Sequence record: MN850616.1
Source of the DNA: Escherichia phage buks
Length of the DNA stretch: 40,308 nucleotides
Strand: one strand, 5' to 3'
Shown here: positions 1 through 40,308 of the stretch, piece by piece
Layout: every line of letters starts with the position of its first letter
Position numbering within the stretch: position 1 is the stretch's first letter
Notes under the pieces: model-generated
Databases searched by the model: none
The model's input: only the letters and a program-made list of their open reading frames with translations
What the model was told of the DNA's origin: nothing
Position numbers and translations under genes: made by a program

Positions 1-587
1 ATAAACTTCGCTTTACAGTCGATGGTCAGGGTCTTCCCGCCGAAGTTAACGGTCTCGTTATTGCTGAAAGTGTAATCGCGGTCGATAAGAACGCTGTCGA
101 CGGCAGCATCAGCTAATTGCTGTAAAGTGGTAAAATCCGACAACTTAACGGAGTATTTAAATTTCTTATCCGCTTCCGCGCGAAAGGTAATATCTCCGAA
201 CGCGACCCAAGCGGAATCCGAAATGCCGCCTGTCGTAAGAGGTGTCGACGCCGCAGGGATAACTTTCGGCAGGGGGCCACGCCATGCGTAATAGTTACCG
301 TCTCCGCCGTCCTCAATAGGCCAAAGAACCGCTTTGTCCGCGTCGTCAGCTCCCAGGGTCCCGCCGGTTGTGAAGTTGAAAGACGCCGGGGAGAAACCAG
401 CATCACGTAAAACCGCGGGCAGGGTCTTCTGCGTCTGCCCGGTTACCTGGTTAGTGGCGTAGTCGATATCTGCGCCGCCAGCTACACCGCCCTGTTTGCC
501 GGTGATCACCTCGGCTTCGAAAATCTGGTGTTTTTTAGCTACCTGTAAATCGTTAAGTGACAATACATCACCGCAACCGCTGGACAT
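1..587 (-). CDS. Tailspike protein, N-terminal 195 codons (partial; 3-prime part lies beyond the window start)
   Basis: Minus-strand ORF with ATG at 585-587 and AGAGGA RBS 7 nt upstream; hand translation MSSGCGDVLSLNDLQVAKKHQIFEAEV...FRAEADKKFKYSVKLSDFTTLQQLADAAVDSVLIDRDYTF...TIDCKAKF. Residues ~137-195 match, from memory, the start of the P22 tailspike receptor-binding region (EADKKFKYSVKLSDY...LIDRDY...CKAKF). Absent from the ORF track because it is truncated by the window edge. Confidence 0.8.
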   Translation of the reverse strand, partial: MSSGCGDVLSLNDLQVAKKHQIFEAEVITGKQGGVAGGADIDYATNQVTGQTQKTLPAVLRDAGFSPASFNFTTGGTLGADDADKAVLWPIEDGGDGNYYAWRGPLPKVIPAASTPLTTGGISDSAWVAFGDITFRAEADKKFKYSVKLSDFTTLQQLADAAVDSVLIDRDYTFSNNETVNFGGKTLTIDCKAKF

Positions 588-599
588 ATGGCTATCCTC

Positions 600-3158
600 T
601 TAGTTAAAACCGTTATCGAATCCGCTGGAGAACGCACGACCGAAAGGAGGCACGTTGTCAAACTTATAGAAATCCTTGTCATAGTTAAACCCGGTTATTT
701 TGACTGTTCTGTCATCGCCAGGGTCTACCGTAGAAACAAGAATCATCTGAGCATTATGCCTTGCTTCGTTGCCGAATGAAAATTCAGTTTTCAAAGCACT
801 ATTACCAGTGTAAATGGCTTCTTGCGGCACCGACGTCATAATTACTTGTCGGTCATGCGCACCAGGGACTACACGAACACTTTGGACGCCGCCATCTCTC
901 AGCTTGAGAACCAAAGAATGGTCATCTCCGGGTGTGAACTTAACCGGCTGGGATAGCTCTACGGTGAGGCCGTTCACCGCAGTTACGTATCCGTCGTAAG
1001 TAGCCATACGCGAACCCTTAACCACACTAACGGCACGATTCGGAAGGGCAAAAATACCCTCTTCAGTGGCGGTAAACGACACCGAAATTTTCTTTAAAAT
1101 GTTCTTCTGGTGGCGACGGTTTGCCGCCCAGAAAGCCTGCTTATAGTTGCGGATTCCTTTTGAGTCGTAAGTCTCCGTTTTAAGGCCCCCGGTTTCGGGT
1201 ATGGTTATAGTCTCTTTGACGTTCGTCTTAGGGTCTATGTACGAGAATTTAAGGCTGTCAAAAACCTGAGAATCGTTAAATGTTCTGGTCCACTTTTCAG
1301 AAGTACCGGCCTTGCTTCGGTGGGTGAACACCATCTCGGGGCCCATGCGAGGGCGCTCAAAATCGAGAAGGATATCCGCCCCACGCCGATATGGGGTGCA
1401 GAATATGGCGTCTGCTATAGTACTAACTATGTCCTGCATGGTGGTTTTATAGTCATCAAACGTGTAACAAAATTCTCCAGCCTGTTTGTCGCCAAAATAC
1501 GCTTCGACCTCGTTCTGCACAGCAAGTAACTTATCCATGTTGCGTACCGTCAGGTTTAAACCCCCCACATCCGGATCACGCGCCAGGCGGATAAGAGATT
1601 GCACGGCTTGCGTATTGGGGGTCATCGTGTCTTCAAAAACACCATTACCGAGGTATTTGTACACCATTTCAGTAGCAATCATGCGCAACTGCGGTTGCTT
1701 TACTTCCGCGGCACGCGGGGTCTGCTTGCGCATCGAGTGTACTGTTGTTCTGTTGCCGTAGTGTGGGGTGTTGTCACGTGTTTGCCCGTATAAGTTAACG
1801 TACGTTATCTCATCGACTACAGACCCCTCGAAATTAAAGTCCAGGTCTGTTACCCTTCTGGCGCGCACCCGCACCCGTGACACAACCGGCAGGTCGGCGT
1901 AAATAGTGACGCCGTTGTAGTCCGGTGTACGCCCGGACACGGTTCCTTGCGCCGTGTGTATTGGCCCGTAAGGAACGCTATTTTCATCAAGTAGCTGGTA
2001 CTGTATCTCAGCGGTAACGGATGCCAGTGTTTTTGACTTGCCGTTGTCTTTATACATGCCATTTGCGGCCGCAATATTGGCGACTATGCGCTCAACCTCG
2101 GTGCGGTTTATAGACACCCAATCGGTTAATGTTTTCTCATACGTGTTGTCTGGTTGCAGCGAGGCCTCTCCATCACCGCGGAAAAATGAACCGGGTCTTA
2201 TTTCTTGCCACCGCCCGATAAGGCCGCCAGGCACGATAAAGGTAACGGTCCCTTCGGACACGCTGACTACCTGATATCCGCCGCCGGAGAGGTCAACGTC
2301 TGTATTTGTCCACACTGACACCAGCGAAAATGTATCATTAGGCACCAGTACCCCAGAAAAATCCGAACCACCTGTTGGGTCATATATCGTGCCAATGTTT
2401 CCGGACAAAGACGGATACCCGGACATGTAAGAGAAAGAAATGCCCAGACCGTTCGGTGCTTTAAGAACCACGCCGTCAACTTCGTTAGATTCTACGGTAA
2501 TGTATAGGCCTTGCTCTATGGGGTCCCCGACCATGACCTGGGGTGTAGATGTGTTATTCGGCGATGTATATGGTGCGTACACGGCAACCGACGTGCCTGT
2601 TATGTCTGATACGCGGGTGTCCCCGTCAGTTATACCTTCAGGGTGTATGTCGAGGTATCCACGCCCGGCGTCGTAATAGCCGTACTCTACAATTTTACCG
2701 GCGGCGTTAAACACCTTGTAAGTAGACATAAGGTTATTGGGGATGGTTTGCACCGTTCCACAGATGTCGTAACTGCGTTCGTACGGGCGCGCCTTGTTGT
2801 TACGGTCGGTGAGACTGTTGTTCGGGGAATCCGCCTGCGAGTTCGCAAGGTTAGATGACGCCCCTTTCACGGATGGTGATAATAGTTTCGCTAGCGGTTT
2901 AAGGATAACGCTAAAAATCTTCATGACGCCTTTAATAGCGCCACCACCGGCAGATTCCACAATGTGGAAAGTCGCGTTTTCTTTCAGTGCTTCGAAGTCT
3001 TCTGTTACGTCGTTATCTTCTCCGATTTCGTCAATGAAAACACGCACCGGCACCCCGTCCGGAACATGGTTCACGACGAAGTTCATCGGATTATCGCGAT
3101 AACGTTTAACGTCAAATGTGCCGTCTTCGTTGCGGGTATAGTGGATTACTAGCGCCAA
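600..3158 (-). CDS. Tail tip / central tail fibre protein (lambda gpJ-like host specificity protein), 852 aa
   Basis: Large ORF immediately downstream of K/L/M-like tail tip genes and upstream of the tailspike; call rests on size and synteny. Start is TTG at 3156-3158 with GGAG RBS; no in-frame ATG nearby, so start is uncertain. Confidence 0.6.
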   Translation of the reverse strand: MALVIHYTRNEDGTFDVKRYRDNPMNFVVNHVPDGVPVRVFIDEIGEDNDVTEDFEALKENATFHIVESAGGGAIKGVMKIFSVILKPLAKLLSPSVKGASSNLANSQADSPNNSLTDRNNKARPYERSYDICGTVQTIPNNLMSTYKVFNAAGKIVEYGYYDAGRGYLDIHPEGITDGDTRVSDITGTSVAVYAPYTSPNNTSTPQVMVGDPIEQGLYITVESNEVDGVVLKAPNGLGISFSYMSGYPSLSGNIGTIYDPTGGSDFSGVLVPNDTFSLVSVWTNTDVDLSGGGYQVVSVSEGTVTFIVPGGLIGRWQEIRPGSFFRGDGEASLQPDNTYEKTLTDWVSINRTEVERIVANIAAANGMYKDNGKSKTLASVTAEIQYQLLDENSVPYGPIHTAQGTVSGRTPDYNGVTIYADLPVVSRVRVRARRVTDLDFNFEGSVVDEITYVNLYGQTRDNTPHYGNRTTVHSMRKQTPRAAEVKQPQLRMIATEMVYKYLGNGVFEDTMTPNTQAVQSLIRLARDPDVGGLNLTVRNMDKLLAVQNEVEAYFGDKQAGEFCYTFDDYKTTMQDIVSTIADAIFCTPYRRGADILLDFERPRMGPEMVFTHRSKAGTSEKWTRTFNDSQVFDSLKFSYIDPKTNVKETITIPETGGLKTETYDSKGIRNYKQAFWAANRRHQKNILKKISVSFTATEEGIFALPNRAVSVVKGSRMATYDGYVTAVNGLTVELSQPVKFTPGDDHSLVLKLRDGGVQSVRVVPGAHDRQVIMTSVPQEAIYTGNSALKTEFSFGNEARHNAQMILVSTVDPGDDRTVKITGFNYDKDFYKFDNVPPFGRAFSSGFDNGFN

Positions 3159-3514
3159 AATTCAATCTCCGAATAAGTATCTTTAAGGTCTTCCAGACTA
3201 TCCAGTCTAACCTGTCTGGACGCCAGCTCACAGTGGCTAACCATTCCTTCGTAATATACCCCAGCATGCCACACTATTCGTCCCCTATGTTTCACTCCTA
3301 GTAGAACCGCGTCAAAATTCTGCGGTGTGACCGCTCGTACCAGACCTTTCGGATTAGAGTGGCCATCGTCGAAGGCGGCGTCTATTGCCGTTGGGCTTGT
3401 TACATCGAACATCGGGGTCGATAACCCCGCGTCCGCGCGCACATTGCGTACATGATGCCAGCAATTACGACGGCGGAAGTCATACGGCAGACCGGTGTAG
3501 TCATTAATATTCAT
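3149..3514 (-). CDS. Tail assembly protein, gpK-like (possible NlpC/P60-type Cys-His motif)
   Basis: 121 aa; ATGA start/stop overlap with upstream gene; motif RRRNCWHHVRNV...HAGVYY suggests a Cys/His peptidase-like fold; position between L-like and J-like genes. Confidence 0.5.
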   Translation of the reverse strand: MNINDYTGLPYDFRRRNCWHHVRNVRADAGLSTPMFDVTSPTAIDAAFDDGHSNPKGLVRAVTPQNFDAVLLGVKHRGRIVWHAGVYYEGMVSHCELASRQVRLDSLEDLKDTYSEIEFWR

Positions 3515-4026
3515 GACGTCAGTATCCCGCGAAGTAATGGAATCTCTTCCGGGGTCATCAGAATGCCTGTTGCCCGTTGGTTAAGCATCGGTGTGCCAGT
3601 TTCCGCCGTAAATACACCTTTTTCTTGTGTGAGTGTTTGCAACTCATAAACCACCGGGCCGTCGCATGGGTAGGATAGGTCCGTACTCACATAACGCCGG
3701 AAGATGAATTTAGGCAGTTCCTTGTTATCGTAAGGTATACGGTCCATTTCTTCATCGAGAATGTTGAGCACATCCGGCAAAGAGAAAGAGGCGGTCTGGT
3801 CCATATCGTTATTGTTAGCCGCGTTCTTGGCCTCCATCGGCGTACCCTCGAACGTCACTACTTCCCCGGTTTCAAGAGTTGCGGTTAAGTCGTTAACCCC
3901 GCGCACAAGCAACCAGCGCTTCGAAAGAAGAGGGTGCGATATCTCCAGGGTAATAAAATCCATCTCGCCGTCGGGGTTTGATGCTAGCTTGCGACGGTAT
4001 GCCGCTTCTACTGATTCCTGACTCAT
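3511..4026 (-). CDS. Minor tail protein (gpL-like)
   Basis: Start re-set to the internal ATG at 4024-4026 (MSQESVEAAYRR...), which forms an ATGA overlap with the stop of the upstream gene; the track start at 4110 would overlap that gene by 88 nt. Function by synteny only. Confidence 0.5.
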   Translation of the reverse strand: MSQESVEAAYRRKLASNPDGEMDFITLEISHPLLSKRWLLVRGVNDLTATLETGEVVTFEGTPMEAKNAANNNDMDQTASFSLPDVLNILDEEMDRIPYDNKELPKFIFRRYVSTDLSYPCDGPVVYELQTLTQEKGVFTAETGTPMLNQRATGILMTPEEIPLLRGILTS

Positions 4027-4523
4027 TGCATTGGATCCCAAATTCGAGGGAATGTAGTTTGGTACACTCCGTAAGTTTTTAGAAATTCGCCAAGACAATC
4101 GCCGTAGCATCCATATAAGTCGGGCAGATTCTGGTTAAGACAGGCGCTGCCGACTTCCTGGAATGGTGATTTCTCGGCTGTGGCCGTGAAAGTTATTACC
4201 CAGTTCTTCCCGTCGTCGGTGGACTCGTTCCACGTAGATGTTAGAGTAACCTGGTAATCCTCGATACCCTGACCCAAGTCGTGTTTCATCCAGAAACTGG
4301 AAGCCCCTCCGTCTACCTTCTCCATGAAACTGAGGAATGCTTGTCTACCCAGTGGCGACACGACCAGCGTAACGCTAATCGGGAACACATCAAAGTATGT
4401 ATCACGCCCCTGGCGAACCCCGCCACCGGCCAGGTCTACTCGCCACACGTTGTTACCTCGCGTCATCGAGTAGCCTTTCGATACTATCGGCCTCAAAGAG
4501 GCCGGGAAATGGTAATCGCTCAT
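4023..4523 (-). CDS. Minor tail protein (gpM-like)
   Basis: 166 aa ORF directly downstream of the tape measure gene (1-nt gap); function by synteny only. Confidence 0.5.
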   Translation of the reverse strand: MSDYHFPASLRPIVSKGYSMTRGNNVWRVDLAGGGVRQGRDTYFDVFPISVTLVVSPLGRQAFLSFMEKVDGGASSFWMKHDLGQGIEDYQVTLTSTWNESTDDGKNWVITFTATAEKSPFQEVGSACLNQNLPDLYGCYGDCLGEFLKTYGVYQTTFPRIWDPMQ

Positions 4524-4524
4524 A

Positions 4525-6858
4525 TCAATATCCTGGTTGGCCGCGTGTAGCGCGACGTGATTTAGAAATGGCGCTGTTACTATCCAGCAACGCTGAACTT
4601 ACGGTTTCACTGATTATAATACGCAACCGGCCTTCATCGTCGCGTTCTGTTGCAGCAGAATCAATTCTTCCAGTGGTGTTGTTCACGATAGTAACATTAT
4701 CTCCACCGGATTTAGCGCCATTCTCACCCATAATCTGTCGCATCTGCTCCGCCGTTCGGACACGGGAGGCGTTGGCGGGCATAATCACTTCTGGTTTACC
4801 GCGTTCGGCAATAGTAGACATCTGGCCTGCGGCCAGGTTACCACCCTGTTCTCGGGCGGAGCGAATCTTACCTACGTTTGCTAAACCAGCCGCCACCGCA
4901 GCAGCCGCAGCAACAGGCGCCAGATACGGGCCGACTACCGGTATGGCTGCTGTTGATTTATACGCTTCGACCGCTGATGTGTACGTAGCTATGGTCGCCT
5001 GAGCAATTGCAAATGCTTTGTATGCCGTGGAAGCCTCTCCTAGCGCGGCCCCGATGTTACTAGCCATATTACCGAATGCGGCGCCTGTTGCCTTCGCTCG
5101 GTCTAATGCGTAAGTATCATTCATTGCGTTTAGGGTCTGTTGGTAGGTTTCTTCAGCAATCAAACCCTGCGCATGAAAATCGTTAAGTTTTTGTAGCTTG
5201 ACCTCGTACTGCCGGTCTAATTCCGCAAATTCTCCTTCAGCAAGGGCCTGCATCTGAGCGACATACGCATCTGCGGAGAATTGTTTTTCCAGGCGCTCTT
5301 TCTCGCGTTTATCTAACTCAGCCTGGCGGGCCGTATCCGCCTCGAGCATAATCTGTGTCTTAGCGGTTTCGTATTGCTGGTCACTAAGGAGACGGTTGCT
5401 GTAGAACTCCTGTAGCTTAGTAAGTTGCTCTTCTTGGTTAGCTTGTATCTTCTGGAATACGTCGTCGTTAAGGTGGATTGACTGATAATAGAAATCCTCA
5501 GCGGCTTTCTTCTGGCGTTCGAATGCGTCGACGGATTTCTTGGCGGCCTTGTCTGCGGAATCACCTGTAGAACCGCTGTCCTTACCTGATACCTTAAACT
5601 TACCTAACCCCTCGGCCTTAGCTGCTTCTTTATCGATGTCGTAAGCCGCTCGCTTCAGCGCGATAAGGTCTTCCTGAGCTTCTACTTGTTCGCGGAAACT
5701 TTTCCGTGTCAGGTCAGCCACACCCCTTTGAGTATCCATAGCAAGCGCTAACTGGAAGTTAAGGTTCTTGGCCTCAGCTACCGACTCTCCCGGCGTCAAG
5801 GCGGCCTTTACAAGACGTCCCGCATCCTGAGCACCTTTAACCATATCTTCAAAAAACCGCTCCATTGCCGTAAATTCCTGGGCAATGAAGTCCAGCGCAT
5901 CTGCCGCTGACTCAGCTATCGTAGATGCGGTCTCCTCTCCGCTTCCGGTAATGCTTTCACTGGTGTAAGTCCAGGCGGAGTTCAAAGCGTTTAACGCGTC
6001 TGCAACCGCCCCAAACGCCGCGTCGAATGAAGCCTCTATCGCACCCCCAACATCGGATGCCATGTCGCCCCACATCTGCATCTCGGCTACGAACTCACCG
6101 GATGCGACCTGAGCGTTTATCTCCTGTATCAGGTCGTCAATATAACGTAAAGGTTCCGCCAGTGACCCTACATCGAGACTAGTGGCAAGGGTCATCTTCA
6201 ACTGAGACCACGAGTCTTCTGCGCTCGCAATAGCACCATTGAGCGTGTTCGCCTGGTCAGCCATCGCCCCGGCGAAGTTAACGTTGCCTATGTTGAGGAG
6301 ATATCGCTCAATATCGGCAGCGTTTTTCTTAACTACAGTAGTCGTCCCCTGGAAGGTAAATTCGATATCACTTTGGTTCTGCTTGGCCTTAATGCCGAAT
6401 TCTTTCAGACGTTCGAATTCAAAGGTGCTCGCATCCGCGACGGCCTCAATCATCTGGTTAAGGTCTTTACCCATAGCCGATGCGGTGTTGCCATAGGAGC
6501 GGAGCGCTTCTTCTGATGGAGTGAGGCCTAGAGCTACCAGCTTACGGAATCCTTCAACAGCCTGTTCAAGTCCGTAAGGGGTGTCGCGGGCGAAGTCCTG
6601 TAAGATACTCAGGGCTTGCTTTGCGCCTTGCGTGCTTCCCGTTAGTGTTTTCAGGCTGGCGGACATCTTGTCGAGTTGCCGTTGTGACTCGACTAGTTCC
6701 TGCGCCGCTTTATATGCTGTAGCTGCGACAACGGCAGCCAGGCCAGTTACCGCGGCCCCCGCAACTTTCGCAGATTTAGAGAGATTATCAAGACGGTCTG
6801 ATGTGGCCTTCGCGCCTTGTTCGGTTACCTTTACTACTAAGCTAGCTACATCAGCCAT
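4525..6858 (-). CDS. Tail tape measure protein
   Basis: ~777 aa, Ala/Glu/Lys/Gln-rich helical sequence, located directly after the tail chaperone pair. Start re-set to ATG 6856-6858 (MADVASL...) with GAGGG RBS 8 nt upstream; the track start at 6873 overlaps the upstream ORF. Confidence 0.85.
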   Translation of the reverse strand: MADVASLVVKVTEQGAKATSDRLDNLSKSAKVAGAAVTGLAAVVAATAYKAAQELVESQRQLDKMSASLKTLTGSTQGAKQALSILQDFARDTPYGLEQAVEGFRKLVALGLTPSEEALRSYGNTASAMGKDLNQMIEAVADASTFEFERLKEFGIKAKQNQSDIEFTFQGTTTVVKKNAADIERYLLNIGNVNFAGAMADQANTLNGAIASAEDSWSQLKMTLATSLDVGSLAEPLRYIDDLIQEINAQVASGEFVAEMQMWGDMASDVGGAIEASFDAAFGAVADALNALNSAWTYTSESITGSGEETASTIAESAADALDFIAQEFTAMERFFEDMVKGAQDAGRLVKAALTPGESVAEAKNLNFQLALAMDTQRGVADLTRKSFREQVEAQEDLIALKRAAYDIDKEAAKAEGLGKFKVSGKDSGSTGDSADKAAKKSVDAFERQKKAAEDFYYQSIHLNDDVFQKIQANQEEQLTKLQEFYSNRLLSDQQYETAKTQIMLEADTARQAELDKREKERLEKQFSADAYVAQMQALAEGEFAELDRQYEVKLQKLNDFHAQGLIAEETYQQTLNAMNDTYALDRAKATGAAFGNMASNIGAALGEASTAYKAFAIAQATIATYTSAVEAYKSTAAIPVVGPYLAPVAAAAAVAAGLANVGKIRSAREQGGNLAAGQMSTIAERGKPEVIMPANASRVRTAEQMRQIMGENGAKSGGDNVTIVNNTTGRIDSAATERDDEGRLRIIISETVSSALLDSNSAISKSRRATRGQPGY

Positions 6859-7210
6859 CGTTTCTGCCCTCAAAAATGGCGTCTAATCCCATGATAATTT
6901 CAGATTCAAACATCCCTATATTCTGACCTGAAATAGTGCTATACGCCACTAAATCTGACCAACTAAGTTGCTCTCTTGGGTATAGCTTTACGCCGTCGTC
7001 ATCAACGCGGCGGGTGAATTTAACATCACGATACTTCTCAAAAGTGGTGAGTAGTTCAGGGGGGCATTCAGGCCCGGCGTCCTGCGTTGTTTCTCCCGCG
7101 TCTTTTATTACCCCCATAGCGATAAGCGCGGCTTTGTGCCCATCGGCGATACTGTCAAACTTGCGCCTTTCGTGGCGGGTTATGAAGTTCCAACGGGCAA
7201 ACTGAAACAA
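6851..7210 (-). CDS. Tail assembly chaperone extension (gpT-like), probably expressed as a -1 frameshift fusion with 7216-7632
   Basis: ORF in the -1 frame relative to the upstream chaperone; it has only a TTG start, and its frame is open upstream into the last ~15 codons of the chaperone gene; classic G/GT arrangement before the tape measure gene. Confidence 0.4.
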   Translation of the reverse strand: MFQFARWNFITRHERRKFDSIADGHKAALIAMGVIKDAGETTQDAGPECPPELLTTFEKYRDVKFTRRVDDDGVKLYPREQLSWSDLVAYSTISGQNIGMFESEIIMGLDAIFEGRNDG

Positions 7211-7215
7211 CGCGT

Positions 7216-7632
7216 CTACTTTTCCTGCAATTGACGCAACTGTTCGTGGTGGAATACGACTACATGTTCCGCCAGGCGCTTATATTGGGTGAGAAGAGTC
7301 TCAAGATTTTCCTTAGTGAACTCATCATCGAGACTCCAGCCATTCACCAATTCGAGAGCCAATTGTCGGTTTAGGTCTCCTGCCGCGTCTTCCATTTTTA
7401 AATTGTATTCTGAGAAGTCTTTTTGCTCTTCGCATTTATCCCGAAGCGGTTTTAATTTACCTACCGCCGCTCGGTACGCCAGGGTGAAGGCACGCATAGC
7501 TTTAACCGCGACATCGGCCTCCGGGGAGACAACGTTCAACCATTCTCCTGAATCTGTACCGTCTTTTAAAGGGATCGGCATGCGCGCGCCTTTCTCGGCT
7601 TCGGCTTCGTAGTAAAAATCGCTAAGTTTCAT
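7216..7632 (-). CDS. Tail assembly chaperone (gpG-like)
   Basis: 138 aa acidic protein immediately upstream of the T-like ORF and tape measure gene; ATG 7630-7632; ends ...QLRQLQEK with GGAAAAG just before the stop codon. Confidence 0.55.
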   Translation of the reverse strand: MKLSDFYYEAEAEKGARMPIPLKDGTDSGEWLNVVSPEADVAVKAMRAFTLAYRAAVGKLKPLRDKCEEQKDFSEYNLKMEDAAGDLNRQLALELVNGWSLDDEFTKENLETLLTQYKRLAEHVVVFHHEQLRQLQEK

Positions 7633-7738
7633 AGTAATGCCCTTTGGTTAGTCGGTTACTGGTTGGTAGTTGCACCAGGCGGGAACCACCCGCTTTTCCG
7701 GTGCGACCGTAGACGCCAAATAAGAATAACAAAATAGC

Positions 7739-7767
7739 TTGCATAACCGTTAATAGTGTTCTATTAT
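7739..7767 (+). promoter_or_regulatory. Sigma70-like promoter TTGCAT-N17-TATTAT with overlapping palindromic operator-like site
   Basis: -35 at 7739-7744, -10 at 7762-7767; 16-bp site TAATAGTGTTCTATTA at 7751-7766; conserved CAACTAAACA 9 nt downstream of the -10. Confidence 0.55.
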
Positions 7768-7801
7768 CTCTACGTCAACTAAACAATATGAGGTTAAGAA
7801 C

Positions 7802-7981
7802 ATGAGCGTTTTTATCGGTATTATCGCGTTTATCTATTTCATTCCGTTCCTGGTAGCCTTGCTACGTAATCATAAAGCCAAATTAGGAATATTCGTATGC
7901 AATCTTTTACTGGGGTGGATTCTTCTGCCGTGGGTAGGCGCTCTCATCTGGGCCTGTAACTCTAATGTTAATGGTAAATAA
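7802..7981 (+). CDS. Small membrane peptide, Imm-like superinfection immunity family (59 aa)
   Basis: Hand-translated ORF missing from the track (<60 aa): MSVFIGIIAFIYFIPFLVALLRNHKAKLGIFVCNLLLGWILLPWVGALIWACNSNVNGK. GAGGT RBS 8 nt upstream; two hydrophobic helices with the ...GW..L.W.GALIWA pattern I recall for superinfection-immunity peptides. First gene after promoter 7739-7767. Confidence 0.55.
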   Translation: MSVFIGIIAFIYFIPFLVALLRNHKAKLGIFVCNLLLGWILLPWVGALIWACNSNVNGK

Positions 7982-8043
7982 TCTGGCTAAATTAAACTTA
8001 CATTATTAGAATCAGATTTGTCTTAAACAATCAGGAAATAAGC

Positions 8044-9198
8044 ATGGTCACTCGCAAAATAACAGATGAACAGTTGCAACAAGAGCTAAATGCTGGCCTC
8101 GGCCCTACTGAAATAGCCAAAAAGTATAATATGTCCCGCCGTAATGTTCAGCTTCGTTCCGCGCGCCTGGCAAAGAAAGGAGTTGGCCACGGGCGCGACG
8201 TAAGCCACCTTGTGCCAGATGGGTATAAGATTAAGGGTACGTCGTCACTGGTAGATGAGTTCGGTAACACGAAACTTCAGTGGGTTAAGACTGACGCTGA
8301 CGCCGAGCGCCAGGTCGAGCTGATGCGAGCCGTTGTGGATGAGATGAAAAAAGATTTACCTAAATATAAACCTGTCACTTTGCCCAAAAATGGCACAGAT
8401 GACGACTTATTAAATCTCTACACAATAACGGACCATCACATTGGATCGCTGGCGTGTCGAGAAGAAGGCGGGGATGATTACGATACCACAATCGCGGAAT
8501 CTCTCGCAGTTGACTGGTTCAACAGTGCGGTTTGTATGAGCCCGCAGAGCGGCGAATGTATCATTAACTTCTTAGGGGACCAAATGCACTACGATGGCAT
8601 GAAGGCAATGACCCCCATGAGCGGTCATATTCTTTCTGCTGATAGTCGCCTGTTTAAAATGATACGTACCGCCATTAAGGTTATCAAGCTGGCTGTCTCG
8701 CTGTGCTTGCGAAAACACAAGAAGGTTAAACTTCTTATCTGTGAGGGTAACCACGACCTTAGTTCTTCCCTGTGGCTCCGAGAGATGTTCTACGAGGTGT
8801 ATACAAATGAGCCTCGCGTCGAGGTTAACCGGGAGGTGTCGCCGTATTATGCGTATAAGTTCGGGGATTGTATGATTTCAGCACATCACGGGCATTGTTC
8901 TAACTTTACTAAAGTAGAGCAGTCTATAATAGGTAAGTATCGGGAGATGTACGGGCAGTGTAAGTTCACATATGTCCATACGGGTCACCTCCACCACCGG
9001 GCGGTTAAAGAGACTAATCTTCTAATTGTTGAGCAACACCAGACATTAGCGGCTAAAGATGAGTATTCTAGTAAAGGCGGTTATTATTCAGGTAGAAGCG
9101 CAAATGTGATTACATACCATAAACGTTACGGGGAGGTGTCCCGCATAAGTATACCTGTTGAAATGCTGCGAGACATAAACCCCAAATCAACATACTAA
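8044..9198 (+). CDS. HTH domain fused to calcineurin-like metallophosphoesterase
   Basis: 384 aa; N-terminal HTH-like segment (GPTEIAKKYNMSRRNVQLRSARL); metallophosphatase motifs in order: TITDHHIG, GDQMHYDG, EGNHD, SAHHGH, HTGHLHH. Confidence 0.7.
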   Translation: MVTRKITDEQLQQELNAGLGPTEIAKKYNMSRRNVQLRSARLAKKGVGHGRDVSHLVPDGYKIKGTSSLVDEFGNTKLQWVKTDADAERQVELMRAVVDEMKKDLPKYKPVTLPKNGTDDDLLNLYTITDHHIGSLACREEGGDDYDTTIAESLAVDWFNSAVCMSPQSGECIINFLGDQMHYDGMKAMTPMSGHILSADSRLFKMIRTAIKVIKLAVSLCLRKHKKVKLLICEGNHDLSSSLWLREMFYEVYTNEPRVEVNREVSPYYAYKFGDCMISAHHGHCSNFTKVEQSIIGKYREMYGQCKFTYVHTGHLHHRAVKETNLLIVEQHQTLAAKDEYSSKGGYYSGRSANVITYHKRYGEVSRISIPVEMLRDINPKSTY

Positions 9199-9213
9199 AA
9201 TGTAGGTGAAAGG

Positions 9214-9714
9214 ATGGATTGGAGTGAGGTTTTTAGCTACAAAAACGGCGTCCTATACTGGAAAGTCAAATCATGTCGCCGTAACGATGTGAATGTAGGG
9301 GATGTGGCCGGGAGTTTGTGTAAAAACGGCTATTGGTATGTCATGTTCGGTAACCGTAAGTTTAAAAGGTCTAGGGTGGTGTATGAGATGTTCTCAGGTA
9401 AGATTCCAAAAGGATTTGTCATAGACCACACCAACCATGATACCTGTGACGACAGAATTGAAAACCTGTCATGCAAATCCAGAAGGGACAACATGGTTAA
9501 CGTGAAAAGGCGCAAAGATAATACCTCAGGAGTTACGGGTGTGGCGCGGAAAGGAAAAGCTAAGTGGAGAGCTTATGCCGTTGTCAACGGTAAGCAGATT
9601 AGTAAAACATTTGACAGAATAGAGGACGCTTTCGCGGAAAGAATTTACATGTCTGTGGCTAATAGGTTCCACATAAATCATGGACTGACAACATTCAACA
9701 ACGGCTATAAATAG
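9214..9714 (+). CDS. Free-standing HNH homing endonuclease with AP2-type DNA-binding domain
   Basis: 166 aa; HNH-type motif (VIDHTNHDTCDDRIENL) followed by AP2-like segment (SGVTGVARKGKAKWRAYAVVNGKQISKTF); AGGTGA RBS. Confidence 0.8.
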   Translation: MDWSEVFSYKNGVLYWKVKSCRRNDVNVGDVAGSLCKNGYWYVMFGNRKFKRSRVVYEMFSGKIPKGFVIDHTNHDTCDDRIENLSCKSRRDNMVNVKRRKDNTSGVTGVARKGKAKWRAYAVVNGKQISKTFDRIEDAFAERIYMSVANRFHINHGLTTFNNGYK

Positions 9715-9723
9715 GGCATAAAG

Positions 9724-9954
9724 ATGACTAACAAATACAATCGAACAATGACAAATACTGACGGAGATAGCATTACCTGTGATGTGTACGACGTTCTGAG
9801 GGCATTTGATATCCGCGACCCGGCACTACAGCATGCGTTGAAGAAACTGTTGTGTATGGGATTGCGGGGGCACAAGGACACAGGAACCGACTTAGCAGAA
9901 GCAATTGAAAGTCTGGAGAAGTTACGGAAATACCGTAGTAATATTGATGAGTGA
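9724..9954 (+). CDS. Hypothetical protein
   Basis: 76 aa ORF followed by a rho-independent terminator; no recognisable motif. Confidence 0.45.
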   Translation: MTNKYNRTMTNTDGDSITCDVYDVLRAFDIRDPALQHALKKLLCMGLRGHKDTGTDLAEAIESLEKLRKYRSNIDE

Positions 9955-9955
9955 G

Positions 9956-9982
9956 AAAAAGGCCCCTTTCGGGGCTTTTTTT
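9956..9982 (+). terminator. Rho-independent terminator
   Basis: Stem GGCCCC / GGGGC with TTTC loop followed by a 7-nt T-run, right after the 9724-9954 gene. Confidence 0.7.
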
Positions 9983-10064
9983 ATCGTCACGATAAAGAAT
10001 CTGATTTGAACGATAAGAATGTTCGAAGTTAAATATATCTACACCAACAAGAGGGGATGAAACC

Positions 10065-10736
10065 ATGAACGAATTAATGAATGTTAGTGAAGCACAAACC
10101 ATGTCCAGCCGTGAGATTGCGGAATTGACGGGGAAAGAACACGACAACGTACGACGCGATATATTAAAAATGGCACAGGAACTTTCCCTCAATTTTGAGG
10201 AAAAGGTTTTGCCTTCAAACGGTGGCAGACCAAGTAAGGTATTTCTCTTAGACAAAGAAAATACATTAATCCTGATTTCAGGGTACAGCATCAAAATGCG
10301 CGCTGCCATCATCCGCCGTTGGCAGGAACTGGAGTCACAAGCGAGCAAACCATCCTTACCGGTGCCCAAGACAATGGGGGAGGCTTTAAGGTTGGCTGCG
10401 GACTTGTGGGAGGAGAAAGAACGCCTTGCGCTTGAGAACAAGGAAATGGCACCAAAAGCTGATGTCTACGACCGCATCATCGACAGAAATAACTTGTACA
10501 ACGCGACGCAGGTTGCCCAGAAGTTCGGTCAATCTGCCGTGTGGATGAATAAACAACTTGAACAATTTGGCGTATACAATCGCTCCGTAAAACGCGGTCG
10601 TGTCTTCCAGCAATGGTTCATCGATAAGGGTTACGGCATTATGCGTGAAACAGAAACTGGTCATTCACAGGCTATGTTCTTCGCTGAAGGTGAAATGTGG
10701 ATTATCGGTAAGTTAACGGCAGAAGGTTTGATTTAA
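10065..10736 (+). CDS. Rha-family phage regulatory protein / antirepressor-like (Rha N-domain plus KilAC-like C-domain)
   Basis: 223 aa; N-terminal ...MSSREIAELTGKEHDNVRRDILKM... resembles the Rha regulatory domain; AGAGGGGA RBS; followed by a bidirectional terminator. Confidence 0.65.
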   Translation: MNELMNVSEAQTMSSREIAELTGKEHDNVRRDILKMAQELSLNFEEKVLPSNGGRPSKVFLLDKENTLILISGYSIKMRAAIIRRWQELESQASKPSLPVPKTMGEALRLAADLWEEKERLALENKEMAPKADVYDRIIDRNNLYNATQVAQKFGQSAVWMNKQLEQFGVYNRSVKRGRVFQQWFIDKGYGIMRETETGHSQAMFFAEGEMWIIGKLTAEGLI

Positions 10737-10764
10737 AACTAAGGCCCCTTTCGGGGCCTTTTTC
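10737..10764. terminator. Bidirectional rho-independent terminator between convergent genes
   Basis: AAGGCCCC-TTTC-GGGGCCTT hairpin flanked by A-run upstream and T-run downstream; sits between the Rha-like gene (+) and the major tail gene (-). Confidence 0.7.
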
Positions 10765-11934
10765 TTAGGCGTACTTAATGCGCTGGATAACAATTGAAGA
10801 CTGGAACTGGTTACCGGTTGCCTGTCCCTCAAGAGAAAGGGTGACAGATTCGGGACCACCGATTTCCGGAGTTGCTGATGTCAACGAAGCGCGTTTTAAG
10901 GTGAAACTCATGGCACCGTCTGGGCCGTTCAGAACAGAAGATACCTCCATTTGCGTTTCGTTCAGGAATTTATTCAATAACGTCATGTCGTACAGCTTAC
11001 CCGCCAACGAGAAGGTGTTAGCCGCGCGGCCACGTTCGACAAATGCCACGCTATTATTCCCTAACTCGAACTGTGCGGACGCGCTGTTGTCGTTAGTAAT
11101 GGTGAACGTGTCGATAAGTTTAAGCGGAGCGGCGCCGTCATAGGCGGATACGTCAACCGATGCAAACGGACGGGCGCTAAAATTGGTCGTGAAATCTGAA
11201 CCACTCGGCAGTGCTTGTAGGATTTCCTGATTAAGACCAATGAACGGGAATGAGCCTGTAACCATCGCGTTAACGGCTTGTTCGATGGTGAACCCTGTAA
11301 ATTCAACACCACGAGTTATGATGTACGAATCAGGATTTCCGCATTTACCTTTCAACCATGTCAGGATTGAATAGGTTTTACACAAGTTACCGGTTTCAAG
11401 TTTATCTGCGATACGCAAATCGGCTTGGGCGTCTGATTCAGCGGTAAGGGTGTGCTGGATGCCCGCTCCGGTTATAACTGTAGCTGTGGCAGCCGTGACC
11501 ATGAACGCTTTGTTGTTATTTCCGGATAAACCGTCGAATTGCACTAGGTCGCCTACCTCAACGCCATCTGTTACAAAGCTGCCGGTGGTGCGTGTGAAAG
11601 TTTTCGCCACCGGGTCTACGGTAACGCTGATTCCAGATTTAGTGGAACCTGCTACCCAGGAACTGGTCATTGCGCCAGCAAGCAACTCATCCTGGCTTTC
11701 CGCGCTAAGTTCAATAGCATATTCACCAGTTACCTGACGGTTACCGGTGCGGATAGATGATGTTTCACGGCTGCCGTCCAGTTCATTAGAGATGAGGGCG
11801 TCGCGGGTTACGGCGGGAATACCCCCAGTGTTGCGCAGTGGTTGCCATACCGGGTTAGCGGGTGTTACCCCCGGCGTCGTCTCAAGAACGTAAAACTGCG
11901 CGGCCATCGCGCCCTTATATGGTTGTAACGCCAT
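10765..11934 (-). CDS. Major tail protein
   Basis: 389 aa ORF that is the last structural gene before the chaperone/tape-measure block (separated only by the plus-strand island); call by synteny. Confidence 0.55.
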   Translation of the reverse strand: MALQPYKGAMAAQFYVLETTPGVTPANPVWQPLRNTGGIPAVTRDALISNELDGSRETSSIRTGNRQVTGEYAIELSAESQDELLAGAMTSSWVAGSTKSGISVTVDPVAKTFTRTTGSFVTDGVEVGDLVQFDGLSGNNNKAFMVTAATATVITGAGIQHTLTAESDAQADLRIADKLETGNLCKTYSILTWLKGKCGNPDSYIITRGVEFTGFTIEQAVNAMVTGSFPFIGLNQEILQALPSGSDFTTNFSARPFASVDVSAYDGAAPLKLIDTFTITNDNSASAQFELGNNSVAFVERGRAANTFSLAGKLYDMTLLNKFLNETQMEVSSVLNGPDGAMSFTLKRASLTSATPEIGGPESVTLSLEGQATGNQFQSSIVIQRIKYA

Positions 11935-12353
11935 TATCTAATCCTCGCTGTAAATGCTATGAAATTAATTGAGAGAGGCCTCTTCGCCCATCCATTCTCA
12001 ACAATAAGAGGACCGAGGCTTACTGATTGTACCTCAGCACAGATTTCGTTACGACTAAAACAGTTACCGGCGGCGAAGGCGGCGTTTAGCTTATCAGCTA
12101 ATCGGTTAATAGGAGCGCTACCCAAGGCCGACCCGACGTTAATGTCTACCTGATAAACACCCGCCCGTTGTTCAGTCCAGAACAAGTCAGCTTGTTCAGT
12201 ATCTGACAACAGCATATAACTCGCAAGATATGGGGTATCTGTAGACGTAGGTGCGTCTATGTTCTCCAGTGCGACCTTTATCCCGTTGTTCGTGCCAAAT
12301 GCTACCAGTGCCGTGTCGAATGCTTTTGTTAAATCCTCGAAATATGTTGCCAT
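11934..12353 (-). CDS. Virion structural protein (tail completion / head-tail joining region)
   Basis: 139 aa; TAATG stop/start overlaps with both neighbours, part of the coupled structural operon. Confidence 0.4.
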   Translation of the reverse strand: MATYFEDLTKAFDTALVAFGTNNGIKVALENIDAPTSTDTPYLASYMLLSDTEQADLFWTEQRAGVYQVDINVGSALGSAPINRLADKLNAAFAAGNCFSRNEICAEVQSVSLGPLIVENGWAKRPLSINFIAFTARIR

Positions 12354-12748
12354 TATTTCACCTTAGAGGCTTCTTCATTTAATAATTGCTGGAAACGCGA
12401 TACATTAACTCTAACGAAGCCTTGTGGCGCTTGCTGCGACCAACCATACTCCAGGCGCTGCGCATACGGTAAATTGTTAGTTAGAGTAAACGTGTGCCAG
12501 TCAGCGGCATTTAGCACGAAATTAGCGGCATTACTGGTCGCCGTGGTGCCAGCTTTGTCGGTAGCGTCCGTAGTTCCGTCGGCGGGAGTACCGCCGGACG
12601 CCATCCAGTTCATACGAAAGCGACCTGTATCTACAGGACTCGCTTTGATAATCGCAGAAAACAACTTGATAGATACCTGACGAATTACCTTTTCAGGATT
12701 CTTCTTAGCCTTTTCCACGAACTTGGACACATCAAGAGCAAAACTCAT
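12353..12748 (-). CDS. Virion structural protein (head-tail joining region)
   Basis: 131 aa; ATGA overlap with upstream gene; synteny only. Confidence 0.4.
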   Translation of the reverse strand: MSFALDVSKFVEKAKKNPEKVIRQVSIKLFSAIIKASPVDTGRFRMNWMASGGTPADGTTDATDKAGTTATSNAANFVLNAADWHTFTLTNNLPYAQRLEYGWSQQAPQGFVRVNVSRFQQLLNEEASKVK

Positions 12749-13104
12749 TTTCTCACCTGGATAAAGTATGCTACTACGTCATCGTTAACCATCTTCTTCT
12801 CTACGGCGACCACAGACCACTGTTCACCATTGAATTGTACTTTATCATCCATCTTAGGAATTACGCTGTAATCGGCCTTAACCACCATATCCCCTGCCTG
12901 AATGGTGGTTCCGTTTACCAGACCAGCATTAACCGGTACAGGAACGGATTTAAGAGGGACCGTCGTGTCCGCCCCCCAAACGTACTCACCTAAAACAGGA
13001 TCCCATGTTTTTTGCCCTTTCTGAATCAAAGTTACTGTGCTGCCGTATTTTGTTAGCAGGTGTGTCCCTACACCTTGCATCCTTTTACTGAAAGCGGTGC
13101 TCAT
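12745..13104 (-). CDS. Virion structural protein (head-tail joining region)
   Basis: Start re-set to ATG 13102-13104 (MSTAFSKRMQ...), which overlaps the upstream stop as TAATG; the track start at 13158 would overlap the upstream gene by 55 nt. Confidence 0.4.
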   Translation of the reverse strand: MSTAFSKRMQGVGTHLLTKYGSTVTLIQKGQKTWDPVLGEYVWGADTTVPLKSVPVPVNAGLVNGTTIQAGDMVVKADYSVIPKMDDKVQFNGEQWSVVAVEKKMVNDDVVAYFIQVRK

Positions 13105-13709
13105 TACGCAGCCTCCAGTCTCGAGATAACCAATAAGGCTGACGGCGCTACACCCCACGAAGTAACCGTTGCCGCTTGCAGGTATAATCCGCCGAAGTTA
13201 GAACCGGCGGCATCGCGCATAATCTCTACCGCGAAGTTTTGCCCGGCGACGGCGTTAACTACCACACGCGATTCAATAGGAATCGTGGCGTCTGCGCTTG
13301 CCAGTTTAGTAGCGGCTGGTGAACCGAATTGGGCGCCGCCGAGCAGAACACGCGTCAGGAGAATAGATGTCCCGCTCGCCCCGGTGCGCCCAGCCAGCAA
13401 TTTAACACGGATAGCGTAGTTACCAGCGGCGTTGAACGTAACTACCCCGGATGCATTAATCATCACAGGGTCAGCGCTTGTTTTCTGCGCCCCACCAAAG
13501 GATACGGTTAACGCTGTACCAGTGGTAGTTGGCGCCTGGATATCTGTAGACGCCGCGCGAAGTACTTCTACTTCCTTAACGCCGTAAAGCATAGAATCCG
13601 CGATTTGCGTGGTAACTTCGCGCAACTTTTCCGGTGTAATTAGCCCGGACTGGTTATCAGGGAAGTTTGCCCCAATTAAGGCGAATATTTCCGATTTAGT
13701 CTTAGCCAT
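13104..13709 (-). CDS. Virion structural protein (function not assignable)
   Basis: 201 aa Ala/Gly/Thr-rich ORF in the head-tail region; ATG 13707-13709. Confidence 0.4.
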   Translation of the reverse strand: MAKTKSEIFALIGANFPDNQSGLITPEKLREVTTQIADSMLYGVKEVEVLRAASTDIQAPTTTGTALTVSFGGAQKTSADPVMINASGVVTFNAAGNYAIRVKLLAGRTGASGTSILLTRVLLGGAQFGSPAATKLASADATIPIESRVVVNAVAGQNFAVEIMRDAAGSNFGGLYLQAATVTSWGVAPSALLVISRLEAA

Positions 13710-13711
13710 GA

Positions 13712-14221
13712 TTAACCCCTGAAAACATTAAAGGAGTAGGCATTATTGCTACCACATAAGAGAGGGCGTAACGCATCATCGGCTGCTGTGATGCTTACTG
13801 TGCTGCCCGAGTAGCCATTTTTAAAGTAGGACACGGTTACCGCACCCTCAACTCGTTCGGTCTGAACCTCTCGCCCGTCTGTAGACCCCCGAACGTCGGT
13901 ACCCGCACCATACTCTACGGCGGCCATTACCTGAGCCTGAACAATTAACGGAGGGATAACGTTAGATGGCTGAGGGAACCCGTGTAGGGTAATACCGGTT
14001 CTCGGGAACGCCAGCGCCTGGTTCGCCGATACACGGCGACCGCACATCTGCGATTCGAAAAGCCCAACATATACAGCACCATTTCTCAGCGCAGCCTCAG
14101 CCTTAACGTCGTCTTCTGGAAGTTCAAGGCCGTATTTAGCCGCTAGCGCACGTCCGTCTCCCAGGCTGACGTAGGAATCCGCATTAGGTAAGCCTTGTCC
14201 TGTTTCCACGATAAGCGGCAT
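13712..14221 (-). CDS. Putative head-tail connector/adaptor protein
   Basis: 169 aa; N-terminus MPLIVETGQGLPNADSYVSLGDGRALAAKYG resembles gp6-like head-tail connector openings from memory; weak. Confidence 0.35.
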   Translation of the reverse strand: MPLIVETGQGLPNADSYVSLGDGRALAAKYGLELPEDDVKAEAALRNGAVYVGLFESQMCGRRVSANQALAFPRTGITLHGFPQPSNVIPPLIVQAQVMAAVEYGAGTDVRGSTDGREVQTERVEGAVTVSYFKNGYSGSTVSITAADDALRPLLCGSNNAYSFNVFRG

Positions 14222-14224
14222 AAA

Positions 14225-14413
14225 TTATTCCTCTACGCTTTTGCGGCGACGACGCTGCTTAGGTTCCCCACCACCGTTGTAATGCGGTTCTTCTGCGACC
14301 GGTTGGGTCTCTATTAATGCACCCGGGTTCGCTTCTTCGCGCATCGGGTTTAACTGCCCGTTGACCTCGACCACACCTTTGTATTGTTCCCTGACTACGT
14401 AATTATCTGCCAT
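14225..14413 (-). CDS. Small basic protein (62 aa)
   Basis: ATG 14411-14413; lysine/arginine-rich C-terminus; between the Ig-like gene and connector-like gene. Confidence 0.4.
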   Translation of the reverse strand: MADNYVVREQYKGVVEVNGQLNPMREEANPGALIETQPVAEEPHYNGGGEPKQRRRRKSVEE

Positions 14414-14449
14414 GTCTAATCCTTAAAGAGGCCCGAAGGCCGCGTGTAT

Positions 14450-14800
14450 TTAACTTACGGTTACTACTGTGCTATCCGAGATAATGTTGCCATACCCGTC
14501 ATGGGCAACAACTTTATACGTACCGGAATCCGCCGCTGCGGAGTTGGACTTAGTGTAAGTCAAAGCGGTTGCACCAGCGATAGCGTTATTATCCTTATAC
14601 CATTGAACGGTTTTAGGGTCCATGCCGTCGGCGAGTTTCACGGTCAGTGTGATAGCCTGACCAGCGGTTACCGCGGTAGTGTCATTGAGACCGGTAGAGA
14701 AACGCAACGGCATTACGTTTTCCATATCGATCTCAACCTGCCCGTCCTGCGGACTATCATCAGATACACCAACAATACGACGTTTGATTACATCAACCAT
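14450..14800 (-). CDS. Ig-like domain protein (probable capsid decoration/accessory)
   Basis: 116 aa; strong CTGAGGAGGA RBS; sequence ...AGQAITLTVKLADG...VQWYKDNNAI...SGTYKVVAHDGYGN... fits an immunoglobulin-like fold pattern. Confidence 0.55.
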   Translation of the reverse strand: MVDVIKRRIVGVSDDSPQDGQVEIDMENVMPLRFSTGLNDTTAVTAGQAITLTVKLADGMDPKTVQWYKDNNAIAGATALTYTKSNSAAADSGTYKVVAHDGYGNIISDSTVVTVS

Positions 14801-14811
14801 TTTTATCCTCC

Positions 14812-15096
14812 TCAGGATACAGTACCAGCGTTTTTAAGGGCGGTTAGCAGATTAGTAACGGCAGTGCGCAATGAAGTCACATCTGTACGCAACTTATTGT
14901 AGTTGGTAACCAGTGCATCGAACTCTTCTTTCGTAGGAGCACCCGCGGCGGCTGCACCGCTGCCAGCACTAATCGCCGGAGGTGCCGCTACCGTTTCGGA
15001 CTTTTTAACCCCTCCGATTGCCGTTGTGGTTGCGGCGGGAATATCTAGTTCCGCGTTAACCAGGCTGCGGGGCAGCCCTTTACCTGTCTTTGACAT
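14812..15096 (-). CDS. Hypothetical head-associated protein
   Basis: Start re-set to ATG 15094-15096 (MSKTGKGLPRS...) with GGAG RBS; the longer track ORF would run into the capsid terminator hairpin. Confidence 0.45.
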   Translation of the reverse strand: MSKTGKGLPRSLVNAELDIPAATTTAIGGVKKSETVAAPPAISAGSGAAAAGAPTKEEFDALVTNYNKLRTDVTSLRTAVTNLLTALKNAGTVS

Positions 15097-15112
15097 TATG
15101 TAGTCTCCGTAT

Positions 15113-15142
15113 AAATGAAAAGAGGGACCGAAGTCCCTCAAG
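15113..15142 (-). terminator. Rho-independent terminator immediately after the major capsid gene
   Basis: On the minus strand: stem GAGGGAC / GTCCCTC with UUCG loop followed by UUUUCAUUU. Confidence 0.65.
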
Positions 15143-15156
15143 AGTATACCCTACGA

Positions 15157-16206
15157 TTAAGCACCGACGCCAGTTACCAGGAACGCAATCGGCACATGCT
15201 TACGGTCGACTACACGGTTCCAGTTGGTGGCGTTAGCCAGGTCTTGCCAGCTAGCGGAGCGGGCGATAGTCTCGGTGCCGTTGCCGGTGATTACAGCGCT
15301 GGTGAAGCTGTAGCCAAACGGATGCAGCAACCACGTTTTACGCGTCCACAGGGTTTCAACACCGCCACCGTTACCGCGTGACTCTTCGCGCTCGTACGCC
15401 AGCGGAGTGGTCGGGGAACCTTCACCGTAACCAATAGCGCCTCGACCGAAGATGATGGAGATGAACTTGCGCTGTGCCCCCTGGCCTACTACAGTCATGC
15501 TGTCATCAACGATGACGCGATAGCCCTGGTAGGTAGCGAACATGGTGTTGTTCTCGGCATCACGGATGAAGTCGATAAGCTGGGCTTTACGGGCCTGTGC
15601 GTATACGAAGCTGTGCATTGCGATAGCACCGAGAACCTCACCGCCGTTACCCATCAATGCGTCACCCATAGTCTGAGTAGCATCAATGAAAGCGCCAGCG
15701 TCGAAGCCAAGGGTAGCGGAAACGTCAACAACCATGTCGTTCTGCTCGTGATACGCATCAGTAGCGGATACGTTGTCGTTGTACAGGCCGAGTGCAGTTG
15801 CAATAAGGCGACGCTGCGCCTGACGCTGCCAGAAGTTATCCAGACGGGATGCGACGGACTGCAATGGGTTCTGACTGGTCAATTCTACGGTCAGGTCAGC
15901 CTGGCCAAAACCTTCGTTCAGGTAGGCGACGCGGGCCATCATTTCACCGGTCTGGATAGCGCGCGGCGTAGCGATATCCTGATACACATCGTTCGAATAG
16001 TTAGGTTCGATAGAGGTATCAATAGCTTTCCAGAACGGCAAGTTAGCAATGTTTGACGGACCGTTAGCAATCTCAGCAGCATACGGAGTTGGAGTCAAAA
16101 TGCCGGAGTCGAAAAACGCTGTTTTCTCTACCGGGTCTTCGGTCATGTAAGACGCCAGTACAGGTATATTGCCAGTTACGATGTTGCCAATAGTGGTGAT
16201 TGCCAT
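15157..16206 (-). CDS. Major capsid protein
   Basis: 349 aa ORF immediately after the scaffold gene (stop/start 1 nt apart), GAGGAA RBS, followed by a strong terminator hairpin; call by synteny and size. Confidence 0.75.
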   Translation of the reverse strand: MAITTIGNIVTGNIPVLASYMTEDPVEKTAFFDSGILTPTPYAAEIANGPSNIANLPFWKAIDTSIEPNYSNDVYQDIATPRAIQTGEMMARVAYLNEGFGQADLTVELTSQNPLQSVASRLDNFWQRQAQRRLIATALGLYNDNVSATDAYHEQNDMVVDVSATLGFDAGAFIDATQTMGDALMGNGGEVLGAIAMHSFVYAQARKAQLIDFIRDAENNTMFATYQGYRVIVDDSMTVVGQGAQRKFISIIFGRGAIGYGEGSPTTPLAYEREESRGNGGGVETLWTRKTWLLHPFGYSFTSAVITGNGTETIARSASWQDLANATNWNRVVDRKHVPIAFLVTGVGA

Positions 16207-16209
16207 TAT

Positions 16210-16911
16210 TTATTTCCTCAGGGCTTTAAGTTGCCGTTCAAATTCGGCAGGGTTAGATTTATAGAGAGCCAACCGCTCACTTTCACTCATATCTTTAAAC
16301 GCCGGTGCGGCCCCGCCGCCTTTATTCCCGGAAGCCCCGCCACCGGAAGCTGCATTTGCTTTAATCAAATGTGAAAAAGCTTTATGTTCGCGCAGATATT
16401 TGCGGAACTGCTCAGGGTCGGTAGTAACAACATTACCATCCGCACCCATGAATTTAGTCACTACGTCTTCGCCGTCGAACTCGGTCTTAACGAAAGGCGC
16501 CAGGATTTCTACCGCTTCTGGGGTGATAAAATCACCGGCGAAAGAACCTAAAACAGCTTTACGTTCGCTACCAAGAATACGCGCGGCTAAAGACGCGTAA
16601 CGCTCTTCTTTCTCTTTCAGTACAGGTTCATACTGACTACGAATCGTCTTTTCAAATTCGTCCATTTTACCAGCGGCTTTCAACGCTTCCTGGTGGGCGC
16701 GTTGCCGTTCTTCTTCGGCTTCTTTAGCCCGGCGCGCAGCTTCCTTTTTCTCACTAAGTAATGCTTCTTGATTTGCTTTAAGCCCCGCCACTTCTTTCTC
16801 AATCATGGCCTGCACTTCTTCAGCGGTGTACATTTTTGGTGCGTCACCTGCACCCGGTTTATCTTCTACCCCGGCTTCTTCATGAAGCGGGTAACGTAAA
16901 AAACGATTCAT
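16210..16911 (-). CDS. Scaffolding protein
   Basis: Charged, Ala/Glu/Lys-rich helical protein (…EKKEAARRAKEAEEERQRAHQEALKAAGKMDEFEKT…) directly upstream of the capsid gene. Start re-set to ATG 16909-16911 (MNRFLRYPL...); the track start is TTG two codons earlier. Confidence 0.7.
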   Translation of the reverse strand: MNRFLRYPLHEEAGVEDKPGAGDAPKMYTAEEVQAMIEKEVAGLKANQEALLSEKKEAARRAKEAEEERQRAHQEALKAAGKMDEFEKTIRSQYEPVLKEKEERYASLAARILGSERKAVLGSFAGDFITPEAVEILAPFVKTEFDGEDVVTKFMGADGNVVTTDPEQFRKYLREHKAFSHLIKANAASGGGASGNKGGGAAPAFKDMSESERLALYKSNPAEFERQLKALRK

Positions 16912-16995
16912 AGTCAATATGTCCCCTGGACTTTAGGACACCGGGCCACCCGGTGTTTCTGTAACAAGAATAAATTATTCCACTTACTAAGGCAA

Positions 16996-17259
16996 CTATT
17001 CCAGAATATTCCTTATGTACTCCTGCAACCGGAATACTTTCAAGCGAAGTTGCCGTGTGCACTCAGCGTTACGCACGTCGATGGTCAGGTCTTCGTCGGC
17101 ATCACTACTTGGCAGTGCCATTTTGCACGGCGGCTGCATTAGTGTCATATCCGGGGATGGAATTAGCATTCTCGGCGGCGCGCCGTTTGATTGACACCCG
17201 CTCAGGAGGGAACACGCAAACAACACGACCAGGACGGGTAACGTATTTGATAACTTCAC
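16996..17259 (-). CDS. Rz1: o-spanin (Rz1-like outer-membrane lipoprotein)
   Basis: GTG start with GGAGG RBS 8 nt upstream; signal peptide with lipobox (VVLFACSLLSGC), Pro-rich mature part; begins inside the Rz reading frame (+1) and extends past its stop. Confidence 0.65.
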   Translation of the reverse strand: MKLSNTLPVLVVLFACSLLSGCQSNGAPPRMLIPSPDMTLMQPPCKMALPSSDADEDLTIDVRNAECTRQLRLKVFRLQEYIRNILE

Positions 17260-17491
17260 GGGTGATAGCCTCCGCGTTTTCTTTACCTTCGGTTTCGGCG
17301 GCGGCGGCCCTGGTATCGTTCTGCTGCTGCCGTTGTGTTTTCTTCGCTAGCTCGGCCTGTGCTTTCTGTTGTTGCTGTGAAACAAGATTAGCGCGGCCTT
17401 CGTTCCAGCCGCTTCTGTAGTTGTACTGACCATATAACCACAAAGAGAGGATACCGGCTGCCGTGGCTATCGCTGTTACTTTCCAATTCAT
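17105..17491 (-). CDS. Rz: i-spanin (Rz-like inner-membrane protein)
   Basis: 128 aa; N-terminal transmembrane segment (VTAIATAAGILSLWLYG) followed by a Gln/Ala/Lys/Glu-rich helical periplasmic region; contains the embedded Rz1-like ORF. Confidence 0.7.
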   Translation of the reverse strand: MNWKVTAIATAAGILSLWLYGQYNYRSGWNEGRANLVSQQQQKAQAELAKKTQRQQQNDTRAAAAETEGKENAEAITREVIKYVTRPGRVVCVFPPERVSIKRRAAENANSIPGYDTNAAAVQNGTAK

Positions 17492-17623
17492 AGTATCCCC
17501 TTTCTTTATACGCTAAGCCCGGCGTAAGCCGGGCGTTAAACTCGTATATCTGTAAACATCATACGGCGAATCTTAGTTAAATACTGAAAGCAATAGAGCT
17601 CGGCCCTTCCGAATGCGTTCGCG

Positions 17624-17697
17624 GTTACGCTAGGGCGTTGTGACGCCCGCTTCACGCGACCCGCACCGCGGTACGCTGAAAGCGTAGGTAGCGTAAC
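17624..17697. repeat. GC-rich nested inverted-repeat element (multi-hairpin) in a 318-nt non-coding gap
   Basis: Outer arms GTTACGCTA (17624-17632) and TAGCGTAAC (17689-17697); inner hairpins GGCG-TTGTGA-CGCC and TACGCT-GAA-AGCGTA (17672-17686); repeated GCGT/ACGC units. Confidence 0.5.
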
Positions 17698-17777
17698 ATA
17701 AAAAATAATAAAAGTCTATTTTTGGAATAAAGTATTCCTGAATTTACATTGGTAAGGGATAACTGGAATAATGGTGT

Positions 17778-17806
17778 GTAAAATTAAGGCCCCTTGACGG
17801 GGCCTT
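17778..17806 (-). terminator. Rho-independent terminator after the Ig-like gene
   Basis: Stem AAGGCCCC / GGGGCCTT (17786-17806) followed on the minus strand by AAUUUUAC. Confidence 0.55.
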
Positions 17807-17809
17807 TCG

Positions 17810-18268
17810 TTACTTAGATTCTGAGACCTTAGCCGCTTTACTTACCACCGATATCCCGTCAGCATCTACCGCCCTGACGAAATACTCCCCCGGGTCTTTA
17901 ACAGTTAGTTCCCCTTCAACATAAGGGACGTTGATTACCTCTTTACCATTTTTAAACCATTGCAAATCGTAGGGCGCTTTGCCACCTTTCACGACTACGG
18001 TTAGTTTAGCGGAACCGTCTTTCAATTCTACATCTGCTGGCTGTGTGTCGAAGTACACATCACCTGCTCCGCCCAGATACGGCACTTCGTACAGGATACC
18101 GGCAGGGATTGCTACCAGTCCGGTCTTATCAGCGAACGGCATTTCATCTACCGACTCACCAAGAACAGATTCATCTTTAATGTACACAACACCTTCGCCC
18201 GCGCCGGACACACGGGAGTACTGAACTACACGTCGTGAAGGCACATCTTTAACTTTGAAAAAGCCCAT
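17810..18268 (-). CDS. Ig-like domain protein
   Basis: 152 aa; C-terminal ...KLTVVVKGGKAPYDLQWFKNGKEV...GEYFVRAVDADG... Ig-like pattern; starts 2 nt after the head morphogenesis gene; followed by a terminator. Confidence 0.5.
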   Translation of the reverse strand: MGFFKVKDVPSRRVVQYSRVSGAGEGVVYIKDESVLGESVDEMPFADKTGLVAIPAGILYEVPYLGGAGDVYFDTQPADVELKDGSAKLTVVVKGGKAPYDLQWFKNGKEVINVPYVEGELTVKDPGEYFVRAVDADGISVVSKAAKVSESK

Positions 18269-18270
18269 CT

Positions 18271-19314
18271 CTATTCCTCTTTCAGATAATCGGCAACACG
18301 CTTATCGAGTTCCGCCATCTCTTTAAGAGTTAGCGGACGCCCGAATCCATCTACCGATATTACACGAAATTCTTCTGCGGTTATCCCACTATTACGAAAA
18401 ATCTTACCACGGACGGGGCCGAGCGCTTCGTCCTGGAACCACGCCGGTTGCTGTTTAAGGAACTCGTAGTAGGACGTGTCCGCGCTTACCTGCTTACCCC
18501 CATCCGCGCCCCTGGCCGCTCGTTTTGCGCCCTTATCCAGGAAATCGAATTCTGAGCTTATTACCGGTGCCGTGCTCGACCTGCAATTCGGGTGCGCTGG
18601 GGGTAGCGGACCTTTGCCTATTTCGTACTGCATAGAATCTCGCGACCGACAAACCGCAGAAGTACGAGAGTCGAGGGTGGATACCCACTCATACTTCGTA
18701 ATGATGTCGTCGTTCTGAGCGTAAACCTGTTGCCTGGCTTCGTTGGATACGTGCGCTAGGGCGGTACGAATAACGGTAGCGGCGTTACGCTCGGAGATAT
18801 CGGCCAGTCCACCAGGCCCGACAACGTTCTTAACTATCTGCCGCGTGGTCATACCCTGTACGAACCCAGACTTAACCCCCATCACCAGGCGATTCACCTC
18901 GGTTTGCCGCCAGCCATTCATTAGCGAAACAAAATCAACCGGTTTTTCGCTTAGTTCAAGTGGCGCGAAAGTCGCAGCGGCCCACACCTGCTCCGCAGCC
19001 GGTGTTACAAAGTTAGCATTAACGTTGGTCGACAATGTTTTTACATTCCAGTTAACCTCATAGTCGGAAAGCTCACGGGCGTCGGCCAGTAGCTTCTCAT
19101 ACCACCCGGACGTAATTCCGTTCAGTGCTTGCTCAAGTTCCCGCAGCATGATGGTGAGTCTCGCTGCCGTTCTGCTGTCATCGCCAAACAGCAGCACCTG
19201 TCGCTTAACCTCATCACGCATTTGCGAGATAAATGGCGCCAGGTCTTTCACTTCGCCGGATGCGGTACGTTGTAACCATATCTGATGGCTGATAATCGAT
19301 TCTAAAAGACTCAT
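18271..19314 (-). CDS. Head morphogenesis protein (Mu F / SPP1 gp7 family)
   Basis: 347 aa; C-terminal motif ...STLDSRTSAVCRSRDSMQYEIGKGPLPPAHPNCRSS... typical of the Mu-F-like minor head protein family; ATG 19312-19314 with GGGAGGGG RBS. Confidence 0.8.
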   Translation of the reverse strand: MSLLESIISHQIWLQRTASGEVKDLAPFISQMRDEVKRQVLLFGDDSRTAARLTIMLRELEQALNGITSGWYEKLLADARELSDYEVNWNVKTLSTNVNANFVTPAAEQVWAAATFAPLELSEKPVDFVSLMNGWRQTEVNRLVMGVKSGFVQGMTTRQIVKNVVGPGGLADISERNAATVIRTALAHVSNEARQQVYAQNDDIITKYEWVSTLDSRTSAVCRSRDSMQYEIGKGPLPPAHPNCRSSTAPVISSEFDFLDKGAKRAARGADGGKQVSADTSYYEFLKQQPAWFQDEALGPVRGKIFRNSGITAEEFRVISVDGFGRPLTLKEMAELDKRVADYLKEE

Positions 19315-19340
19315 ATGCCCCTCCCGCCTTTGGTGTGGTG

Positions 19341-19348
19341 ATTATACA
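19341..19348 (-). promoter_or_regulatory. Candidate extended -10 promoter (TGTATAAT) for the head morphogenesis operon
   Basis: Minus-strand TGTATAAT about 25 nt upstream of the GGGAGGGG RBS of gene 18271-19314; no good -35. Confidence 0.3.
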
Positions 19349-19429
19349 CTCAACTCATCAGGGTGCATAATCAAGGCCATTTAGCCTGCGAGAAATAATC
19401 TTATTCGCTTTCATTTTGGTAGTTAAAGG

Positions 19430-19459
19430 TTGCATAACCACAAAAATTAGGAATATAAT
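19430..19459 (+). promoter_or_regulatory. Sigma70-like promoter TTGCAT-N18-TATAAT for the KilA-N-like gene
   Basis: -35 at 19430-19435, consensus -10 at 19454-19459, about 31 nt upstream of the start codon. Confidence 0.6.
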
Positions 19460-19490
19460 TTAAACGATACAATTAAGAGGAGAAAAACAG

Positions 19491-20141
19491 ATGAATGTGC
19501 AGACTTTAGAATTTCCGTATGGCGAGGTGGAATTTACACGTGATGAGTATATAGATGCCTCAACATTAACCATCCAGATGAACAGATGGAGGTTCGATAA
19601 CGGACTCCAACCAAGAAATCTTGCGCAGATACTAAAAACCGATGACTGCAAAAACTTTATGCGTGTGTGTGAGGAGGAGACAGGTATTGTTCCGTTAAAA
19701 ACATCAAGAGGGAGGAACGGGAAGACGTGGTTGTGCCTGCACCTGGCCGTGTACATTGCAGAACAGTATAGTGCGTATTTTCACTTCCTGGTTATAGACC
19801 GATTTATTACGCAACGGCAGGTAGAGCTGCGTAACATTGGTGCGGTAAGCTTCGTGGAGCTTAATGCCGCCGTTAGTAGGATGATTGAACGTACAGAAGG
19901 GCGGATAGGCCATAGTGGACATTTCATACAGGTAGCGAAAGCAATCAAGGAGTCTATAGATATTCGTGAAGTCACAGGTTTTGATACATGGGACTCCCAG
20001 GACGCAAAAACTAATCAATTGCGGAGCGAGATTCAAAAGTCTATGGTGACGTTGTTGGATATGGAAGCAGTCAACTCGTGGGATGAGCTTAAAGAGACAA
20101 TACCGCGTGTTGTTCGCAAATGCGCGGCAAATATATGTTAA
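19491..20141 (+). CDS. KilA-N-like DNA-binding domain protein
   Basis: 216 aa; strong promoter and AAGAGGAG RBS upstream, terminator downstream; segment ...GKTWLCLHLAVYIAEQYSAYFHFLVIDRF... resembles the KilA-N pattern; opposite orientation to the flanking structural genes. Confidence 0.55.
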   Translation: MNVQTLEFPYGEVEFTRDEYIDASTLTIQMNRWRFDNGLQPRNLAQILKTDDCKNFMRVCEEETGIVPLKTSRGRNGKTWLCLHLAVYIAEQYSAYFHFLVIDRFITQRQVELRNIGAVSFVELNAAVSRMIERTEGRIGHSGHFIQVAKAIKESIDIREVTGFDTWDSQDAKTNQLRSEIQKSMVTLLDMEAVNSWDELKETIPRVVRKCAANIC

Positions 20142-20170
20142 AACTAAGGCCCCGTCATGGGGCCTTTTGT
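20142..20170. terminator. Bidirectional terminator between the KilA-N-like gene (+) and portal gene (-)
   Basis: AAGGCCCC-GTCAT-GGGGCCTT hairpin (20146-20166) with flanking A/T runs. Confidence 0.65.
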
Positions 20171-21640
20171 TCACTTCTCTTGTTGTTGCGCCGATTGAGG
20201 GATTTCCCCCTGAACCTCAGTGGCGACCGGTAATGGCTGGTCCGCCACAGCGTCCTTAATATCAGCGTCTGTCCAGTCGGTGACACCGGCCTTACGCAAC
20301 GCGGCATAGTAGGCCGTGGCGGGCAGCAGCCCGGCGTTAATGTCCGCCATCCATGCAGCCCGGTCTTGCGCGGTCATAGGTTGCAGGAAGAAATCCATGT
20401 TAAGGCGGAACTCGACTTCCGTATCTTCAGGTTTACCGAGCATTATCGCCACCCAACGTAAAGCATCTGTATACGCCTGGCTTACGTTACGTGCGATTGT
20501 TGCCATGACGGACGTATCCGCGCCGCGTTGGATGCGTGCCGATTCTGCGGTAATTTGCTGAGTCGGGGTGATAAGCTGCGCACCAATCTGGATAGCCTGC
20601 TGCTCTTTATCCAGCATATTCTGGCGGGCAAGGTTGTTCTCGCCTGCCTGGATAAGCTGAGCGCTACCGCCATATCCCAGGTTATGCCCACACCGACTAC
20701 CAAATTTGATACCGTTAGGGTTCGCTTCCTTGAATGATTGAGGTGTTAAGTTCTCGCCTGGGTAGATAAACAGGGTCGGCTGCCCAACAACGAAGCTGGA
20801 TTCTTCGTTGTCCGCGCTGTTCCTGTAGTGCCCGATGTTAAGTTCCGCGAGTGGTAGTAGCGGAGCGTCGTCAATGGTGGTGTCGTTATTGGTCGCCCCA
20901 ATAAAGGTAAACGGAATTACCCCTCGTAATGATTCCCCTAAGTCCGGGTAAATCTCCACGACGTCTTCCTGCGCACCACCTTCGGCATCGAAACGAAAAA
21001 GACGTTGACGGTAGTTGCCGTCGGTATCGATGTCCAGGACCCGGTACTGTTCCCCATATTTTGTTTCGAACTCGTTCCCCGGTTCGTTGTACTCCCATGT
21101 CTCGCGCAGCACAACCATAGTTACCCGGTTTACAGAACCTACACGCGTGAGTCGCCAGTTAACGATATTCTCGGTAGTGTAGAAAGCGATTGTAGGGTTA
21201 AGCAGACCTGCGTTCTGTTCAGCCGCCGTAGCAGCGCCGGTTTCCGGAGCGTCGACGAGAAGACCACCACGACCTACCGAGTCAATCTCCATGAGTGTAT
21301 CTTGTGCGTGCTGTATCAGGCCTACACCAGACCCATCCGCATTTTTAAGCAGGTATTCCAGCTCCTTCGGGATATTGATTTCCGGTTCTTTACGCATGAC
21401 GCTACCAACCATCCCGGACAGCGTGCGACGCGTGAAGTTGTATACGATGCCGCCAGCCTCGTATTCGGCCTGGCGCGCTTCGCCATAGGCTTTGTCCGGT
21501 TCGTTCAGCCCTACGTTGCGTAGATAGCCCACCAGCTCACCCGCGAGCGCGTGGCGCACCTTCTGCCATTTCGGTGCGTAGTGCAGCCATTCACGATGCT
21601 TGGTTTTTACGCCAGAACCCTGGACGTTTGCTGTTAACAT
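20171..21640 (-). CDS. Portal protein
   Basis: 489 aa ORF immediately downstream of the large terminase gene (12-nt gap), AAGAGGA RBS; size and position typical of portal. Confidence 0.8.
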   Translation of the reverse strand: MLTANVQGSGVKTKHREWLHYAPKWQKVRHALAGELVGYLRNVGLNEPDKAYGEARQAEYEAGGIVYNFTRRTLSGMVGSVMRKEPEINIPKELEYLLKNADGSGVGLIQHAQDTLMEIDSVGRGGLLVDAPETGAATAAEQNAGLLNPTIAFYTTENIVNWRLTRVGSVNRVTMVVLRETWEYNEPGNEFETKYGEQYRVLDIDTDGNYRQRLFRFDAEGGAQEDVVEIYPDLGESLRGVIPFTFIGATNNDTTIDDAPLLPLAELNIGHYRNSADNEESSFVVGQPTLFIYPGENLTPQSFKEANPNGIKFGSRCGHNLGYGGSAQLIQAGENNLARQNMLDKEQQAIQIGAQLITPTQQITAESARIQRGADTSVMATIARNVSQAYTDALRWVAIMLGKPEDTEVEFRLNMDFFLQPMTAQDRAAWMADINAGLLPATAYYAALRKAGVTDWTDADIKDAVADQPLPVATEVQGEIPQSAQQQEK

Positions 21641-21652
21641 TTAACAATCCTC

Positions 21653-22924
21653 TTAAAGTGCGAAAGTAACCGGGATATGGGATACAGGTTTAACCAACGG
21701 CATTTCGTAGGCGATAGGGTATCCTGTTGCGTCGTTCTGGTGGTCGTTGCCGCTTGTTTTATCCGGCACACCGTTTTTATCGTAAGCCTGTTGCTCCAGG
21801 CAACGCGCGGTAACCGGGCAAGCCTGCTCGTTGACCATTAATCTACCAGACTCCAGCGCTTTATTCACCGATGCTACACGGTCTTTAACTGCAGGGTTAA
21901 CTGATTTCGCACGTATCTCGAAACCTGCGTTCTGTAATTGGGCAATATCTGACGTACTGGCATCAGTCGATTTACGGTTCTTGCCGCTGGCGTCCGGGTA
22001 CATGACGATGTGGTGGCCGTGTCGTTTCCACCGCTCGGTAATCTCCCTGACCACATCTGGGGTGTCGAACATATCCACCAGCTCGGCTACCGCGTGCCAG
22101 ACATACTCACGCTGAACGTATACGGTGCTAGCCATATGCCCGACGTTGAAGTCCTGACCGATATACAGCGTTTCTCCAGGTTGTATAGTCTCTCGACTGC
22201 TGTTCTTGCGTCGGTCGTAAGCATAATACACGCTGCCGGATGTCAGGTTGACAAATTCACCATCGATGTAGGCATCGATTAACTGGCCCGGATACGTATC
22301 CCGCAGCGACTGCACATAATCTTCCGGTAGAAAGGGATTGGATGTTGTCGAGGCCTGAATCATTTCATAGCCTGGTTTCTTTTTTACAGCCCATCTGTCG
22401 TGCACAAAACGGAAGCCTTCCGGGGTCGTAAAGACCGAGACTGTATTGGCAGGTTTCGGGGTAATCGGCCGATATGTACGCGGCAACTGACGGTTACGGG
22501 CGATAACTTTGTTCCAGGCGTGCTCGGCGTGGTCTTTATTTAACGTGTCCAACTCGTCTATTTTTGCGCGGAACGATTCGTAGCCAACAATTCGCGCGGG
22601 GTTATCCAATGTACGAAGGACAAAATCCCCGAATTGCCCGGACGATGTATAGATTATGTTGTCAGATTTATTGTACTTGTAGCGAATACCCCAATCGGAT
22701 AGCTTCTCTTCCATACGAGGGGCGAGGATAAGACGCACAAGGTCATACGTCGGTTCGTACATGGCAATAAGGGAATCGCTACCGCCCTCCATGCTGTCGA
22801 GTAGGGCGGAGTTGCACATGACCTCTGATTTACCTGTGCCGAAGCCAGCGACGAAGGCCGGGAATTTACAATGCAGATTAAGGAACGCGCCTTGCGGTTC
22901 CGTAGCCGTTATATCAACGTTCAC
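21653..22924 (-). CDS. Terminase large subunit
   Basis: 423 aa; N-terminal ATPase P-loop-like FVAGFGTGKSEV; GTG start with AAGGTGG RBS; follows small terminase gene with 11-nt overlap. Confidence 0.85.
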   Translation of the reverse strand: MNVDITATEPQGAFLNLHCKFPAFVAGFGTGKSEVMCNSALLDSMEGGSDSLIAMYEPTYDLVRLILAPRMEEKLSDWGIRYKYNKSDNIIYTSSGQFGDFVLRTLDNPARIVGYESFRAKIDELDTLNKDHAEHAWNKVIARNRQLPRTYRPITPKPANTVSVFTTPEGFRFVHDRWAVKKKPGYEMIQASTTSNPFLPEDYVQSLRDTYPGQLIDAYIDGEFVNLTSGSVYYAYDRRKNSSRETIQPGETLYIGQDFNVGHMASTVYVQREYVWHAVAELVDMFDTPDVVREITERWKRHGHHIVMYPDASGKNRKSTDASTSDIAQLQNAGFEIRAKSVNPAVKDRVASVNKALESGRLMVNEQACPVTARCLEQQAYDKNGVPDKTSGNDHQNDATGYPIAYEMPLVKPVSHIPVTFAL

Positions 22925-23420
22925 CGGACACCACCTTAATAGTTACTTCGCTAATTGGTTCGTCGCGCGTTTCTTCCACAACAGTTTTATTAAGCCCAAG
23001 TTTTGCTGCGGCAAACGTAGCAGATATCCCGGCGGCACCGGTCTCCGTGAAATACGCCTCTTCCAGGGCTTGTGCCGTCTCATATGCTTCGGCGAATGCG
23101 GGAACCTCTCGGAGCCATAGCTTGATAATCGGGATGGTTACACCGATGTGTAATGCGAAGCGGGCCAGCGACGGCGGTTTGTCCTGGATAAGCGGGCGTT
23201 CGTCGCCTTTAGACGTGGGTACGAGTTCCCATGACGTGCGGTCGAAGAACCGGATTAATTCGTCGCAATAGTCCGGGTCCCATAGTTCGGCGGAATGCCG
23301 GGATGACTGGTACAGACTTTGTTTACCACGCGGACGTTTACGGCGACGGTTTGCGTTAACCGCTTCTTCGTGCGCGGCAGCCACTACTTCGGCGTCAGGC
23401 TGTTTTAATTTGAGTTTCAT
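22914..23420 (-). CDS. Terminase small subunit
   Basis: Basic N-terminus plus putative HTH region; directly upstream of TerL. Start set to ATG 23418-23420 (MKLKLKQ...) with AGAGAGGA RBS; the track start at 23459 has a weaker RBS. Confidence 0.55.
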   Translation of the reverse strand: MKLKLKQPDAEVVAAAHEEAVNANRRRKRPRGKQSLYQSSRHSAELWDPDYCDELIRFFDRTSWELVPTSKGDERPLIQDKPPSLARFALHIGVTIPIIKLWLREVPAFAEAYETAQALEEAYFTETGAAGISATFAAAKLGLNKTVVEETRDEPISEVTIKVVSGER

Positions 23421-23553
23421 GCAATCCTCTCTTAAATGCGTATGACCATCATAGCGCATCAGACACCCCCTGAGCGTCTATTAAGGATTGTACAGGGGAA
23501 TGAAGGCCTGTGTACAGAAAAGCCCACAGAAGCGGGCTTGGTGGTAGGCTATT

Positions 23554-23784
23554 TTACAGTTCTACAGATGATAAATGGTTGGCCGCGGACTTAACCGCGT
23601 CTTTAAGGCTATCGTACGCGGAAGTAAAAGACATATGTACTCCTTTCGAGACAACTATAGCGCCGCCGTTAAAGTACGCTTTTGCTCTCCAGCCACCATT
23701 TACCTTATCAATAAGGATGTAGTGACTACCTTCTTCCGTTACCGTAACCGTGTTTTCGTCTATTACTTCAAATTTAGTGCCCAT
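23554..23784 (-). CDS. Hypothetical protein
   Basis: 76 aa; AGAGAGAGA RBS; followed by a terminator-like hairpin before terS. Confidence 0.45.
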   Translation of the reverse strand: MGTKFEVIDENTVTVTEEGSHYILIDKVNGGWRAKAYFNGGAIVVSKGVHMSFTSAYDSLKDAVKSAANHLSSVEL

Positions 23785-23799
23785 GTTTTCTCTCTCTCT

Positions 23800-24099
23800 T
23801 TAATCTTGCTCGTCTTTATATACCCACCACTTACCAACACCTTCCCATCGCCACCCGCGACTATGGATGGCACAGAATCTACGGCCAAATACTGTTTCCC
23901 CGTACCACATGACAAATAGCTTCACCGCGGTAGCAGCACCAATTTTATGCGCATTCAACCGGCGATACGCTAACGACATCCGGGTAAGACTAACGGCTTC
24001 AACAAACGGCCAAATAAACAAAATCCACACCAGGTATATGACCACAGCAAGGAGCAAAGTTGTAAACCCGATACCCATTAGGACTAGAAAATCATTCAT
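23800..24099 (-). CDS. Hypothetical membrane protein
   Basis: 99 aa with two hydrophobic segments and Trp-rich C-terminus; ATGA overlap with upstream gene; GGAGGGG RBS. Confidence 0.45.
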   Translation of the reverse strand: MNDFLVLMGIGFTTLLLAVVIYLVWILFIWPFVEAVSLTRMSLAYRRLNAHKIGAATAVKLFVMWYGETVFGRRFCAIHSRGWRWEGVGKWWVYKDEQD

Positions 24100-24323
24100 A
24101 ACCCCTCCAGCTTCATGCGGTCGTTGCGAGATACTCCGCGTTTCGTGTAGATGACCGGTGACGTTTTCGTATGGGTCATCAGTCGGTTGTTATAAATAAC
24201 ATGTTGCTCGCATTTTGTGTCATGGCGGTACTTGGATAATGTCATCTCATTAAGTCCAGTCTCCCGGCACGTATCCGCTAATGTGCCGTGAGCCTCTATT
24301 AGTTTCGGGATACTGGTAATCAT
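24096..24323 (-). CDS. Hypothetical protein (possible small DNA-binding protein)
   Basis: 75 aa; ATGA overlaps at both ends within the coupled micro-gene chain. Confidence 0.4.
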   Translation of the reverse strand: MITSIPKLIEAHGTLADTCRETGLNEMTLSKYRHDTKCEQHVIYNNRLMTHTKTSPVIYTKRGVSRNDRMKLEGL

Positions 24324-24469
24324 TCTTGTTCGCTCTCCTTCTCAAGTCGTTCCAGCAGCATCTTGAATGCTTCTAACTGGAATTCTTCGTTCATTGACAA
24401 ATCTAACTTATGTACCGACTCCAGATACATAATGTACTGGCGCAACGTTTCTTTGCGTACTCGTTTCAT
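24320..24469 (-). CDS. Hypothetical small protein (49 aa)
   Basis: Hand-found ORF missing from the track: [49 protein letters not shown]; its ATG overlaps the upstream stop (ATGA) and its stop overlaps the next ATG (ATGA). Confidence 0.4.
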   Translation of the reverse strand: MKRVRKETLRQYIMYLESVHKLDLSMNEEFQLEAFKMLLERLEKESEQE

Positions 24470-24699
24470 TTATTCACACTCCATCCGCATTTAAAACACT
24501 GCCAGCATTTACCTTTATCGTTGCTAACAAAATCATGCTCACACTTATTCAGATTGTATCGGTTAATAAGCTCCCGGCGATGCTCATTAAGGTAGTCTAA
24601 CGCGGCCTGGTGCGCCTTAATTTGCGCATCTACAGCTTCAATCTTAAAACGGCCGTTGGCGGACTCTACCATCATCTTTTCGTATTCGTTATTGGTCAT
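24466..24699 (-). CDS. Cys-rich zinc-finger-like protein
   Basis: 77 aa; C-terminal CEHDF...CWQCFKCGW cysteine cluster; ATGA overlaps on both sides. Confidence 0.45.
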
Positions 24700-24851
24700 T
24701 TCTTCTTACCCCACATGCGATTGAGATACTTGTTCTTGTCCGGCCCGGGGAAACTATTGCGTTTTAACAGTTCCTCGCGTGTCGGGAATGGCGTATTTCC
24801 TACCTTACCGCCCACCTTAAACGTTACCGCTACTTGCCCGTTGTCGCTCAT
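24696..24851 (-). CDS. Hypothetical small protein (51 aa)
   Basis: Hand-found ORF missing from the track: [51 protein letters not shown]; GGAGG RBS 9 nt upstream; ATGA overlaps on both sides. Confidence 0.4.
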
Positions 24852-25006
24852 TCCTGCACCTCCCATCCGCATACGTCTACTCCATCATAATATTGTTTAG
24901 ACCGTTCCAGTTCGGCGGCGGCTTCGGCCTTTTCTTCGCTGAGATAAACACCAAGAACGTAAGTGTCCTCGTAGTGGTACCATCCGGATACGATATATAC
25001 TTTCAT
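24848..25006 (-). CDS. Hypothetical small protein (52 aa)
   Basis: Hand-found ORF missing from the track: [52 protein letters not shown]; ATGA overlap with 25003-25188 stop and with the next ATG. Confidence 0.4.
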
Positions 25007-25188
25007 TTTTGTTCTCCTGCATAAGCTGCTTTCAGTGTCTGCATCGCGGCGAACCAGAACGCATCCGCTGGGATTCGTGTGCTCAGGTTATTAACGGCAA
25101 TGCGTGCCATCAATTGCGCGTCTTTAAATGCTTCGGTGTCCCGTAGCGGTTTGCAATAGTAAAAAACTTTATCGCTTTGTAAGTTCAT
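25003..25188 (-). CDS. Hypothetical protein (61 aa)
   Basis: First gene downstream of promoter 25222-25250; GGAG RBS; ATG 25186-25188. Confidence 0.45.
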   Translation of the reverse strand: MNLQSDKVFYYCKPLRDTEAFKDAQLMARIAVNNLSTRIPADAFWFAAMQTLKAAYAGEQK

Positions 25189-25221
25189 CTTCTCTACTCC
25201 GTTCTCGTTGTCGATGAGCTA

Positions 25222-25842
<621 letters not shown>

Positions 25843-25862
<20 letters not shown>

Positions 25863-26130
25863 ACATCCTCCGGTATTTGTAGTAGCGGGCGCCTTTCACG
25901 CAAATATGACGCACCGATTTAAGCGCGAATACGGCGACGAGAGTCGTAATTATGAATGGCGGGATGCCACCGGTAAAGAGATGAGCTAGCCCACCGGCGG
26001 CGGTAACAACGGACGCCATATACAACAGACGACCGAAAAGACCGTCTTCAATCCAGTGAGCGTAGATATTAATTAGCGAGGTGATGATGATTGCGACCAG
26101 GCAAATAACGCCGATTGGTGAGTTGAGCAT
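25843..26130 (-). CDS. Holin (three predicted transmembrane segments, basic C-terminus)
   Basis: 95 aa; three hydrophobic stretches and charged tail KYRRMYVKPKH; directly upstream of and overlapping the endolysin gene; GGGGGAAA RBS. Confidence 0.6.
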
Positions 26131-26131
26131 G

Positions 26132-26413
26132 TTATTTCCCCCACGGTAACTTAAAGTTGCTGAGGGACGAGTCGGCGGCTTCGAATAATTTAAGCCAGAA
26201 CATACCTACACCAAAAGGAACCAGGTACTGCCCCTCAGACTGCGATAGTTCATAGTAACTTATAATGATGGGGGATGCGTACACCGCACAACAGGCAGAT
26301 GCTACGAGATGGCATAATCGCAACCACGGCGAAATAGCCTCACGCTTCTTAATCTGGGATACGGCACCCCCGGCGAGGCCCGCCACACTAAGCCAAAGGT
26401 ATTTATCGTCCAC
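26132..26413 (-). CDS. Holin/antiholin-like membrane protein
   Basis: 93 aa with hydrophobic segments; GTG start (no in-frame ATG upstream); adjacent to holin-endolysin pair. Confidence 0.45.
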   Translation of the reverse strand: MDDKYLWLSVAGLAGGAVSQIKKREAISPWLRLCHLVASACCAVYASPIIISYYELSQSEGQYLVPFGVGMFWLKLFEAADSSLSNFKLPWGK

Positions 26414-26452
26414 AATAAAAAATCTCCGAAAGTTGGTTTACCTTTGGAGATT
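26414..26452 (-). terminator. Terminator-like hairpin after the HslV-like gene
   Basis: Imperfect ~10-bp stem (ATCTCCGAAAG / CTTTGGAGAT) followed on the minus strand by UUUUUUAUU; the T-run abuts the GTG start of the next gene. Confidence 0.45.
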
Positions 26453-26491
26453 AACATTTATACGACAATTTTAGTAACAGATAATTCGGAT

Positions 26492-26926
26492 TTATCCTAG
26501 TCGATGTGTTATCACTCCCCCATCAGTATTAGGGTCGAAGCGCTTCGCGATCTCGACAGCAGCAGTAGCGGTGGCACCCATAAACATCGCCGTAAGTGCA
26601 TACGGAGCACCGGAGCCAACGGCTGCCGCGTTACCCGCAATTGGTATAACTGAGCTTAACGGCGAGTCCCATGACTTGAAGAATTCTACCCTGAAAATAC
26701 GGTTATCCTCTTTAACAAACACCAGCGCTGAAAAGTCGAAGTCGTAGTACTTAGGCGCCAATATCTCGGCATCGACAACCAACAGCCTACCCACCCCGGC
26801 GTCCCCGGATACACCAATAACGAAGTGGTCGTTCTCGTAAATCTTGGTATCCGTATAGTATTTAAAATTCCCCGTGACACATGTATCGCAGGCCATCGTT
26901 TCACCGTCAAAAGCTATAGTAGTCAT
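26492..26926 (-). CDS. HslV-like Ntn-hydrolase (proteasome beta-type peptidase homologue)
   Basis: 144 aa; begins MTTIAFDG (Thr directly after Met, as in HslV MTTIVSV...), Lys ~27 residues in, and C-terminal ...AVGSGAPYALTAMFMGATATAAVEIAKRF... resembling HslV ...GSGGPYA..AARAL...ARDIAEKAL... (recalled, not aligned). Confidence 0.6.
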   Translation of the reverse strand: MTTIAFDGETMACDTCVTGNFKYYTDTKIYENDHFVIGVSGDAGVGRLLVVDAEILAPKYYDFDFSALVFVKEDNRIFRVEFFKSWDSPLSSVIPIAGNAAAVGSGAPYALTAMFMGATATAAVEIAKRFDPNTDGGVITHRLG

Positions 26927-26931
26927 ATAAG

Positions 26932-27303
26932 TTACCTGAACGTATAAAGTCGAATAGATGGCTTGTGCGGGATATCGGAATACCCACGTTTACGCCACAA
27001 CTTATACAGTTTAACAGCCATATGCGCCCGGGCCTGGCTACTGAACTCACCGAGGTTTACCACTTTCTTGCTGTCGTAAGAGTGCGCACGCCACAGACCT
27101 TTGCCTACGCAATACTTAGGCTGATGGACCCCAGGTATACGCGGATACACATCCGGCATCTCATTAGCTGGCTTTACTCGCGGCTTAGGTTTACGTTTAC
27201 GCTTGTCTTCTTCCTTAGGACGAGTAACCTTCTTTGTTACCGCCGATGAAGGCGGTGCAAGGTTAATACCGGCGTGTTTCAGGATATCGGTTGCGAGGCT
27301 CAT
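26932..27303 (-). CDS. Basic protein with AP2-like DNA-binding segment
   Basis: 123 aa; Lys/Arg/Pro-rich N-region then ...IPGVHQPKYCVGKGLWRAHSYDSKKVVNLGEFSSQARAHMAVKLY... resembling AP2-type domains; weak. Confidence 0.35.
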   Translation of the reverse strand: MSLATDILKHAGINLAPPSSAVTKKVTRPKEEDKRKRKPKPRVKPANEMPDVYPRIPGVHQPKYCVGKGLWRAHSYDSKKVVNLGEFSSQARAHMAVKLYKLWRKRGYSDIPHKPSIRLYTFR

Positions 27304-27305
27304 AA

Positions 27306-27509
27306 TTATTTCTCCTGTTTACCAAGTCGCTTAGGCGAGCAGATAGCGCGTACTTCTGAATCATTTGGCTTGTCGCCCTGAAACAGGAAGTGCGCATTCT
27401 CGTTGGCGCGTGCCGCTGACCGGCACGCCTCTAATGTGTAAAACGTTTCCGATGCCGCGAGTTGCATCTGGCCTGCGGACAGTACCCAGATAAATAAGAT
27501 ACTGGTCAT
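27306..27509 (-). CDS. Small secreted/periplasmic protein (67 aa)
   Basis: Start re-set to ATG 27507-27509 (MTSILFIWVLSAGQMQLAAS... signal-peptide-like), which forms an ATGA overlap with the upstream stop. Confidence 0.4.
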   Translation of the reverse strand: MTSILFIWVLSAGQMQLAASETFYTLEACRSAARANENAHFLFQGDKPNDSEVRAICSPKRLGKQEK

Positions 27510-27787
27510 TTCTTTAACCCGCATATTCTGCACATCATCGACGCACTTGTATCGTAAAAGTACCAATCGTGCTCGCACCCCTGAGCATCTTCTTTACGGC
27601 AACCAGATTGCTCCGTAATTGAATCAACAAAGGCCATAAGTTCCTGGTAGGCTAAATCCCGCTCCAGCGACGCCGCTACATACTTAGCATTGCCGCCCCG
27701 CACTACAGCACGGACCATATCTGCCGAAGTATCAGCTACCGCGTCAACAAGTACCATCAGATGGGTTGCCTGTTCTTTAGTAATCAT
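27506..27787 (-). CDS. Cys-rich hypothetical protein
   Basis: 93 aa; C-terminal GCRKEDAQGCEHDW...MMCRICG cysteine cluster; AGGAGA RBS. Confidence 0.45.
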   Translation of the reverse strand: MITKEQATHLMVLVDAVADTSADMVRAVVRGGNAKYVAASLERDLAYQELMAFVDSITEQSGCRKEDAQGCEHDWYFYDTSASMMCRICGLKK

Positions 27788-27846
27788 TGTTGCATCTCCT
27801 GCAATAGTTACGTTGGTTGTTGCATTTAGTGAAATAGAAAAATATT

Positions 27847-27879
27847 AACAAAAATGGTACGCTGCTACTCAGCAGCGTA
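27847..27879 (-). terminator. Rho-independent terminator after gene 27897-28196
   Basis: Perfect 9-bp stem TACGCTGCT / AGCAGCGTA with ACTC loop, followed on the minus strand by CCAUUUUUGUU. Confidence 0.55.
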
Positions 27880-27896
27880 AGTCACTCAGTAAAATC

Positions 27897-28196
27897 CTAA
27901 ACTACTGTTACAAGCTTCCGGCGGCTCCGGCAACAGCGCCCAGGTGCGGACCCGGGGCCACTAAAACCCTGGCCATAAACGGCAACCTCCTTTAAGACCC
28001 CGAGAATCACCGGCGCAGACTCTTTAGAATCTTTTGCCGTGTAGTTGTTTCCGATTGGCTCGAAAGTATCTCGTCTAACCCACCCATGAATCCTGTGTCC
28101 CTCAGGTAATAGGATAATCCTGGTCGGATTTTTGCTATAAACGAAATAGCAATTCCCGCTTATCTTATGCCGTAGCAACTGGCCCCTTTTAAACAT
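27897..28196 (-). CDS. Hypothetical early protein
   Basis: 99 aa; first gene after the minus-strand promoter/operator at 28227-28257; GAGGA RBS; followed by a terminator. Confidence 0.45.
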   Translation of the reverse strand: MFKRGQLLRHKISGNCYFVYSKNPTRIILLPEGHRIHGWVRRDTFEPIGNNYTAKDSKESAPVILGVLKEVAVYGQGFSGPGSAPGRCCRSRRKLVTVV

Positions 28197-28228
28197 GGTT
28201 CATCCTCTTTTCTCGTTAACCTGCAATA

Positions 28229-28257
28229 ATAGTACTCTATTATATTTGGTTACGCAA
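28229..28257 (-). promoter_or_regulatory. Candidate minus-strand promoter TTGCGT-N17-TACTAT with overlapping operator-like site
   Basis: -35 is the reverse complement of 28252-28257, -10 of 28229-28234; palindromic site TAATAGTACTCTATTA at 28227-28242 supplies the -10; ~25-nt leader to gene 27897-28196. Confidence 0.45.
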
Positions 28258-28727
28258 GTGCCTTTTTATTCTTTTCTCTCGTCCCTCGTCAGGTAAGCGC
28301 TTGCCGTGAGGCAAGTGCGTTAATCCCTGAGAAGCAGACTAAGAATCTTTCGGCATACAAGAGAACAGTTACGTTTGCCGTTGTTCAGTGTTGTGCCTTT
28401 ATTCTTATTATCTGGTAACTAAAGGGCAGGCCTTAAGCCTGCCCACTAATCGTTACATTTTACGGTTGCGAATCTACGGCACATCAAGGAAATCAGATAC
28501 TTAAGAGATATGCTGCCGATGAGAATATAGCTCGCCCAAGGCAGTTCAGATACTAAGGAAGGAAGTTACTGAGTTTTAAGTTTGCGGGTTTCAGTAAGCC
28601 TTAACGCGTTTCCGCTTAGGGCGGAACCGCTAAGCTCTCACAAGGTGAAACAGAAACTTAAGTAACTTGAAGTTACAAGAGACAACTTACACGAAAAAAA
28701 CAAGAATGTCAATAGGTGTGTTTATAG

Positions 28728-28756
28728 TTGATTTCCCATTATGCCGTGGGTATACT
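28728..28756 (+). promoter_or_regulatory. Candidate promoter TTGATT-N17-TATACT for the plus-strand replication operon
   Basis: -35 at 28728-28733, -10 at 28751-28756, followed by GGAGG RBS and ATG 28788. Confidence 0.5.
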
Positions 28757-28787
28757 TGCTTTACTAACTGAGATGGAGGGTTTGATA

Positions 28788-28958
28788 ATGACACAGAATG
28801 AAGTAGCTAAGCTTATTGGGGTGACCCGCCGTACGCTGAATAACTGGCTAAGAGACGGCAAGTTCCCGGATTGTTGTGTCCGGATTATGGGCCGCCGGAT
28901 GCCAGGTACGTTTGACCGGGAGAAAGTGGAAGCGTGGATTAGGGAGAATGTAAAGTGA
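28788..28958 (+). CDS. Small helix-turn-helix DNA-binding protein
   Basis: Start set to ATG 28788-28790 with GGAGG RBS 8 nt upstream (MTQNEVAKLIGVTRRTLNNWLRDGKFP...), not the TTG at 28728; classic HTH segment. Confidence 0.55.
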   Translation: MTQNEVAKLIGVTRRTLNNWLRDGKFPDCCVRIMGRRMPGTFDREKVEAWIRENVK

Positions 28959-29188
28959 CCGATTTCCAGAAAAGAGTATTCAGGGCTGTAGCCGCTCTTA
29001 CATTTAAAAAGGGGTCTTGTAGTGTCCTTGACTTGCGCCGCACTTATTTTCAGTACTATAGTTCCTCTCTCATCGAGAACACGTTGAAGGTTCTGGTTAG
29101 AGACGGAGCAGTTAAAAGTAAGGCCGGAAAATATTCGGCAGTAGCTGAAGTTAAATGCTCTCAGGCGACGCCCGAAGACCTTGAATAA
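28955..29188 (+). CDS. Hypothetical protein
   Basis: 77 aa; GTG start overlapping upstream stop (GTGA) with AGGGAG RBS. Confidence 0.45.
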   Translation: MTDFQKRVFRAVAALTFKKGSCSVLDLRRTYFQYYSSSLIENTLKVLVRDGAVKSKAGKYSAVAEVKCSQATPEDLE

Positions 29189-29244
29189 AAGAAAAGCCCC
29201 AACGCGCGAACGTCAGGGCTTTAAACACTACAAAGGAAAAGCAC

Positions 29245-31431
29245 ATGTCAACAGGTAATCTAGCATACTCATGGTCGCGTAGCAATCGCCGTGAGGAACG
29301 CGCTGACATTAACGTTTACACCACGACTTCCGGCACCTGGGATGAGTTCGTTGAACTTATGCAGCCGCTTAAACGTTCGCGCCGGAACCCCAAGACAGAC
29401 CCCGGATATATCACCGCCGCGTGTACCGCCACGGTAAGCTCTACAGGTAAAGAAGCCGCCGAAGGTATGTTTTATCGCTGCAATGCGTCCGTAACGTCTT
29501 CGTCCCTGGCTTACGCCGACGTGGATAGTGCGACTCCGGAAGAGTTCGCCACTGATTGCGAGATGGTGCGTGAGTCGCGTTTCGCAATGATGCTCTACAC
29601 CACGGCATCCCACACCGAAGAAGCGCCACGCTATCGCATCGTTATGCCGGTGCGCACTCCGGTAACCGGCGGCGACATCATCCGCATCCGGTACGGTCTG
29701 CTGACGCATTTCCTTAAAGGCCGTGACGTAGATAGCGCGGGCTTCACCCTGTCGCAACCGATGTACCGCCCGCCAGTGGGAAGCCAGGTCATCGTGTCTG
29801 AAAGTAGCCGCATGATTACGGCAAGCAAGCTTATGGAGGGGGTGCCTGAAATTAACGTTACGGGTGCTTCCGATTATAAGGTGCCAGAGGGTGAGCAATC
29901 TGAGTTAACCGACCTGTTCGAAGAGTTCGCTTTCGAGTTCGGCGGCCGTATGACTGACCGTGGCCTGCAAATGCCGGCGACGCCAGAACATGCCGCCCAA
30001 TACTCGACGGGGGAACCGAAACAGGACGACTTCCTTTTCTGTTGGCCCCGCGATGGCTTCGAGCGCCCCAACGTAACCATGTACCATGACACCGACCTGG
30101 TGGCCACGGGTGGGATGACACCCGGCGGACGGGATATGTGGGTCTACGCTTGCACCGCTACCGGTTTGCCGTTTGACCGTGTAGAGGTAGCGCTTGGCTG
30201 GGCGCCCGGCGTTACTTGCGACGAAGAAGACCTGGCCGACGAAGAACCCCCGGCGCCGCAAGCGGATTTCATCGTCGAAGGATATATGCCGTCTAACTGC
30301 ATATGGGATATCGTCGGGGAATCCGGGACGTATAAATCGTTCTACACACTCGGCATGATGTATATCAGTGCTGCCGGGTACCGGTTCGCGGGGGCGGACA
30401 CCCGTAAAGCCCATCATTTCTATATTGATGGTGAGGGTGGGGAGTTCACGCACACCCGTATCGCTGCGTTGGCCGCTAAATACGGCGATGAAGGTATGCG
30501 GTATATGCATGTGCTTGACGCTGGTGAGTTTGCGGATACGAAGAAACTGGTTCGTAAAATGCGCCAGCTAGCGGGCAGTGAACCTGTCGGGATGGTTGCT
30601 TTCGATACGCTTAACCAGACCTTCGGAAACTGGATAGACAAGTTCAATGAGAACTCCGCGGGCCAGGACGGGATGGGGCGGGTAGTGGCGATGCTCAAAG
30701 AAGTACGCGACGGTACTAAAGGTGCTGTAGGTGTTGTCCACCACACCCCGAAAGGTGGGAGTAAGGCGCGCGGAAGTGGGGCGCTGTACGCCGGTGTCGA
30801 CGTCGAGCTTACGCTTGTCCGGGCGACCGAGAAACAAATAAACGTTGCACATACCAAGAACAAAAACGGTATGCAGCAGAAAACAATAGGCATGGTGCTT
30901 GAACCAGTACAGTTTCGCGAGGCCCCGCCGCCGAAAGAGTTCCAGGCTGTAGAATTCGTTGGGGGTGAGGGATACGGGGAAATCGTTAACCTAGACCTGC
31001 CGGAACCGCATAAAGCTCTTGTACTCATGCCGTGGGGCTTCCAACCGTTCGAAACGGACGAGGAAAAAGAGCGCAACGAAGGACTGGACGGTAAAGGTAA
31101 AGATTCCGTAAAGGATACAGTTAAACGGTCTAAAGATGCTTCCGCACGAGAATCGGTTATGTCTGCTCTCGAGGATTTACAGCAAGCCGATGATACCGGA
31201 CGAGGTTTCACACAACGGCAAATAGTCGCCAGGGCTGGGGACCACAGCATAACAAACTTGGTGCTCGAGAAGATGCTACGAGAGGGTGAATTGATGCTTG
31301 GTTGCGATGAGAATGGTGAAGTTGTAACGAATACTTACAGGTTGCCGACGGGTATAGATGACCGTAAGCGGCCAAAGAACAGGTATGAACCTAACGACAA
31401 CATAAAGACAACAGAAGGGGATTTAGAGTAA
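29245..31431 (+). CDS. Replication protein: primase-polymerase-like N-domain fused to RecA-like P-loop ATPase
   Basis: 728 aa; N-region with acidic motif AYADVDSATPEE; central Walker A-like GESGTYKSF and downstream ...VGVVHHTPKGG...; C-terminal winged-helix-like tail. Domain names are from recollection. Confidence 0.6.
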   Translation: MSTGNLAYSWSRSNRREERADINVYTTTSGTWDEFVELMQPLKRSRRNPKTDPGYITAACTATVSSTGKEAAEGMFYRCNASVTSSSLAYADVDSATPEEFATDCEMVRESRFAMMLYTTASHTEEAPRYRIVMPVRTPVTGGDIIRIRYGLLTHFLKGRDVDSAGFTLSQPMYRPPVGSQVIVSESSRMITASKLMEGVPEINVTGASDYKVPEGEQSELTDLFEEFAFEFGGRMTDRGLQMPATPEHAAQYSTGEPKQDDFLFCWPRDGFERPNVTMYHDTDLVATGGMTPGGRDMWVYACTATGLPFDRVEVALGWAPGVTCDEEDLADEEPPAPQADFIVEGYMPSNCIWDIVGESGTYKSFYTLGMMYISAAGYRFAGADTRKAHHFYIDGEGGEFTHTRIAALAAKYGDEGMRYMHVLDAGEFADTKKLVRKMRQLAGSEPVGMVAFDTLNQTFGNWIDKFNENSAGQDGMGRVVAMLKEVRDGTKGAVGVVHHTPKGGSKARGSGALYAGVDVELTLVRATEKQINVAHTKNKNGMQQKTIGMVLEPVQFREAPPPKEFQAVEFVGGEGYGEIVNLDLPEPHKALVLMPWGFQPFETDEEKERNEGLDGKGKDSVKDTVKRSKDASARESVMSALEDLQQADDTGRGFTQRQIVARAGDHSITNLVLEKMLREGELMLGCDENGEVVTNTYRLPTGIDDRKRPKNRYEPNDNIKTTEGDLE

Positions 31432-31454
31432 AAAGAAAGGGGCCATCAGGCCCC
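31431..31454 (-). terminator. Terminator hairpin between convergent primase-like and XRE genes
   Basis: Stem GGGGCC / GGCCCC (31439-31454) with ATCA loop; on the minus strand followed by UUUCUUUU; the XRE stop codon lies in the loop. Confidence 0.5.
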
Positions 31455-31664
31455 TGTATCACCAAAGCTTAACCATCGAGGGTCAACACCGAGAGCATCG
31501 GCAATGTGGAAGATTTTAAAACAGTCTACCTTACACACCCGACCGGTTGCCAGATGGGTAATAAGGCTTTGGGATACGCCAGCTTTGAAAGCAAGCTCAG
31601 TTTGACCCATGCCGATTTCTTTGCGGCGGCGCTCTATGCGGGCGCCTAATTCGGATTGCTGCAT
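31446..31664 (-). CDS. XRE-family (Cro-like) helix-turn-helix transcriptional regulator
   Basis: 72 aa; ...RRRKEIGMGQTELAFKAGVSQSLITHLATGR...IADALGVDPRWL... is a textbook Cro/CI-type HTH; AAGGAG RBS; transcribed divergently from the replication operon. Confidence 0.75.
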   Translation of the reverse strand: MQQSELGARIERRRKEIGMGQTELAFKAGVSQSLITHLATGRVCKVDCFKIFHIADALGVDPRWLSFGDTGA

Positions 31665-31693
31665 ATGTTTACTCCTTAGTTAGATATGTAGTA

Positions 31694-31722
31694 ATAGTAC
31701 AGTAATAAAATACACGGTGCAA
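31694..31722 (-). promoter_or_regulatory. Candidate promoter of the XRE/Cro-like gene, TTGCAC-N17-TACTAT, with overlapping degenerate operator
   Basis: -35 is the reverse complement of 31717-31722, -10 of 31694-31699; site TAATAGTACAGTAATA at 31692-31707 overlaps the -10. Confidence 0.5.
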
Positions 31723-31737
31723 TTTACGAAAAAGTGC

Positions 31738-31766
31738 TTGCATAAATAATAGAGTACGATTATAGT
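31738..31766 (+). promoter_or_regulatory. Sigma70-like promoter TTGCAT-N17-TATAGT with overlapping operator-like site
   Basis: -35 at 31738-31743, -10 at 31761-31766; site TAATAGAGTACGATTA at 31747-31762; CAACTAAACA 10 nt downstream of the -10, as at promoter 7739-7767. Confidence 0.55.
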
Positions 31767-31797
31767 TCTTATCACCAACTAAACAGGAGAATGCACA

Positions 31798-32334
31798 ATG
31801 TTAGAACAATTTATTAAATTATTTGAACGTTTCGTAGTTGCTCACGAACTGATTGCTGCGAACAGCGCGAAACAGACTGTGTACCAACTTAAAAGTGATA
31901 TCACCGCAGTAAACAAAGAGTTGATAGAAAAAGCGGTAGAAATGGCAGCACCGGATGAGCGCCGGGCTAGTTCTGCGGTGTGCAAAGCGTTAGAAAAAGA
32001 ACTGCCGGTAGAAGGTGAAAGCATTGTTGACACTAAACCGGCGGAAGAAGAGAAACCAAAACGCAAGACTCGTAAAGCTAAAGTAGAGGAACCCGCACCG
32101 GAACCGGAAGAAGAGAAAGAAGAAATTGATTATAAGTCTCTTCGCGACCAGATTCAGGCTATTGATGATGCGATTAACGAAGGCCCCAGCGATGCCGCGT
32201 GCGATGATTCTGATGAACTGCTGGAAGAGTTTACCGGTAAGAAAATGAAGATTGCCGCGATTAAAGACGAAGACCTGGCCGAGTACCTGGAACGCCTCAC
32301 GGCAATCAAGAACAAGTATTTCGAAGAAGAATAA
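31798..32334 (+). CDS. Acidic hypothetical protein
   Basis: 178 aa, Glu/Lys-rich central region; first gene after promoter 31738-31766. Confidence 0.5.
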   Translation: MLEQFIKLFERFVVAHELIAANSAKQTVYQLKSDITAVNKELIEKAVEMAAPDERRASSAVCKALEKELPVEGESIVDTKPAEEEKPKRKTRKAKVEEPAPEPEEEKEEIDYKSLRDQIQAIDDAINEGPSDAACDDSDELLEEFTGKKMKIAAIKDEDLAEYLERLTAIKNKYFEEE

Positions 32335-32376
32335 TCACCCGGCGGCCCTTCGGGCCACTTTTCAGGAGGATGAATA

Positions 32377-33804
32377 ATGATTCTAAAAGAACGTGGCGGA
32401 AATAACGATGTGCACGCCCTACTGTCACCGTCAGGAGCTAAAAAGTGGCTGGCGTGCAGTGCATCACTGGCCTGTGAGAAAGATATCCCCAACACGTCCT
32501 GTAAAGCTGCGGTGTTAGGAACGGCGATGCACACACTTGCCGAGATTAATCTTAACCAGTACATCAAAGGCACTGCGTTGCCGTTAGAGCGAGATGTAGG
32601 GGCTTATGTGTTGGAAGAAGGTAAAGGCGCGGTTAAAGCGCTAATTAAGCCGATGAAAGGTGCGGTGCTGGTTACAGATGACATGGTAGAGCAGGTGCGA
32701 AAGTACACTGACTACTGCAAAGCGATTATAGACGTATCTACTTACGCCAAACTGGAAATGCGCGTAAATCTTACTGAGGTGTTGCACCCGGGTTATGAAG
32801 GCGTGGAGACGTTCGGAACCGCCGACTTTGTGGCCGTTCAGGAACTGGTGAACACCGAAGAGCATATGCTTATTATTGGTGACCTTAAAACAGGACGGCA
32901 TCGTGTCGAAGCGAAAGAAAACAAACAGCTTATGCTTTACGCTCTCGGTGTTTATCGCAGACTCAAGAGACGTTATAACATAACCGTTGTTCGTCTGGTC
33001 ATCTTCCAGCCATACGCTGGCGGTGCGTCGGAGTGGGACATCTCAGTCGAAGGCCTTGAACTGTTCGCTAAGTTTGCGCAGAAACGCGCGGTAGCTGCGC
33101 TTGACGCGTATCGACGTGGTAAGAAGAACCTGAAAGCGTCGGACTTTAAGCCGTCGGTTGATGGGTGCCAGTGGTGCCGGTTCTCAGAACAGTGCCAGGC
33201 AAGGACTAGAGCATCCAATGCCGTTCTGGTCAAAGAACTGGAGAACGATGCAGATGTATATCGGCGTGCCGTAGAACGGGTGGCTAAGTTCTGCAACGAG
33301 GCGGACTATATGAGCGTTTGGGAGGATGTTCAACCTAGCGATATCCTTAAGTTGCTGCCCGACGAGACAGATTTACCTAAGAAGCCAGTTAGAGAGGATG
33401 ACTTTGCGTTAGAACTTACCACTAAACAACTAGTGGCTGAGTATGAGAAGTTGCCGTTTTTGCGTCAGCACATCGACAAAGTAGAAAAAGCGATGGCGGC
33501 CGCGCTTCATTCCGGTAAAAAAGTTCCCGGTTACAAACTGGTTGAGGGCCGTCCTGGTAATCGCACGTGGAAAGATGAAGACGCTGTAAATAAATTCAGG
33601 GAAAACCATGTAAACGGCTATCTGCTGGATAAGACTGTTCCGGTATCACCGACCGAAGCGGAAAAGATCATCGGCAAGGAAGACCCCGAACTTTGGGCTG
33701 AGCTATCTAAACTCGTAACTCGTAAGCCGGGTGTGCCATGTGTTGCATCGGCGGATGACAGGCGACCTGATTGGAAAAATATTACGGAGGAGGATTTGGA
33801 ATGA
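32377..33804 (+). CDS. PD-(D/E)XK-type nuclease (DUF2800-like, Cas4/RecB-like exonuclease)
   Basis: 475 aa; N-terminus ...HALLSPSGAKKWLACSASLACE... as I recall for DUF2800-family phage nucleases; AGGAGG RBS. Confidence 0.65.
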   Translation: MILKERGGNNDVHALLSPSGAKKWLACSASLACEKDIPNTSCKAAVLGTAMHTLAEINLNQYIKGTALPLERDVGAYVLEEGKGAVKALIKPMKGAVLVTDDMVEQVRKYTDYCKAIIDVSTYAKLEMRVNLTEVLHPGYEGVETFGTADFVAVQELVNTEEHMLIIGDLKTGRHRVEAKENKQLMLYALGVYRRLKRRYNITVVRLVIFQPYAGGASEWDISVEGLELFAKFAQKRAVAALDAYRRGKKNLKASDFKPSVDGCQWCRFSEQCQARTRASNAVLVKELENDADVYRRAVERVAKFCNEADYMSVWEDVQPSDILKLLPDETDLPKKPVREDDFALELTTKQLVAEYEKLPFLRQHIDKVEKAMAAALHSGKKVPGYKLVEGRPGNRTWKDEDAVNKFRENHVNGYLLDKTVPVSPTEAEKIIGKEDPELWAELSKLVTRKPGVPCVASADDRRPDWKNITEEDLE

Positions 33805-33977
33805 AGAAATTGACGTGGTGGCTGCTTGCCACCCCGTTAATACCGGTGGCTTTTATATACTATTTAATGAGGGCGTTAGAGAAAGTCGGTGAGACGTCGG
33901 GAATTTTAGCGGACAGGATGCTTGACTCAAAAATGAGGATGAAATATTTAGCATGGCGTAATCGAAAATTTGGTTGA
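33801..33977 (+). CDS. Small membrane protein (58 aa)
   Basis: Start set to ATG 33801-33803 (MKKLTWWLLATPLIPVAFIYYLMRAL...) with GGAGGAGG RBS and ATGA overlap with the nuclease stop; the track start is TTG at 33771. Confidence 0.45.
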   Translation: MKKLTWWLLATPLIPVAFIYYLMRALEKVGETSGILADRMLDSKMRMKYLAWRNRKFG

Positions 33978-34002
33978 CAAGTTAATAGTACTCTATTATA
34001 GT
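33974..34002 (+). promoter_or_regulatory. Sigma70-like promoter TTGACA-N17-TATAGT with overlapping operator-like site
   Basis: Consensus -35 at 33974-33979, -10 at 33997-34002; site TAATAGTACTCTATTA at 33983-33998; followed by hairpin CCGGGCAGCTTCCCGG and the SSB-like gene. Confidence 0.6.
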
Positions 34003-34058
34003 ATTAATCACTGACCGGGCAGCTTCCCGGATAAACTCTAAAATGCGAGAAAACTAAA

Positions 34059-34685
34059 ATGGGAATCAAGCTTAATCTTCGTAAAGTACAAACTGCATGG
34101 CTGAACGTATTCGAACGCGCTAAAGACCGTGAAAATAATGACGGTTCCGTTACTAAAGGTACGTATAACGGTACTTTTATCCTGACTCCGGAACACCCAC
34201 AAATTGAAGAGCTTCGCGATACGGTATTCGCAGTAGTGTCGGAAGCATTGGGAGAGGCCGCCGCCGAGAAATGGATGAAGCAGAACTACGGCGAAGGTAA
34301 GCACATGGACAAGTGCGCCGTGCGCGACATCGCCGAACGTGATAACCCGTTCGAAGACTTTCCGGAAGGTTTTTACTTCCAGGCAAAGAACAAGCAACAG
34401 CCATTAATCCTGACTTCGGTTAAGGGCGAAAAGCAGGTAGAACCAGACTTCAACATCGACGGTGAACAGATTGAAGGCAAGCAGGTATATAGCGGTTGTG
34501 TGGCTAATATCTCAATCGAAATCTGGTTCTCCGAGCAATATAAAGTTTTAGGCGCAAAACTAAACGGCATTAAATTTGCTGGCGAAGGAAAGGCATTCGG
34601 TGGTTCTGCGGTTTCTGCCAGCGTCGACGACCTGGAAGATGATGAAGACGAAACACCGCGTCGCGAACGCCGCCGTAACCGTTAA
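34059..34685 (+). CDS. ssDNA-binding-like protein (DUF2815-like)
   Basis: 208 aa; acidic C-terminal tail (DDLEDDEDETP) typical of SSB-type proteins; position between nuclease and polymerase; family name from recollection. Confidence 0.6.
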   Translation: MGIKLNLRKVQTAWLNVFERAKDRENNDGSVTKGTYNGTFILTPEHPQIEELRDTVFAVVSEALGEAAAEKWMKQNYGEGKHMDKCAVRDIAERDNPFEDFPEGFYFQAKNKQQPLILTSVKGEKQVEPDFNIDGEQIEGKQVYSGCVANISIEIWFSEQYKVLGAKLNGIKFAGEGKAFGGSAVSASVDDLEDDEDETPRRERRRNR

Positions 34686-34742
34686 TATCTTCTCATTTCA
34701 TTTAAGGCGGCTTCGGTCGCCTTTTCTATAAGGGTCAAATAA

Positions 34743-36944
34743 ATGAATCTGCTTTATCTCGATACTGAAACATTCTCAGAAGCCGATTTGAAAAAAGTCG
34801 GTTCCTATGCCTATGCCGAACATCCGACTACCGAAATTGTTATCTGCACCTACGCTTTCGATGAAGGCCCTGTGCAAGTATGGGACGCCACCGACGGCAG
34901 CGATATGCCGCGTGATTTGCGTCGGGCGATGCTAAAGCTGCAAAAACCAGACAGCAATCTCAAACTGGTAGGCCAAAACTTCCTTATGTTCGACCGACCA
35001 GTTATTAAGCATTGCTGGGGATTCGAACTCCTGGTAGAAAACATTATAGACACTATGATAGTCGCGTTCCGACATGCCCTCCCGGGTTCACTGGCCGCGC
35101 TGTGTGAGGTTTTAAACATTGACGCAAGCATGGCTAAGGATAAACGCGGTAAGGCGCTGATACAGCGATTCAGTAAGCCTACGCCCAAGAACTATAAGAT
35201 TCGACGTTATACTGCCGATACCCACCCAAAAGAGTGGGCAGAATTTATTGCATACGCAAAAAGCGACATTACGTCCATGCGTGAAGTGTATAAGAAAATG
35301 CCTAAGTGGGGGAATTCTGAGTTCGAAGACCGCGTGCTGCACTTAGACCAGGTGATTAATGACCGAGGATTTAAGGTTGATGTGGCATTGGCGGAAGCAG
35401 CGATTGAAGCAGTCACGCGCCATAAAGAAGAGTTACAGGAAGAAGCCCAACGTAAATATGGCGGTTCACTAACCGGCAAAGACTTCTTGCCTATTTTACA
35501 GGAACTAGCACCGGCACACCGCATCCACAACGCACAGAAGTCGACGCTTAACGACTTGCTGGCAGATGAGGATTTACCGGACGATGCGCGCACTATTATC
35601 GAGATGCGTCTCGGGGCTGCTTCCACCGCATCGACGAAATACGCGCCGTTGCTGTTAGGTCGTTCTTCCGATGACCGCCGTCGAGGTTGTCTGCAATACG
35701 GCGGAGCGAAGCGAACACTGCGATGGGCCGGGAAAGGTTTTCAGCCTCAGAACCTGGCGCGCGGATATTATCACGACGATGAACTTGATAAGGGTATTTC
35801 CGCATTACTTAAAGGCCGTGCACACCGCCGTTTTGATGTGGCCAAGCTAACGGCATCCACTGTCCGCAGCTGTATAATCCCGGAAGACGGGTGTAAGTTT
35901 GTTGTTGCGGACTATTCCAACGTTGAAGGGCGAGGGCTTGCCTTCCTGTCCGGGGAAGAAACAGCTCTTGATACTTTCCGCGCGGGTCTTGATATATACT
36001 GCGTAACGGCAGGAAAGATGTTCGGCATGGATCCAGATGATATTAAGAAAAACTTTAAGGATATCAGACAGATAGGAAAAGCTTGCGAGCTTGGCCTCGG
36101 CTATGAGGGTGGCGTCGGAGCGTTCGTTACATTCGCCAAAAACTTAGGTCTTGACCTTATTGAGATGGCCAAAACAATGGCCGGAACTTTCCCCGACCAT
36201 ATCTGGGCCGCTACCGCTCGCGGGTATGAGTGGGCGCGTATACAGGAGGCAAAACGGCCGCCGCGTCCGGGGGAGAAGGATGACCGTCCATCGTATATTC
36301 TCGATAAGAAAGTATGGCGTACATGTGATGCTATTAAACGTATGTGGCGTGAATCGCACCCGCAAACCGTAGCTTTCTGGTGCGACCTTAAAGACGGTAT
36401 TCTTGCCGCAGTACGTAATCCTGGCCGCGATTTCTGGGCGGGCGCAAATATCCGAAGCAACGGTGAAAGAGCTATCCGTATCTGGAGAACAGTAGAAACT
36501 GATTCATCCGGTAGAAACATCCCAGGATGGTGGCTATGCATGGAGCTGCCGTCGGGGCGAATCCTATCATATCCAGGAATAGGCGTCAGCGTGACAAAGG
36601 AAACCGACGAAGACGGGCGGGTAAACACCAATGTAAGAATTAAGTACCAGGGCGAGAACCAGTTAACACGGCAGTGGACTACCCTGTACACACACGGCGG
36701 AAAGGCTTGTGAGAACATCGTTCAGGCGTTTTGTCGTGACTTATTGGCCTACGCAATGCTTAATGTTGAGGCTGGCGGGTACCCTATAGTTCTTTCGGTT
36801 CATGATGAACTGGTATGCGAGACCCCGGATACGCCAGATTACACGGTGGCGGAACTGGAAAAACTGATGTGTGCATTGCCAGAATGGGCTGAGGGTTTCC
36901 CTCTTGTAGCGGAAGGTGCGGAGTTAAAACGCTATGCTAAGTAA
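34743..36944 (+). CDS. DNA polymerase I (family A) with 3-prime-5-prime exonuclease domain
   Basis: 733 aa; exo motif LYLDTETFSE; polymerase motifs ADYSNVEGRGLAFLSGE (motif A), RQIGKACELGLGYEGG (motif B), SVHDELV (motif C). Confidence 0.9.
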   Translation: MNLLYLDTETFSEADLKKVGSYAYAEHPTTEIVICTYAFDEGPVQVWDATDGSDMPRDLRRAMLKLQKPDSNLKLVGQNFLMFDRPVIKHCWGFELLVENIIDTMIVAFRHALPGSLAALCEVLNIDASMAKDKRGKALIQRFSKPTPKNYKIRRYTADTHPKEWAEFIAYAKSDITSMREVYKKMPKWGNSEFEDRVLHLDQVINDRGFKVDVALAEAAIEAVTRHKEELQEEAQRKYGGSLTGKDFLPILQELAPAHRIHNAQKSTLNDLLADEDLPDDARTIIEMRLGAASTASTKYAPLLLGRSSDDRRRGCLQYGGAKRTLRWAGKGFQPQNLARGYYHDDELDKGISALLKGRAHRRFDVAKLTASTVRSCIIPEDGCKFVVADYSNVEGRGLAFLSGEETALDTFRAGLDIYCVTAGKMFGMDPDDIKKNFKDIRQIGKACELGLGYEGGVGAFVTFAKNLGLDLIEMAKTMAGTFPDHIWAATARGYEWARIQEAKRPPRPGEKDDRPSYILDKKVWRTCDAIKRMWRESHPQTVAFWCDLKDGILAAVRNPGRDFWAGANIRSNGERAIRIWRTVETDSSGRNIPGWWLCMELPSGRILSYPGIGVSVTKETDEDGRVNTNVRIKYQGENQLTRQWTTLYTHGGKACENIVQAFCRDLLAYAMLNVEAGGYPIVLSVHDELVCETPDTPDYTVAELEKLMCALPEWAEGFPLVAEGAELKRYAK

Positions 36945-37146
36945 ACTGATTATCGCGGTACTGGCAGGATTCGCAGCAGGTGTATACTGCCACCAGGGGC
37001 AATACGGCATGATGGTTGCCGTATTAGTGATGTTCGTTGCAATTTATCTGTGGGTGATGGGGTGAAAATTTACTGGTTCTATGAAGAAGACTGTCGAATC
37101 TGTCCGCGCTGCGGCATTAAGCACACGAAACGAGAGGGGTGCATAG

Positions 37147-37341
37147 ATGAGTAATAAACCATTTAGTAAGAAACTAGCCGCGTTAGTAGATATGCCGGAG
37201 TGGGAGTTTATTACGGTAATGGGTGACGGTTTCTTTAGTGATGCTTGCGCGGGGTGTACGCATAAAGGCGATTACTACTCCGAACACGATATCTATCAAG
37301 CGTACTTCCTGCGTAACCCAGATGCGGAGCCTTTGCTGTGA
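37147..37341 (+). CDS. Hypothetical protein (64 aa)
   Basis: ATG 37147 with GAGAGGGG RBS; Cys/His cluster CAGCTHKGDYY. Confidence 0.45.
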   Translation: MSNKPFSKKLAALVDMPEWEFITVMGDGFFSDACAGCTHKGDYYSEHDIYQAYFLRNPDAEPLL

Positions 37342-37622
37342 CTCCAGAAGGAAAGATTCAGAAATATGCAAAAGAGCGATTCGAGGCCGTTGGTGGCCTC
37401 GTTCGGAAACTGTCTTATGAAGGGCGCTCCGGCGCTCCTGACCTGCTGGTAATTCTCCCCGGCGGCATCATCTGGTTCGTCGAGGTGAAGAAAGACGAAA
37501 ACACGAAGCCTGACCCGCACCAGTTACGGGAGCATGAGCGGATGTGCAAACGCGGGGCAAATGTTTTTGTTGTCGGGTCTAAGAAACAGGTTGATAAATT
37601 AATAGAACACTATTATATTTAG
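37338..37622 (+). CDS. VRR-NUC domain nuclease
   Basis: 94 aa; GTG start overlapping upstream stop; ...GAPDLLVILPGGIIWFVEVKKDENTKPDPHQLREHERMCKRGANVFVV... matches the VRR-NUC pattern (D...E.K core). Confidence 0.7.
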   Translation: MTPEGKIQKYAKERFEAVGGLVRKLSYEGRSGAPDLLVILPGGIIWFVEVKKDENTKPDPHQLREHERMCKRGANVFVVGSKKQVDKLIEHYYI

Positions 37623-37653
37623 TTCACACCAAACACAAATAAGGAATTGAGAA

Positions 37654-37845
37654 ATGAAATACGAATATGACCGCAAACCAGCACGTGACATCGTACCGGG
37701 TGACATGATTTTCAATGTTAAGACGCGTAGGCCTGTTGCCGTAGATACAGTATTTGTTGAGTCTAACGGTAAACTGGTTATTGAAGATGCAACCGGTAAC
37801 GTCACGGCGTTCGGGCGGAAGGAATTGGTTCTGGTGGCGAAATGA
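37654..37845 (+). CDS. Hypothetical protein (63 aa)
   Basis: ATG 37654 with AAGGAA RBS; stop overlaps helicase start (ATGA). Confidence 0.45.
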   Translation: MKYEYDRKPARDIVPGDMIFNVKTRRPVAVDTVFVESNGKLVIEDATGNVTAFGRKELVLVAK

Positions 37846-40307
37846 GTAAATTCACTAGAAGGCCTTATCAAAAGCTCATGACCTCGTTCATGCTGCGACA
37901 CCCGCGCTGTAATATCTGGGCAAGTATGGGAAGCGGCAAGTGCCTGAAACGCGGGACTGAAGTTATTATGTTTGACGGTACGACCAAGAAAGTAGAAGAC
38001 GTCATCGTCGGTGACGTGCTTATGGGGCCAGATTCAACGCCTAGAAATGTACTGTCTCTCGGTAGAGGCCGGGAGATGATGTACGAGGTTAAACCGCGAA
38101 AAGGCGAGTCATATACGGTAAACGAAAGCCATATATTATCACTGCGAACTACTACAGGTATCGCAAAAGGTTCATGGCCAGATAACACCGTTTTCGACAT
38201 AAGCGTCCGCGACTGGCTTAAGTTGCCGAAATATGTAACCGGGCCTAATGGGTATCTTAAGGGTTGGCGGGTACCTGTCGATTTTCCAAGGAAAGAGCAG
38301 GACGAGGCTTTATTGCCTCCGTACCTTATGGGGCTATGGCTGGGCGACGGTACTTCGTCGTCTGGGGCCATAACATCAGGAGAGAACGAAAAGGAAATAA
38401 GGGCGTATCTTGAGTCGTACGCAGCACGTAATGGGATGCAAATACGAAAAGAAGGACTTACATGGAGTATATCTCACGGCAACACAGGTCATAAGAAGCA
38501 CGGGTTTACACACGCGCTGAAATCGGCGGGTGTCCTGAACAATAAGCATATACCGCACAATTACAAATGCGGCGACCGGAGACAGCGTTTAGAGTTGCTG
38601 GCAGGGCTTCTGGATAGTGATGGTTACTGCGATTTGTCTAAAGCAGGTTTTGACTGGATTTCGGTAAGCGAGCGACTCGCTGATGATTTTTGCTATCTAT
38701 GCCGTTCTCTTGGTTTCGCAGCTTACAAGAAGAAAACTCGTAAGCGTTGCGCAAACACTGATGTTTGGGGGGATTACTTCCGCGTATCGGTATCAGGCGA
38801 TTTTTCTGATGTACCTTTCGTGCGTGGCCGCCACCAGAATTTACCGAAGCGTAATATTAATAAAAACGTACTTAACGTTGGAATAGAATCTATAACCCCG
38901 GTCGGCGTAGATGATTATTACGGCTTCACTATCGACGGTGACCACCGGTTTCTATTAGGCGACTTCACCGTAACGCACAACACAAGCTCGACAATGTGGG
39001 TGCTTAACCGGTTATTCCGTAATGGTCAGCTTAATGATGACGACCGGGTATTAATCCTCGCCCCGTTGCGTGTTGCGTCGGGTACGTGGCCCGCGGAACA
39101 AACTAAGTGGGGGTTCCCTTGCCTTCGTGTCATCGATGCAACCGGTTCGGAGAAGCGCCGCATAGCGGCGCTGGAGTCGGACGCTAATGTGGTGTGCACT
39201 AACTACGAAGTTATCGAGTGGCTGATTGATTACTACGGCAAAGACGACTGGCCTTTTACTGTTATCGTGGCCGATGAGAGCACGAAACTGAAATCTTTCC
39301 GTAGCCGTTCCGGCGGCAGCAAGAGAGCGAAGGCGCTTAGTAAAGTGGCGTTCGGCAAGGTTAAGCGTTTCATTAACCTGACCGGTACACCATCACCAAA
39401 CGGCCTCAAAGACTTGTGGGGTCAGAACTGGTTCATCGACGCGGGTGAACGCCTTGGGTCTTCATACACGGCCTTTACCGATAGATGGTTTAACTCGGTA
39501 CAGAAAGGCAAATCTGCGATGGCGCGGGAGTACCATGCTCGCCCAGGCGCGGATAACGAGATTCACCAGAAGATGAAGGATATCAGCCTTACCATTGATG
39601 CCGCCGAGTGGTTCGGTTGTGAAGCACCGGTTATTGTACCGGTTGAGATTGACCTGCCGAAGAAAGCGCGTCAAGCCTACATCGATATGGAGGAGAAGTT
39701 ATTCGCGGAACTGGAGAGCGGAGAAGTTGAAGCGGCTAACGCCGCCGCTAAAACGGCTAAGTGCTTGCAGATTGCTTCCGGTGCCGTGTATGTGTCGGGG
39801 CCGGATGGTGAAGCAACGAAAGACTGGGAGAAAGTGCACGACGCGAAACTCGATGCGTTAGAGTCCATTGTCGAGGAGTTGCAGGGTGCGCCGCTGCTGG
39901 TGGCCTATCAGTTCAAGCACGAACTTGAGCGCATTCTTAGGCGATTCCCCCAGGCGCAGGCGTTTGCGAAAGGTGCTAAGGGTAATAAGCAGATGGAATC
40001 TTGGAACCGCGGGGAAATCGAGATTTTGTGCGTGCACCCTGCATCGGCGGGCCATGGTTTGAATTTACAGGACGGCGGGCATCATCTGGCGTTTATTTCG
40101 CAAGGCTGGAACCTGGAGCACTATTTGCAGGTTGTCGAGCGTATAGGTCCTGTACGCCAGAAACAGGCTGGCCACGAGCGTCCAGTGTTCCTGTATCACA
40201 TAGTCGCTAAAGACACGCTGGATGAGGTCGTTGCCGCGCGTACGGACGAGAAAAAATCTGTCCAGGAAGAGTTGCTTAATTATATGAAGAGACGAGGTAA
40301 GAAATGA
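37842..40307 (+). CDS. SF2 (SNF2/DEAD-like) helicase interrupted by an in-frame intein; extein ~474 aa
   Basis: Continuous 821-aa ORF; Walker A GSGK is split from its Thr by a 347-aa insert; after the insert: TSSTMW...LILAPLRVASGTW...VIVADESTKLK...NLTGTPSPN... Confidence 0.85.
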   Translation: MSKFTRRPYQKLMTSFMLRHPRCNIWASMGSGKCLKRGTEVIMFDGTTKKVEDVIVGDVLMGPDSTPRNVLSLGRGREMMYEVKPRKGESYTVNESHILSLRTTTGIAKGSWPDNTVFDISVRDWLKLPKYVTGPNGYLKGWRVPVDFPRKEQDEALLPPYLMGLWLGDGTSSSGAITSGENEKEIRAYLESYAARNGMQIRKEGLTWSISHGNTGHKKHGFTHALKSAGVLNNKHIPHNYKCGDRRQRLELLAGLLDSDGYCDLSKAGFDWISVSERLADDFCYLCRSLGFAAYKKKTRKRCANTDVWGDYFRVSVSGDFSDVPFVRGRHQNLPKRNINKNVLNVGIESITPVGVDDYYGFTIDGDHRFLLGDFTVTHNTSSTMWVLNRLFRNGQLNDDDRVLILAPLRVASGTWPAEQTKWGFPCLRVIDATGSEKRRIAALESDANVVCTNYEVIEWLIDYYGKDDWPFTVIVADESTKLKSFRSRSGGSKRAKALSKVAFGKVKRFINLTGTPSPNGLKDLWGQNWFIDAGERLGSSYTAFTDRWFNSVQKGKSAMAREYHARPGADNEIHQKMKDISLTIDAAEWFGCEAPVIVPVEIDLPKKARQAYIDMEEKLFAELESGEVEAANAAAKTAKCLQIASGAVYVSGPDGEATKDWEKVHDAKLDALESIVEELQGAPLLVAYQFKHELERILRRFPQAQAFAKGAKGNKQMESWNRGEIEILCVHPASAGHGLNLQDGGHHLAFISQGWNLEHYLQVVERIGPVRQKQAGHERPVFLYHIVAKDTLDEVVAARTDEKKSVQEELLNYMKRRGKK
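37941..38981 (+). mobile_element. Intein with LAGLIDADG homing endonuclease domain, inserted in the helicase P-loop
   Basis: Starts with Cys codon TGC 37941-37943 right after GSGK; ends ...FTVTHN (Asn codon 38979-38981) followed by Thr; internal LAGLIDADG-like motifs LMGLWLGDGTSS and LLAGLLDSDGYC; 1041 nt, in frame. Confidence 0.8.
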
Positions 40308-40308
40308 A

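What the first reader, a model, noticed from the sequence alone, without database searches (positions are those of the whole stretch)
15113..15142. Strong terminator placed directly after the major capsid gene
A GC-rich hairpin with a UUCG-type loop and a U-run follows the capsid stop within about 15 nt, upstream of the next head gene. This is the classic arrangement for raising capsid and scaffold transcript levels relative to downstream genes by partial termination.
Basis: partly seen in the sequence, partly recalled or inferred. Interest (0 to 1): 0.25.

Follow-up and report, generated by a model that had tools for sequence, protein, structure and literature searches.

The report
Leaky terminator hairpin after capsid gene
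A small, conserved RNA hairpin followed by a run of U sits just after the major capsid gene of this Salmonella phage and most likely stops part of the transcription there, an ordinary phage arrangement; the identical sequence is already listed as a predicted terminator in a close relative.

Summary
The window is Salmonella phage blauehaus (Jerseyvirus), and its late genes are on the minus strand. The major capsid gene (16206..15157) ends in TAA. After 17 nt comes a perfect 7-bp stem with a UUCG loop (15139..15122, -12.0 kcal/mol), then UUUUCAUUUA (15121..15112), GGAG, and the ATG of a head-fiber gene (15096). Such a pattern occurs twice in the window against 0.08 expected by chance. All 68 related loci examined keep a 7-bp/4-nt hairpin at this spot. 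Four of the seven pairs show compensatory changes, and G·U intermediates occur. Most distant capsid homologues also have a GC-rich hairpin right after the gene. A conserved promoter-like site and a 5' hairpin lie upstream of the scaffold gene, so scaffold and capsid look like a bounded cassette, as in T7 (phi10, gene 10, Tphi). Connector and tail genes downstream have no consensus-like promoter, so termination is probably partial. No transcript data exist. The identical element is already listed as predicted terminator T04 of Kagunavirus Golestan. One point remains unexplained: an invariant -10-like hexamer, TATA[A/C]T, lies 3 nt upstream of the stem and has no -35. The feature is ordinary and of low interest.

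The parts
15157..16206 (-). Major capsid (head) protein gene, 349 aa; stop TAA at 15159..15157
   Evidence: ORF list. phrog_247 major head protein, E 3e-117. Annotated as coat protein in NC_073173.
15151..15153 (-). Second in-frame stop (TAG) two codons after the capsid TAA
   Evidence: Read from the sequence. A TAR codon at the same place in type A and B relatives.
15143..15148 (-). Invariant -10-like hexamer TATACT (TATAAT in most relatives), 3 nt upstream of the stem; role unexplained
   Evidence: Invariant except at position 5 in 29 distinct sequences, while flanking bases vary. No -35 or TGn.
15122..15139 (-). Terminator hairpin: 5' arm 15139..15133, UUCG loop 15132..15129, 3' arm 15128..15122
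   Evidence: -12.0 kcal/mol. Conserved with covariation.
15112..15121 (-). U-rich tail UUUUCAUUUA
   Evidence: Pairwise identity 0.84 across relatives, against 0.49-0.64 for neutral proxies.
15105..15108 (-). Shine-Dalgarno GGAG of the next gene, outside the hairpin
   Evidence: Read from the sequence.
14812..15096 (-). Head fiber protein gene (94 aa), the first gene downstream of the hairpin
   Evidence: phrog_4366, E 3e-45. Annotated as putative head protein.
16210..16911 (-). Head scaffolding protein gene, the first gene of the proposed cassette
   Evidence: phrog_206, E 1e-55. Annotation.
16967..16995 (-). Conserved promoter-like site TTGCCT-N17-TATTCT upstream of the scaffold gene (inferred)
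   Evidence: Both hexamers are invariant and the middle of the spacer varies in all 47 loci where the pattern was found; 17 of the 64 loci searched gave no match. Coordinates. At 8 of 12 matches it falls below the threshold of the consensus scan.
16939..16955 (-). 5'-UTR hairpin CACCGGG-UGG-CCCGGUG downstream of that promoter-like site, with no U-run on this strand
   Evidence: Variants CACCGGG/CCCGGTG, ATCCGGG/CCCGGAT and AGCCGGG/CCCGGCT keep the pairing. Coordinates.
10741..10760 (.). Bidirectional terminator-like hairpin that closes the late head-to-tail operon, after the 389-aa tail protein gene

Best explanation
The element is a conserved factor-independent (intrinsic) transcription terminator that works as a leaky attenuator. 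RNA polymerase reads the late operon on the minus strand and transcribes the scaffold and capsid genes. It then makes a 7-bp GC-rich hairpin with a cUUCGg loop, followed by a U-rich stretch. A fraction of polymerases release there. The released scaffold-capsid mRNA carries a nuclease-resistant 3' hairpin. It probably also carries a 5' hairpin, supplied by a dedicated promoter upstream of the scaffold gene. The polymerases that read through express the lower-copy head-fiber, Hoc-like, connector and tail genes. Shown here: the anatomy, its position and strand, its improbability by chance, its conservation and covariation, and the gene identities. Inferred: that termination happens at all, that it is partial, that the hairpin stabilises the mRNA, and that the upstream promoter-like site is active.
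For: The canonical anatomy sits on the coding strand in a 60-nt gap, with energy -12.0 kcal/mol and a terminator score of about +16. The pattern occurs 2 times against 0.08 expected. A 7-bp/4-nt hairpin was found after the capsid stop in 68 of 68 Guernseyvirinae loci, in 34 distinct versions. Every stem cell is paired, 4 of 7 pairs change on both sides, and G·U intermediates occur in L058, L064 and L069. RNAalifold on an unanchored alignment predicts the same helix as the only consensus structure. The loops are stable tetraloops: UUCG, UACG, UGCG and GAAA. Hairpin and tail are more conserved (0.83, 0.84) than capsid third codon positions (0.64) or the spacer (0.49). Six of seven distant capsid homologues in named phages (30-42% identity, various hosts) also have a GC-rich hairpin just after the gene, five of them with a U-run. 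The downstream genes are head fiber, Hoc-like, adaptor, head closure, Neck1, tail terminator and a tail protein. They are tightly packed and no consensus-like promoter lies on their strand before the operon-end terminator. A conserved promoter-like site and a covarying 5' hairpin lie upstream of the scaffold gene. ARNold predicted the identical sequence as terminator T04 in phage Golestan. The T7 and LUZ100 precedent is cited.
Against: There are no transcript 3'-end or coverage data for this phage or any relative; the one Kagunavirus RNA-seq paper gives no per-gene values. The U-tract is interrupted (UUUUCAUUUA). The folding z-score of the region is unremarkable at -1.4. Some relatives keep the hairpin but have a degraded U-tail, with score below 0 in L064 and L066/L067. 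In the GAAA-loop lineage the stem starts only 6-7 nt after the stop codon, where a terminating ribosome could interfere. The consensus promoter scan would miss promoters as weak as the scaffold one (8 of 12 matches), so internal promoters downstream are not excluded.
Confidence: 0.75

Rival explanations
1. The hairpin is mainly an mRNA stability or processing element. It blocks 3'-to-5' exonucleases at the end of processed scaffold-capsid mRNA, and little or no transcription terminates there.
For: The hairpin is kept in every relative, even where the U-run has decayed (L064, L066/L067). The loops are extra-stable tetraloops. A second covarying hairpin without a U-run sits at the 5' end of the cassette, which suggests selection for a protected mRNA.
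Against: The U-tail is conserved well above neutral proxies in most lineages (0.84 against 0.49-0.64). The four proximal U are invariant or nearly so: 28, 29, 29 and 27 of the 29 distinct type A/B/D sequences. A pure 3' protector does not need them. This reading is not exclusive of termination, because a terminator hairpin also protects the 3' end.
Confidence: 0.12
2. The element is composite. The invariant TATA[A/C]T hexamer is the -10 of an internal promoter that is weak or needs an activator. Its transcripts would begin in or at the hairpin and give the downstream genes a 5'-hairpin-capped mRNA. Alternatively, the hexamer is a sigma70-dependent pause signal that tunes termination.
For: The hexamer is invariant except at its fifth position in 29 distinct sequences, while the adjacent bases vary freely. 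The two positions most critical for sigma70 (A at -11, T at -7) are always kept. The GAAA-loop lineage has CATAAT 5-6 nt from its stem. The scaffold promoter-like site is also followed closely by a hairpin.
Against: No -35 is present (best 3 of 6 at spacings of 16-19 nt) and there is no extended -10 TGn. The predicted start would fall inside the stem and remove 2-3 pairs. The spacing to the stem differs between lineages (3 against 5-6 nt). Neither the consensus scan nor PHIRE in Golestan flags the site. A transcript that begins with a hairpin and a U-run is an unusual design.
Confidence: 0.07
3. The 28-nt block is conserved as a recombination linker between the capsid module and the head-decoration module and has no RNA function.
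For: Homology with several Kagunaviruses stops right after the block (query position 1189). Recombinant combinations of upstream and downstream types occur in L010, L043 and L016. Different genes follow the same block: head fiber in some phages, Hoc-like in RP180 and Golestan.
Against: Selection acts on pairing and not on sequence identity: there are compensatory changes, G·U intermediates and a completely different stem in the GAAA lineage. Unrelated hairpins occupy the same position in distant phages. Serving as a crossover point is better seen as a by-product of conservation.
Confidence: 0.04

Closest known systems
Predicted Rho-independent terminator T04 of Escherichia phage VB_EcoS-Golestan (Kagunavirus), PMC7203180 Supplementary Table S5
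   Same: It has the identical 28-nt sequence GAGGGACTTCGGTCCCTCTTTTCATTTA, in the same position directly after the orthologous capsid gene, in the same subfamily.
   Different: The flanks differ: TATAAT-CGA upstream instead of TATACT-CTT, and a Hoc-like gene follows instead of head fiber. Like this one, it is only a computational prediction, and the paper does not discuss its role.
T7 T-phi terminator after gene 10 (major capsid), and the equivalent in T7-like LUZ100
   Same: A terminator lies immediately after the major capsid gene, preceded by a local promoter, and downstream structural genes are still expressed. For LUZ100 this was seen by long-read transcriptomics (PMC10134795). That T7 phi10 transcripts also start with a 5' stem-loop, and that T-phi is leaky, is established knowledge and was not tested here.
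   Different: T7 and LUZ100 use a phage single-subunit RNA polymerase with its own terminator requirements. This phage encodes no RNA polymerase in the annotated record and must rely on host polymerase. The hairpins share no sequence.
Canonical E. coli / Salmonella intrinsic terminators (d'Aubenton-Carafa type)
   Same: A GC-rich 7-bp stem, a tetraloop of a kind known to be enriched in terminators (UUCG; from prior knowledge), a U-rich tail right after the stem, and a positive discriminant score.
   Different: It lies inside an operon rather than at its end. The U-tract is interrupted after four U, and there is no upstream A-tract. The operon-end hairpins of this phage belong to a different sequence family (GGCCCC-loop-GGGGCC).

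Membership tests
Intrinsic (Rho-independent) terminator | GC-rich stem-loop with a stem of about 5-14 bp and a loop of 3-8 nt | tested here: met
   7 perfect pairs, 5 of them G-C, a UUCG loop, -12.0 kcal/mol.
Intrinsic (Rho-independent) terminator | U-rich tract immediately 3' of the stem | tested here: met
   UUUUCAUUUA, with 7 U in the first 9 nt and a tail score of 3.76, among the highest in the window. The tail is degraded in a few relatives.
Intrinsic (Rho-independent) terminator | Same strand as the transcription unit, in non-coding sequence downstream of a stop codon | tested here: met
   On the minus strand like all flanking late genes, 17 nt after the capsid TAA and 25 nt before the next ATG.
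Intrinsic (Rho-independent) terminator | Structure maintained by selection (covariation) | tested here: met
   Present in 68 of 68 loci. 4 of 7 pairs show changes on both sides, and G·U intermediates occur. Caveat: the alignment was anchored on the hairpin; the alignment was not.
Intrinsic (Rho-independent) terminator | Transcript release / 3' ends at the U-tract in vitro or in vivo | not testable with these tools
   No transcript-end data were found for any Guernseyvirinae phage.
Capsid-gene attenuator of the T7 T-phi type (functional analogy only) | Sits directly after the major capsid gene, with a dedicated promoter upstream of the cassette | tested here: inconclusive
   The position is met. 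A conserved promoter-like TTGCCT-N17-TATTCT and a 5' hairpin lie upstream of the scaffold gene, but their activity is untested.
Capsid-gene attenuator of the T7 T-phi type (functional analogy only) | Termination is partial, so that essential downstream genes are expressed by read-through | not testable with these tools
   This is inferred only: nine tightly packed virion genes downstream have no consensus-like promoter.
Sigma70 promoter (for the TATA[A/C]T hexamer) | A -10 hexamer together with a -35 hexamer at 16-19 bp, or an extended -10 TGn | tested here: not met
   The -10 is consensus-like, but the best -35 match is 3 of 6 and no TGn is present in any lineage.
Rfam RNA families | Match to a curated covariance model | tested here: not met
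   The only hit in 14700-15500 is a chance-level match (RT-19, 15 bits against a gathering score of 78) that does not overlap the hairpin.

The most novel reading that the evidence does not exclude
The invariant -10-like hexamer and the hairpin may form one composite regulatory unit, either of two kinds. In the first, an internal promoter lacking a -35 fires into the hairpin, so the same stem ends and protects the capsid mRNA and also caps the 5' end of a second mRNA for the decoration, connector and tail genes. In the second, the hexamer is a sigma70-dependent pause signal that sets how leaky the terminator is.
Probability: 0.08. Interest if true: 0.45.

Novelty: already known. Interest (0 to 1): 0.13.

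Why it matters
It matters little beyond annotation. The site marks the probable 3' boundary of the scaffold-capsid transcription cassette in Jersey-like and Kaguna-like phages, which are widely used as Salmonella and E. coli biocontrol and therapy candidates. That boundary is useful for engineering, for example when inserting reporter or payload genes at a high-expression or low-expression position. The compact 28-nt element could serve as a small terminator part. The comparative data add one modest point: the hairpin is maintained by compensatory evolution and doubles as a crossover point between head modules. The conserved -10-like hexamer next to it is a small open question that a single TSS/TTS-mapping experiment would settle.

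Tried and rejected
- **Rfam:** a permissive scan of 14700-15500 found nothing relevant.
- **-35 or TGn for the hexamer:** no -35 at 16-19 nt spacing and no extended -10 in 14 representative lineages.
- **MotA box:** a resemblance (TGCTTAA) at the capsid C-terminus was dismissed from reading the sequence. The spacing to the hexamer is 8 nt rather than about 12, and the bases are the Gly-Ala-stop codons.
- **Long-range pairing:** pairing of the hexamer region with sequence after the tail appears in the single-sequence folds but is absent from the consensus fold.
- **A-tract/U-tract extension of the stem:** not possible, from reading the sequence.
- **Antisense ORF:** a plus-strand ORF starts at the ATG inside the tail (15115..15381). 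It was rejected because it has no Shine-Dalgarno sequence and the type B relatives read ATG-TGA there.
- **Readthrough fusion of capsid to head fiber:** the two genes are in frame in this phage, but two stop codons intervene and the frames differ in Kagunavirus.
- **Other copies:** no second copy of the hairpin in the window, even with 3 mismatches.
- **Transcript data:** literature searches found only one Kagunavirus RNA-seq paper, which gives no per-gene values or coverage.
- **GGAATA-N3-TATTCC palindrome:** only marginally enriched, with 6 hits against 1.5 expected and 2 of 100 shuffles reaching 6. Not pursued.
- **Folding energy:** the z-score of the whole intergenic region is not significant at -1.4.

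Full report
**Identity and orientation.** The 1.9 kb around the finding is 100% identical to Salmonella phage blauehaus (Jerseyvirus, Guernseyvirinae; NC_073173/MT074473). The whole window is the reverse complement of that record, read across its arbitrary ends, with 3 mismatches. All late genes around the finding therefore lie on the minus strand.
- The 349-aa ORF at 16206..15157 is the major head protein (phrog_247, E 3e-117).
- It is preceded by the scaffolding gene at 16911..16210 (phrog_206).
- It is followed by a head-fiber gene at 15096..14812 (phrog_4366) and a Hoc-like decoration gene at 14800..14450 (phrog_4069).

**The observation.** Read on the minus strand, the 60-nt gap is TAA-TCG-TAG-GG-TATACT-CTT-GAGGGAC-UUCG-GUCCCUC-UUUUCAUUUA-UAC-GGAG-ACUACAUA-AUG.
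- The stem has 7 perfect pairs, 5 of them G-C. It closes on a cUUCGg tetraloop and spans 15139..15122. The U-rich tail spans 15121..15112.
- The stem begins 17 nt after the stop codon and ends 25 nt before the next ATG. The Shine-Dalgarno sequence is not sequestered.
- The consensus scan lists it among the best terminator-like sites.
- Its energy is -12.0 kcal/mol, and its tail score is among the highest in the window.
- A d'Aubenton-Carafa-type discriminant is about +16. The bidirectional hairpin that closes the operon at 10741-10760 scores +14.5.
- A strict pattern matches twice in the window, here and at 10742, against 0.08 per dinucleotide shuffle.
- The folding z-score of the whole gap is only -1.4, so energy alone would not single it out.
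The strand was not stated, and the distance is 17 nt rather than 15.

**Comparative evidence within the subfamily.** I collected 76 loci from GenBank phages and IMG/VR through the capsid protein. In all 68 Guernseyvirinae loci that include the capsid 3' end, a 7-bp/4-nt hairpin follows the stop codon. There are 34 distinct versions, which fall into four types:

| Type | 5' arm | Loop(s) | 3' arm |
|---|---|---|---|
| A | GAGGGAC | UUCG | GUCCCUC |
| B | GAGGGGC | UACG, UGCG, CUCG, UUCG | GCCCCUC |
| C | AGGGCGC | GAAA | GCGCCCU |
| D | AGGGGAC | UUCG | GUCCCCU |

- Type B differs from type A by a compensatory A-U to G-C change. Type C has a different stem and sits 6-7 nt after the stop codon.
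- G·U intermediates occur in L058, L064 and L069.
- On a hairpin-anchored alignment, every cell is paired and 4 of 7 pairs change on both sides. Sliding the partners by one to three columns lowers pairing to 33-77%.
- Because that alignment was built around the hairpin, I repeated the test on an unanchored MAFFT alignment of whole intergenic regions. RNAalifold predicted exactly this helix as the only consensus structure, again with 4 covarying pairs.
- Mean pairwise identity is 0.83 for the hairpin and 0.84 for the tail. It is 0.64 for capsid third codon positions, 0.49 for the spacer after the stop, and 0.56 for the stretch down to the ATG.

**Distant capsid homologues.**
- In named phages with capsid homologues at 30-42% identity, a GC-rich hairpin starts within about 10-30 nt of the capsid stop in six of seven. 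Five of those have a U-run: Xanthomonas XAJ2, Vibrio R29Z, E. coli FritzHoffmann, Providencia PSTCR7 and Achromobacter ehaak. The Pseudomonas Aurca01 hairpin has none.
- Pseudomonas PMBT14 has no such hairpin.
- Two more distant IMG/VR loci, L071 (58% identity) and L075 (30%), also carry a hairpin after the stop, without a clear U-run.

**Operon logic.** The nine genes downstream of the hairpin are:
- head fiber and the Hoc-like protein;
- a 62-aa protein;
- adaptor Ad1;
- a 201-aa protein;
- head closure Hc1, Neck1 and the tail terminator;
- a 389-aa tail protein.

The first three are separated by gaps of 11 and 36 nt, and the later genes abut or overlap. The operon ends at the bidirectional hairpin at 10741-10760. 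The consensus scan finds no sigma70-like promoter on that strand between 15100 and 10765. These virion genes are essential, so the terminator is probably leaky. The scan's threshold (9 of 12 matches) would miss weak promoters, so this is an inference.

Upstream of the scaffold gene I found a promoter-like site, TTGCCT-N17-TATTCT, at 16995..16967.
- Both hexamers are invariant in all 47 loci where the search pattern was found, and the middle of the spacer varies. The other 17 of the 64 loci searched gave no match, among them all type C and several type B loci.
- It is followed by a hairpin at 16955..16939. That stem covaries (CACCGGG/CCCGGTG, ATCCGGG/CCCGGAT, AGCCGGG/CCCGGCT) and has no U-run on this strand.

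Scaffold and capsid thus look like a cassette bounded by a promoter with a 5' hairpin on one side and a 3' hairpin/terminator on the other. This is the design of T7 phi10, gene 10 and T-phi. [quoted passage not shown]

**Mechanism.** The best-supported reading, at about 0.75, is a leaky intrinsic terminator for host RNA polymerase that also leaves a protected 3' end on the abundant scaffold-capsid mRNA. The main rival, at about 0.12, is a hairpin that mostly stabilises RNA. A few relatives keep the stem but have lost the U-run (score below 0 in L064 and L066/L067). In type C the stem lies within reach of a ribosome terminating at the stop codon. The two roles are not exclusive. Conservation as a recombination linker is real as an effect:
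- homology with several Kagunaviruses ends right after the block;
- recombinant upstream/downstream combinations exist in L010, L043 and L016;
- RP180 and Golestan place a Hoc-like gene directly after the same block.

It cannot explain the compensatory changes, however.

**Unexplained detail.** A -10-like hexamer, TATA[A/C]T (15148..15143), lies exactly 3 nt upstream of the stem in all 29 distinct type A, B and D sequences.
- Only its fifth base varies. The base before it takes all four values, and the three bases after it vary freely.
- Type C has CATAAT overlapping the stop codon.
- No lineage has a -35 (best 3 of 6) or a TGn, so it fails the test for an ordinary sigma70 promoter.
- It could be a weak or activator-dependent internal promoter, a sigma-dependent pause element, or historical residue. 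I rate a composite function at under 0.1.

**Prior knowledge and novelty.**
- The GenBank record annotates only coding sequences.
- The identical sequence GAGGGACTTCGGTCCCTCTTTTCATTTACT is already listed as ARNold-predicted Rho-independent terminator T04 (position 7572, plus strand) of Kagunavirus VB_EcoS-Golestan (PMC7203180, Supplementary Table S5).
- The kind of element and its placement after a capsid gene are textbook.
- No experimental transcript data exist for the group: the K1B4 RNA-seq paper gives no per-gene values.

**Verdict.** The feature is real and conserved and is very probably functional, but it is ordinary and has already been predicted in a relative. Interest is low.

Noticed in passing
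window 15143-15148 (minus strand): An invariant -10-like hexamer, TATA[A/C]T, lies 3 nt upstream of the terminator stem in all type A, B and D relatives, while the flanking bases vary. It has no -35 or TGn, and its role is unexplained.
   Followed up: partly
window 16939-16995 (minus strand): A conserved promoter-like site, TTGCCT-N17-TATTCT, is followed by a covarying hairpin (CACCGGG-UGG-CCCGGUG) in the 5' UTR of the scaffold gene. It suggests a dedicated scaffold-capsid transcription unit with a protected 5' end.
   Followed up: partly
window 17724-17738 and 16967-16981: The palindrome GGAATA-N3-TATTCC occurs with 0 and 1 mismatch in two late-strand intergenic regions. The second copy overlaps the -10 of the scaffold promoter-like site. 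It may be an operator, but enrichment is only marginal (6 hits against 1.5 expected). Golestan's PHIRE motif TAATAGnnTACTATTCA is a different palindrome; a similar sequence, TAATAGAACACTATTAAC, occurs at about 7760 of the window.
   Followed up: partly
window 14430-14441 (minus strand): A tiny GGCC-UUCG-GGCC hairpin (-6.3 kcal/mol) followed by UCUUUAAGG lies in the 36-nt gap after the Hoc-like gene. In Golestan, ARNold called the equivalent site a terminator on the opposite strand (T05).
   Followed up: no
window 15151-15159 (minus strand): Tandem in-frame stops, TAA-TCG-TAG, end the capsid gene. A second TAR codon two codons after the stop is conserved in type A and B relatives.
   Followed up: no
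L010, L043, L016 (intergenic region after the capsid gene): The Jersey-type and Kaguna-type sequences upstream and downstream of the hairpin occur in recombinant combinations. The identical 28-nt hairpin block therefore appears to serve as a crossover point between the capsid and head-decoration modules.
   Followed up: partly
L002 (RP180), L028 (Golestan), L032, L034, L039: These Kagunaviruses lack the head-fiber gene. A Hoc-like gene follows the same hairpin and the AAGAGG Shine-Dalgarno sequence directly.
   Followed up: no
window 9962-9975, 10741-10760, about 17789-17805, 20147-20165: A family of GGCCCC-loop-GGGGCC hairpins, often flanked by A and T runs and so bidirectional, marks operon ends and convergent gene junctions. 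It is a different sequence family from the capsid hairpin.
   Followed up: no
window 17813-18268 (minus strand): The gene annotated as 'putative tail protein' (gp21), upstream of the spanin gene, matches a Hoc-like head decoration family (phrog_3945, E 2e-85). The phage may therefore carry two Ig-like decoration proteins.
   Followed up: no

What the first reader, a model, noticed from the sequence alone, without database searches (positions are those of the whole stretch)
16996..17491. Rz/Rz1-type spanin pair lies inside the head morphogenesis operon, ~8 kb away from holin and endolysin
The i-spanin (TM helix plus coiled-coil) and overlapping o-spanin (lipobox LLSGC, GTG start) sit between the Ig-like/head morphogenesis genes and the scaffold gene. 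Holin(s) and endolysin are at 25374-26413. This separation of the lysis cassette means spanin expression is probably tied to late structural transcription, possibly from a promoter in the 17492-17809 gap.
Basis: partly seen in the sequence, partly recalled or inferred. Interest (0 to 1): 0.35.

Follow-up and report, generated by a model that had tools for sequence, protein, structure and literature searches.

The report
Known spanin pair among head genes
The two overlapping genes are a real outer-membrane-disrupting "spanin" pair of a Salmonella Jersey-type phage, and their odd position among the head genes, 8 kb from the other lysis genes, is an old, conserved and already catalogued feature of this phage group rather than a new discovery.

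Summary
The window is Salmonella phage blauehaus (Jerseyvirus), at 100% identity. On the minus strand, 17105-17491 encodes a 128-aa membrane-anchored i-spanin. 16996-17259 encodes an 87-aa o-spanin: GTG start, GGAGG ribosome-binding site, lipobox LLSG-C22, +1 frame, 155-bp overlap. The pair lies between the Mu-F/Hoc-like head genes and the scaffold gene, 7.9 kb from holin-holin-endolysin.

It is already known. This is the "Jersey" overlapped spanin family of Kongari et al. 2018, and close relatives annotate it as i-/o-spanin. Spanins unlinked to holin and endolysin are also known from T4. The placement after the Mu-F gene is present in all 69 related IMG/VR loci and in Kagunavirus, Cornellvirus and Dhillonvirus phages. 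The proteins are not detectable homologues of lambda Rz, and only borderline for Rz1.

The 318-bp gap holds:
- a terminator after the Hoc-like gene;
- a conserved sigma70-like extended -10 promoter next to a 15-bp palindrome;
- a roughly 165-nt leader with covarying helices, ending in a conserved hairpin about 25 nt before the i-spanin start.

A second, invariant promoter-like element for the scaffold gene starts right after the o-spanin stop. This regulatory anatomy is the only modestly new part. Nothing here has been tested experimentally.

The parts
17105..17491 (-). i-spanin gene (128 aa): N-terminal TM anchor, Q/A/K/E-rich periplasmic helix with two polyQ tracts, invariant Cys92
   Evidence: ORF and translation. 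phrog_2536 Rz-like spanin at 1e-57. Invariant residues across genera. AF2 helix 3-84, break 85-95, helix 96-110. Annotated 'putative spanin' in the blauehaus record.
16996..17259 (-). o-spanin gene (87 aa): GTG start, +1 frame, 155-bp overlap with the i-spanin; signal peptide with lipobox LLSG-C22 (+2 Gln); invariant Cys45 and Cys67
   Evidence: phrog_5672 and phrog_1267 Rz-like spanin. Lipobox Cys present in 69/69 related loci. Not annotated in the blauehaus record, but annotated as o-spanin in Shelanagig, Shashou, SETP3 and K1G.
17269..17273 (-). GGAGG ribosome-binding site, 9 nt before the o-spanin GTG, inside the i-spanin coding sequence
   Evidence: Sequence. A ribosome-binding site is annotated at the same place in Shelanagig and Shashou.
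17786..17806 (.). GC-rich hairpin directly after the Hoc-like stop codon. Terminator-like on both strands (-16.7 / -15.3 kcal/mol), with a modest U tail.
   Evidence: Conserved in Jersey- and Kaguna-type phages. Annotated as a terminator in PVP-SE2 and Shashou.
17690..17718 (-). Candidate spanin promoter: -35 TAGACT (17713-17718), 17-nt spacer, extended -10 TGt (17696-17698), -10 TACGCT (17690-17695). Predicted transcription start near 17684.
   Evidence: Alignment across Jerseyvirus and Kagunavirus. Motif found in 42 of 43 distinct loci, with -35 TTGACT in most. PVP-SE2 annotates an in-silico promoter here. Not found by the plain consensus scan. No experimental support.
17724..17738 (.). Perfect 15-bp palindrome GGAATAAAGTATTCC, lying between the -35 of the spanin promoter and the -35 of a divergent +strand promoter-like site. 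Candidate operator.
   Evidence: GGAATA/TATTCC sites cluster only here and at 16976-17031 in the whole window.
17743..17772 (+). Divergent promoter-like site TTTACA-18-AATAAT with TG. Conserved. In TU03 and ST521_1PISJ it faces a 179-aa opposite-strand gene that blauehaus lacks.
17501..17685 (-). Leader of about 165-185 nt between the candidate promoter and the i-spanin ribosome-binding site. Structured RNA with covarying helices. Contains the doubtful 39-aa ORF 17536-17655.
   Evidence: The 324-nt stretch 17492-17815, which includes the gap, folds with z = -4.3 against shuffles. RNAalifold on 7 and on 43 sequences gives 8-9 pairs with compensatory changes, against 0-1 when partners are slid. 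No Rfam family. ORF substitutions are mostly non-synonymous, several relatives carry frame-shifting indels, and the ORF is lost in STP03.
17517..17534 (-). Conserved hairpin GCCCGGC-UUAC-GCCGGGC (-16.3 kcal/mol), ending 25 nt before the i-spanin ATG. Terminator/attenuator-like, with a weak U tail in this phage and a better one in Kagunavirus.
   Evidence: One stem position shows C:G, G:C, U:A and A:U pairs among 43 sequences. Cornellvirus-type loci have a different GC hairpin at the same place.
16965..16995 (-). Scaffold-gene promoter-like element starting right after the o-spanin stop: -35 TTGCCT (16990-16995), 17 nt, -10 TATTCT (16967-16972). It includes the invariant 18-mer TGGAATAATTTATTCTTG (16965-16982), a near-palindrome related to 17724-17738.
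   Evidence: The 18-mer is identical in all 11 Guernseyvirinae loci searched for it. In VSiP it stays with the scaffold gene although a gene is inserted after the o-spanin.
25374..26413 (-). The rest of the lysis set: two holins (26132-26413, 25843-26130) and a soluble lysozyme-type endolysin (25374-25862), closed by a strong terminator at 25280-25306
   Evidence: Pfam Phage_lysozyme at 1e-29; PHROG holin and endolysin families. Translations show no N-terminal SAR anchor on the endolysin. Terminator.

Best explanation
The two ORFs are the i-spanin and o-spanin of a Jersey-type siphophage (Salmonella phage blauehaus).

Inferred mechanism, from what is established for two-component spanins:
- The i-spanin is anchored in the inner membrane by its N-terminal helix.
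- The o-spanin is exported, lipidated on Cys22 and sorted to the outer membrane.
- Their periplasmic C-terminal parts bind each other across the periplasm.
- Conserved cysteines (Cys92; Cys45 and Cys67) probably form intermolecular disulfides.
- Once the holins and the endolysin, encoded 8 kb away, have destroyed the cell wall, the complexes fuse or disrupt the outer membrane to complete lysis.

The position right after the Mu-F-type head morphogenesis gene is ancestral to Guernseyvirinae and Dhillonvirus.

In Dhillonvirus the pair is simply the tail of the terminase-portal-minor capsid operon. In this phage the pair looks like its own small transcription unit inside the head cluster:
- a terminator after the Hoc-like gene;
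- a conserved sigma70-like extended -10 promoter flanked by a palindromic operator-like site;
- a structured leader ending in a terminator-like hairpin, which may throttle expression;
- then the two spanin genes, read through into the scaffold/capsid unit, which has its own invariant promoter-like element.

Shown here: the gene anatomy, the conservation, the synteny, and the sequence and covariation evidence for the regulatory elements. Inferred: spanin function, promoter activity, timing, and any attenuation.
For: Source: 100% identity to MT074473.

Spanin features:
- TM anchor, lipobox, +1 overlapped architecture, ribosome-binding sites.
- Lipobox Cys in 69/69 loci.
- Invariant Cys22, Cys45 and Cys67 in the o-spanin, and Cys92 in the i-spanin.
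- PHROG Rz-like spanin families.
- Match to the published Jersey family: 155-bp overlap, Cys45/67, polyQ.
- Curated i-/o-spanin annotations, with TMHMM and lipobox notes, in close relatives.

Synteny:
- Mu-F-(Hoc)-iSp-oSp-(scaffold-MCP) on one strand in all 69 IMG/VR loci, with no holin or endolysin within 2.5 kb.
- The same order in K1G, VSiP and GeorgBuechner.

Regulation:
- Terminator, promoter, palindrome, leader and hairpin.
- Scaffold promoter element.
- A strong terminator closes the holin-endolysin unit.
Against: - No experiment on this spanin family was found. The Jersey family was defined bioinformatically.
- No Pfam, NCBIfam or PDB match, and no detectable homology to lambda Rz.
- The TM segment is only moderately hydrophobic in a 19-residue window (Kyte-Doolittle 1.15).
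- No heptad pattern supports a coiled coil, and the AF2 model has mean pLDDT 64.9.
- The promoter has a poor -10 hexamer (3/6) and was missed by the consensus scan.
- Covariation in the leader rests on few independent lineages, and the structure was derived from the same sequences.
- The pre-RBS hairpin lacks a good U tract in this phage.
- The available RNA-seq on a Kagunavirus puts lysozyme and head genes in one broad 'middle' class and does not name the spanins.
Confidence: 0.85

Rival explanations
1. The spanins have no promoter of their own. They are made only from read-through of the head-morphogenesis transcript (Mu-F and Hoc-like genes), as a true part of the head operon. The conserved gap elements would then serve something else, such as the divergent promoter or RNA processing.
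For: In Dhillonvirus the i-spanin start overlaps the minor capsid gene by 8 bp with no gap, so co-transcription is the likely ancestral state. The Hoc terminator has only a modest U tail. The -10 hexamer of the candidate promoter is weak.
Against: The -35/TGn/-10 pattern at fixed spacing is conserved in 42 of 43 distinct loci across two genera. It is also retained in TU03 and ST521, where an opposite-strand gene separates the Hoc-like gene from the spanins, which makes read-through from Hoc implausible there.
Confidence: 0.2
2. The leader region is a separate gene rather than a 5' UTR. It would be either a small RNA that ends at the 17517-17534 hairpin, or the 39-aa basic peptide (17536-17655, phrog_14923), with a role unrelated to the spanins.
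For: The layout is promoter, then about 165 nt, then a GC hairpin followed in Kagunavirus by UUUACUUAU. Some helices covary. The ORF is annotated as hypothetical in several genomes and has its own PHROG.
Against: The unit always sits directly in front of the i-spanin ribosome-binding site, in both Jersey- and Kaguna-type phages. ORF start, stop and length differ between genera. One-nucleotide indels occur in several relatives, the ORF is lost in STP03, and amino-acid changes dominate. The conserved 'AFGRA' codons coincide with a covarying helix. No Rfam family matches.
Confidence: 0.25
3. The 87-aa ORF is not a real gene but a chance ORF in the alternative frame of the i-spanin, or the pair has a non-lysis role such as a superinfection-exclusion lipoprotein or a head-assembly factor, as its position might suggest.
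For: The ORF is missing from the blauehaus record and from many relatives' annotations. It uses a GTG start. It lies among head genes. No direct functional data exist.
Against: The lipobox Cys and two further Cys are invariant across four phage groups. The gene persists as a nearly non-overlapping ORF in Cornellvirus-type loci (4-14 bp overlap). A GGAGG ribosome-binding site is present. No other spanin candidate lies next to the endolysin: the cassette ends in a terminator, so the phage would otherwise lack a spanin.
Confidence: 0.04

Closest known systems
'Jersey' two-component spanin family, overlapped architecture (Kongari et al. 2018, BMC Bioinformatics 19:326, PMC6139136): Jersey, SETP3, SE2, wksl3, K1G, K1H, HK578, JL1 and others
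   Same: Same proteins: 84% (o-spanin) and 83% (i-spanin) identity to SETP3, and 67% and 69% to K1G. Same 155-bp overlap, the same conserved o-spanin Cys45/Cys67, and the same two polyQ tracts in the i-spanin.
   Different: Nothing substantive. Blauehaus is simply a later isolate, and its GenBank record lacks the o-spanin call.
Phage lambda Rz/Rz1 (prototype two-component spanin, embedded architecture, last genes of the S-R-Rz/Rz1 lysis cassette)
   Same: Same logic: a type II inner-membrane protein plus an outer-membrane lipoprotein encoded in the +1 frame of the same DNA, with periplasmic cysteines. The lambda layout was checked.
   Different: - No detectable homology of the i-spanin to Rz (hhalign 1.4%).
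- Only a borderline match of the o-spanin to Rz1, limited to the lipobox and a Pro-rich MQPP stretch (50.8%).
- No Pfam Rz or Rz1 hit.
- Overlapped rather than embedded.
- Not adjacent to holin and endolysin.
Phage T4 pseT.3/pseT.2 spanins
   Same: Spanin genes that are not located near the holin and endolysin genes, as stated in Kongari et al. (Fig. 8 legend). Unlinked spanins therefore have a precedent.
   Different: T4 has the separated architecture, and all its lysis genes are scattered. Here holins and endolysin remain a compact cassette and only the spanins sit elsewhere, at a fixed place in the head module.
Dhillonvirus (HK578-like) spanins, e.g. phage GeorgBuechner bas16_0005/0006
   Same: Distant members of the same family, 37-43% i-spanin identity. 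Same place directly after the Mu-F-type minor capsid gene. Holins and endolysin lie far away, at 41344-42354 of 44295.
   Different: No intergenic gap, promoter or leader: the i-spanin start overlaps the minor capsid gene by 8 bp. There is no Hoc-like gene, and an Nmad5 gene on the opposite strand follows the o-spanin.

Membership tests
Two-component spanin (i-spanin + o-spanin) functional class | i-spanin: a single N-terminal transmembrane anchor with the bulk of the protein in the periplasm | tested here: met
   Lys4, then a 16-residue hydrophobic core and an aromatic/Arg belt. AF2 helix from residue 3, with pLDDT 84-91 over the first 20 residues. The Shashou homologue carries a depositor note that TMHMM predicts a single TM domain. 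No dedicated TM predictor was available here, and the 19-residue Kyte-Doolittle window is only 1.15.
Two-component spanin (i-spanin + o-spanin) functional class | o-spanin: lipoprotein signal peptide with a lipobox Cys and no Asp at +2 (outer-membrane sorting) | tested here: met
   LLSG-C22-Q passes a PROSITE-like rule. The Cys is invariant in 5 genera-level representatives and present in 69/69 loci: 59 canonical, 10 with L-N-G-C. The +2 residue is never Asp.
Two-component spanin (i-spanin + o-spanin) functional class | o-spanin gene embedded in, overlapping, or immediately downstream of the i-spanin gene | tested here: met
   +1 frame with 155-bp overlap. Other overlaps in relatives are 128, 137 and 4-14 bp.
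Two-component spanin (i-spanin + o-spanin) functional class | Periplasmic cysteines available for intermolecular disulfide bonds | tested here: met
   Cys92 in the i-spanin, and Cys45 and Cys67 in the o-spanin, are invariant. Bond formation itself was not tested.
Two-component spanin (i-spanin + o-spanin) functional class | Helical / coiled-coil periplasmic domain of the i-spanin | tested here: inconclusive
   AF2 monomer: helix 3-84 and helix 96-110, but mean pLDDT 64.9. The best heptad register has only 47% hydrophobic a/d positions counting Ala, and 24% without it.
Two-component spanin (i-spanin + o-spanin) functional class | Required for outer-membrane disruption; complements lambda Rz/Rz1 mutants | not testable with these tools
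   No experimental report for this family was found in the papers searched.
'Jersey' spanin sequence family (Kongari et al. 2018) | Sequence similarity to the Jersey/SETP3/K1G i- and o-spanins, with the family's hallmarks (155-bp overlap, o-spanin Cys45/Cys67, polyQ tracts) | tested here: met
   tblastn finds 663 phage records with a relative of the i-spanin.
Lambda Rz (Pfam PF03245) / Rz1 (PF06085) sequence families | Significant match to the family profile or to lambda Rz/Rz1 | tested here: not met
   No such Pfam hit at E <= 0.1. hhalign against lambda Rz gives 1.4%, TM segment only. Against Rz1 it gives 50.8% over the lipobox and a Pro-rich stretch, which is borderline.
Unimolecular spanin (T1 gp11 type) | One protein with both an N-terminal lipobox and a C-terminal TM domain | tested here: not met
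   The o-spanin C-terminus (…RQLRLKVFRLQEYIRNILE) is polar and has no hydrophobic segment. A separate i-spanin is present.
Intrinsic terminator / transcription attenuator (for the hairpin 17517-17534) | GC-rich stem-loop followed directly by a U tract | tested here: inconclusive
   The stem is stable (-16.3 kcal/mol) and covaries. The tail is UUAGCGUAU here, which is weak, and UUUACUUAU in Kagunavirus. The terminator scan did not flag it.

The most novel reading that the evidence does not exclude
Guernseyvirinae phages may control spanin dose and timing separately from holin and endolysin, through a dedicated regulatory module that has not been described. Its parts would be:
- a promoter sharing a GGAATA-N3-TATTCC operator with the scaffold/capsid promoter;
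- a conserved structured leader of about 165-190 nt, whose terminal hairpin and possible pairing with the Shine-Dalgarno region attenuate i-/o-spanin expression.

Alternatively, the leader is released as a phage small RNA.
Probability: 0.3. Interest if true: 0.4.

Novelty: already known. Interest (0 to 1): 0.15.

Why it matters
The finding itself matters little for discovery. It re-identifies a catalogued spanin family at its usual, conserved place.

It does have practical value for annotation:
- The o-spanin is missing, truncated to its last 41-47 residues, or mislabelled in many Jersey-type records, including this phage's own.
- One PHROG family is built from the truncated calls.
- At least one paper reads the annotation gap as a real difference in lysis gene content.

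The conserved promoter, operator, leader and hairpin in front of the spanins could matter more if confirmed. They would give a testable handle on how a phage sets spanin expression when the genes are uncoupled from the holin-endolysin cassette.

Tried and rejected
- **tRNA in the gap.** ARAGORN finds none in the window. The 'tRNA-Ser' annotated there in ER21, ER22, demigod and wast is an ARAGORN call built on the terminator hairpin. It lies on the opposite strand, overlaps the 3' end of the Hoc-like gene, and has no Rfam tRNA support.
- **Known RNA family for the leader.** Rfam gives nothing better than E = 0.59, a spurious CRISPR-repeat hit on the hairpin.
- **The 39-aa ORF as a conserved protein.** Not convincing: start and stop differ between genera, there are indels, it is lost in STP03, and changes are mostly non-synonymous.
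- **A third GGAATA-type site at 14218-14231.** It is just the ribosome-binding site and start of a head-tail joining gene.
- **The two near-palindromes as terminal repeats of a mobile spanin cassette.** Rejected. In VSiP the downstream element stays with the scaffold gene rather than with the spanins, and Dhillonvirus has the spanins at the same place without the repeats.
- **A second promoter formed by the upstream palindrome, by analogy with the scaffold promoter.** The spacing does not fit when read by eye.
- **Pfam, NCBIfam and PDB sequence searches for both proteins.** No informative hits.
- **Transcript evidence.** The only Guernseyvirinae RNA-seq paper found groups 42 of 57 genes as 'middle' and does not name the spanins.
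- **Shelanagig genome announcement.** It does not mention the lysis genes.
- **Covariance model of the leader.** Not built. At 229 columns it would probably exceed the calibration limit, so covariation was counted directly instead.
Full report
**Source and observation.** The 3.5 kb around the finding is 100% identical to Salmonella phage blauehaus (MT074473; Jerseyvirus, Guernseyvirinae). It is 90-95% identical to some 270 other Jersey-type phages. On the minus strand, 17491->17105 encodes a 128-aa protein beginning MNWKVTAIATAAGILSLWLYG. 17259->16996 encodes an 87-aa protein from a GTG start, beginning MKLSNTLPVLVVLFACSLLSGC. The second ORF is in the +1 frame of the first. It overlaps it by 155 bp, runs 109 bp past its stop, and is preceded by GGAGG at a 9-nt spacing. 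The architecture is therefore 'overlapped' rather than 'embedded'.

**Neighbours.** Upstream lie a Hoc-like Ig-domain decoration protein (17810-18268) and a Mu-F/SPP1-gp7 head morphogenesis protein (18271-19314). Downstream lie the scaffold protein (16210-16911) and the major capsid protein. Two holins and a soluble lysozyme-type endolysin occupy 25374-26413, which is 7,883 bp away.

**Is the small ORF more than chance?**
- Among 1,091 start-anchored ORFs of at least 40 aa in six frames, only three places pass a PROSITE-like lipobox rule. This is the only one beside a membrane protein.
- The sequence also has a second lipobox-like site at Cys16 (LFAC). Only Cys22 is invariant across Jerseyvirus, Kagunavirus, Cornellvirus and Dhillonvirus representatives, together with Cys45 and Cys67.
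- In 69 related IMG/VR loci the corresponding ORF always carries the cysteine. 59 have a canonical lipobox and 10 have L-N-G-C. The +2 residue is never Asp.
- The overlap with the i-spanin varies: 155, 128 or 137 bp, and only 4-14 bp in Cornellvirus-type loci. The ORF therefore survives as an almost separate gene.
- The i-spanin has an invariant Cys92 and an invariant ExxKY…P.R..C.F…RV..K motif.

**Identity.**
- PHROGs place the proteins in Rz-like spanin families: 1e-57 for the i-spanin, and 4.5e-31 and 1e-19 for the o-spanin.
- Kongari et al. 2018 (PMC6139136) list a 'Jersey' family of 27 phages in the overlapped class: Jersey, SETP3, SE2, wksl3, K1G, HK578 and others. They describe a 155-bp overlap in Jersey, conserved o-spanin cysteines at positions 45 and 67, and two polyQ stretches in the i-spanin. 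All of this matches the present sequences exactly.
- The same ORFs are annotated as i-spanin and o-spanin in Shelanagig and Shashou, with TMHMM and lipobox notes, and as spanins in SETP3 RefSeq and K1G.
- Genome papers record the same split arrangement without comment. In VB_EcoS-Golestan the holins and endolysin are ORF66-68 and the spanins ORF7-8. In SeF1 they are gp63-65 and gp9-10.

The finding is therefore already known.

**Relation to lambda Rz/Rz1.** This is similarity of design, not detectable homology.
- No Pfam Rz or Rz1 hit and no NCBIfam hit.
- No PDB relative.
- hhalign against lambda Rz gives 1.4% probability, on the TM segment only.
- hhalign against lambda Rz1 gives a borderline 50.8%, over the lipobox and a proline-rich 'MQPP' stretch.
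- An AlphaFold2 monomer model built on 27 family members gives a continuous helix 3-84, a break at 85-95 around Cys92, and a helix 96-110. Confidence is good only for the first 30 residues or so; mean pLDDT is 64.9.
- The periplasmic helix is Q/A/K/E-rich and shows no clear heptad register.

**How old is the placement?**
- In all 69 IMG/VR loci the order is (portal)-Mu-F-(Hoc)-i-spanin-o-spanin-(scaffold-MCP) on one strand. No holin or endolysin relative lies within 2.5 kb.
- K1G (Kagunavirus), VSiP (Cornellvirus) and GeorgBuechner (Dhillonvirus) have the same order.
- In Dhillonvirus-type loci, Mu-F and portal are only about 25-30% identical to the blauehaus proteins. There the i-spanin start overlaps the minor capsid gene by 8 bp, and the holins and endolysin sit at the other end of the genome.
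- The linkage of spanins to the Mu-F gene therefore predates the split of these groups. In its simplest form the pair really is the tail of a head operon.
- The spanins have diverged faster (50-69% identity) than the flanking scaffold and capsid proteins (77-91%).
- Unlinked spanins are not unusual in principle. [quoted passage not shown]

**The 318-bp gap (17492-17809).** The gap is more conserved among Jersey-type phages than the surrounding 3.5 kb. Half of the records are 95-99% identical in the gap, against 90-95% for almost all records over the larger region. Reading the minus strand:
1. **Terminator.** A GC hairpin at 17786-17806 follows the Hoc-like stop (-16.7 kcal/mol). It is annotated as a terminator in PVP-SE2 and Shashou.
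2. **Divergent promoter-like site.** TTTACA-18-AATAAT with TG lies on the + strand at 17743-17772. In TU03 and ST521_1PISJ it faces a 179-aa opposite-strand gene that blauehaus lacks.
3. **Palindrome.** A perfect 15-bp palindrome GGAATAAAGTATTCC lies at 17724-17738.
4. **Minus-strand promoter-like site.** -35 TAGACT (17713-17718), 17 nt, TGt, -10 TACGCT (17690-17695). The pattern T[TA]GA[CT]T-N17 (ending in TGn)-TA[AC]GCT occurs at the same place in 42 of 43 distinct Jersey- and Kaguna-type loci. The -35 is usually TTGACT. PVP-SE2's depositors had already predicted a promoter here. The plain consensus scan missed it because the -10 hexamer is weak.
5. **Leader.** A leader of about 165 nt (about 190 nt in Kagunavirus).
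6. **Pre-RBS hairpin.** A hairpin at 17517-17534 (-16.3 kcal/mol) ends 25 nt before the i-spanin ATG.

**Is the leader structured?**
- The 324-nt stretch 17492-17815, which contains the gap, folds with z = -4.3 against shuffles.
- RNAalifold on 7 and then 43 leaders predicts 32-38 pairs, 8-9 of them with compensatory changes. Only 0-1 appear when the 3' partners are slid by 1-3 columns.
- Best supported is a 9-bp helix CCGCGGYGCG/CGCRUUCGG. Its C:G to U:A switch recurs independently inside the Kaguna clade (L044, L048).
- Next is an apical hairpin with four pair types at one position.
- The pre-RBS hairpin shows C:G, G:C, U:A and A:U at one position.
- Cornellvirus-type loci have a different leader but again a GC hairpin just before the ribosome-binding site.
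- A predicted pairing of the leader's 5' end with the sequence next to the Shine-Dalgarno is weaker evidence. Its compensatory changes amount to one event each, and local hairpins compete with it.
- These counts lean towards the structure, because the structure was derived from the same few lineages.

**The 39-aa ORF in the leader (17536-17655, phrog_14923).** It is annotated in several genomes, but it is probably not a conserved protein.
- Its start, stop and length differ between genera.
- Several relatives carry 1-nt indels, and STP03 lacks it.
- Changes among Jersey-type copies are mostly amino-acid-changing.
- Its one conserved stretch ('AFGRA') coincides with the covarying helix.
- No Rfam family matches.

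**Downstream of the o-spanin.** Directly after the TAG stop lies TTGCCT (16990-16995), then 17 nt, then TATTCT (16967-16972). This includes the 18-mer TGGAATAATTTATTCTTG (16965-16982), which is identical in all 11 Guernseyvirinae loci searched for it. In VSiP a gene has been inserted after the o-spanin, and the element stays with the scaffold gene. It is best read as the scaffold/capsid promoter region, followed by a 5'-UTR hairpin (16938-16956). The 18-mer is a near-palindrome related to the one at 17724-17738. GGAATA/TATTCC hexamers cluster only at these two places in the 40-kb window. A shared DNA-binding regulator is a reasonable guess, not a result.

**Resulting picture.**
- The holin-holin-endolysin unit ends in a strong terminator (25280-25306) followed by a new promoter-like site.
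- The spanins lie two predicted terminator hairpins (25280-25306 and 17786-17806) and 8 kb downstream on the same strand.
- In this phage they most likely form a small unit of their own inside the head cluster, reading through into scaffold and capsid.
- Timing is untested. The one RNA-seq study of a Kagunavirus classes lysozyme, Mu-F and capsid genes together as 'middle' and does not name the spanins.

**Verdict.** The finding is an already known member of a catalogued spanin family at its conserved location. The conserved promoter, operator, leader and hairpin module, and the annotation errors listed under things noticed in passing, are the only additions. Interest is low.

Noticed in passing
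window 16996-17259; L005 1497-1992; L011 1671-1796; L010 1653-1796; L085 873-1196: The o-spanin is widely mis-annotated.
- It is absent from the blauehaus, ER21 and SHWT1 records.
- It is truncated to the last 41-47 residues, without signal peptide or lipobox, in STP03, TU03, ST521_1PISJ and PVP-SE2. PVP-SE2 also swaps the i- and o- labels.
- phrog_5672 is a 47-residue profile that matches only residues 41-87, so it appears to be built from the truncated calls.
- SHWT1 has an intact unannotated o-spanin ORF. The published statement that vB-SeS-01 differs from SHWT1 and EnJE1 by an 'extra spanin' (PMC11803447) is therefore an annotation artefact.

Sources.
   Followed up: yes
window 17501-17685 (minus strand): A conserved structured leader RNA lies between a candidate promoter and the i-spanin ribosome-binding site. 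Several helices covary across Jersey- and Kaguna-type phages. It has no Rfam family. It may be an attenuator, a translational regulator or a small RNA.
   Followed up: partly
window 17724-17738 and 16965-16982: Two related near-palindromes (GGAATAAAGTATTCC; TGGAATAATTTATTCTTG) flank the spanin cassette. One lies between two divergent promoter-like sites, and the other overlaps the -10 of the scaffold promoter-like element. The 18-mer is identical in all 11 Guernseyvirinae loci searched for it, across three genera. These are candidate operators for an unidentified regulator.
   Followed up: partly
window ~17760-17838 (+ strand); L003 2261-2339: Several relatives (ER21, ER22, demigod, wast) annotate a 'tRNA-Ser(tga)' here. 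ARAGORN reproduces it in ER21 but not in blauehaus. It is built on the terminator hairpin, overlaps the 3' end of the Hoc-like gene, and has no Rfam tRNA support. In ER21 the Hoc-like CDS is missing from the annotation at that place. It is probably a false positive.
   Followed up: yes
window 17536-17655 (minus strand): A 39-aa basic ORF (phrog_14923, annotated as hypothetical in Shelanagig, PVP-SE2 and Shashou) lies inside the leader. It is not convincingly coding: its ends differ between genera, there are indels, it is lost in STP03, and changes are mostly non-synonymous.
   Followed up: yes
window 19491-20141 (+ strand): A 216-aa protein on the opposite strand, between the portal and head morphogenesis genes, is named 'amidase' in the blauehaus and SETP3 records and in phrog_6095. 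Its only Pfam signal is a sub-threshold KilA-N DNA-binding domain (E = 0.0013), with no amidase domain. The lysis-related name looks unfounded.
   Followed up: partly
L010 388-927; L012 388-927; L008 719-1992 and 3096-3368; L006 3767-4531: The flanks of the spanin pair are a hot spot for opposite-strand accessory genes in relatives:
- a 179-aa unknown protein in TU03 and ST521_1PISJ;
- a calcineurin-like phosphoesterase (sub-threshold Pfam hits) plus small ORFs in VSiP;
- an Nmad5 nucleotide-modification protein in Dhillonvirus.

Sources.
   Followed up: partly
window 25222-25306 (minus strand): A strong intrinsic terminator (10-bp stem, nine T) lies 68 bp after the endolysin stop. It is followed at once by a TTGACT-17-TATATT promoter-like site. 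The holin-holin-endolysin genes therefore look like a closed unit of their own.
   Followed up: no
loci L015-L083: The spanins diverge faster than their structural neighbours. Where scaffold and capsid proteins are 77-91% identical to blauehaus, the i- and o-spanins are 43-69% identical. The i-spanin TM segment and the o-spanin signal peptide are the least conserved parts.
   Followed up: no
window 17194-17259 (o-spanin residues 1-22): The blauehaus o-spanin signal peptide contains a second lipobox-like site (L-F-A-C16) upstream of the conserved LLSG-C22. Cys16 is not conserved in relatives, so Cys22 is taken as the lipidation site.
   Followed up: yes

What the first reader, a model, noticed from the sequence alone, without database searches (positions are those of the whole stretch)
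17492..17809. 318-nt non-coding gap inside the morphogenesis operon with terminator, AT-rich tract and GC-rich nested hairpins
Between the Ig-like gene and the Rz gene there is no credible ORF. Reading the minus strand, there is a terminator (17778-17806), then an ~85-nt AT-rich tract (17700-17785), then a GC-rich element with nested inverted repeats (17624-17697), then a 7-bp GC hairpin (17527-17545) abutting the Rz RBS. Such a structured island in a tightly packed structural operon could be a late promoter plus leader, an RNA processing or stability element, a small RNA, or a packaging or replication site.
Basis: seen in the sequence. Interest (0 to 1): 0.5.

Follow-up and report, generated by a model that had tools for sequence, protein, structure and literature searches.

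The report
Promoter and structured leader RNA
The gap is real and is not junk: it holds a terminator, an empty slot for accessory genes, a conserved promoter with an operator-like site, and a previously undescribed folded leader RNA that restarts transcription of the phage's spanin, scaffold and capsid genes.

Summary
The window is Salmonella phage blauehaus (Jerseyvirus, Guernseyvirinae). The 318-nt gap (17492-17809) exists as described and is as conserved as the flanking genes in 265 relatives.

Reading the minus strand, it contains:
- a terminator-like hairpin after the Ig/Hoc-like gene;
- a slot where relatives carry reverse-strand accessory genes (empty here);
- an operator-like dyad, GGAATA-N3-TATTCC, lying between two divergent promoter-like sites;
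- a sigma70 extended -10 promoter (TAGACT-17-TGtTACGCT) whose geometry holds in 28 sequence variants;
- a ~190-nt leader.

The leader's GC-rich core folds as a small hairpin plus a long irregular hairpin of 21-27 bp. Compensatory changes support this fold: one base pair occurs as C-G, U-A and A-U with no unpaired case. G.U pairs place the structure on the gene-sense strand. The 7-bp hairpin before the Rz ribosome-binding site also covaries.

There is no Rfam match, no real tRNA and no conserved ORF. At least 43 Kagunavirus genomes carry a second copy of the promoter-plus-leader module at the head of the early operon.

Function is inferred, not shown. I favour a cis-acting processing or stability leader (about 0.35). 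Put-like antitermination (about 0.2) is the more novel rival.

The parts
17776..17806 (-). Terminator-like hairpin after the Ig/Hoc-like gene: stem AAGGCCCC/GGGGCCTT (17786-17806), loop GTCAA, tail AAUUUUACAC. It is palindromic, so it also faces the opposite strand.
   Evidence: I3: 8-nt arms, 100% complementary. Annotated as a terminator in the phi135 and Ent1 records. Not flagged by the scan because the tail has only 4 U. The homologous hairpin in Kagunavirus is flagged in the reverse direction, behind the cargo gene.
17771..17785 (.). Empty accessory-gene slot, between the terminator and the distal TATTCC site.
   Evidence: In LSPA1, Kagunavirus 22664BS2, Cornellvirus SP-031, phiEap-2 and W5 a reverse-strand ORF of 67-284 aa sits exactly here. 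Kagunavirus contigs without cargo (L018, L050) join the terminator directly to the TATTCC sites, as this window does.
17743..17772 (+). Divergent promoter-like site TTTACA-18-(TGg)AATAAT pointing at the slot. In this phage it would run straight into the terminator.
   Evidence: 10 of 12 matches, with TG. The same site is found in Kagunavirus L005. Its -10 overlaps the distal GGAATA/TATTCC site.
17724..17738 (.). Operator-like dyad GGAATA-CTT-TATTCC, centred about 50 bp upstream of each of the two divergent start sites. A further half-site lies at 17765-17770.
   Evidence: 6 hits against 0.76 expected, 0 of 100 shuffles reach 6; I13, I14. Conserved in the J, K, C and E types. The binding protein is unknown.
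17690..17718 (-). Sigma70-type extended -10 promoter: -35 TAGACT (17713-17718), 17-bp spacer, TG (17697-17698), -10 TACGCT (17690-17695). Predicted start about 17683 +/- 2.
   Evidence: Conserved geometry in 28 distinct variants, with a variable spacer and a variable n in TGn. Alignment. Promoter annotated at 17695-17741 in the phi135 record. Activity has not been measured.
17672..17686 (-). P1 hairpin UACGCU-UUC-AGCGUA. Its 5' arm overlaps the predicted start site, so it is complete only in RNA that starts at or above 17685, or in read-through RNA.
   Evidence: Kagunavirus has a different hairpin (GCUUGU-N9-ACAAGC) at the same place.
17609..17671 (-). Long irregular hairpin (22 bp in all). 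P2a CCG/CGG; bulged C; P2b GGUGCG/CGCAUU with two G.U pairs; internal loop; P3 CGCG/CGCG; P4 GGGCGU-CACA-ACGCCC (17633-17648).
   Evidence: This is the minimum-energy fold of the isolated core, with pair probabilities around 0.8-0.9. The same architecture is the minimum-energy fold in 8 of 10 sequence variants. Covariation. Covariance-model hit at 17587-17691, 86 bits.
17591..17608 (-). Conserved 3' tail AAGGGCC-N-CUAUUG, directly after the long hairpin.
   Evidence: GGAAGG and UAUUG are invariant or nearly so in the J, K and second-copy variants. Related CGGAAGGG motifs occur in the C and E types and CGGAAAG in the T type. Role unknown.
17536..17655 (-). 39-aa GTG ORF, annotated as hypothetical in some relatives. 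Judged non-coding.
   Evidence: No Pfam hit. Its start lies inside the 42-nt stretch missing from SLMP1, and 1-nt indels occur in the homologous stretch of Kagunavirus variants L023, L031, L036 and L045. The frame readings (frameshifts, stop after codon 9 in L045, no start in phiEap-2) were made by eye.
17517..17534 (-). P5 hairpin GCCCGGC-UUAC-GCCGGGC, about 25 nt before the Rz start codon. The tail UUAGCGUAU is not a U-tract in this phage.
   Evidence: I4. Two pairs carry compensatory changes (C-G/G-C/U-A and G-C/A-U). Flagged as terminator-like only in Kagunavirus, where the tail is UUUACUUAU.
17489..17502 (-). Rz Shine-Dalgarno sequence (AAGGGGA) and ATG (17489-17491).
16938..16981 (-). 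Companion elements outside the finding, upstream of the scaffold gene: a second dyad GGAATA-ATT-TATTCT (16967-16981) and the hairpin ACACCGGG-UGG-CCCGGUGU (16938-16956).
   Evidence: The hairpin core is invariant in six leader types and its flanking pairs covary.

Best explanation
The gap is a transcription stop-and-restart module inside the structural gene array of a Jersey-type phage.

Transcription coming from the head-morphogenesis and Hoc-like genes meets a terminator-like hairpin. Behind it is a slot that in related phages holds a reverse-strand accessory gene and is empty here.

Next comes a regulatory region: a palindromic site, GGAATA-N3-TATTCC, lying between two divergent promoter-like sites. 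The rightward one (gene sense) is a sigma70 extended -10 promoter, TAGACT-17-TGtTACGCT.

This promoter starts an mRNA with a ~190-nt leader that runs into Rz/Rz1, the scaffold gene and the major capsid gene. The first ~100 nt of the leader form a conserved structure: a small hairpin P1, then a 21-27-bp irregular hairpin with a fixed base (CCG, bulged C, GGNGCG paired to CGCNUU-CGG) and a free-to-vary top, then the tail AAGGGCC..CUAUUG. A second conserved hairpin, P5, sits just before the Rz ribosome-binding site.

I commit to the reading that this leader acts in cis on its own transcript as a processing or stability element. The long hairpin is a double-stranded RNase III-type site or 5' protective structure. 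Together with P5 and the matching hairpin before the scaffold gene, it would set the 5' ends, half-life and translation of the spanin-scaffold-capsid message.

**Shown:** the anatomy, the conservation, the covariation and the strand.
**Inferred:** promoter activity, the start site, regulation through the dyad, and the mechanism.

Probability that the gap is a promoter plus a functional structured leader: about 0.75. Probability that the mechanism is processing or stability: about 0.35. The confidence value given (0.6) is for the module as a whole (terminator, empty slot, promoter and cis-acting structured leader), not for the specific mechanism.
For: **Identity and conservation**
- The window is phage blauehaus.
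- The gap is 90-97% identical in 265 records, equal to or above the coding flanks.
- A non-coding stretch of 218-456 nt precedes Rz in every Guernseyvirinae member examined.

**Promoter**
- The -35, 17-bp spacer, invariant TG with a variable third base, and -10 TA..CT hold in 28 variants with diverse spacers.

**Structure**
- The shared helices are 99.6% paired, with 3 pairs changed on both sides and none changed on one side. Slid controls pair at only 27-44%.
- One pair occurs as U-A (11 sequences), C-G (9) and A-U (2), with no unpaired case.
- The type-specific helices P3 and P4 carry further double changes.
- Eight of ten sequence-distinct variants independently give the same architecture as their minimum-energy fold, with 21-27 bp in the long hairpin.
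- The natural 42-nt deletion in SLMP1 removes the top of the hairpin between the two strands of P2b, which stay intact. Even so, the model fold is not the minimum-energy fold of that variant.
- The invariant G.U pairs would be C.A mismatches on the other strand.

**Processing or stability theme**
- P5 and the hairpin upstream of the scaffold gene both covary. Both lie about 25 nt before a start codon, and neither has a U-tract in this phage.

**Module behaviour**
- The promoter, P1-P4 and the tail recur as a unit at the early operon in at least 43 Kagunavirus records.
Against: - No transcript data exist for this region. The one Guernseyvirinae RNA-seq paper gives no intergenic detail.
- The -10 hexamer matches the consensus at only 3 of 6 positions, and the scan tool does not call this promoter.
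- With the canonical start at G17683 the P1 hairpin is truncated. An alternative fold then becomes nearly isoenergetic, and the probability of P2b drops to 0.03-0.10.
- Thermodynamic z-scores for the leader alone are unremarkable in this phage (-1.1) and in three other types.
- Covariation rests on few independent events among closely related sequences, and recombination between the two copies (L036 and L231) inflates the counts.
- A fixed bulge, two fixed G.U pairs and a fixed single-stranded tail look more like a specific binding site than a generic stabiliser.
- SLMP1 lives without the top of the hairpin, leaving too little duplex for RNase III.
Confidence: 0.6

Rival explanations
1. The leader is a processive antitermination RNA of the put or nut kind. 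The folded RNA made just after the promoter binds the RNA polymerase that made it, either alone (like HK022 put) or with a phage or host factor. That makes the polymerase resistant to the hairpin before Rz, the terminator after the capsid gene, and later terminators.
For: - The element starts within a few nucleotides of the predicted start site and consists of two adjacent stem-loops. putL has the same placement and general shape (for put features).
- At least 43 Kagunavirus genomes carry two copies, each at the head of a long co-directional operon. This mirrors putL/putR and nutL/nutR.
- In Kagunavirus both copies are followed within about 80-120 nt by a terminator-like hairpin.
- Conservation is concentrated in the base of the hairpin (bulged C, tandem G.U) and a single-stranded tail. 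The top is variable or can be deleted, as expected for a specific binding surface.
- A strong terminator follows the capsid gene at 15122-15139.
Against: - There is no sequence similarity to the HK022 early region, and the covariance model does not hit it.
- No boxA-like motif is conserved. The GCUCU-like stretch is the variable part of the tail.
- No N- or Q-like protein is annotated.
- In this window the hairpin before Rz lacks a U-tract, and the phage has only one copy.
- P1 is short and simple, unlike put stem I.
- Function cannot be tested here.
Confidence: 0.2
2. The leader controls translation of Rz/Rz1, or the timing of spanin synthesis. It would do so through alternative folds or a bound protein that mask or expose the Rz ribosome-binding site.
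For: - The P5 hairpin lies about 15 nt upstream of the Rz Shine-Dalgarno sequence, and it covaries.
- The fold of the J-type leader depends on its 5' end, with near-isoenergetic alternatives.
- A purine-rich GGAAGGG motif is conserved.
Against: - The conserved module (P1-P4 plus tail) also occurs at the early operon, with an unrelated 3' half and no spanin gene. The core is therefore not Rz-specific.
- No conserved pairing between the leader and the Rz ribosome-binding site was seen.
Confidence: 0.1
3. The promoter makes a free-standing small RNA of about 165-215 nt that ends at the P5 hairpin and acts in trans.
For: - In Kagunavirus P5 has 8 pairs and the tail UUUACUUAUC, and it is flagged as terminator-like.
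- The length is similar to the 194-nt lambda 6S RNA made from PR' to tR' (my own knowledge).
Against: - In this window and all J-type phages P5 has no U-tract.
- The 3' half of the leader is poorly conserved between types and differs completely in the second copy.
- No target is evident, and there is no Rfam match.
Confidence: 0.07
4. The hairpins act at the DNA level, as a packaging (pac/cos) site, a replication origin or a single-strand initiation signal. Alternatively, the region is a decaying remnant of a deleted accessory gene with no function.
For: - Compensatory changes would also preserve DNA hairpins.
- The gap is the empty form of a cargo slot.
Against: - The tandem G.U pairs and other wobble pairs exist only on the gene-sense strand.
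- The element is fused to a conserved promoter and moves with it to a second locus.
- The cargo sits upstream of the promoter, and phages that carry cargo keep the full leader.
- Conservation equals that of coding DNA, which excludes a decaying remnant.
Confidence: 0.04

Closest known systems
HK022 put RNAs (putL, putR), cis-acting antiterminator RNAs
   Same: A promoter-proximal structured RNA made of two adjacent stem-loops with bulges. Two copies per genome at the heads of two operons (in Kagunavirus). Terminator-like hairpins downstream. (for put; for this element.)
   Different: No sequence similarity. P1 is a simple 5-6-bp hairpin, and no triplex or put-type motifs are evident. There is a single copy in this window. 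The host phage is a virulent siphovirus rather than a lambdoid. Antitermination was not tested.
RNase III processing hairpins in phage leaders (T7 R sites; the lambda N leader)
   Same: An irregular hairpin of roughly two helical turns (21-27 bp) with internal loops. It lies in a 5' leader or between genes, is present at more than one locus, and sits next to ribosome-binding sites. (The T7 and lambda features are from my own knowledge; the element's helix lengths are.)
   Different: No cleavage data. The conserved bulged C, tandem G.U pairs and single-stranded tail are not known RNase III determinants. The SLMP1 variant keeps only about 9 bp.
Lambda PR'-tR' late leader (6S RNA) with Q antitermination
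   Same: A constitutive-looking sigma70 promoter, a ~200-nt leader and a hairpin just before late and lysis genes. In the J type a copy of the -10 hexamer lies in the initially transcribed region (the lambda features are from my own knowledge).
   Different: In this window the hairpin lacks a U-tract. No Q-like gene is annotated. The downstream repeat of the -10 is not conserved in the K type, where it reads TGAGCT.
Moron or accessory-gene slots flanked by their own promoter and terminator in phage structural modules
   Same: Variable reverse-strand genes are inserted at one fixed point next to a two-way terminator and a divergent promoter.
   Different: In this phage the slot is empty. The conserved leader belongs to the resident operon, not to the cargo.

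Membership tests
Intrinsic (Rho-independent) terminator | GC-rich stem-loop directly followed by a U-tract | tested here: inconclusive
   The site at 17786-17806 has an 8-bp stem (6 GC) and a 5-nt loop. The tail AAUUUUA has only 4 U, so the scan did not flag it. It is annotated as a terminator in two GenBank records.
Intrinsic (Rho-independent) terminator (P5 hairpin, 17517-17534) | U-tract after the stem | tested here: not met
   The tail is UUAGCGUAU, and the site is not flagged in the window. The Kagunavirus homologue is flagged.
Sigma70 extended -10 promoter | -35-like hexamer, 17-bp spacer, TG at -15/-14, and a -10 hexamer with T-12, A-11 and T-7 | tested here: met
   TAGACT-17-TGtTACGCT at 17690-17718. 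The same geometry holds in 28 variants. Only the sequence pattern was tested, not activity.
Sigma70 extended -10 promoter | A primary transcript start about 7 nt after the -10 | not testable with these tools
   No 5'-end data are available.
Any Rfam family (riboswitch, ribozyme, sRNA, tRNA, leader) | Covariance-model score at or above the gathering threshold | tested here: not met
   No hit in the window or in 7 related loci at gathering. Only chance-level hits with E of about 0.2 or higher in 17400-17900.
tRNA (the tRNA-Ser annotated in ER21 and horsemountain) | A cloverleaf detected by tRNA finders and by the Rfam tRNA model | tested here: not met
   ARAGORN finds none in the window. It calls an antisense tRNA-Ser in L001 and L014 that overlaps the terminator and the 3' end of the Hoc-like gene. 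There is no Rfam tRNA hit there.
HK022 put antiterminator RNA | About 70 nt with two stem-loops, just downstream of a promoter | tested here: inconclusive
   Two adjacent stem-loops begin at about +1 to +3 and span about 80-100 nt. The shape is only loosely similar to the description.
HK022 put antiterminator RNA | Sequence or structure homology to putL/putR | tested here: not met
   No blastn similarity to HK022 20000-32000. Model R1 gives no hit there.
HK022 put antiterminator RNA | Read-through of downstream terminators, dependent on the RNA polymerase beta-prime zinc-binding domain | not testable with these tools
   Needs reporter assays or in vitro transcription.
Lambda-type nut site | Conserved boxA plus a boxB hairpin, and an N-like protein | tested here: not met
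   The boxA-like GCUCU stretch falls in the variable part of the tail. The P1 loops differ between the J, K and K2b variants. No N-like gene is annotated.
RNase III processing site | About 20 bp or more of mostly continuous duplex in an irregular hairpin | tested here: met
   21-27 bp in nine variants. Cleavage was not tested.
Small protein-coding gene (the 39-aa ORF annotated in some relatives) | Start codon and reading frame conserved across relatives | tested here: not met
   The start lies inside the 42 nt missing from SLMP1, and L023, L031, L036 and L045 carry 1-nt indels in the homologous stretch. By-eye frame reading gives frameshifts or a stop after codon 9 in L045 and no start in phiEap-2. 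No Pfam hit.
The J/K leader RNA family defined here (model R1) | P1, plus CCG-C-GGNGCG paired to CGCNUU-CGG, plus the AAGG tail | tested here: met
   Window 17587-17691 scores 86 bits (E 1e-22). Shelanagig scores 80 bits. Kagunavirus loci score 98-139 bits, with two copies in L208. SP-031 is marginal (12.8 bits, E 0.29). The E, S, T and Klebsiella types are not detected. The window sequence was part of the training alignment, so its own score is by construction.

The most novel reading that the evidence does not exclude
The P1-P4 leader would be a new family of promoter-proximal antiterminator RNAs in virulent Guernseyvirinae phages. It would be analogous to, but unrelated in sequence to, HK022 put. 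It would convert RNA polymerase started at its own promoter into a terminator-resistant form at the heads of the early and capsid operons.
Probability: 0.2. Interest if true: 0.8.

Novelty: new member of a known kind. Interest (0 to 1): 0.5.

Why it matters
Jersey- and Kaguna-type phages are widely used for Salmonella and E. coli biocontrol, yet their transcription programme is essentially unmapped.

This gap gives a concrete, testable control point for the most abundant virion proteins. It contains a promoter with a candidate operator and a leader RNA supported by covariation. That RNA is absent from Rfam, and in the records inspected it is either unannotated or overlapped by 'hypothetical protein' or, in two records, tRNA-Ser features.

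If the leader proves to be an antiterminator or a defined processing signal, it would:
- add a new cis-regulatory RNA class outside the lambdoid phages;
- provide a compact promoter-leader cassette for phage engineering;
- mark a natural insertion slot for payload genes.

Tried and rejected
- **Rfam.** Gathering threshold and E up to 10: nothing.
- **tRNA.** ARAGORN finds none in the window. The tRNA-Ser annotated in some relatives is an antisense false positive.
- **39-aa ORF as a gene.** Rejected because of indels in relatives that I read as frameshifts, loss of the start in SLMP1 and no Pfam hit.
- **Mini-ORF after GGAAGGG.** Rejected because the UUG becomes CUG in several J variants.
- **BoxA-like motif.** Rejected because it lies in the variable part of the tail.
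- **Pseudoknot between the K-type P1 loop (AGUAUG) and the downstream CAUACU.** Not kept in the CAUAGU variants and impossible in the J type.
- **Homology to HK022 put.** None.
- **Host origin.** No match in 5,426 E. coli genomes. The scan of 100,044 species genomes gave 19 pattern hits. Only 2 are real, and both are phage contigs mis-filed in assemblies. The rest are chance hits in high-GC genomes.
- **The 14-nt motif TCAACGGCAGCAAT as a probe.** Too unspecific, giving 120+ random hits.
- **Literature.** No transcript mapping or description of this region was found.
- **Thermodynamic z-scores.** Not consistently significant across types, so they are not used as main evidence.
- **One covariance model for all leader types.** It fails beyond Jerseyvirus and Kagunavirus. 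I do not claim one RNA family for the whole subfamily.
Full report
**Identity and setting.** The window is Salmonella phage blauehaus (MT074473; Jerseyvirus, Guernseyvirinae), with its structural genes on the minus strand. The finding lies between the Ig/Hoc-like decoration gene (17810-18268; weak Ig_3 and I-set Pfam hits) and the i-spanin Rz (17105-17491), which has Rz1 embedded in it. Scaffold and major capsid genes follow.

The module is not a tight operon. Reverse-strand accessory genes interrupt it after the portal gene and after the major tail gene.

- The gap is 318 nt.
- The terminator hairpin is at 17786-17806.
- GC drops to 0.22-0.32 over about 17690-17779 and rises to 0.65-0.67 over 17600-17689.
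- The nested inverted repeats are all present.
- The sense strand of the whole gap folds at z = -4.8.
- The gap is 90-97% identical in 265 Jerseyvirus records. For the same phages this equals or slightly exceeds the 1.4-kb stretch that includes the flanking genes, for example 96.5% against 95.4% for AG11.

**The gap is the empty form of an accessory-gene slot.** In several relatives a reverse-strand ORF sits between the Hoc terminator and the AT-rich tract:

| Phage | Reverse-strand ORF |
|---|---|
| LSPA1 | 179 aa |
| Kagunavirus 22664BS2 | 67 aa |
| Cornellvirus SP-031 | 284 aa, PAPS-reductase-like |
| phiEap-2 | 70 aa |
| W5 | 171 aa |

These phages still have 370-460 nt of non-coding DNA before Rz. 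Kagunavirus contigs without cargo look like blauehaus. Serratia and Klebsiella relatives have 218-283-nt gaps. The non-coding leader therefore belongs to the resident operon, not to the cargo.

**The AT-rich tract is a regulatory region.**
- An alignment of 50 distinct upstream regions shows a conserved sigma70-type promoter with an extended -10.
- In blauehaus it reads TAGACT (17713-17718), a 17-bp spacer, TG (17697-17698) and TACGCT (17690-17695).
- Across 28 distinct variants from four leader types and both loci, the -35 (T-N-G-A-Y-T), the 17-bp spacing, the TG and the T-A...T of the -10 are constant. The spacer and the base after TG vary. The search pattern required TG and TA..CT, so that part of the constancy is partly built in.
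- The scan tool does not call this promoter, because the -10 matches the consensus at only 3 of 6 positions.
- The tool does call a divergent site on the + strand, TTTACA-18-AATAAT with TG (17743-17772). This site is conserved in Kagunavirus and points at the cargo slot.
- Between the two -35 elements lies a perfect dyad, GGAATA-CTT-TATTCC (17724-17738), with a further half-site at 17765-17770.
- The pattern GGAATA-N3-TATTC with up to 1 mismatch gives 6 strand-counted hits in the window against 0.76 expected.
- Besides this site, the other convincing one is at 16967-16981, just upstream of the scaffold gene. Both positions are conserved in the J, K, C and E phages.
- Klebsiella-type relatives instead repeat TTGCGAG five or six times in the homologous gap.

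This pattern fits binding sites for a phage-specific regulator, but no binder has been identified.

**The GC-rich element is a conserved folded RNA on the gene-sense strand.** Jerseyvirus (J) and Kagunavirus/LSPA1 (K) leaders share the following architecture:
- a first hairpin, P1;
- a long hairpin whose base is CCG, a bulged C and GGYGCG, paired to CGCRUU and CGG;
- middle (P3) and top (P4) helices that differ in sequence between types;
- the tail AAGGGCC..CUAUUG.

Counts on 35 distinct leaders, for the helices that align unambiguously:
- 99.6% of cells are paired, against 27-44% when the partner is slid by 1-3 columns.
- Three pairs change on both sides and none changes on one side only.

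With the second-locus copies added, the variable pair in P2b is U-A in 11 sequences, C-G in 9 and A-U in 2, and never unpaired.

Changes within types:

| Helix | Change |
|---|---|
| J P4 closing pair | U-A to C-G |
| K P4 | GGGAC/GUCC to GGUGC/GCAC, or to CGGAC/GUCCG |
| K P3 | GUAAC/GUUAC to GGAAC/GUUCC |
| L011 (J type) | the P2b-P3 internal loop closes into a perfect 12-bp helix |

Further support:
- Folded alone, 8 of 10 sequence-distinct cores give this same architecture as their minimum-energy structure. The long hairpin has 21-27 bp.
- In blauehaus the model is the minimum-energy fold of the first 85-102 nt, with pair probabilities of 0.8-0.9.
- The natural 42-nt deletion in SLMP1 removes the apical part that lies between the two strands of P2b, which remain. 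The isolated SLMP1 core nevertheless adopts a different minimum-energy fold.
- The two invariant G.U pairs in P2b, and other wobble pairs, would be C.A mismatches on the opposite strand. The structure therefore belongs to the mRNA-sense strand.
- The P5 hairpin before the Rz ribosome-binding site has two covarying pairs.
- A similar hairpin before the scaffold gene has an invariant core and covarying flanks in six leader types.

**What the element is not.**
- No Rfam family matches.
- ARAGORN finds no tRNA in the window. The tRNA-Ser annotated in ER21 and horsemountain is an antisense call over the terminator, with no Rfam support.
- The 39-aa ORF that some records annotate is not a gene. Its start lies in the 42 nt missing from SLMP1, and Kagunavirus variants carry 1-nt indels there that by my reading shift or truncate the frame. 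It has no Pfam hit.
- The element is absent from 5,426 E. coli genomes and, apart from two mis-binned phage contigs, from 100,044 species genomes.

**A second copy exists in Kagunavirus.**
- A pattern for the hairpin base found 48 stretches in IMG/VR, all on contigs of the Guernseyvirinae type (most 40-45 kb, a few shorter fragments). Several contigs were hit twice.
- The second copy keeps the promoter, P1, the hairpin base and the tail, but has a different top.
- It lies between a reverse HTH gene (next to the primase gene) and the rightward string of small early ORFs.
- In GenBank phages, 181 records match in 224 places, so about 43 records carry two copies.
- A covariance model built here finds both copies 10.7 kb apart on the same strand in one locus, but only one copy in blauehaus and in Shelanagig.
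- The Rz-leader of L036 has the top of the early-locus copy seen in L231, so the two copies recombine.
- The model reaches SP-031 only marginally and does not detect the phiEap-2, SE1/W5, Serratia or Klebsiella leaders. Those phages have other structured leaders at the same place.
- The early leader of blauehaus (about 28350-28712) is organised similarly, with a promoter, a structured region and a terminator-like hairpin at 28424-28444. It is not a copy of the module.

**Mechanism.** What is shown is the anatomy, the conservation, the covariation and the strand. Everything functional is inferred.

I favour a cis-acting processing or stability leader (probability about 0.35), for four reasons:
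- The long hairpin has the length and irregular form of RNase III sites in the T7 and lambda leaders (my own knowledge of those systems; lengths).
- It sits at the 5' end of the message for the most abundant virion proteins.
- Two further covarying hairpins without U-tracts lie just upstream of the Rz and scaffold ribosome-binding sites.
- The hairpin before Rz is not a terminator in this phage.

The main rival (about 0.2) is put- or nut-like processive antitermination. In its favour:
- the position next to the promoter;
- two adjacent stem-loops;
- two copies at two operon heads;
- terminator-like hairpins after both Kagunavirus copies;
- a conserved base and tail with a dispensable top.

Against it: no similarity to put, no boxA, no N- or Q-like gene, and a single copy here.

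Translational control of Rz, a free small RNA, and DNA-level roles are less likely, for the reasons given under the rival explanations.

**Caveats.**
- The start site is only predicted. With a start at G17683 the J-type P1 is truncated and a competing fold is nearly isoenergetic.
- The covariation rests on a handful of events among close relatives and is inflated by recombination.
- Leader-only z-scores are modest in this phage.
- No experimental transcript data were found.

**Verdict.** It is a terminator, an empty accessory-gene slot, a divergent promoter region with an operator-like dyad, and a covariation-supported leader RNA that is absent from Rfam and was not found described in the literature searched. 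This is a new member of a known kind (a phage cis-regulatory leader), of moderate interest. It would be of high interest if the antitermination reading proves right.

Noticed in passing
window 16938-16956 (minus strand): A hairpin, ACACCGGG-UGG-CCCGGUGU, lies about 25 nt upstream of the scaffold gene start. Its core CCGGGTGGCCCGG is invariant in six leader types of Guernseyvirinae, and the flanking pairs covary (ACA/UGU, AAU/AUU, G/C). It has no U-tract.
   Followed up: partly
window 16967-17035: A second GGAATA-N3-TATTC dyad (16967-16981) and several more GGAATA/TATTCC sites lie within and after the 3' end of Rz1, upstream of the scaffold gene. The position is conserved in the J, K, E and S phages. 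Together with the dyad in the gap, these sites bracket the spanin genes.
   Followed up: partly
window about 28350-28712 (minus strand): The early-operon leader has a TTGACA-17-TAAGTT promoter, the palindrome GTAACTTCAAGTTAC and a GC-rich structured part. It also has a strong terminator-like hairpin, GGGCAGGC-TTAA-GCCTGCCC-TTTAG (28424-28444), and the motif ACAACGGCAAACGTAAC, which it shares with Kagunavirus early leaders. It is organised like the gap but is not a copy of the module.
   Followed up: partly
L001 1261-1339 and L014 1454-1532 (equivalent to window about 17760-17838, + strand): ARAGORN calls a tRNA-Ser(tga) antisense across the terminator and the 3' end of the Hoc-like gene in some Jerseyvirus variants. 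GenBank records ER21 and horsemountain annotate it. There is no such call in blauehaus and no Rfam tRNA hit, so it is probably a false positive.
   Followed up: yes
L059, L060 and L055 (Klebsiella-type relatives), 250 nt upstream of Rz: TTGCGAG is repeated five or six times, including the perfect palindrome GACTCGCAAAATTTTGCGAGTC, in the gap homologous to this one. It takes the place of the GGAATA sites. This suggests a different cognate regulator.
   Followed up: no
window 17624-17632 / 17689-17697 and 17681-17695: A perfect 9-nt inverted repeat, GTTACGCTA/TAGCGTAAC, links the -10 region to the 3' internal loop of the long hairpin. The -10 hexamer TACGCT is also repeated 3 nt downstream, as the 5' arm of P1. 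Both features are specific to the J type. They matter only for read-through RNA or for sigma-dependent pausing.
   Followed up: partly
window 19491-20141 (+ strand) and L006 1989-2843: A reverse-strand 216-aa ORF with a weak KilA-N match interrupts the portal and head-morphogenesis genes. In SP-031 the cargo in the slot studied here is PAPS-reductase-like, and in W5 it gives weak matches to sliding-clamp domains.
   Followed up: partly
L036 against L231 (IMG/VR Kagunavirus contigs): The apical part of the Rz-leader in L036 is identical to that of the early-locus copy in L231. This shows recombination or gene conversion between the two copies of the module.
   Followed up: partly
T, Klebsiella, C, E and S type leaders (L007, L059, L006, L058, L057) and the Kagunavirus and J early leaders: A short motif, (A)UCAACGGCAGCAAU / ACAACGGCAACGUAAC, recurs close to the first ribosome-binding site in otherwise different leaders. 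Its role is unknown.
   Followed up: no

What the first reader, a model, noticed from the sequence alone, without database searches (positions are those of the whole stretch)
23800..25188. Chain of seven translationally coupled micro-genes with ATGA start/stop overlaps, three of them invisible to the ORF track
From 25188 down to 23800 every gene start overlaps the preceding stop as ATGA: 25003-25188, 24848-25006, 24696-24851, 24466-24699, 24320-24469, 24096-24323, 23800-24099. Three encode 49-52 aa proteins missed by the 60-aa cutoff. Such strict coupling suggests stoichiometric co-expression of a set of small proteins, which are candidates for host-takeover or anti-defence functions; one has a Cys cluster and one is a membrane protein.
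Basis: seen in the sequence. Interest (0 to 1): 0.45.

Follow-up and report, generated by a model that had tools for sequence, protein, structure and literature searches.

The report
Nin-like operon of overlapping small phage genes
The seven tiny back-to-back genes are real, conserved and already annotated in Salmonella phage blauehaus, and they form an ordinary phage accessory-gene operon of the kind long known from the nin region of phage lambda, not a new kind of system.

Summary
On the minus strand, 25188-23800, seven ORFs are joined by six consecutive ATGA stop/start overlaps at the stated coordinates. The window is Salmonella phage blauehaus (Jerseyvirus). All seven ORFs are already RefSeq CDS (gp08-gp14). 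"Invisible to the ORF track" reflects only the 60-aa cutoff.

All seven are real genes: pN/pS is 0.10-0.34 against 11-19 orthologs. Four-base overlaps make up 14 of 53 same-strand junctions genome-wide. A run of six is locally enriched (permutation p about 0.005).

The chain, plus gp15, appears to be a discrete unit. A conserved sigma-70 promoter and invariant leader precede it, and a conserved terminator follows it. Between these bookends, 28 related cassettes carry 5-13 small genes from about 31 families, still mostly overlap-joined. Only the gp08, gp10 (DUF2737) and gp11/gp13 families are always present.

gp13 is a distant homolog of lambda NinH. The N-terminus of gp11 and gp13 form a single 118-aa protein in some relatives. 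gp14 has an N-terminal transmembrane helix.

Variable content argues against a seven-protein stoichiometric complex. An anti-defence or host-takeover role is possible but untested. The closest known arrangement is the lambda ninR "chain of interlinked genes".

The parts
25344..25372 (-). P1, a sigma-70-like promoter (TTGACA-17-GATACT) immediately after the lysozyme stop codon
   Evidence: Scores 10/12 in the consensus scan. Both hexamers are invariant across 11 Jerseyvirus and Kagunavirus relatives (alignment A1).
25272..25337 (-). Candidate short transcript: a CU-rich stretch (CUCCU, CCCUCU, CUCCUUU) followed by an intrinsic terminator hairpin (25306-25280) and a T7-T10 run
   Evidence: Terminator scan. 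The fold shows a 10-bp stem with an unpaired 5' part. RNAalifold finds one compensatory pair in Kagunavirus. Rfam gives only sub-threshold hits. Expression is inferred, not shown.
25222..25250 (-). P2, the sigma-70-like promoter of the micro-gene operon (TTGACT-17-TATATT)
   Evidence: Scores 10/12. It is one of only three intergenic, correctly oriented matches of at least 10/12 in the whole phage genome. It is invariant in relatives.
25189..25221 (-). Leader with a Shine-Dalgarno tract (…CATCGACAACGAGAACGGAGTAGAGAAG) ahead of the first gene
   Evidence: Nearly invariant across both genera. SD duplex energy -6.1 kcal/mol.
25003..25188 (-). gp08, 61 aa, the first gene; family found in all 28 cassettes; function unknown (phrog_2180)
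   Evidence: pN/pS 0.10. Family present in 28/28 cassettes. Homologs also occur in some other siphoviruses.
24848..25006 (-). gp09, 52 aa, DUF7336; optional cargo
   Evidence: Pfam PF24024 at 66.8 bits, above the cutoff of 25. pN/pS 0.34. Present in 8/28 cassettes.
24696..24851 (-). gp10, 51 aa, DUF2737; family found in all 28 cassettes
   Evidence: Pfam PF10930 at 41.4 bits, above the cutoff of 25. pN/pS 0.13. Homologs lie in the early-left operon of HK97 next to abc2, and in Sf101, ES18 and Stx phages.
24466..24699 (-). gp11, 77 aa: an N-terminal long helix (residues 1-46, the 'NinZ-like' module) plus a C-terminal CxH…CxxCxxC cluster
   Evidence: phrog_1402, and phrog_268 positions 1-46. C-terminal variants and the fusion to gp13 in relatives (alignment A2). 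A relative (P0024) has CSH…CPDC at the same place. pN/pS 0.16.
24320..24469 (-). gp12, 49 aa, function unknown; optional cargo
   Evidence: phrog_10200. pN/pS 0.28. Present in 20/28 cassettes, and replaced by an unrelated 62-aa gene in L004.
24096..24323 (-). gp13, 75 aa, a distant NinH-family helix-turn-helix protein
   Evidence: BLASTP against lambda NinH: 33% identity over 55 aa, E 1e-8. hhalign probability 96.4%. Pfam NinH at 21 bits, below the gathering score of 29.8. All 11 family members hit NinH. pN/pS 0.13.
23800..24099 (-). gp14, 99 aa, membrane protein with an N-terminal transmembrane helix; Jerseyvirus only
   Evidence: Hydropathy. AlphaFold2 helix 2-50, with pLDDT 81-95 over the first 30 residues. 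N-terminal 40 residues nearly invariant (alignment A8). Homologs found only on contigs no longer than about 45 kb (most 41-45 kb), several named as Jerseyvirus Salmonella phages.
23554..23784 (-). gp15, 76 aa, the last gene of the unit; starts 15 nt after the gp14 stop; optional cargo
   Evidence: phrog_10134. Present in 8/28 cassettes.
23514..23539 (-). T2, terminator-like hairpin AAGCCCGC-TTCT-GTGGGCTT plus TTCTGT that closes the unit
   Evidence: Sequence and fold. Conserved whatever gene precedes it, with a compensatory GCCCTC/GAGGGC stem in Kagunavirus (alignment A7).
23487..23516 (-). P3, a promoter-like site (TGTACA-18-TACAAT) overlapping the T2 U-tract, ahead of terS (22914-23459)
   Evidence: Scores 9/12. 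Conserved in alignment A7.

Best explanation
The chain is a self-contained accessory-gene operon of a virulent Jersey-type siphovirus. It is built like the nin region of lambdoid phages.

Inferred expression. Host sigma-70 RNA polymerase starts at the conserved promoter P2 (25250-25222). It transcribes gp08 through gp15 as one mRNA and stops at the conserved terminator T2 (23539-23514).

Inferred translation. Ribosomes load at the invariant leader. At each internal junction a new ribosome can load on that gene's own Shine-Dalgarno tract. Alternatively, a ribosome terminating at the UGA of AUGA can reinitiate on the overlapping AUG. The result is roughly proportional, gap-free expression of all cargo from a single promoter.

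Shown by comparison. The overlaps also mark module boundaries. Whole genes are gained, lost or swapped in relatives, and the new junctions are again -4, -1 or -8 overlaps.

The products are individually exchangeable small proteins rather than subunits of one complex. The always-present families are gp08, gp10 (DUF2737), the gp11 helical module and gp13 (NinH-like HTH). The gp11 module and gp13 probably act together as a dimeric nucleic-acid or nucleoid-binding factor. Optional cargo includes gp09, gp12, the membrane protein gp14 and gp15. Their biochemical functions are unknown.
For: Identity and annotation: 100% match to NC_073173, and all genes are annotated.

Coding status: pN/pS is 0.10-0.34 for the seven genes, against 0.10 for lysozyme and 0.08 for terS. 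All show a third-position excess of substitutions. Opposite-strand ORFs are broken in relatives.

Overlaps: six ATGA junctions, with a permutation p of 0.005 for a run of six.

Bookends: P2, the leader and T2 are conserved between Jerseyvirus and Kagunavirus, with compensatory changes in the T2 stem. P2 is among the three best intergenic sigma-70 matches in the genome. No strong internal promoter or terminator is predicted.

Variable cargo: 28 cassettes hold 5-13 genes from about 31 families, and 115 of 214 junctions are -4. Per-gene identity to a single relative ranges from 100% to 69%. GC content is 5-8 points below the flanks.

Own ribosome-binding sites: SD duplex energies of -5.3 to -11.5 kcal/mol, and accessible initiation regions.

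NinH link.

Fusion of gp11(1-45) with gp13 at RRELI|TSIPK.

Lambda comparison: six of ten junctions from P to Q are 4-nt overlaps, and the nin genes are dispensable for plaque formation (PMC10695390).

Coupling at -4 overlaps was shown experimentally for E. coli gene pairs (PMC6728339, PMC10666635).

The NinH-type gene of a Kagunavirus is transcribed during infection and was classed as 'middle' (PMC12645636).
Against: There are no expression data for blauehaus. The promoters, terminators and the single-mRNA model are consensus predictions supported only by conservation.

The Kagunavirus RNA-seq classed the NinH gene as middle rather than early. That fits poorly with a purely constitutive host-type promoter, though its time classes are coarse.

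Coupling itself has not been tested. Accessible ribosome-binding sites mean the overlaps could have little effect on expression.

Dispensability is inferred only from presence/absence among relatives. Three families are never absent, so part of the cassette may be essential.

Only 2 of 5 NinH DNA-contact residues are kept in gp13, so DNA binding is uncertain.
Confidence: 0.7

Rival explanations
1. One reading: the seven proteins are subunits or partners of one assembly, and the ATGA chain exists to fix their stoichiometry by co-translational coupling.
For: [quoted passage not shown] The gp08, gp10, gp11 and gp13 families are present in all 28 cassettes.
Against: gp09, gp12, gp14 and gp15 are absent from 8-20 of the 28 related cassettes, and unrelated genes take their places. 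Selection strength and divergence differ sharply from gene to gene. Every gene has its own SD tract.
Confidence: 0.1
2. The cassette is an anti-defence or host-takeover island: a strongly expressed slot into which the phage lineage shuffles small inhibitors of host defence or host physiology.
For: The content is hypervariable between conserved bookends. A strong host-type promoter drives it. GC content is low. Relatives of the cargo sit in the early accessory regions of temperate phages: DUF2737 lies next to the anti-RecBCD gene abc2 in HK97, and NinH lies in the lambda nin region, where its expression impairs host growth (PMC7166090).
Against: No product matches any protein of known function. 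PADLOC, NCBIfam and PDB sequence searches are empty or sub-threshold. No anti-defence profile library was available, and there are no phenotypic data. The Kagunavirus NinH gene peaks in the 'middle' class, not the early one.
Confidence: 0.3
3. The overlaps have no regulatory role. They are by-products of genome compaction and of stop/start codon turnover in a region dense with small genes.
For: -4 is the commonest intergenic distance in prokaryotes generally (PMC10666635). It accounts for 26% of junctions across this genome. Each gene has an SD tract and an accessible initiation region.
Against: The overlap is kept at the same junctions across genera and is re-created after gene gain or loss. 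At the gp13/gp14 junction it alternates between ATGA and TGATG, which points to selection for the overlap rather than for a particular sequence. The 15-20 nt next to each junction are nearly invariant while gene interiors diverge. The run of six has p of about 0.005.
Confidence: 0.2
4. Some of the sub-60-aa ORFs are not genes but chance ORFs between real ones.
For: They are very short (49-52 aa) and two have no Pfam family.
Against: All are conserved as intact frames in 11-19 relatives, with pN/pS of 0.13-0.34 and a third-position bias. gp09 and gp10 pass Pfam thresholds. All match PHROG families at E below 1e-19.
Confidence: 0.03

Closest known systems
Lambda ninR region, the 'chain of interlinked genes' (Kroger & Hobom 1982, Gene 20:25, cited in PMC7166090 and PMC10695390)
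   Same: A co-oriented run of mostly small accessory genes joined by ATGA/GTGA overlaps. Six of ten junctions from P to Q are 4-nt overlaps. The lambda genes are dispensable for plaque formation. The region contains NinH, to which gp13 is homologous. Content is mosaic among relatives.
   Different: The lambda region lies between the replication genes and Q, and it is read from pR under N antitermination. Here the chain lies between the endolysin and terS of a virulent phage, with its own promoter and terminator. There are no ninB/orf, ninG/rap or ninI homologs. The longest run of uninterrupted 4-nt overlaps is six here, against two in lambda.
Lambda NinH, a Fis-like nucleoid-associated-protein mimic (PMC7166090)
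   Same: A small HTH protein of 68-75 aa. Profile-level homology covers the HTH region. It is encoded within a chain of overlapping small genes.
   Different: gp13 scores below the Pfam gathering threshold. It keeps only 2 of the 5 residues shown to matter for NinH DNA binding (T32 and K35 kept; N18, R30 and R34 changed; mapped onto). In some relatives it carries an N-terminal 45-residue helix donated by gp11.
Early-left (pL) accessory genes of HK97-, P22- and Sf6-type phages that contain DUF2737
   Same: gp10 belongs to DUF2737. In HK97 the homolog is a 54-aa gene that overlaps its downstream neighbour by 4 nt and lies next to abc2.
   Different: The genomic context and phage lifestyle differ, and only the C-terminal 30 residues align.
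Variable accessory-gene slots of phages: morons, hyperplastic regions, and anti-CRISPR operons with a conserved promoter and variable cargo (from general knowledge)
   Same: Conserved regulatory bookends around rapidly changing small genes of unknown function, with lower GC than the flanks.
   Different: No cargo gene here has a demonstrated or homology-inferred anti-defence function. No conserved autoregulator comparable to Aca has been identified, although the always-present HTH protein gp13 could play that part. That idea is untested.
Translationally coupled overlapping gene pairs (termination-reinitiation; PMC6728339, PMC10666635, PMC12548453)
   Same: -4 (ATGA) and -1 (TGATG) overlaps, with SD tracts inside the upstream gene.
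   Different: The cases tested experimentally were pairs, often encoding subunits of a complex. Here there are six consecutive junctions joining exchangeable genes that do not always co-occur. Coupling has not been measured.

Membership tests
nin-type chain of interlinked genes (lambdoid ninR) | A run of co-oriented small ORFs whose stop and start codons overlap (ATGA/GTGA) | tested here: met
   Six of six junctions are ATGA. In lambda, six of ten are 4-nt overlaps.
nin-type chain of interlinked genes (lambdoid ninR) | Position between the replication genes and the late antiterminator Q, transcribed from pR | tested here: not met
   The chain lies between lysozyme gp07 and terS gp16, with its own promoter P2 and terminator T2. 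No Q homolog is annotated.
nin-type chain of interlinked genes (lambdoid ninR) | Contains homologs of named nin genes | tested here: inconclusive
   gp13 is NinH-like. For gp11, the 'NinZ-like' label rests only on record labels and a weak hit to phage PS34 (E 5e-3). No ninB, ninG or ninI homologs are present.
nin-type chain of interlinked genes (lambdoid ninR) | Genes dispensable for plaque formation | not testable with these tools
   Indirect evidence only: gp09, gp12, gp14 and gp15 are absent from many viable relatives. The gp08, gp10 and gp11/gp13 families are never absent.
Phage_NinH (PF06322) | Score at or above the Pfam gathering threshold (29.8 bits) | tested here: not met
   gp13 scores 21.0 bits, E 3e-4. 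All 11 family members hit NinH, with a best E of 1.5e-7. Some Kagunavirus and LSPA1 members carry precomputed PF06322 hits.
Phage_NinH (PF06322) | Profile-level homology to lambda NinH across the HTH | tested here: met
   hhalign probability 96.4%, E 1.2e-9, 50 columns. BLASTP E 1e-8.
Phage_NinH (PF06322) | Conservation of the Fis-like DNA-contact residues (NinH N18, R30, T32, R34, K35; PMC7166090) | tested here: not met
   These residues align to gp13 T14, E26, T28, S30 and K31, so 2 of 5 are kept (alignment).
Phage_NinH (PF06322) | HTH fold resembling Fis; homodimeric DNA binding and bending | tested here: inconclusive
   The AlphaFold2 model of the fused relative has helices 58-65 and 69-74 at pLDDT 84-93. 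Foldseek hits to HTH proteins, including Fis, all have E above 1. Binding cannot be tested here.
Translationally coupled genes (termination-reinitiation) | Overlap of -4 or -1 nt between co-oriented genes | tested here: met
   The overlap is kept in relatives.
Translationally coupled genes (termination-reinitiation) | Downstream translation depends on upstream translation | not testable with these tools
   Predictions point to weak dependence at most: each gene has its own SD and an accessible initiation region.
Operon for a heteromeric complex | All members co-occur across related genomes | tested here: not met
   Only 3 of about 31 families are present in all 28 cassettes.
DUF2737 (PF10930) | Score above the gathering threshold | tested here: met
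   gp10 scores 41.4 bits against a cutoff of 25.
DUF7336 (PF24024) | Score above the gathering threshold | tested here: met
   gp09 scores 66.8 bits against a cutoff of 25.
Zinc-ribbon / zinc-knuckle motif (gp11 C-terminus) | Four conserved Cys/His ligands in a CxH…CxxC arrangement; metal binding | tested here: inconclusive
   blauehaus has C53-x-H55…C65-xx-C68-xx-C71, and relative P0024 has CSH…CPDC. Other relatives lack this tail entirely. No Pfam zinc-finger hit was found. Metal binding is not testable here.
Phage anti-defence locus | Homology to a known anti-defence protein, or a demonstrated phenotype | not tested
   No anti-defence profile library was available. PADLOC, which covers defence systems rather than anti-defence, gives only sub-threshold noise. 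PDB sequence searches were empty.

The most novel reading that the evidence does not exclude
The conserved promoter-leader and terminator bookends define a dedicated expression slot in Guernseyvirinae, into which small genes are shuffled as whole modules joined by stop/start overlaps. At least some of this cargo would be unrecognised inhibitors of host defence or host physiology. Candidates are the gp08 and DUF2737 families, the zinc-cluster variant of gp11, and the membrane protein gp14. The always-present NinH-like HTH protein, with its gp11 helix partner, would act as the slot's regulator or as a nucleoid-directed effector.
Probability: 0.25. Interest if true: 0.5.

Novelty: new member of a known kind. 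Interest (0 to 1): 0.2.

Why it matters
As described, this is a textbook feature of compact phage genomes and adds little. The genes are already annotated, and chains of overlapping small genes have been known since the lambda nin region was sequenced.

The comparative picture adds a practical handle. The unit is cleanly bounded, strongly promoted and hypervariable, and hundreds of Salmonella and E. coli phages used for biocontrol carry a version of it. That makes it a compact, well-defined place to screen for small proteins affecting the host or its defences.

The natural split, zero-gap and fused forms of gp11/gp13 are a ready-made test of whether two adjacent coupled micro-genes work as one protein.

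Tried and rejected
1. Function by sequence. Pfam, PHROGs, NCBIfam and PADLOC on all eight proteins gave only DUF7336, DUF2737, sub-threshold NinH and noise. Pfam on 20 additional cargo proteins from relatives found only DUF3850/ASCH in one of them.

2. PDB sequence searches with gp09, gp11, gp13, gp14 and the gp13 profile found nothing meaningful.

3. Structure. The AlphaFold2 model of the 118-aa fused relative (mean pLDDT 71) shows a long helix followed by an HTH. Foldseek against PDB gave no hit with E below 1. Foldseek against BFVD returned only a family member. The gp14 model is confident only for the transmembrane helix (mean pLDDT 62.5), so no fold search was run on it.

4. The 'early transcription antiterminator' label on a cassette gene of Escherichia phage 26 has no Pfam support and was disregarded.

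5. Target prediction for the upstream CU-rich RNA. Its best duplex with a phage initiation region (gp14, -24.4 kcal/mol) is no better than those of shuffled CU-rich seeds (54% of shuffles do as well). No target can be claimed.

6. Opposite-strand ORFs of 95-114 aa inside the region are interrupted or truncated in most relatives and were rejected as genes.

7. Literature. No paper mentions DUF2737 or DUF7336. No comparative paper describing this cassette was found.

8. The product names in the S4lw record ('DNA polymerase III subunit delta' for a 52-aa protein, among others) appear shifted by one gene and were ignored.

9. The large representative-protein search was not used, because family breadth would not change the verdict.
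Full report
**What the window is.** The 2-kb region matches Salmonella phage blauehaus (NC_073173 / MT074473; Guernseyvirinae, Jerseyvirus) at 100% identity. The window is the reverse complement of that record, circularly permuted. The record already annotates every ORF of the finding as a CDS, gp08 to gp14. A further small gene, gp15, follows, then terS and terL. The holins and lysozyme lie upstream.

**Checking the observation.** The minus-strand sequence and the ORF list confirm seven ORFs of 61, 52, 51, 77, 49, 75 and 99 aa at the stated coordinates.
- All six junctions read ATGA.
- In the whole annotated genome, 14 of 53 same-strand junctions are 4-nt overlaps and three more are 1-nt overlaps.
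- The overlap type is therefore common in this phage, but six in a row occurs in only 0.5% of permutations.
- The Cys cluster in gp11 (C53, H55, C65, C68, C71) is real.
- gp14 has a hydrophobic N-terminus. AlphaFold2 models this N-terminus as a helix, with pLDDT 81-95 over the first 30 residues.

**Are they genes?** I collected the homologous region from 19 Jerseyvirus and Kagunavirus genomes.
- Every one of the seven ORFs is intact wherever a homolog is present.
- Pooled pN/pS is 0.10 (gp08), 0.34 (gp09), 0.13 (gp10), 0.16 (gp11), 0.28 (gp12), 0.13 (gp13) and 0.23 (gp14). The controls are lysozyme at 0.10 and terS at 0.08.
- Substitutions concentrate at third codon positions in all seven.
- The 95-114-aa ORFs on the opposite strand carry stops or are truncated in most relatives.

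These are real protein-coding genes.

**Anatomy of the unit.** Upstream of gp08, the 185-nt spacer after the lysozyme gene is far better conserved than the flanking genes, even between genera (alignment A1). It holds, in order:
- a promoter-like site P1 (TTGACA-17-GATACT);
- a CU-rich stretch of about 35 nt;
- a strong intrinsic terminator;
- a second promoter P2 (TTGACT-17-TATATT);
- an invariant leader ending in GGAGTAGAGAAGATG.

P1 and P2 are two of only three intergenic, correctly oriented sigma-70 matches of at least 10/12 in the whole genome.

Downstream, a hairpin (AAGCCCGC-TTCT-GTGGGCTT followed by TTCTGT) sits 14 nt after the gp15 stop. It is conserved in all relatives whatever gene precedes it. 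Kagunavirus has a compensatory stem (GCCCTC/GAGGGC). Its U-tract overlaps a conserved promoter-like site ahead of terS (alignment A7). No strong internal promoter or terminator is predicted.

I therefore read gp08-gp15 as one transcription unit with conserved bookends. This rests on consensus matches and conservation, not on RNA data.

**Variable cargo.** I used the bookends to delimit the unit in GenBank and IMG/VR relatives.
- There are 28 distinct cassettes of 960-2438 nt holding 5-13 small genes. They fall into about 31 families; a few singletons are probably mis-calls by my heuristic ORF walker.
- Only the gp08 family, the gp10 family and the merged gp11/gp13 family occur in all 28.
- gp12-type genes occur in 20 cassettes, gp14 in 11, gp09 in 8 and gp15 in 8.
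- Of 214 internal junctions, 115 are -4, 16 are -1 and 19 are -8.
- When gp09 is missing, gp08 is joined directly to gp10 by a new ATGA. The gp13/gp14 junction is ATGA in some phages and TGATG in others.
- Per-gene nucleotide identity to one relative (Shelanagig) runs 93, 100, 97, 81, 89, 92 and 69% along the chain. The 15-20 nt next to each junction are nearly invariant.
- The cassette's GC content is 0.43-0.49, against 0.50-0.57 in the flanks.

This is the pattern of a mosaic accessory region in which whole genes are exchanged and only overlap-joined arrangements persist.

**Translation.** Each gene has a purine-rich SD tract inside the 3' end of its upstream neighbour, with duplex energies against the anti-SD of -5.3 to -11.5 kcal/mol. 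Predicted opening energies of the initiation regions are 2.0-9.0 kcal/mol (mean 4.5 for gp09-gp14). That is no higher than the 6.8 average for the other genes of the phage.

Experiments on native E. coli gene pairs show that -4 and -1 overlaps give tight termination-reinitiation coupling, that coupling collapses with about 20 nt of spacing, and that the SD contribution varies from gene to gene (PMC6728339, PMC10666635, PMC12548453).

The most likely picture here is mixed. De novo initiation is possible at every gene, and reinitiation at AUGA smooths expression along the chain. "Strict" coupling is not shown.

**What the proteins are.**
- **gp09** is DUF7336 and **gp10** is DUF2737. DUF2737 homologs lie in the early-left operons of HK97 (next to abc2, with a 4-nt overlap on the next gene), Sf101, ES18 and Stx phages.
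- **gp13** matches lambda NinH. BLASTP gives 33% identity over 55 aa, E 1e-8. A family profile gives hhalign probability 96.4%. All 11 family members hit Pfam NinH, but blauehaus gp13 itself scores 21 bits, under the 29.8-bit gathering threshold.
- **NinH** is a Fis-like DNA-binding and DNA-bending dimer whose expression harms host growth (PMC7166090). Of its five functionally tested contact residues, gp13 keeps only two. DNA binding by gp13 is therefore plausible but not assured.
- **gp11** has a conserved 46-residue N-terminal module followed by one of three tails. The tails are a short one (59 aa, labelled 'NinZ-like' in records), a CxH…CxxC cluster (76-77 aa, as in blauehaus), or gp13 itself.
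- **The fusion.** In demigod, Ent2 and others a single 118-aa ORF reads …RRELI|TSIPK…, joining gp11(1-45) to gp13(2-75). PHROG 268 is this fused form. In Kagunavirus the two parts are separated by up to three genes, and lambda NinH corresponds to gp13 alone. The fusion is therefore most simply a derived deletion.
- **The fused model.** AlphaFold2 models the fused protein as one long helix (3-55) running into an HTH (58-65, 69-74; mean pLDDT 71). Foldseek finds only non-significant HTH matches, Fis among them. The fusion is the one piece of evidence that two members of the chain act together.
- **gp14** has a nearly invariant transmembrane N-terminus and a variable C-terminus. It was found only on contigs of Guernseyvirinae size, several of them named Jerseyvirus phages.
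- **gp08, gp12 and gp15** have no informative matches.

**Comparison with what is known.** The closest precedent is the lambda ninR region, described in 1982 as "a chain of interlinked genes" (cited in PMC7166090 and PMC10695390).
- In the lambda record, six of the ten junctions from P to Q are 4-nt overlaps.
- The nin genes are individually dispensable for plaque formation.
- One of them, NinH, is homologous to gp13.

The blauehaus chain works like a nin region but is not one by position or regulation. It sits between the lysis genes and the terminase of a virulent phage, has its own promoter and terminator, lacks ninB, ninG and ninI, and is more tightly linked (run of six against two). It is best filed as a new member of a known kind.

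**On the interpretation.** A seven-subunit stoichiometric set is contradicted by the presence/absence pattern. A functional gp11-gp13 pair is supported by the fusion. An anti-defence or host-takeover role fits the architecture: a hypervariable, strongly promoted, low-GC unit whose relatives lie in early accessory regions of temperate phages. It has no direct support, and I could not screen against anti-defence families. The only transcriptome of a relative (Kagunavirus K1B4) shows that the NinH gene is transcribed and groups it with 'middle' genes. Its time classes are coarse (PMC12645636).

**Verdict.** The feature is ordinary and already annotated, so interest is low. The bounded, variable-cargo architecture and the split/fused gp11-gp13 pair are modest but useful additions.

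Noticed in passing
window 25272-25372 (minus strand): Promoter-like P1 is followed by a CU-rich stretch with three anti-Shine-Dalgarno-like motifs (CUCCU, CCCUCU, CUCCUUU; Kagunavirus has CACCUCCU) and a strong terminator. This could be a phage small RNA of about 65 nt, or a lambda pR'-6S-tR'-like unit. It is better conserved across genera than the flanking genes. Shelanagig annotates a 67-aa CDS across it, but the T-run length varies from 7 to 10 among relatives, which argues against coding. Rfam gives only sub-threshold hits. Target prediction against phage initiation regions was no better than with shuffled seeds.
   Followed up: partly
window 24096-24699; L009:1906-2262, L013:2648-3004: gp11 (N-terminal 45 residues) and gp13 are a single 118-aa ORF in several Jerseyvirus genomes. 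Elsewhere they are two genes with no gene, one gene or up to three genes between them. The joint is RRELI|TSIPK, where the fused form reads GGGAACTGATTACCAGT and the split form reads AAGAATGATTACCAGT. This is a natural fission/fusion series at an ATGA junction.
   Followed up: yes
window 23487-23539 (minus strand): The terminator that closes the cassette shares its U-tract with the -35 element of a conserved promoter-like site ahead of terS (TGTACA-18-TACAAT; the -10 reads TATAAT in Kagunavirus). The end of one unit and the start of the packaging and structural genes may therefore be physically coupled.
   Followed up: partly
L002 (OQ660438, phage S4lw) 1813-3645: Product names in this record look shifted by one gene and implausible for the sizes. 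Examples are 'DNA polymerase III subunit delta' for a 52-aa gp09 homolog, and 'terminase small subunit' on the large-subunit gene. This is an annotation artefact that could mislead label-based searches.
   Followed up: no
window 23763-23915 (minus strand, alternative frame); proteins P0044, P0045: Two database homologs of gp14 switch after about residue 67 into the frame of the 50-aa alternative ORF listed at 23763-23915 (…GKQYLAVDS…PSIVAGGDGK…). This may be a frameshift variant of gp14 or a sequencing error in those contigs.
   Followed up: no
L002:1813-2007, L004:1574-1768, L015:1870-2064, L017:1959-2153: Some relatives carry an extra 64-aa gene between promoter P2 and the gp08 homolog, joined by a 5-nt gap rather than an overlap. 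The first position of the cassette is therefore also an insertion point.
   Followed up: no
window 23400-25200: The cassette has GC of 0.43-0.49 against 0.50-0.57 in the lysozyme and terminase flanks. Its coding strand is strongly G-over-C skewed (GC skew about -0.18 on the plus strand).
   Followed up: partly
L030 cassette gene 8 (IMGVR_UViG_3300045988_018079) and three other cassettes: One optional cargo family is a 76-aa DUF3850/ASCH-domain protein (Pfam 66 bits). It is the only cargo with a recognisable domain, and that fold is usually RNA-binding.
   Followed up: no

What the first reader, a model, noticed from the sequence alone, without database searches (positions are those of the whole stretch)
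28197..28787. 590-nt non-coding region between the divergent early units: hairpins, short repeats and palindromes (candidate origin or regulatory leader)
No ORF with an RBS occupies this region. It contains stable hairpins (GGGCAGGC-CTTAA-GCCTGCCC at ~28424-28444; GCTTAG/TTCCGC nested repeats at ~28607-28636), a direct repeat CAGATACT-AAG (28492-28505 and 28547-28560), three copies of AAGTTAC/GTAACTT including the palindrome GTAACTTGAAGTTAC (28661-28675), and promoters at both edges. It sits next to the replication module, so a replication origin with initiator binding sites, or a long structured 5-prime leader, are both plausible.
Basis: partly seen in the sequence, partly recalled or inferred. 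Interest (0 to 1): 0.45.

Follow-up and report, generated by a model that had tools for sequence, protein, structure and literature searches.

The report
Structured early non-coding RNA unit
The 590-base gap in this Salmonella Jersey-type phage is not an empty spacer or a repeat-type replication origin: it most likely encodes a ~260-base, strongly folded, untranslated RNA made leftward from a strong early promoter, of a kind whose best-studied relative starts DNA replication in dairy phage c2.

Summary
The window is a Jerseyvirus (about 98% identical to phages S100 and Ent1).

- **Promoters.** The two strong sigma-70 promoters sit back to back at the right end: rightward 28728-28756 and leftward 28712-28684. 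A weaker leftward promoter (28257-28229) serves the first leftward gene.
- **Conservation.** A strong leftward promoter occupies the same position in every lineage examined, including five whose sequences are unalignable.
- **The transcript.** It would produce a ~260-nt untranslated RNA that ends at the 28444-28424 hairpin plus UUUAGUU, an intrinsic terminator on the minus strand only.
The AAGTTAC copies and the nested repeats are arms of this RNA's helices. Compensatory changes and fixed G·U pairs fit only the minus strand.
- **Iterons.** None exist here or anywhere else in the 40 kb.
- **Modules.** The 3' block is absent from about 60 of 397 relatives. The 5' block is replaced by unrelated, equally structured sequences in sister lineages.

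The function is inferred. The layout matches the lactococcal c2 origin, so I favour a replication-starting transcript (about 0.35). The rivals are a trans-acting RNA and a termination-control leader. Transcription itself has not been shown.

The parts
28728..28756 (+). Rightward early promoter P_R (TTGATT-17-TATACT) for the HTH_17 gene at 28788
   Evidence: Found by the tool scan and my PWM scan (score 13.6). The same promoter is present in Kagunavirus lineages.
28684..28712 (-). Strong leftward promoter: -35 TTGACA at 28712-28707, 17-nt spacer, -10 TAAGTT at 28689-28684. Predicted start at about 28676-28677. It lies 15 bp from the -35 of P_R, back to back.
   Evidence: PWM score 13.2, one of about 8 hits of 12.9 or more in 40 kb. 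A promoter of score 12.2-15.8 sits at the same place in every lineage, including sequences that cannot be aligned (Bas72 TTGAAA-18-TATAAT, ST20 TTGACT-17-TAAGCT, L054 TTGACA-16-TAAAAT). The hexamers are invariant while the spacer varies.
28417..28677 (-). Predicted ~260-nt untranslated, structured leftward RNA
   Evidence: Bounded by the promoter and terminator above. It folds with z -3.2, and the four other lineage variants fold with z -3.1 to -4.6. RNAalifold finds covarying pairs. There is no conserved ORF.
28563..28668 (-). Long stem-loop SL1. Basal helix AGUUAC/GUAACU (28564-28569 with 28662-28667), middle helices, helix h4 (28595-28599 with 28637-28641), and an apical compound hairpin at 28597-28636.
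   Evidence: Inverted repeat I1 and MFE folds. Jersey and Kagunavirus keep the same architecture with different arm sequences. On 35 distinct sequences, h1 and h4 are 100% paired on the minus strand. One h4 pair reads AU:20 GU:13 GC:2 and another GC:25 AU:9 UA:1.
28553..28565 (-). Unpaired pyrimidine tract CUUCCUUCCUUAG, which resembles an anti-Shine-Dalgarno sequence
   Evidence: Unpaired in the centroid folds. It stays pyrimidine-only across variants. Unrelated 5' modules carry CCCCUCCC (Bas72) or ACCUCC (L054) at a comparable place. Its significance was not established.
28494..28557 (-). On the RNA they read (C)UCUUAAGUAUCUG and CCUUAGUAUCUG.
   Evidence: D1. Both copies are conserved in Jersey and Kagunavirus group 1. 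The first contains CUCUUAA, which recalls the lambda boxA core; that comparison is from memory and was not tested.
28445..28482 (-). Predicted mostly unpaired segment just upstream of the terminator, nearly invariant at most positions
   Evidence: 28424-28490 is 91-94% identical between this Salmonella phage and E. coli phages. The HTH gene is 76-87% identical and the helicase-primase 66-67%. Most columns here are invariant across 21 distinct sequences, with L075 differing in a short patch next to the hairpin.
28414..28444 (-). Intrinsic terminator on the minus strand: 8-9 bp G+C stem (28444-28424) followed by UUUAGUUACC (28423-28414)
   Evidence: The top-ranked terminator-like site on 10.5-28.8 kb. 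There is no U run on the plus strand. On 21 distinct sequences, two of its eight pairs show compensatory change (A-U, G·U, G-C; and C-G, U-A), 99.6% of cells are paired, and the loop is free to vary.
28353..28413 (.). Left part of the conserved block 'core A': an A+T-rich stretch with a small variable hairpin that is deleted in this window
   Evidence: Conserved across genera. TTGCCGT here (28376-28381) is complementary to ACGGCA at 28476-28481. The unrelated module (b) keeps an equivalent closing stem. Its role is unknown.
28265..28352 (.). Jerseyvirus-specific insert containing the hairpin 28297-28318, whose loop reads GNRA on the plus strand
   Evidence: Absent from Kagunavirus. The loop variants are GTGA, GTAA and GCAA. 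Partial duplicates of core A sequence occur here (D16 and D18).
28229..28257 (-). Proximal, weaker leftward promoter (TTGCGT-17-TACTAT) just upstream of the RBS and ATG of the gene 27897-28196
   Evidence: PWM score 9.2. The equivalent TTGCAC-17-TACTAT is present in all Kagunavirus lineages.

Best explanation
**What it is (anatomy; my confidence about 0.7).** The gap is a non-coding early transcription unit.
1. Host sigma-70 RNA polymerase starts at a strong leftward promoter (28712-28684), placed back to back with the rightward early promoter.
2. It transcribes about 260 nt of untranslated RNA. This RNA folds into a ~105-nt stem-loop (28563-28668), an unpaired pyrimidine tract, two small hairpins and a near-invariant single-stranded stretch.
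3. Transcription stops at the 28444-28424 hairpin plus UUUAGUU.
4. A second, weaker promoter (28257-28229) then serves the first leftward gene.

**How it works (inferred; about 0.35).** A non-coding, structured transcript made between two co-oriented early promoters, at the point where the two gene blocks diverge, and existing in several unrelated sequence types, is the architecture of the replication origin of lactococcal Ceduovirus (c2) phages. There the PE1 transcript is needed to start replication. I propose that this RNA, or the act of making it, opens or primes the DNA for the phage's T7-like replisome (helicase-primase plus family A polymerase).

**Shown versus inferred.**
- Shown here: sequence features, conservation, covariation and strand asymmetry.
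- Inferred: that the RNA is actually made, where its ends lie, and any role in replication.
For: **Promoter.** A strong, position-conserved leftward promoter occurs in five unalignable lineages, with invariant hexamers and a variable spacer. The chance rate is about 5 hits of this score per 80 kb of strand.

**Terminator.** The hairpin is the best terminator-like site in 18 kb, works on the minus strand only, and has compensatory changes.

**RNA structure.**
- All five lineage variants fold with z -3.1 to -4.6.
- Helices are kept between genera through changes on both sides.
- G·U pairs are fixed in Jerseyvirus helix h4 and present in the terminator stem. On the plus strand or in a DNA cruciform these would be A·C mismatches.

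**Non-coding status.**

**Conservation.** 28424-28490 is more conserved than the flanking genes.

**c2-like features.**
- Two co-oriented promoters flank a non-coding region at the divergence point.
- At least four unrelated 5' types of 215-300 nt exist.
- The description of the c2, bIL67 and 923 origins and of PE1-T is in PMC7150918.
- No iteron-type origin is found in 40 kb.
- The helicase-primase carries an AAA_25 domain.
Against: - No transcript data exist. The one Kagunavirus RNA-seq paper reports genes only.
- The U tract is interrupted (UUUAGUU). The alternative 3' module (b) has an even weaker one.
- An intrinsic terminator releases the RNA, which is awkward for a primer.
- About 60 of 397 relatives, such as SETP7 and ER17, lack the terminator block and are viable.
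- The 5' and 3' modules recombine freely in nature, whereas chimeric c2 origins are reported to be non-functional.
- Folding energy does not favour one strand: Jersey folds better on the plus strand and Kagunavirus on the minus.
- The phage has recombination genes and may not need a fixed origin.
- The resemblance to c2 is organisational only. No sequence or functional test was possible.
Confidence: 0.45

Rival explanations
1. An independent trans-acting early RNA: a regulatory sRNA, a protein sponge or an anti-defence decoy. The RNA is released at the terminator and acts elsewhere through its unpaired pyrimidine tract or its near-invariant 3' single-stranded stretch.
For: It has the anatomy of a classical sRNA gene, with a strong promoter, a structured body and a terminator. 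It has a near-invariant unpaired segment next to the terminator and an anti-Shine-Dalgarno-like tract. Variable types at an early accessory locus fit an arms race.
Against: No target stood out. Duplex energies against all start regions lie within the range given by a shuffled RNA, and the 12-mer has no significant matches. The terminator is missing in about 60 relatives. Sister lineages carry unrelated 5' domains. The element is absent from E. coli genomes and plasmids. No Rfam family matches.
Confidence: 0.2
2. A termination-control leader for the leftward gene array, of the lambda P_R'-6S RNA-t_R' type or the HK022 put type. Polymerase from the strong promoter stops at 28424-28444 unless it is modified by a phage factor or by the nascent structured RNA. 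This would time the expression of the lysis and late genes.
For: The leftward promoters head a ~30-kb co-oriented array of early-left genes, holins, endolysin, terminase, head and tail. Ent1 has at least 9 annotated intrinsic terminators in that array, and the window has few strong internal promoters. The terminator lies right after the leader, and a second one follows the first gene at 27879-27858. The endolysin peaks later than the HTH gene in a Kagunavirus.
Against: No antiterminator is annotated or identified. The proximal promoter bypasses the terminator. A strong promoter at 25250 restarts transcription after the lysis cassette. A plain attenuator leader would not need covariation-conserved helices. 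The -10-like pause element downstream of the start is inconsistent between lineages.
Confidence: 0.2
3. One reading: the repeats (AAGTTAC, CAGATACT-AAG) are double-stranded DNA binding sites for the helicase-primase or the HTH proteins, and the hairpins are cruciforms.
For: The gap adjoins the replication module. AGTTAC is locally enriched. There are A+T-rich patches. The cumulative GC-skew minimum is near 28 kb.
Against: The motif copies lie in inverted orientation as helix arms, not as direct iterons. No word of 8 nt occurs three or more times within 400 nt. Fixed G·U pairs would be mismatches in a cruciform. The type of the helicase-primase C-terminal domain does not co-vary with the gap type. 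The modules are dispensable or replaceable. The A+T-rich patches coincide with the promoters. GC skew flips wherever gene orientation flips, for example at 8-11 kb.
Confidence: 0.05
4. No dedicated RNA function. The gap holds only promoters, operators and scars of recombination between phages, and its structure and conservation are by-products of recent horizontal exchange.
For: The region is strongly mosaic. JD01 carries a duplication, SETP7 a deletion between the short repeats CAGTTAC and CAGATAC, and there are partial duplicates of core A. High identity across genera could reflect recent transfer.
Against: There are compensatory changes in several helices. Five unrelated variants are all unusually stable. 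A strong promoter is kept in every one of them.
Confidence: 0.07
5. A long plus-strand 5' leader of the rightward replication operon, starting near 28250 (TTAACC-16-TATTAT), possibly paired with the leftward RNA as an antisense partner.
For: There is a plus-strand promoter-like site at 28216-28243. The Jersey sequences fold slightly better on the plus strand. The 28306-28309 loop reads GNRA on the plus strand.
Against: The plus-strand site is weak and poorly conserved in Kagunavirus, scoring 7-9. No plus-strand U tract follows the hairpin. The fixed G·U pairs of helix h4 and the terminator stem become A·C mismatches on the plus strand. P_R already sits next to the HTH gene.
Confidence: 0.03

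Closest known systems
Replication origin of lactococcal Ceduovirus (c2, bIL67 and 923 types) with its non-coding PE1 transcript (PE1-T)
   Same: Both are non-coding regions at the boundary of two divergently transcribed gene blocks, flanked by two co-oriented early promoters. Neither has an RBS after the first promoter. Both exist as several sequence types with no similarity to each other, and in both the length and structure of the transcript appear to matter (PMC7150918; here).
   Different: There is no sequence relationship, and the host is Gram-negative. The RNA here ends at a terminator-like hairpin in most lineages. Natural chimeras of 5' and 3' modules exist here, whereas c2 chimeras were non-functional. 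This phage carries its own helicase-primase and polymerase. Origin activity is untested.
Lambda P_R' - 6S RNA - t_R' late control module (Q antitermination)
   Same: In both, a strong promoter makes a short (~200-260 nt) terminated transcript immediately upstream of the lysis genes, at the head of a long co-oriented late array that contains many terminators (the lambda facts are from general knowledge).
   Different: No Q-like protein or qut element was identified. A second promoter lies downstream of the terminator. The leader here is under structural selection. The terminator block is absent in about 60 of the 397 matching records.
ColE1 RNA II, the T7 primary origin (phi1.1A/B) and T4 ori(uvsY): transcript-primed origins
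   Same: In these systems a promoter-driven RNA whose folding or hybrid formation starts DNA synthesis replaces initiator-bound iterons. T7 uses a helicase-primase plus a family A polymerase, like this phage (general knowledge).
   Different: No persistent-hybrid motif, RNase H site or A+T-rich unwinding element beyond the promoter regions was identified. The terminator would release the RNA.
HK022 put RNAs and the Bacillus EAR element (cis-acting antitermination RNAs)
   Same: These are structured stem-loop RNAs just downstream of an early promoter, ahead of terminators (general knowledge).
   Different: put is about 70 nt with a specific two-stem shape. Here the 5' domain is about 105 nt and is replaced by unrelated sequences in sister lineages. 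No Rfam family matched.

Membership tests
Ceduovirus-type transcript-dependent origin | Non-coding region between divergent gene blocks, flanked by two co-oriented early promoters, with no RBS after the first promoter | tested here: met
   Predicted promoters at 28712-28684 and 28257-28229, both leftward. No ORF with an SD sequence. Genome map.
Ceduovirus-type transcript-dependent origin | Several unrelated sequence types at the same position | tested here: met
   At least 4 unrelated 5' modules and 2 3' modules.
Ceduovirus-type transcript-dependent origin | The non-coding transcript is produced and is required in cis for replication, and the fragment supports plasmid replication | not testable with these tools
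   Needs RNA mapping and replication assays.
Ceduovirus-type transcript-dependent origin | Sequence homology to the c2, bIL67 or 923 origins | not tested
   The blastn matches of the gap in the phage collection were all phages named for enterobacterial hosts, apart from single Proteus and Pseudomonas records that were not examined. No direct comparison was made.
Iteron-type origin (lambda, P4, plasmid-like) | Three or more direct repeats that bind an initiator | tested here: not met
   No 8-mer occurs three or more times within 400 nt in the gap. The repeats found are helix arms or a single pair.
Iteron-type origin (lambda, P4, plasmid-like) | Origin sequence co-varies with the initiator's DNA-binding domain | tested here: not met
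   One C-terminal domain type pairs with three unrelated gap types, and one gap type pairs with two C-terminal types.
Iteron-type origin (lambda, P4, plasmid-like) | Essential and always present | tested here: not met
   Core A is absent from about 60 of 397 records. The B and C sections are replaced in Bas72, ST20 and L054.
Intrinsic (Rho-independent) terminator | G+C-rich stem-loop directly followed by a U tract on the transcribed strand | tested here: met
   Minus strand: 9 pairs, 7 of them G-C, then TTTAGTT, giving 5 T within 8. The U tract is interrupted, so efficiency is unknown. The plus strand has no U tract.
Sigma-70 promoter | -35 and -10 hexamers at 16-18 bp spacing, conserved in position | tested here: met
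   TTGACA-17-TAAGTT, with an equivalent promoter in all lineages. Activity is not testable here.
Any Rfam family | A match at or above the gathering score | tested here: not met
   No matches in the window. In the gap there are only E=1.2 and E=6.3 matches far below threshold.
Lambda-type Q antitermination module | Q-family protein and a qut or pause element at the promoter | tested here: inconclusive
   No antiterminator appears in the Ent1 annotation or among 6 neighbouring proteins. A -10-like hexamer sits at +1 to +7 in Jersey and Kagunavirus group 1 but not consistently elsewhere. Not all proteins were scanned.
Protein-coding gene | Conserved open frame with a start codon and RBS | tested here: not met
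   Stops, frame shifts and indels occur between relatives. There is no ORF with an SD sequence.

The most novel reading that the evidence does not exclude
Guernseyvirinae phages carry a modular family of abundant early non-coding RNAs. A shared 3' terminator domain is joined to interchangeable, unrelated 5' 'effector' domains, each with a long stem-loop followed by an exposed anti-Shine-Dalgarno-like pyrimidine tract. These RNAs would act in trans on the host, for example by sequestering ribosomes or an RNA-binding defence protein. Their diversity would reflect an arms race.
Probability: 0.12. Interest if true: 0.7.

Novelty: new member of a known kind. Interest (0 to 1): 0.45.

Why it matters
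Jersey-type and Kagunavirus phages are widely used as Salmonella and E. coli biocontrol agents, therapy candidates and synthetic-biology chassis. Their origin of replication and their early and late gene control are both unknown.

- This gap is left unannotated, or filled with spurious 'hypothetical proteins', in hundreds of GenBank records.
- If it is a transcribed, structured RNA unit, it defines the true early promoter pair and gives a concrete candidate for the replication start or the timing switch.
- It marks a site that genome engineers should not use as a neutral insertion point.
- The natural variants, such as the SETP7 deletion and the module swaps, already provide a ready-made set of mutants.

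Tried and rejected
- **Rfam.** Both the gathering-score scan and the permissive scan found nothing meaningful. There are no tRNA or tmRNA genes.
- **Small proteins.** The annotated ORFs in relatives (SETP7 gp48, K9_046, SHAK7693_0059, NTEC3 gp39, Bas72_0055/56) are broken or frame-shifted between lineages and lack an SD sequence.
- **GC skew as origin evidence.** Rejected because it tracks gene orientation.
- **Iterons elsewhere.** I looked near the helicase-primase 3' end and across the whole window and found none.
- **Strand choice from folding energy.** Inconclusive.
- **Targets of the RNA.** Duplex energies against the start regions of all genes were no better than with a shuffled RNA. The 12-mer search gave chance-level matches.
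- **Core A in host or plasmid DNA.** Absent from 5,426 E. coli genomes and from PLSDB plasmids.
- **CRISPR-repeat mimicry and the lambda boxA/boxB idea.** Considered from memory only and not supported by any test.
- **A sigma-70 pause element after the start site.** Inconsistent between lineages.
- **Physical genome ends here.** Rejected because Jerseyviruses package by the headful mechanism (PMC9409062 and PMC10783031).
- **Literature.** Searches for this region, for a Jerseyvirus transcriptome or for an origin found nothing. The primary c2 papers are not held.
Full report
**Identity and setting.** The window is a Jerseyvirus (Guernseyvirinae) siphophage of Salmonella. The 2 kb around the finding is 98.5% identical to phage S100 and 98% to vB_SenS-Ent1, and 394 phage records match it. 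The gap at 28197-28787 lies between a leftward ORF (27897-28196) and a rightward operon. That operon encodes an HTH_17 'excisionase-like' protein (28788-28958), a small protein of unknown function, and a 728-aa helicase-primase with an AAA_25 domain. In the Ent1 record this stretch carries no annotated feature at all.

**Checking the observation.**
- The 28424-28444 hairpin is very stable: -21.7 kcal/mol with its flanks, z -4.1.
- AGTTAC occurs five times in 310 nt, against 27 copies in the other 40 kb.
- The whole gap folds better than shuffled sequence on both strands.
- The single direct repeat is not beyond chance by itself, but it is conserved in relatives.

The region is non-coding. The one ORF that several GenBank records annotate here starts ATGAGAATAGAG, whereas the window and many relatives read ATGAGAATATAG, a stop. 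Its frame also differs between genera. No variant has an ORF of 12 or more codons with a properly spaced Shine-Dalgarno motif, apart from one weak TTG ORF in Bas72.

**Promoters.** A position-weight scan shows that the two strongest promoters of the gap sit back to back at its right end.
- P_R is TTGATT-17-TATACT at 28728-28756.
- The leftward promoter is TTGACA-17-TAAGTT, with its -35 at 28712-28707 and its -10 at 28689-28684.

Only about eight sites in 40 kb reach this score, against about five in shuffled sequence. One hit therefore proves little. What counts is position: a leftward promoter scoring 12.2-15.8 lies at the equivalent place in every lineage examined. This includes lineages whose sequence there cannot be aligned with the window, namely Bas72 (TTGAAA-18-TATAAT), ST20/L057 (TTGACT-17-TAAGCT with TG) and L054 (TTGACA-16-TAAAAT). 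Within the alignable lineages the hexamers never change while the spacer does. A weaker leftward promoter (TTGCGT-17-TACTAT, 28257-28229) sits directly upstream of the first leftward gene, and its counterpart TTGCAC-17-TACTAT is present in all Kagunavirus lineages. The gap is therefore flanked by two co-oriented leftward promoters, not by one promoter at each edge facing outwards.

**The 28424-28444 hairpin as a terminator.** Only on the minus strand is the hairpin followed by a U-rich tract (UUUAGUUACC). The scan ranks it as the top terminator-like site in 18 kb. Across 21 distinct sequences its loop varies freely while the stem is kept. One pair runs A-U, G·U, G-C, and another runs C-G, U-A. 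Promoter and terminator together predict a leftward RNA of about 260 nt, from about 28677 to about 28417.

**Structure of the predicted RNA.** The RNA is strongly structured (z -3.2). So are the equivalent RNAs of four other lineages (z -3.1 to -4.6), even though their 5' two-thirds are unrelated in sequence.

- AAGTTAC at 28563-28569 pairs with GTAACTT at 28661-28667 as the base of a ~105-nt stem-loop, SL1.
- The 'nested' GCTTAG/TTCCGC repeats form its apical hairpin.
- The GTTAC/GTAAC pair at 28452 and 28416 extends the terminator stem.

Jerseyvirus and Kagunavirus keep the SL1 architecture with different arm sequences. On 35 distinct sequences, the two helices that align cleanly are 100% paired on the minus strand. 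In helix h4, one pair reads AU:20 GU:13 GC:2 and another reads GC:25 AU:9 UA:1.

The G·U state is fixed in most Jerseyviruses. It would be an A·C mismatch on the plus strand or in a DNA cruciform, and the same holds for the G·U intermediate in the terminator stem. This is the main evidence that the structure is RNA and is read from the minus strand. Folding energies alone do not decide the strand.

**Mosaic structure.**
- A block I call core A (about 28353-28490, containing the terminator) is 91-94% identical between this Salmonella phage and E. coli phages. That is more than the neighbouring HTH gene (76-87%) or the helicase-primase gene (66-67%).
- About 60 of 397 matching records, including SETP7 and ER17, nevertheless lack it. 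They carry a deletion between the short repeats CAGTTAC and CAGATAC.
- JD01 has it partly duplicated.
- Other lineages replace it with an unrelated module (b), built around GGGTGGGC-GTTA-GCCCACCC inside an AGAGTAC/GTACTCT stem and followed by a weaker U tract.
- At least four unrelated 5' modules exist, and they combine freely with either 3' module.
- Core A is absent from E. coli genomes and from plasmids.

**The origin hypothesis.**
- There are no iterons in the gap, near the helicase-primase gene, or anywhere in the 40 kb.
- The variable N- and C-terminal domains of the helicase-primase do not co-vary with the gap type. One C-terminal type is found with three unrelated gap types.
- GC skew changes sign wherever gene orientation changes, so its minimum near 28 kb is uninformative.
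- The A+T-rich patches coincide with the promoters.

An origin made of initiator binding sites is therefore not supported.

The overall layout, however, is that of the Ceduovirus (c2) origin. That origin is a non-coding region between divergent gene blocks, bounded by two co-oriented early promoters, existing in several unrelated types, and producing a non-coding transcript (PE1-T) thought to start replication (PMC7150918). The phage has a T7-like replisome and no iteron origin in 40 kb. I therefore rank a transcript-dependent origin as the most likely function, at about 0.35.

Against this reading:
- A terminator would release the RNA.
- Natural module chimeras exist here, whereas c2 chimeras were non-functional.
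- The phage has recombination genes that could make a fixed origin unnecessary.

**Other readings.**
- *Termination control.* The leftward promoters head a ~30-kb co-oriented array of early-left genes, holins, endolysin, terminase, head and tail, with at least nine annotated terminators and few strong internal promoters. A lambda P_R'-6S-t_R'-like or put-like control leader is therefore possible, at about 0.2. No antiterminator is known, and a plain leader would not need conserved helices.
- *Trans-acting RNA.* An RNA acting through the exposed pyrimidine tract or the near-invariant 3' single strand is also possible, at about 0.2. No target emerged.

**Known or new.** No Rfam family matches. 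GenBank records leave the gap empty or call doubtful ORFs in it. Literature searches found nothing on this region or on Jerseyvirus transcription or origins. Jerseyviruses package by the headful mechanism, so the region is not a genome end. I file it as a new member of a known kind: phage early non-coding transcription units. The anatomy is well supported by comparative evidence, and the function is inferred.

Noticed in passing
window 28293-28509 (homologous positions in GenBank records dunkel, blauehaus, skrot, horsemountain, sidste, celemicas, templet, demigod): At least eight independently deposited Jerseyvirus genomes begin or end inside this gap. Six of the break points fall within 28461-28509, at different bases, and some records repeat the sequence at both ends. 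The phages package by the headful mechanism, so these are probably assembly break points, but the clustering is unexplained.
   Followed up: partly
window 27897-28196 (-): The first leftward ORF is 99 aa, but only residues 1-58 match its PHROG family, whose profile is 60 aa. Kagunavirus homologues are about 60-63 aa, and Ent1 annotates no gene here. The C-terminal 40 residues may be a read-through extension.
   Followed up: no
window 25222-25372 (-): After the endolysin gene there is a compact punctuation: a promoter-like site (TTGACA-17-GATACT), a strong terminator (25306-25280 followed by T9), and then the best leftward promoter of the window (TTGACT-17-TATATT, score 15.4) ahead of the nin-like and terminase genes.
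   Followed up: partly
window 29245-31431 (+) and loci L031-L033: The helicase-primase is itself mosaic. Its central helicase core is nearly invariant. The N-terminal ~330 residues are replaced in Bas72, and the C-terminal ~90 residues, a possible winged-helix domain, are replaced in SHAK7693.
   Followed up: partly
window 28553-28565; L012 about 2030-2040; L054 about 2220-2235: Each unrelated 5' module carries an exposed C/U-rich motif on the minus strand that resembles an anti-Shine-Dalgarno sequence: CUUCCUUCCUUAG, CCCCUCCC and ACCUCC. On the plus strand these read as orphan ribosome-binding sites with no start codon.
   Followed up: partly
L009 (OR594180.1, Escherichia phage vB_EcoM_SHAK7693): The record's taxonomy line says Autographiviridae/Kayfunavirus and its name says myovirus ('EcoM'). 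Its gene order and sequence here are those of a Kagunavirus-like siphophage.
   Followed up: no
L087 (Ent1) 25253-27718 and 28312-31410; window about 34743-36944 and 37842-40307: Ent1's DNA polymerase and DNA helicase genes are annotated as carrying inteins. The window's polymerase ORF (34743-36944, 733 aa) is much shorter than Ent1's 3.1-kb gene, so this phage appears to lack the polymerase intein.
   Followed up: no
L006 (JD01) 1870-2050: JD01 carries a ~170-nt tandem duplication inside the gap. It repeats the Jersey-specific segment plus the left part of core A, giving two copies of the GNRA-loop hairpin.
   Followed up: no
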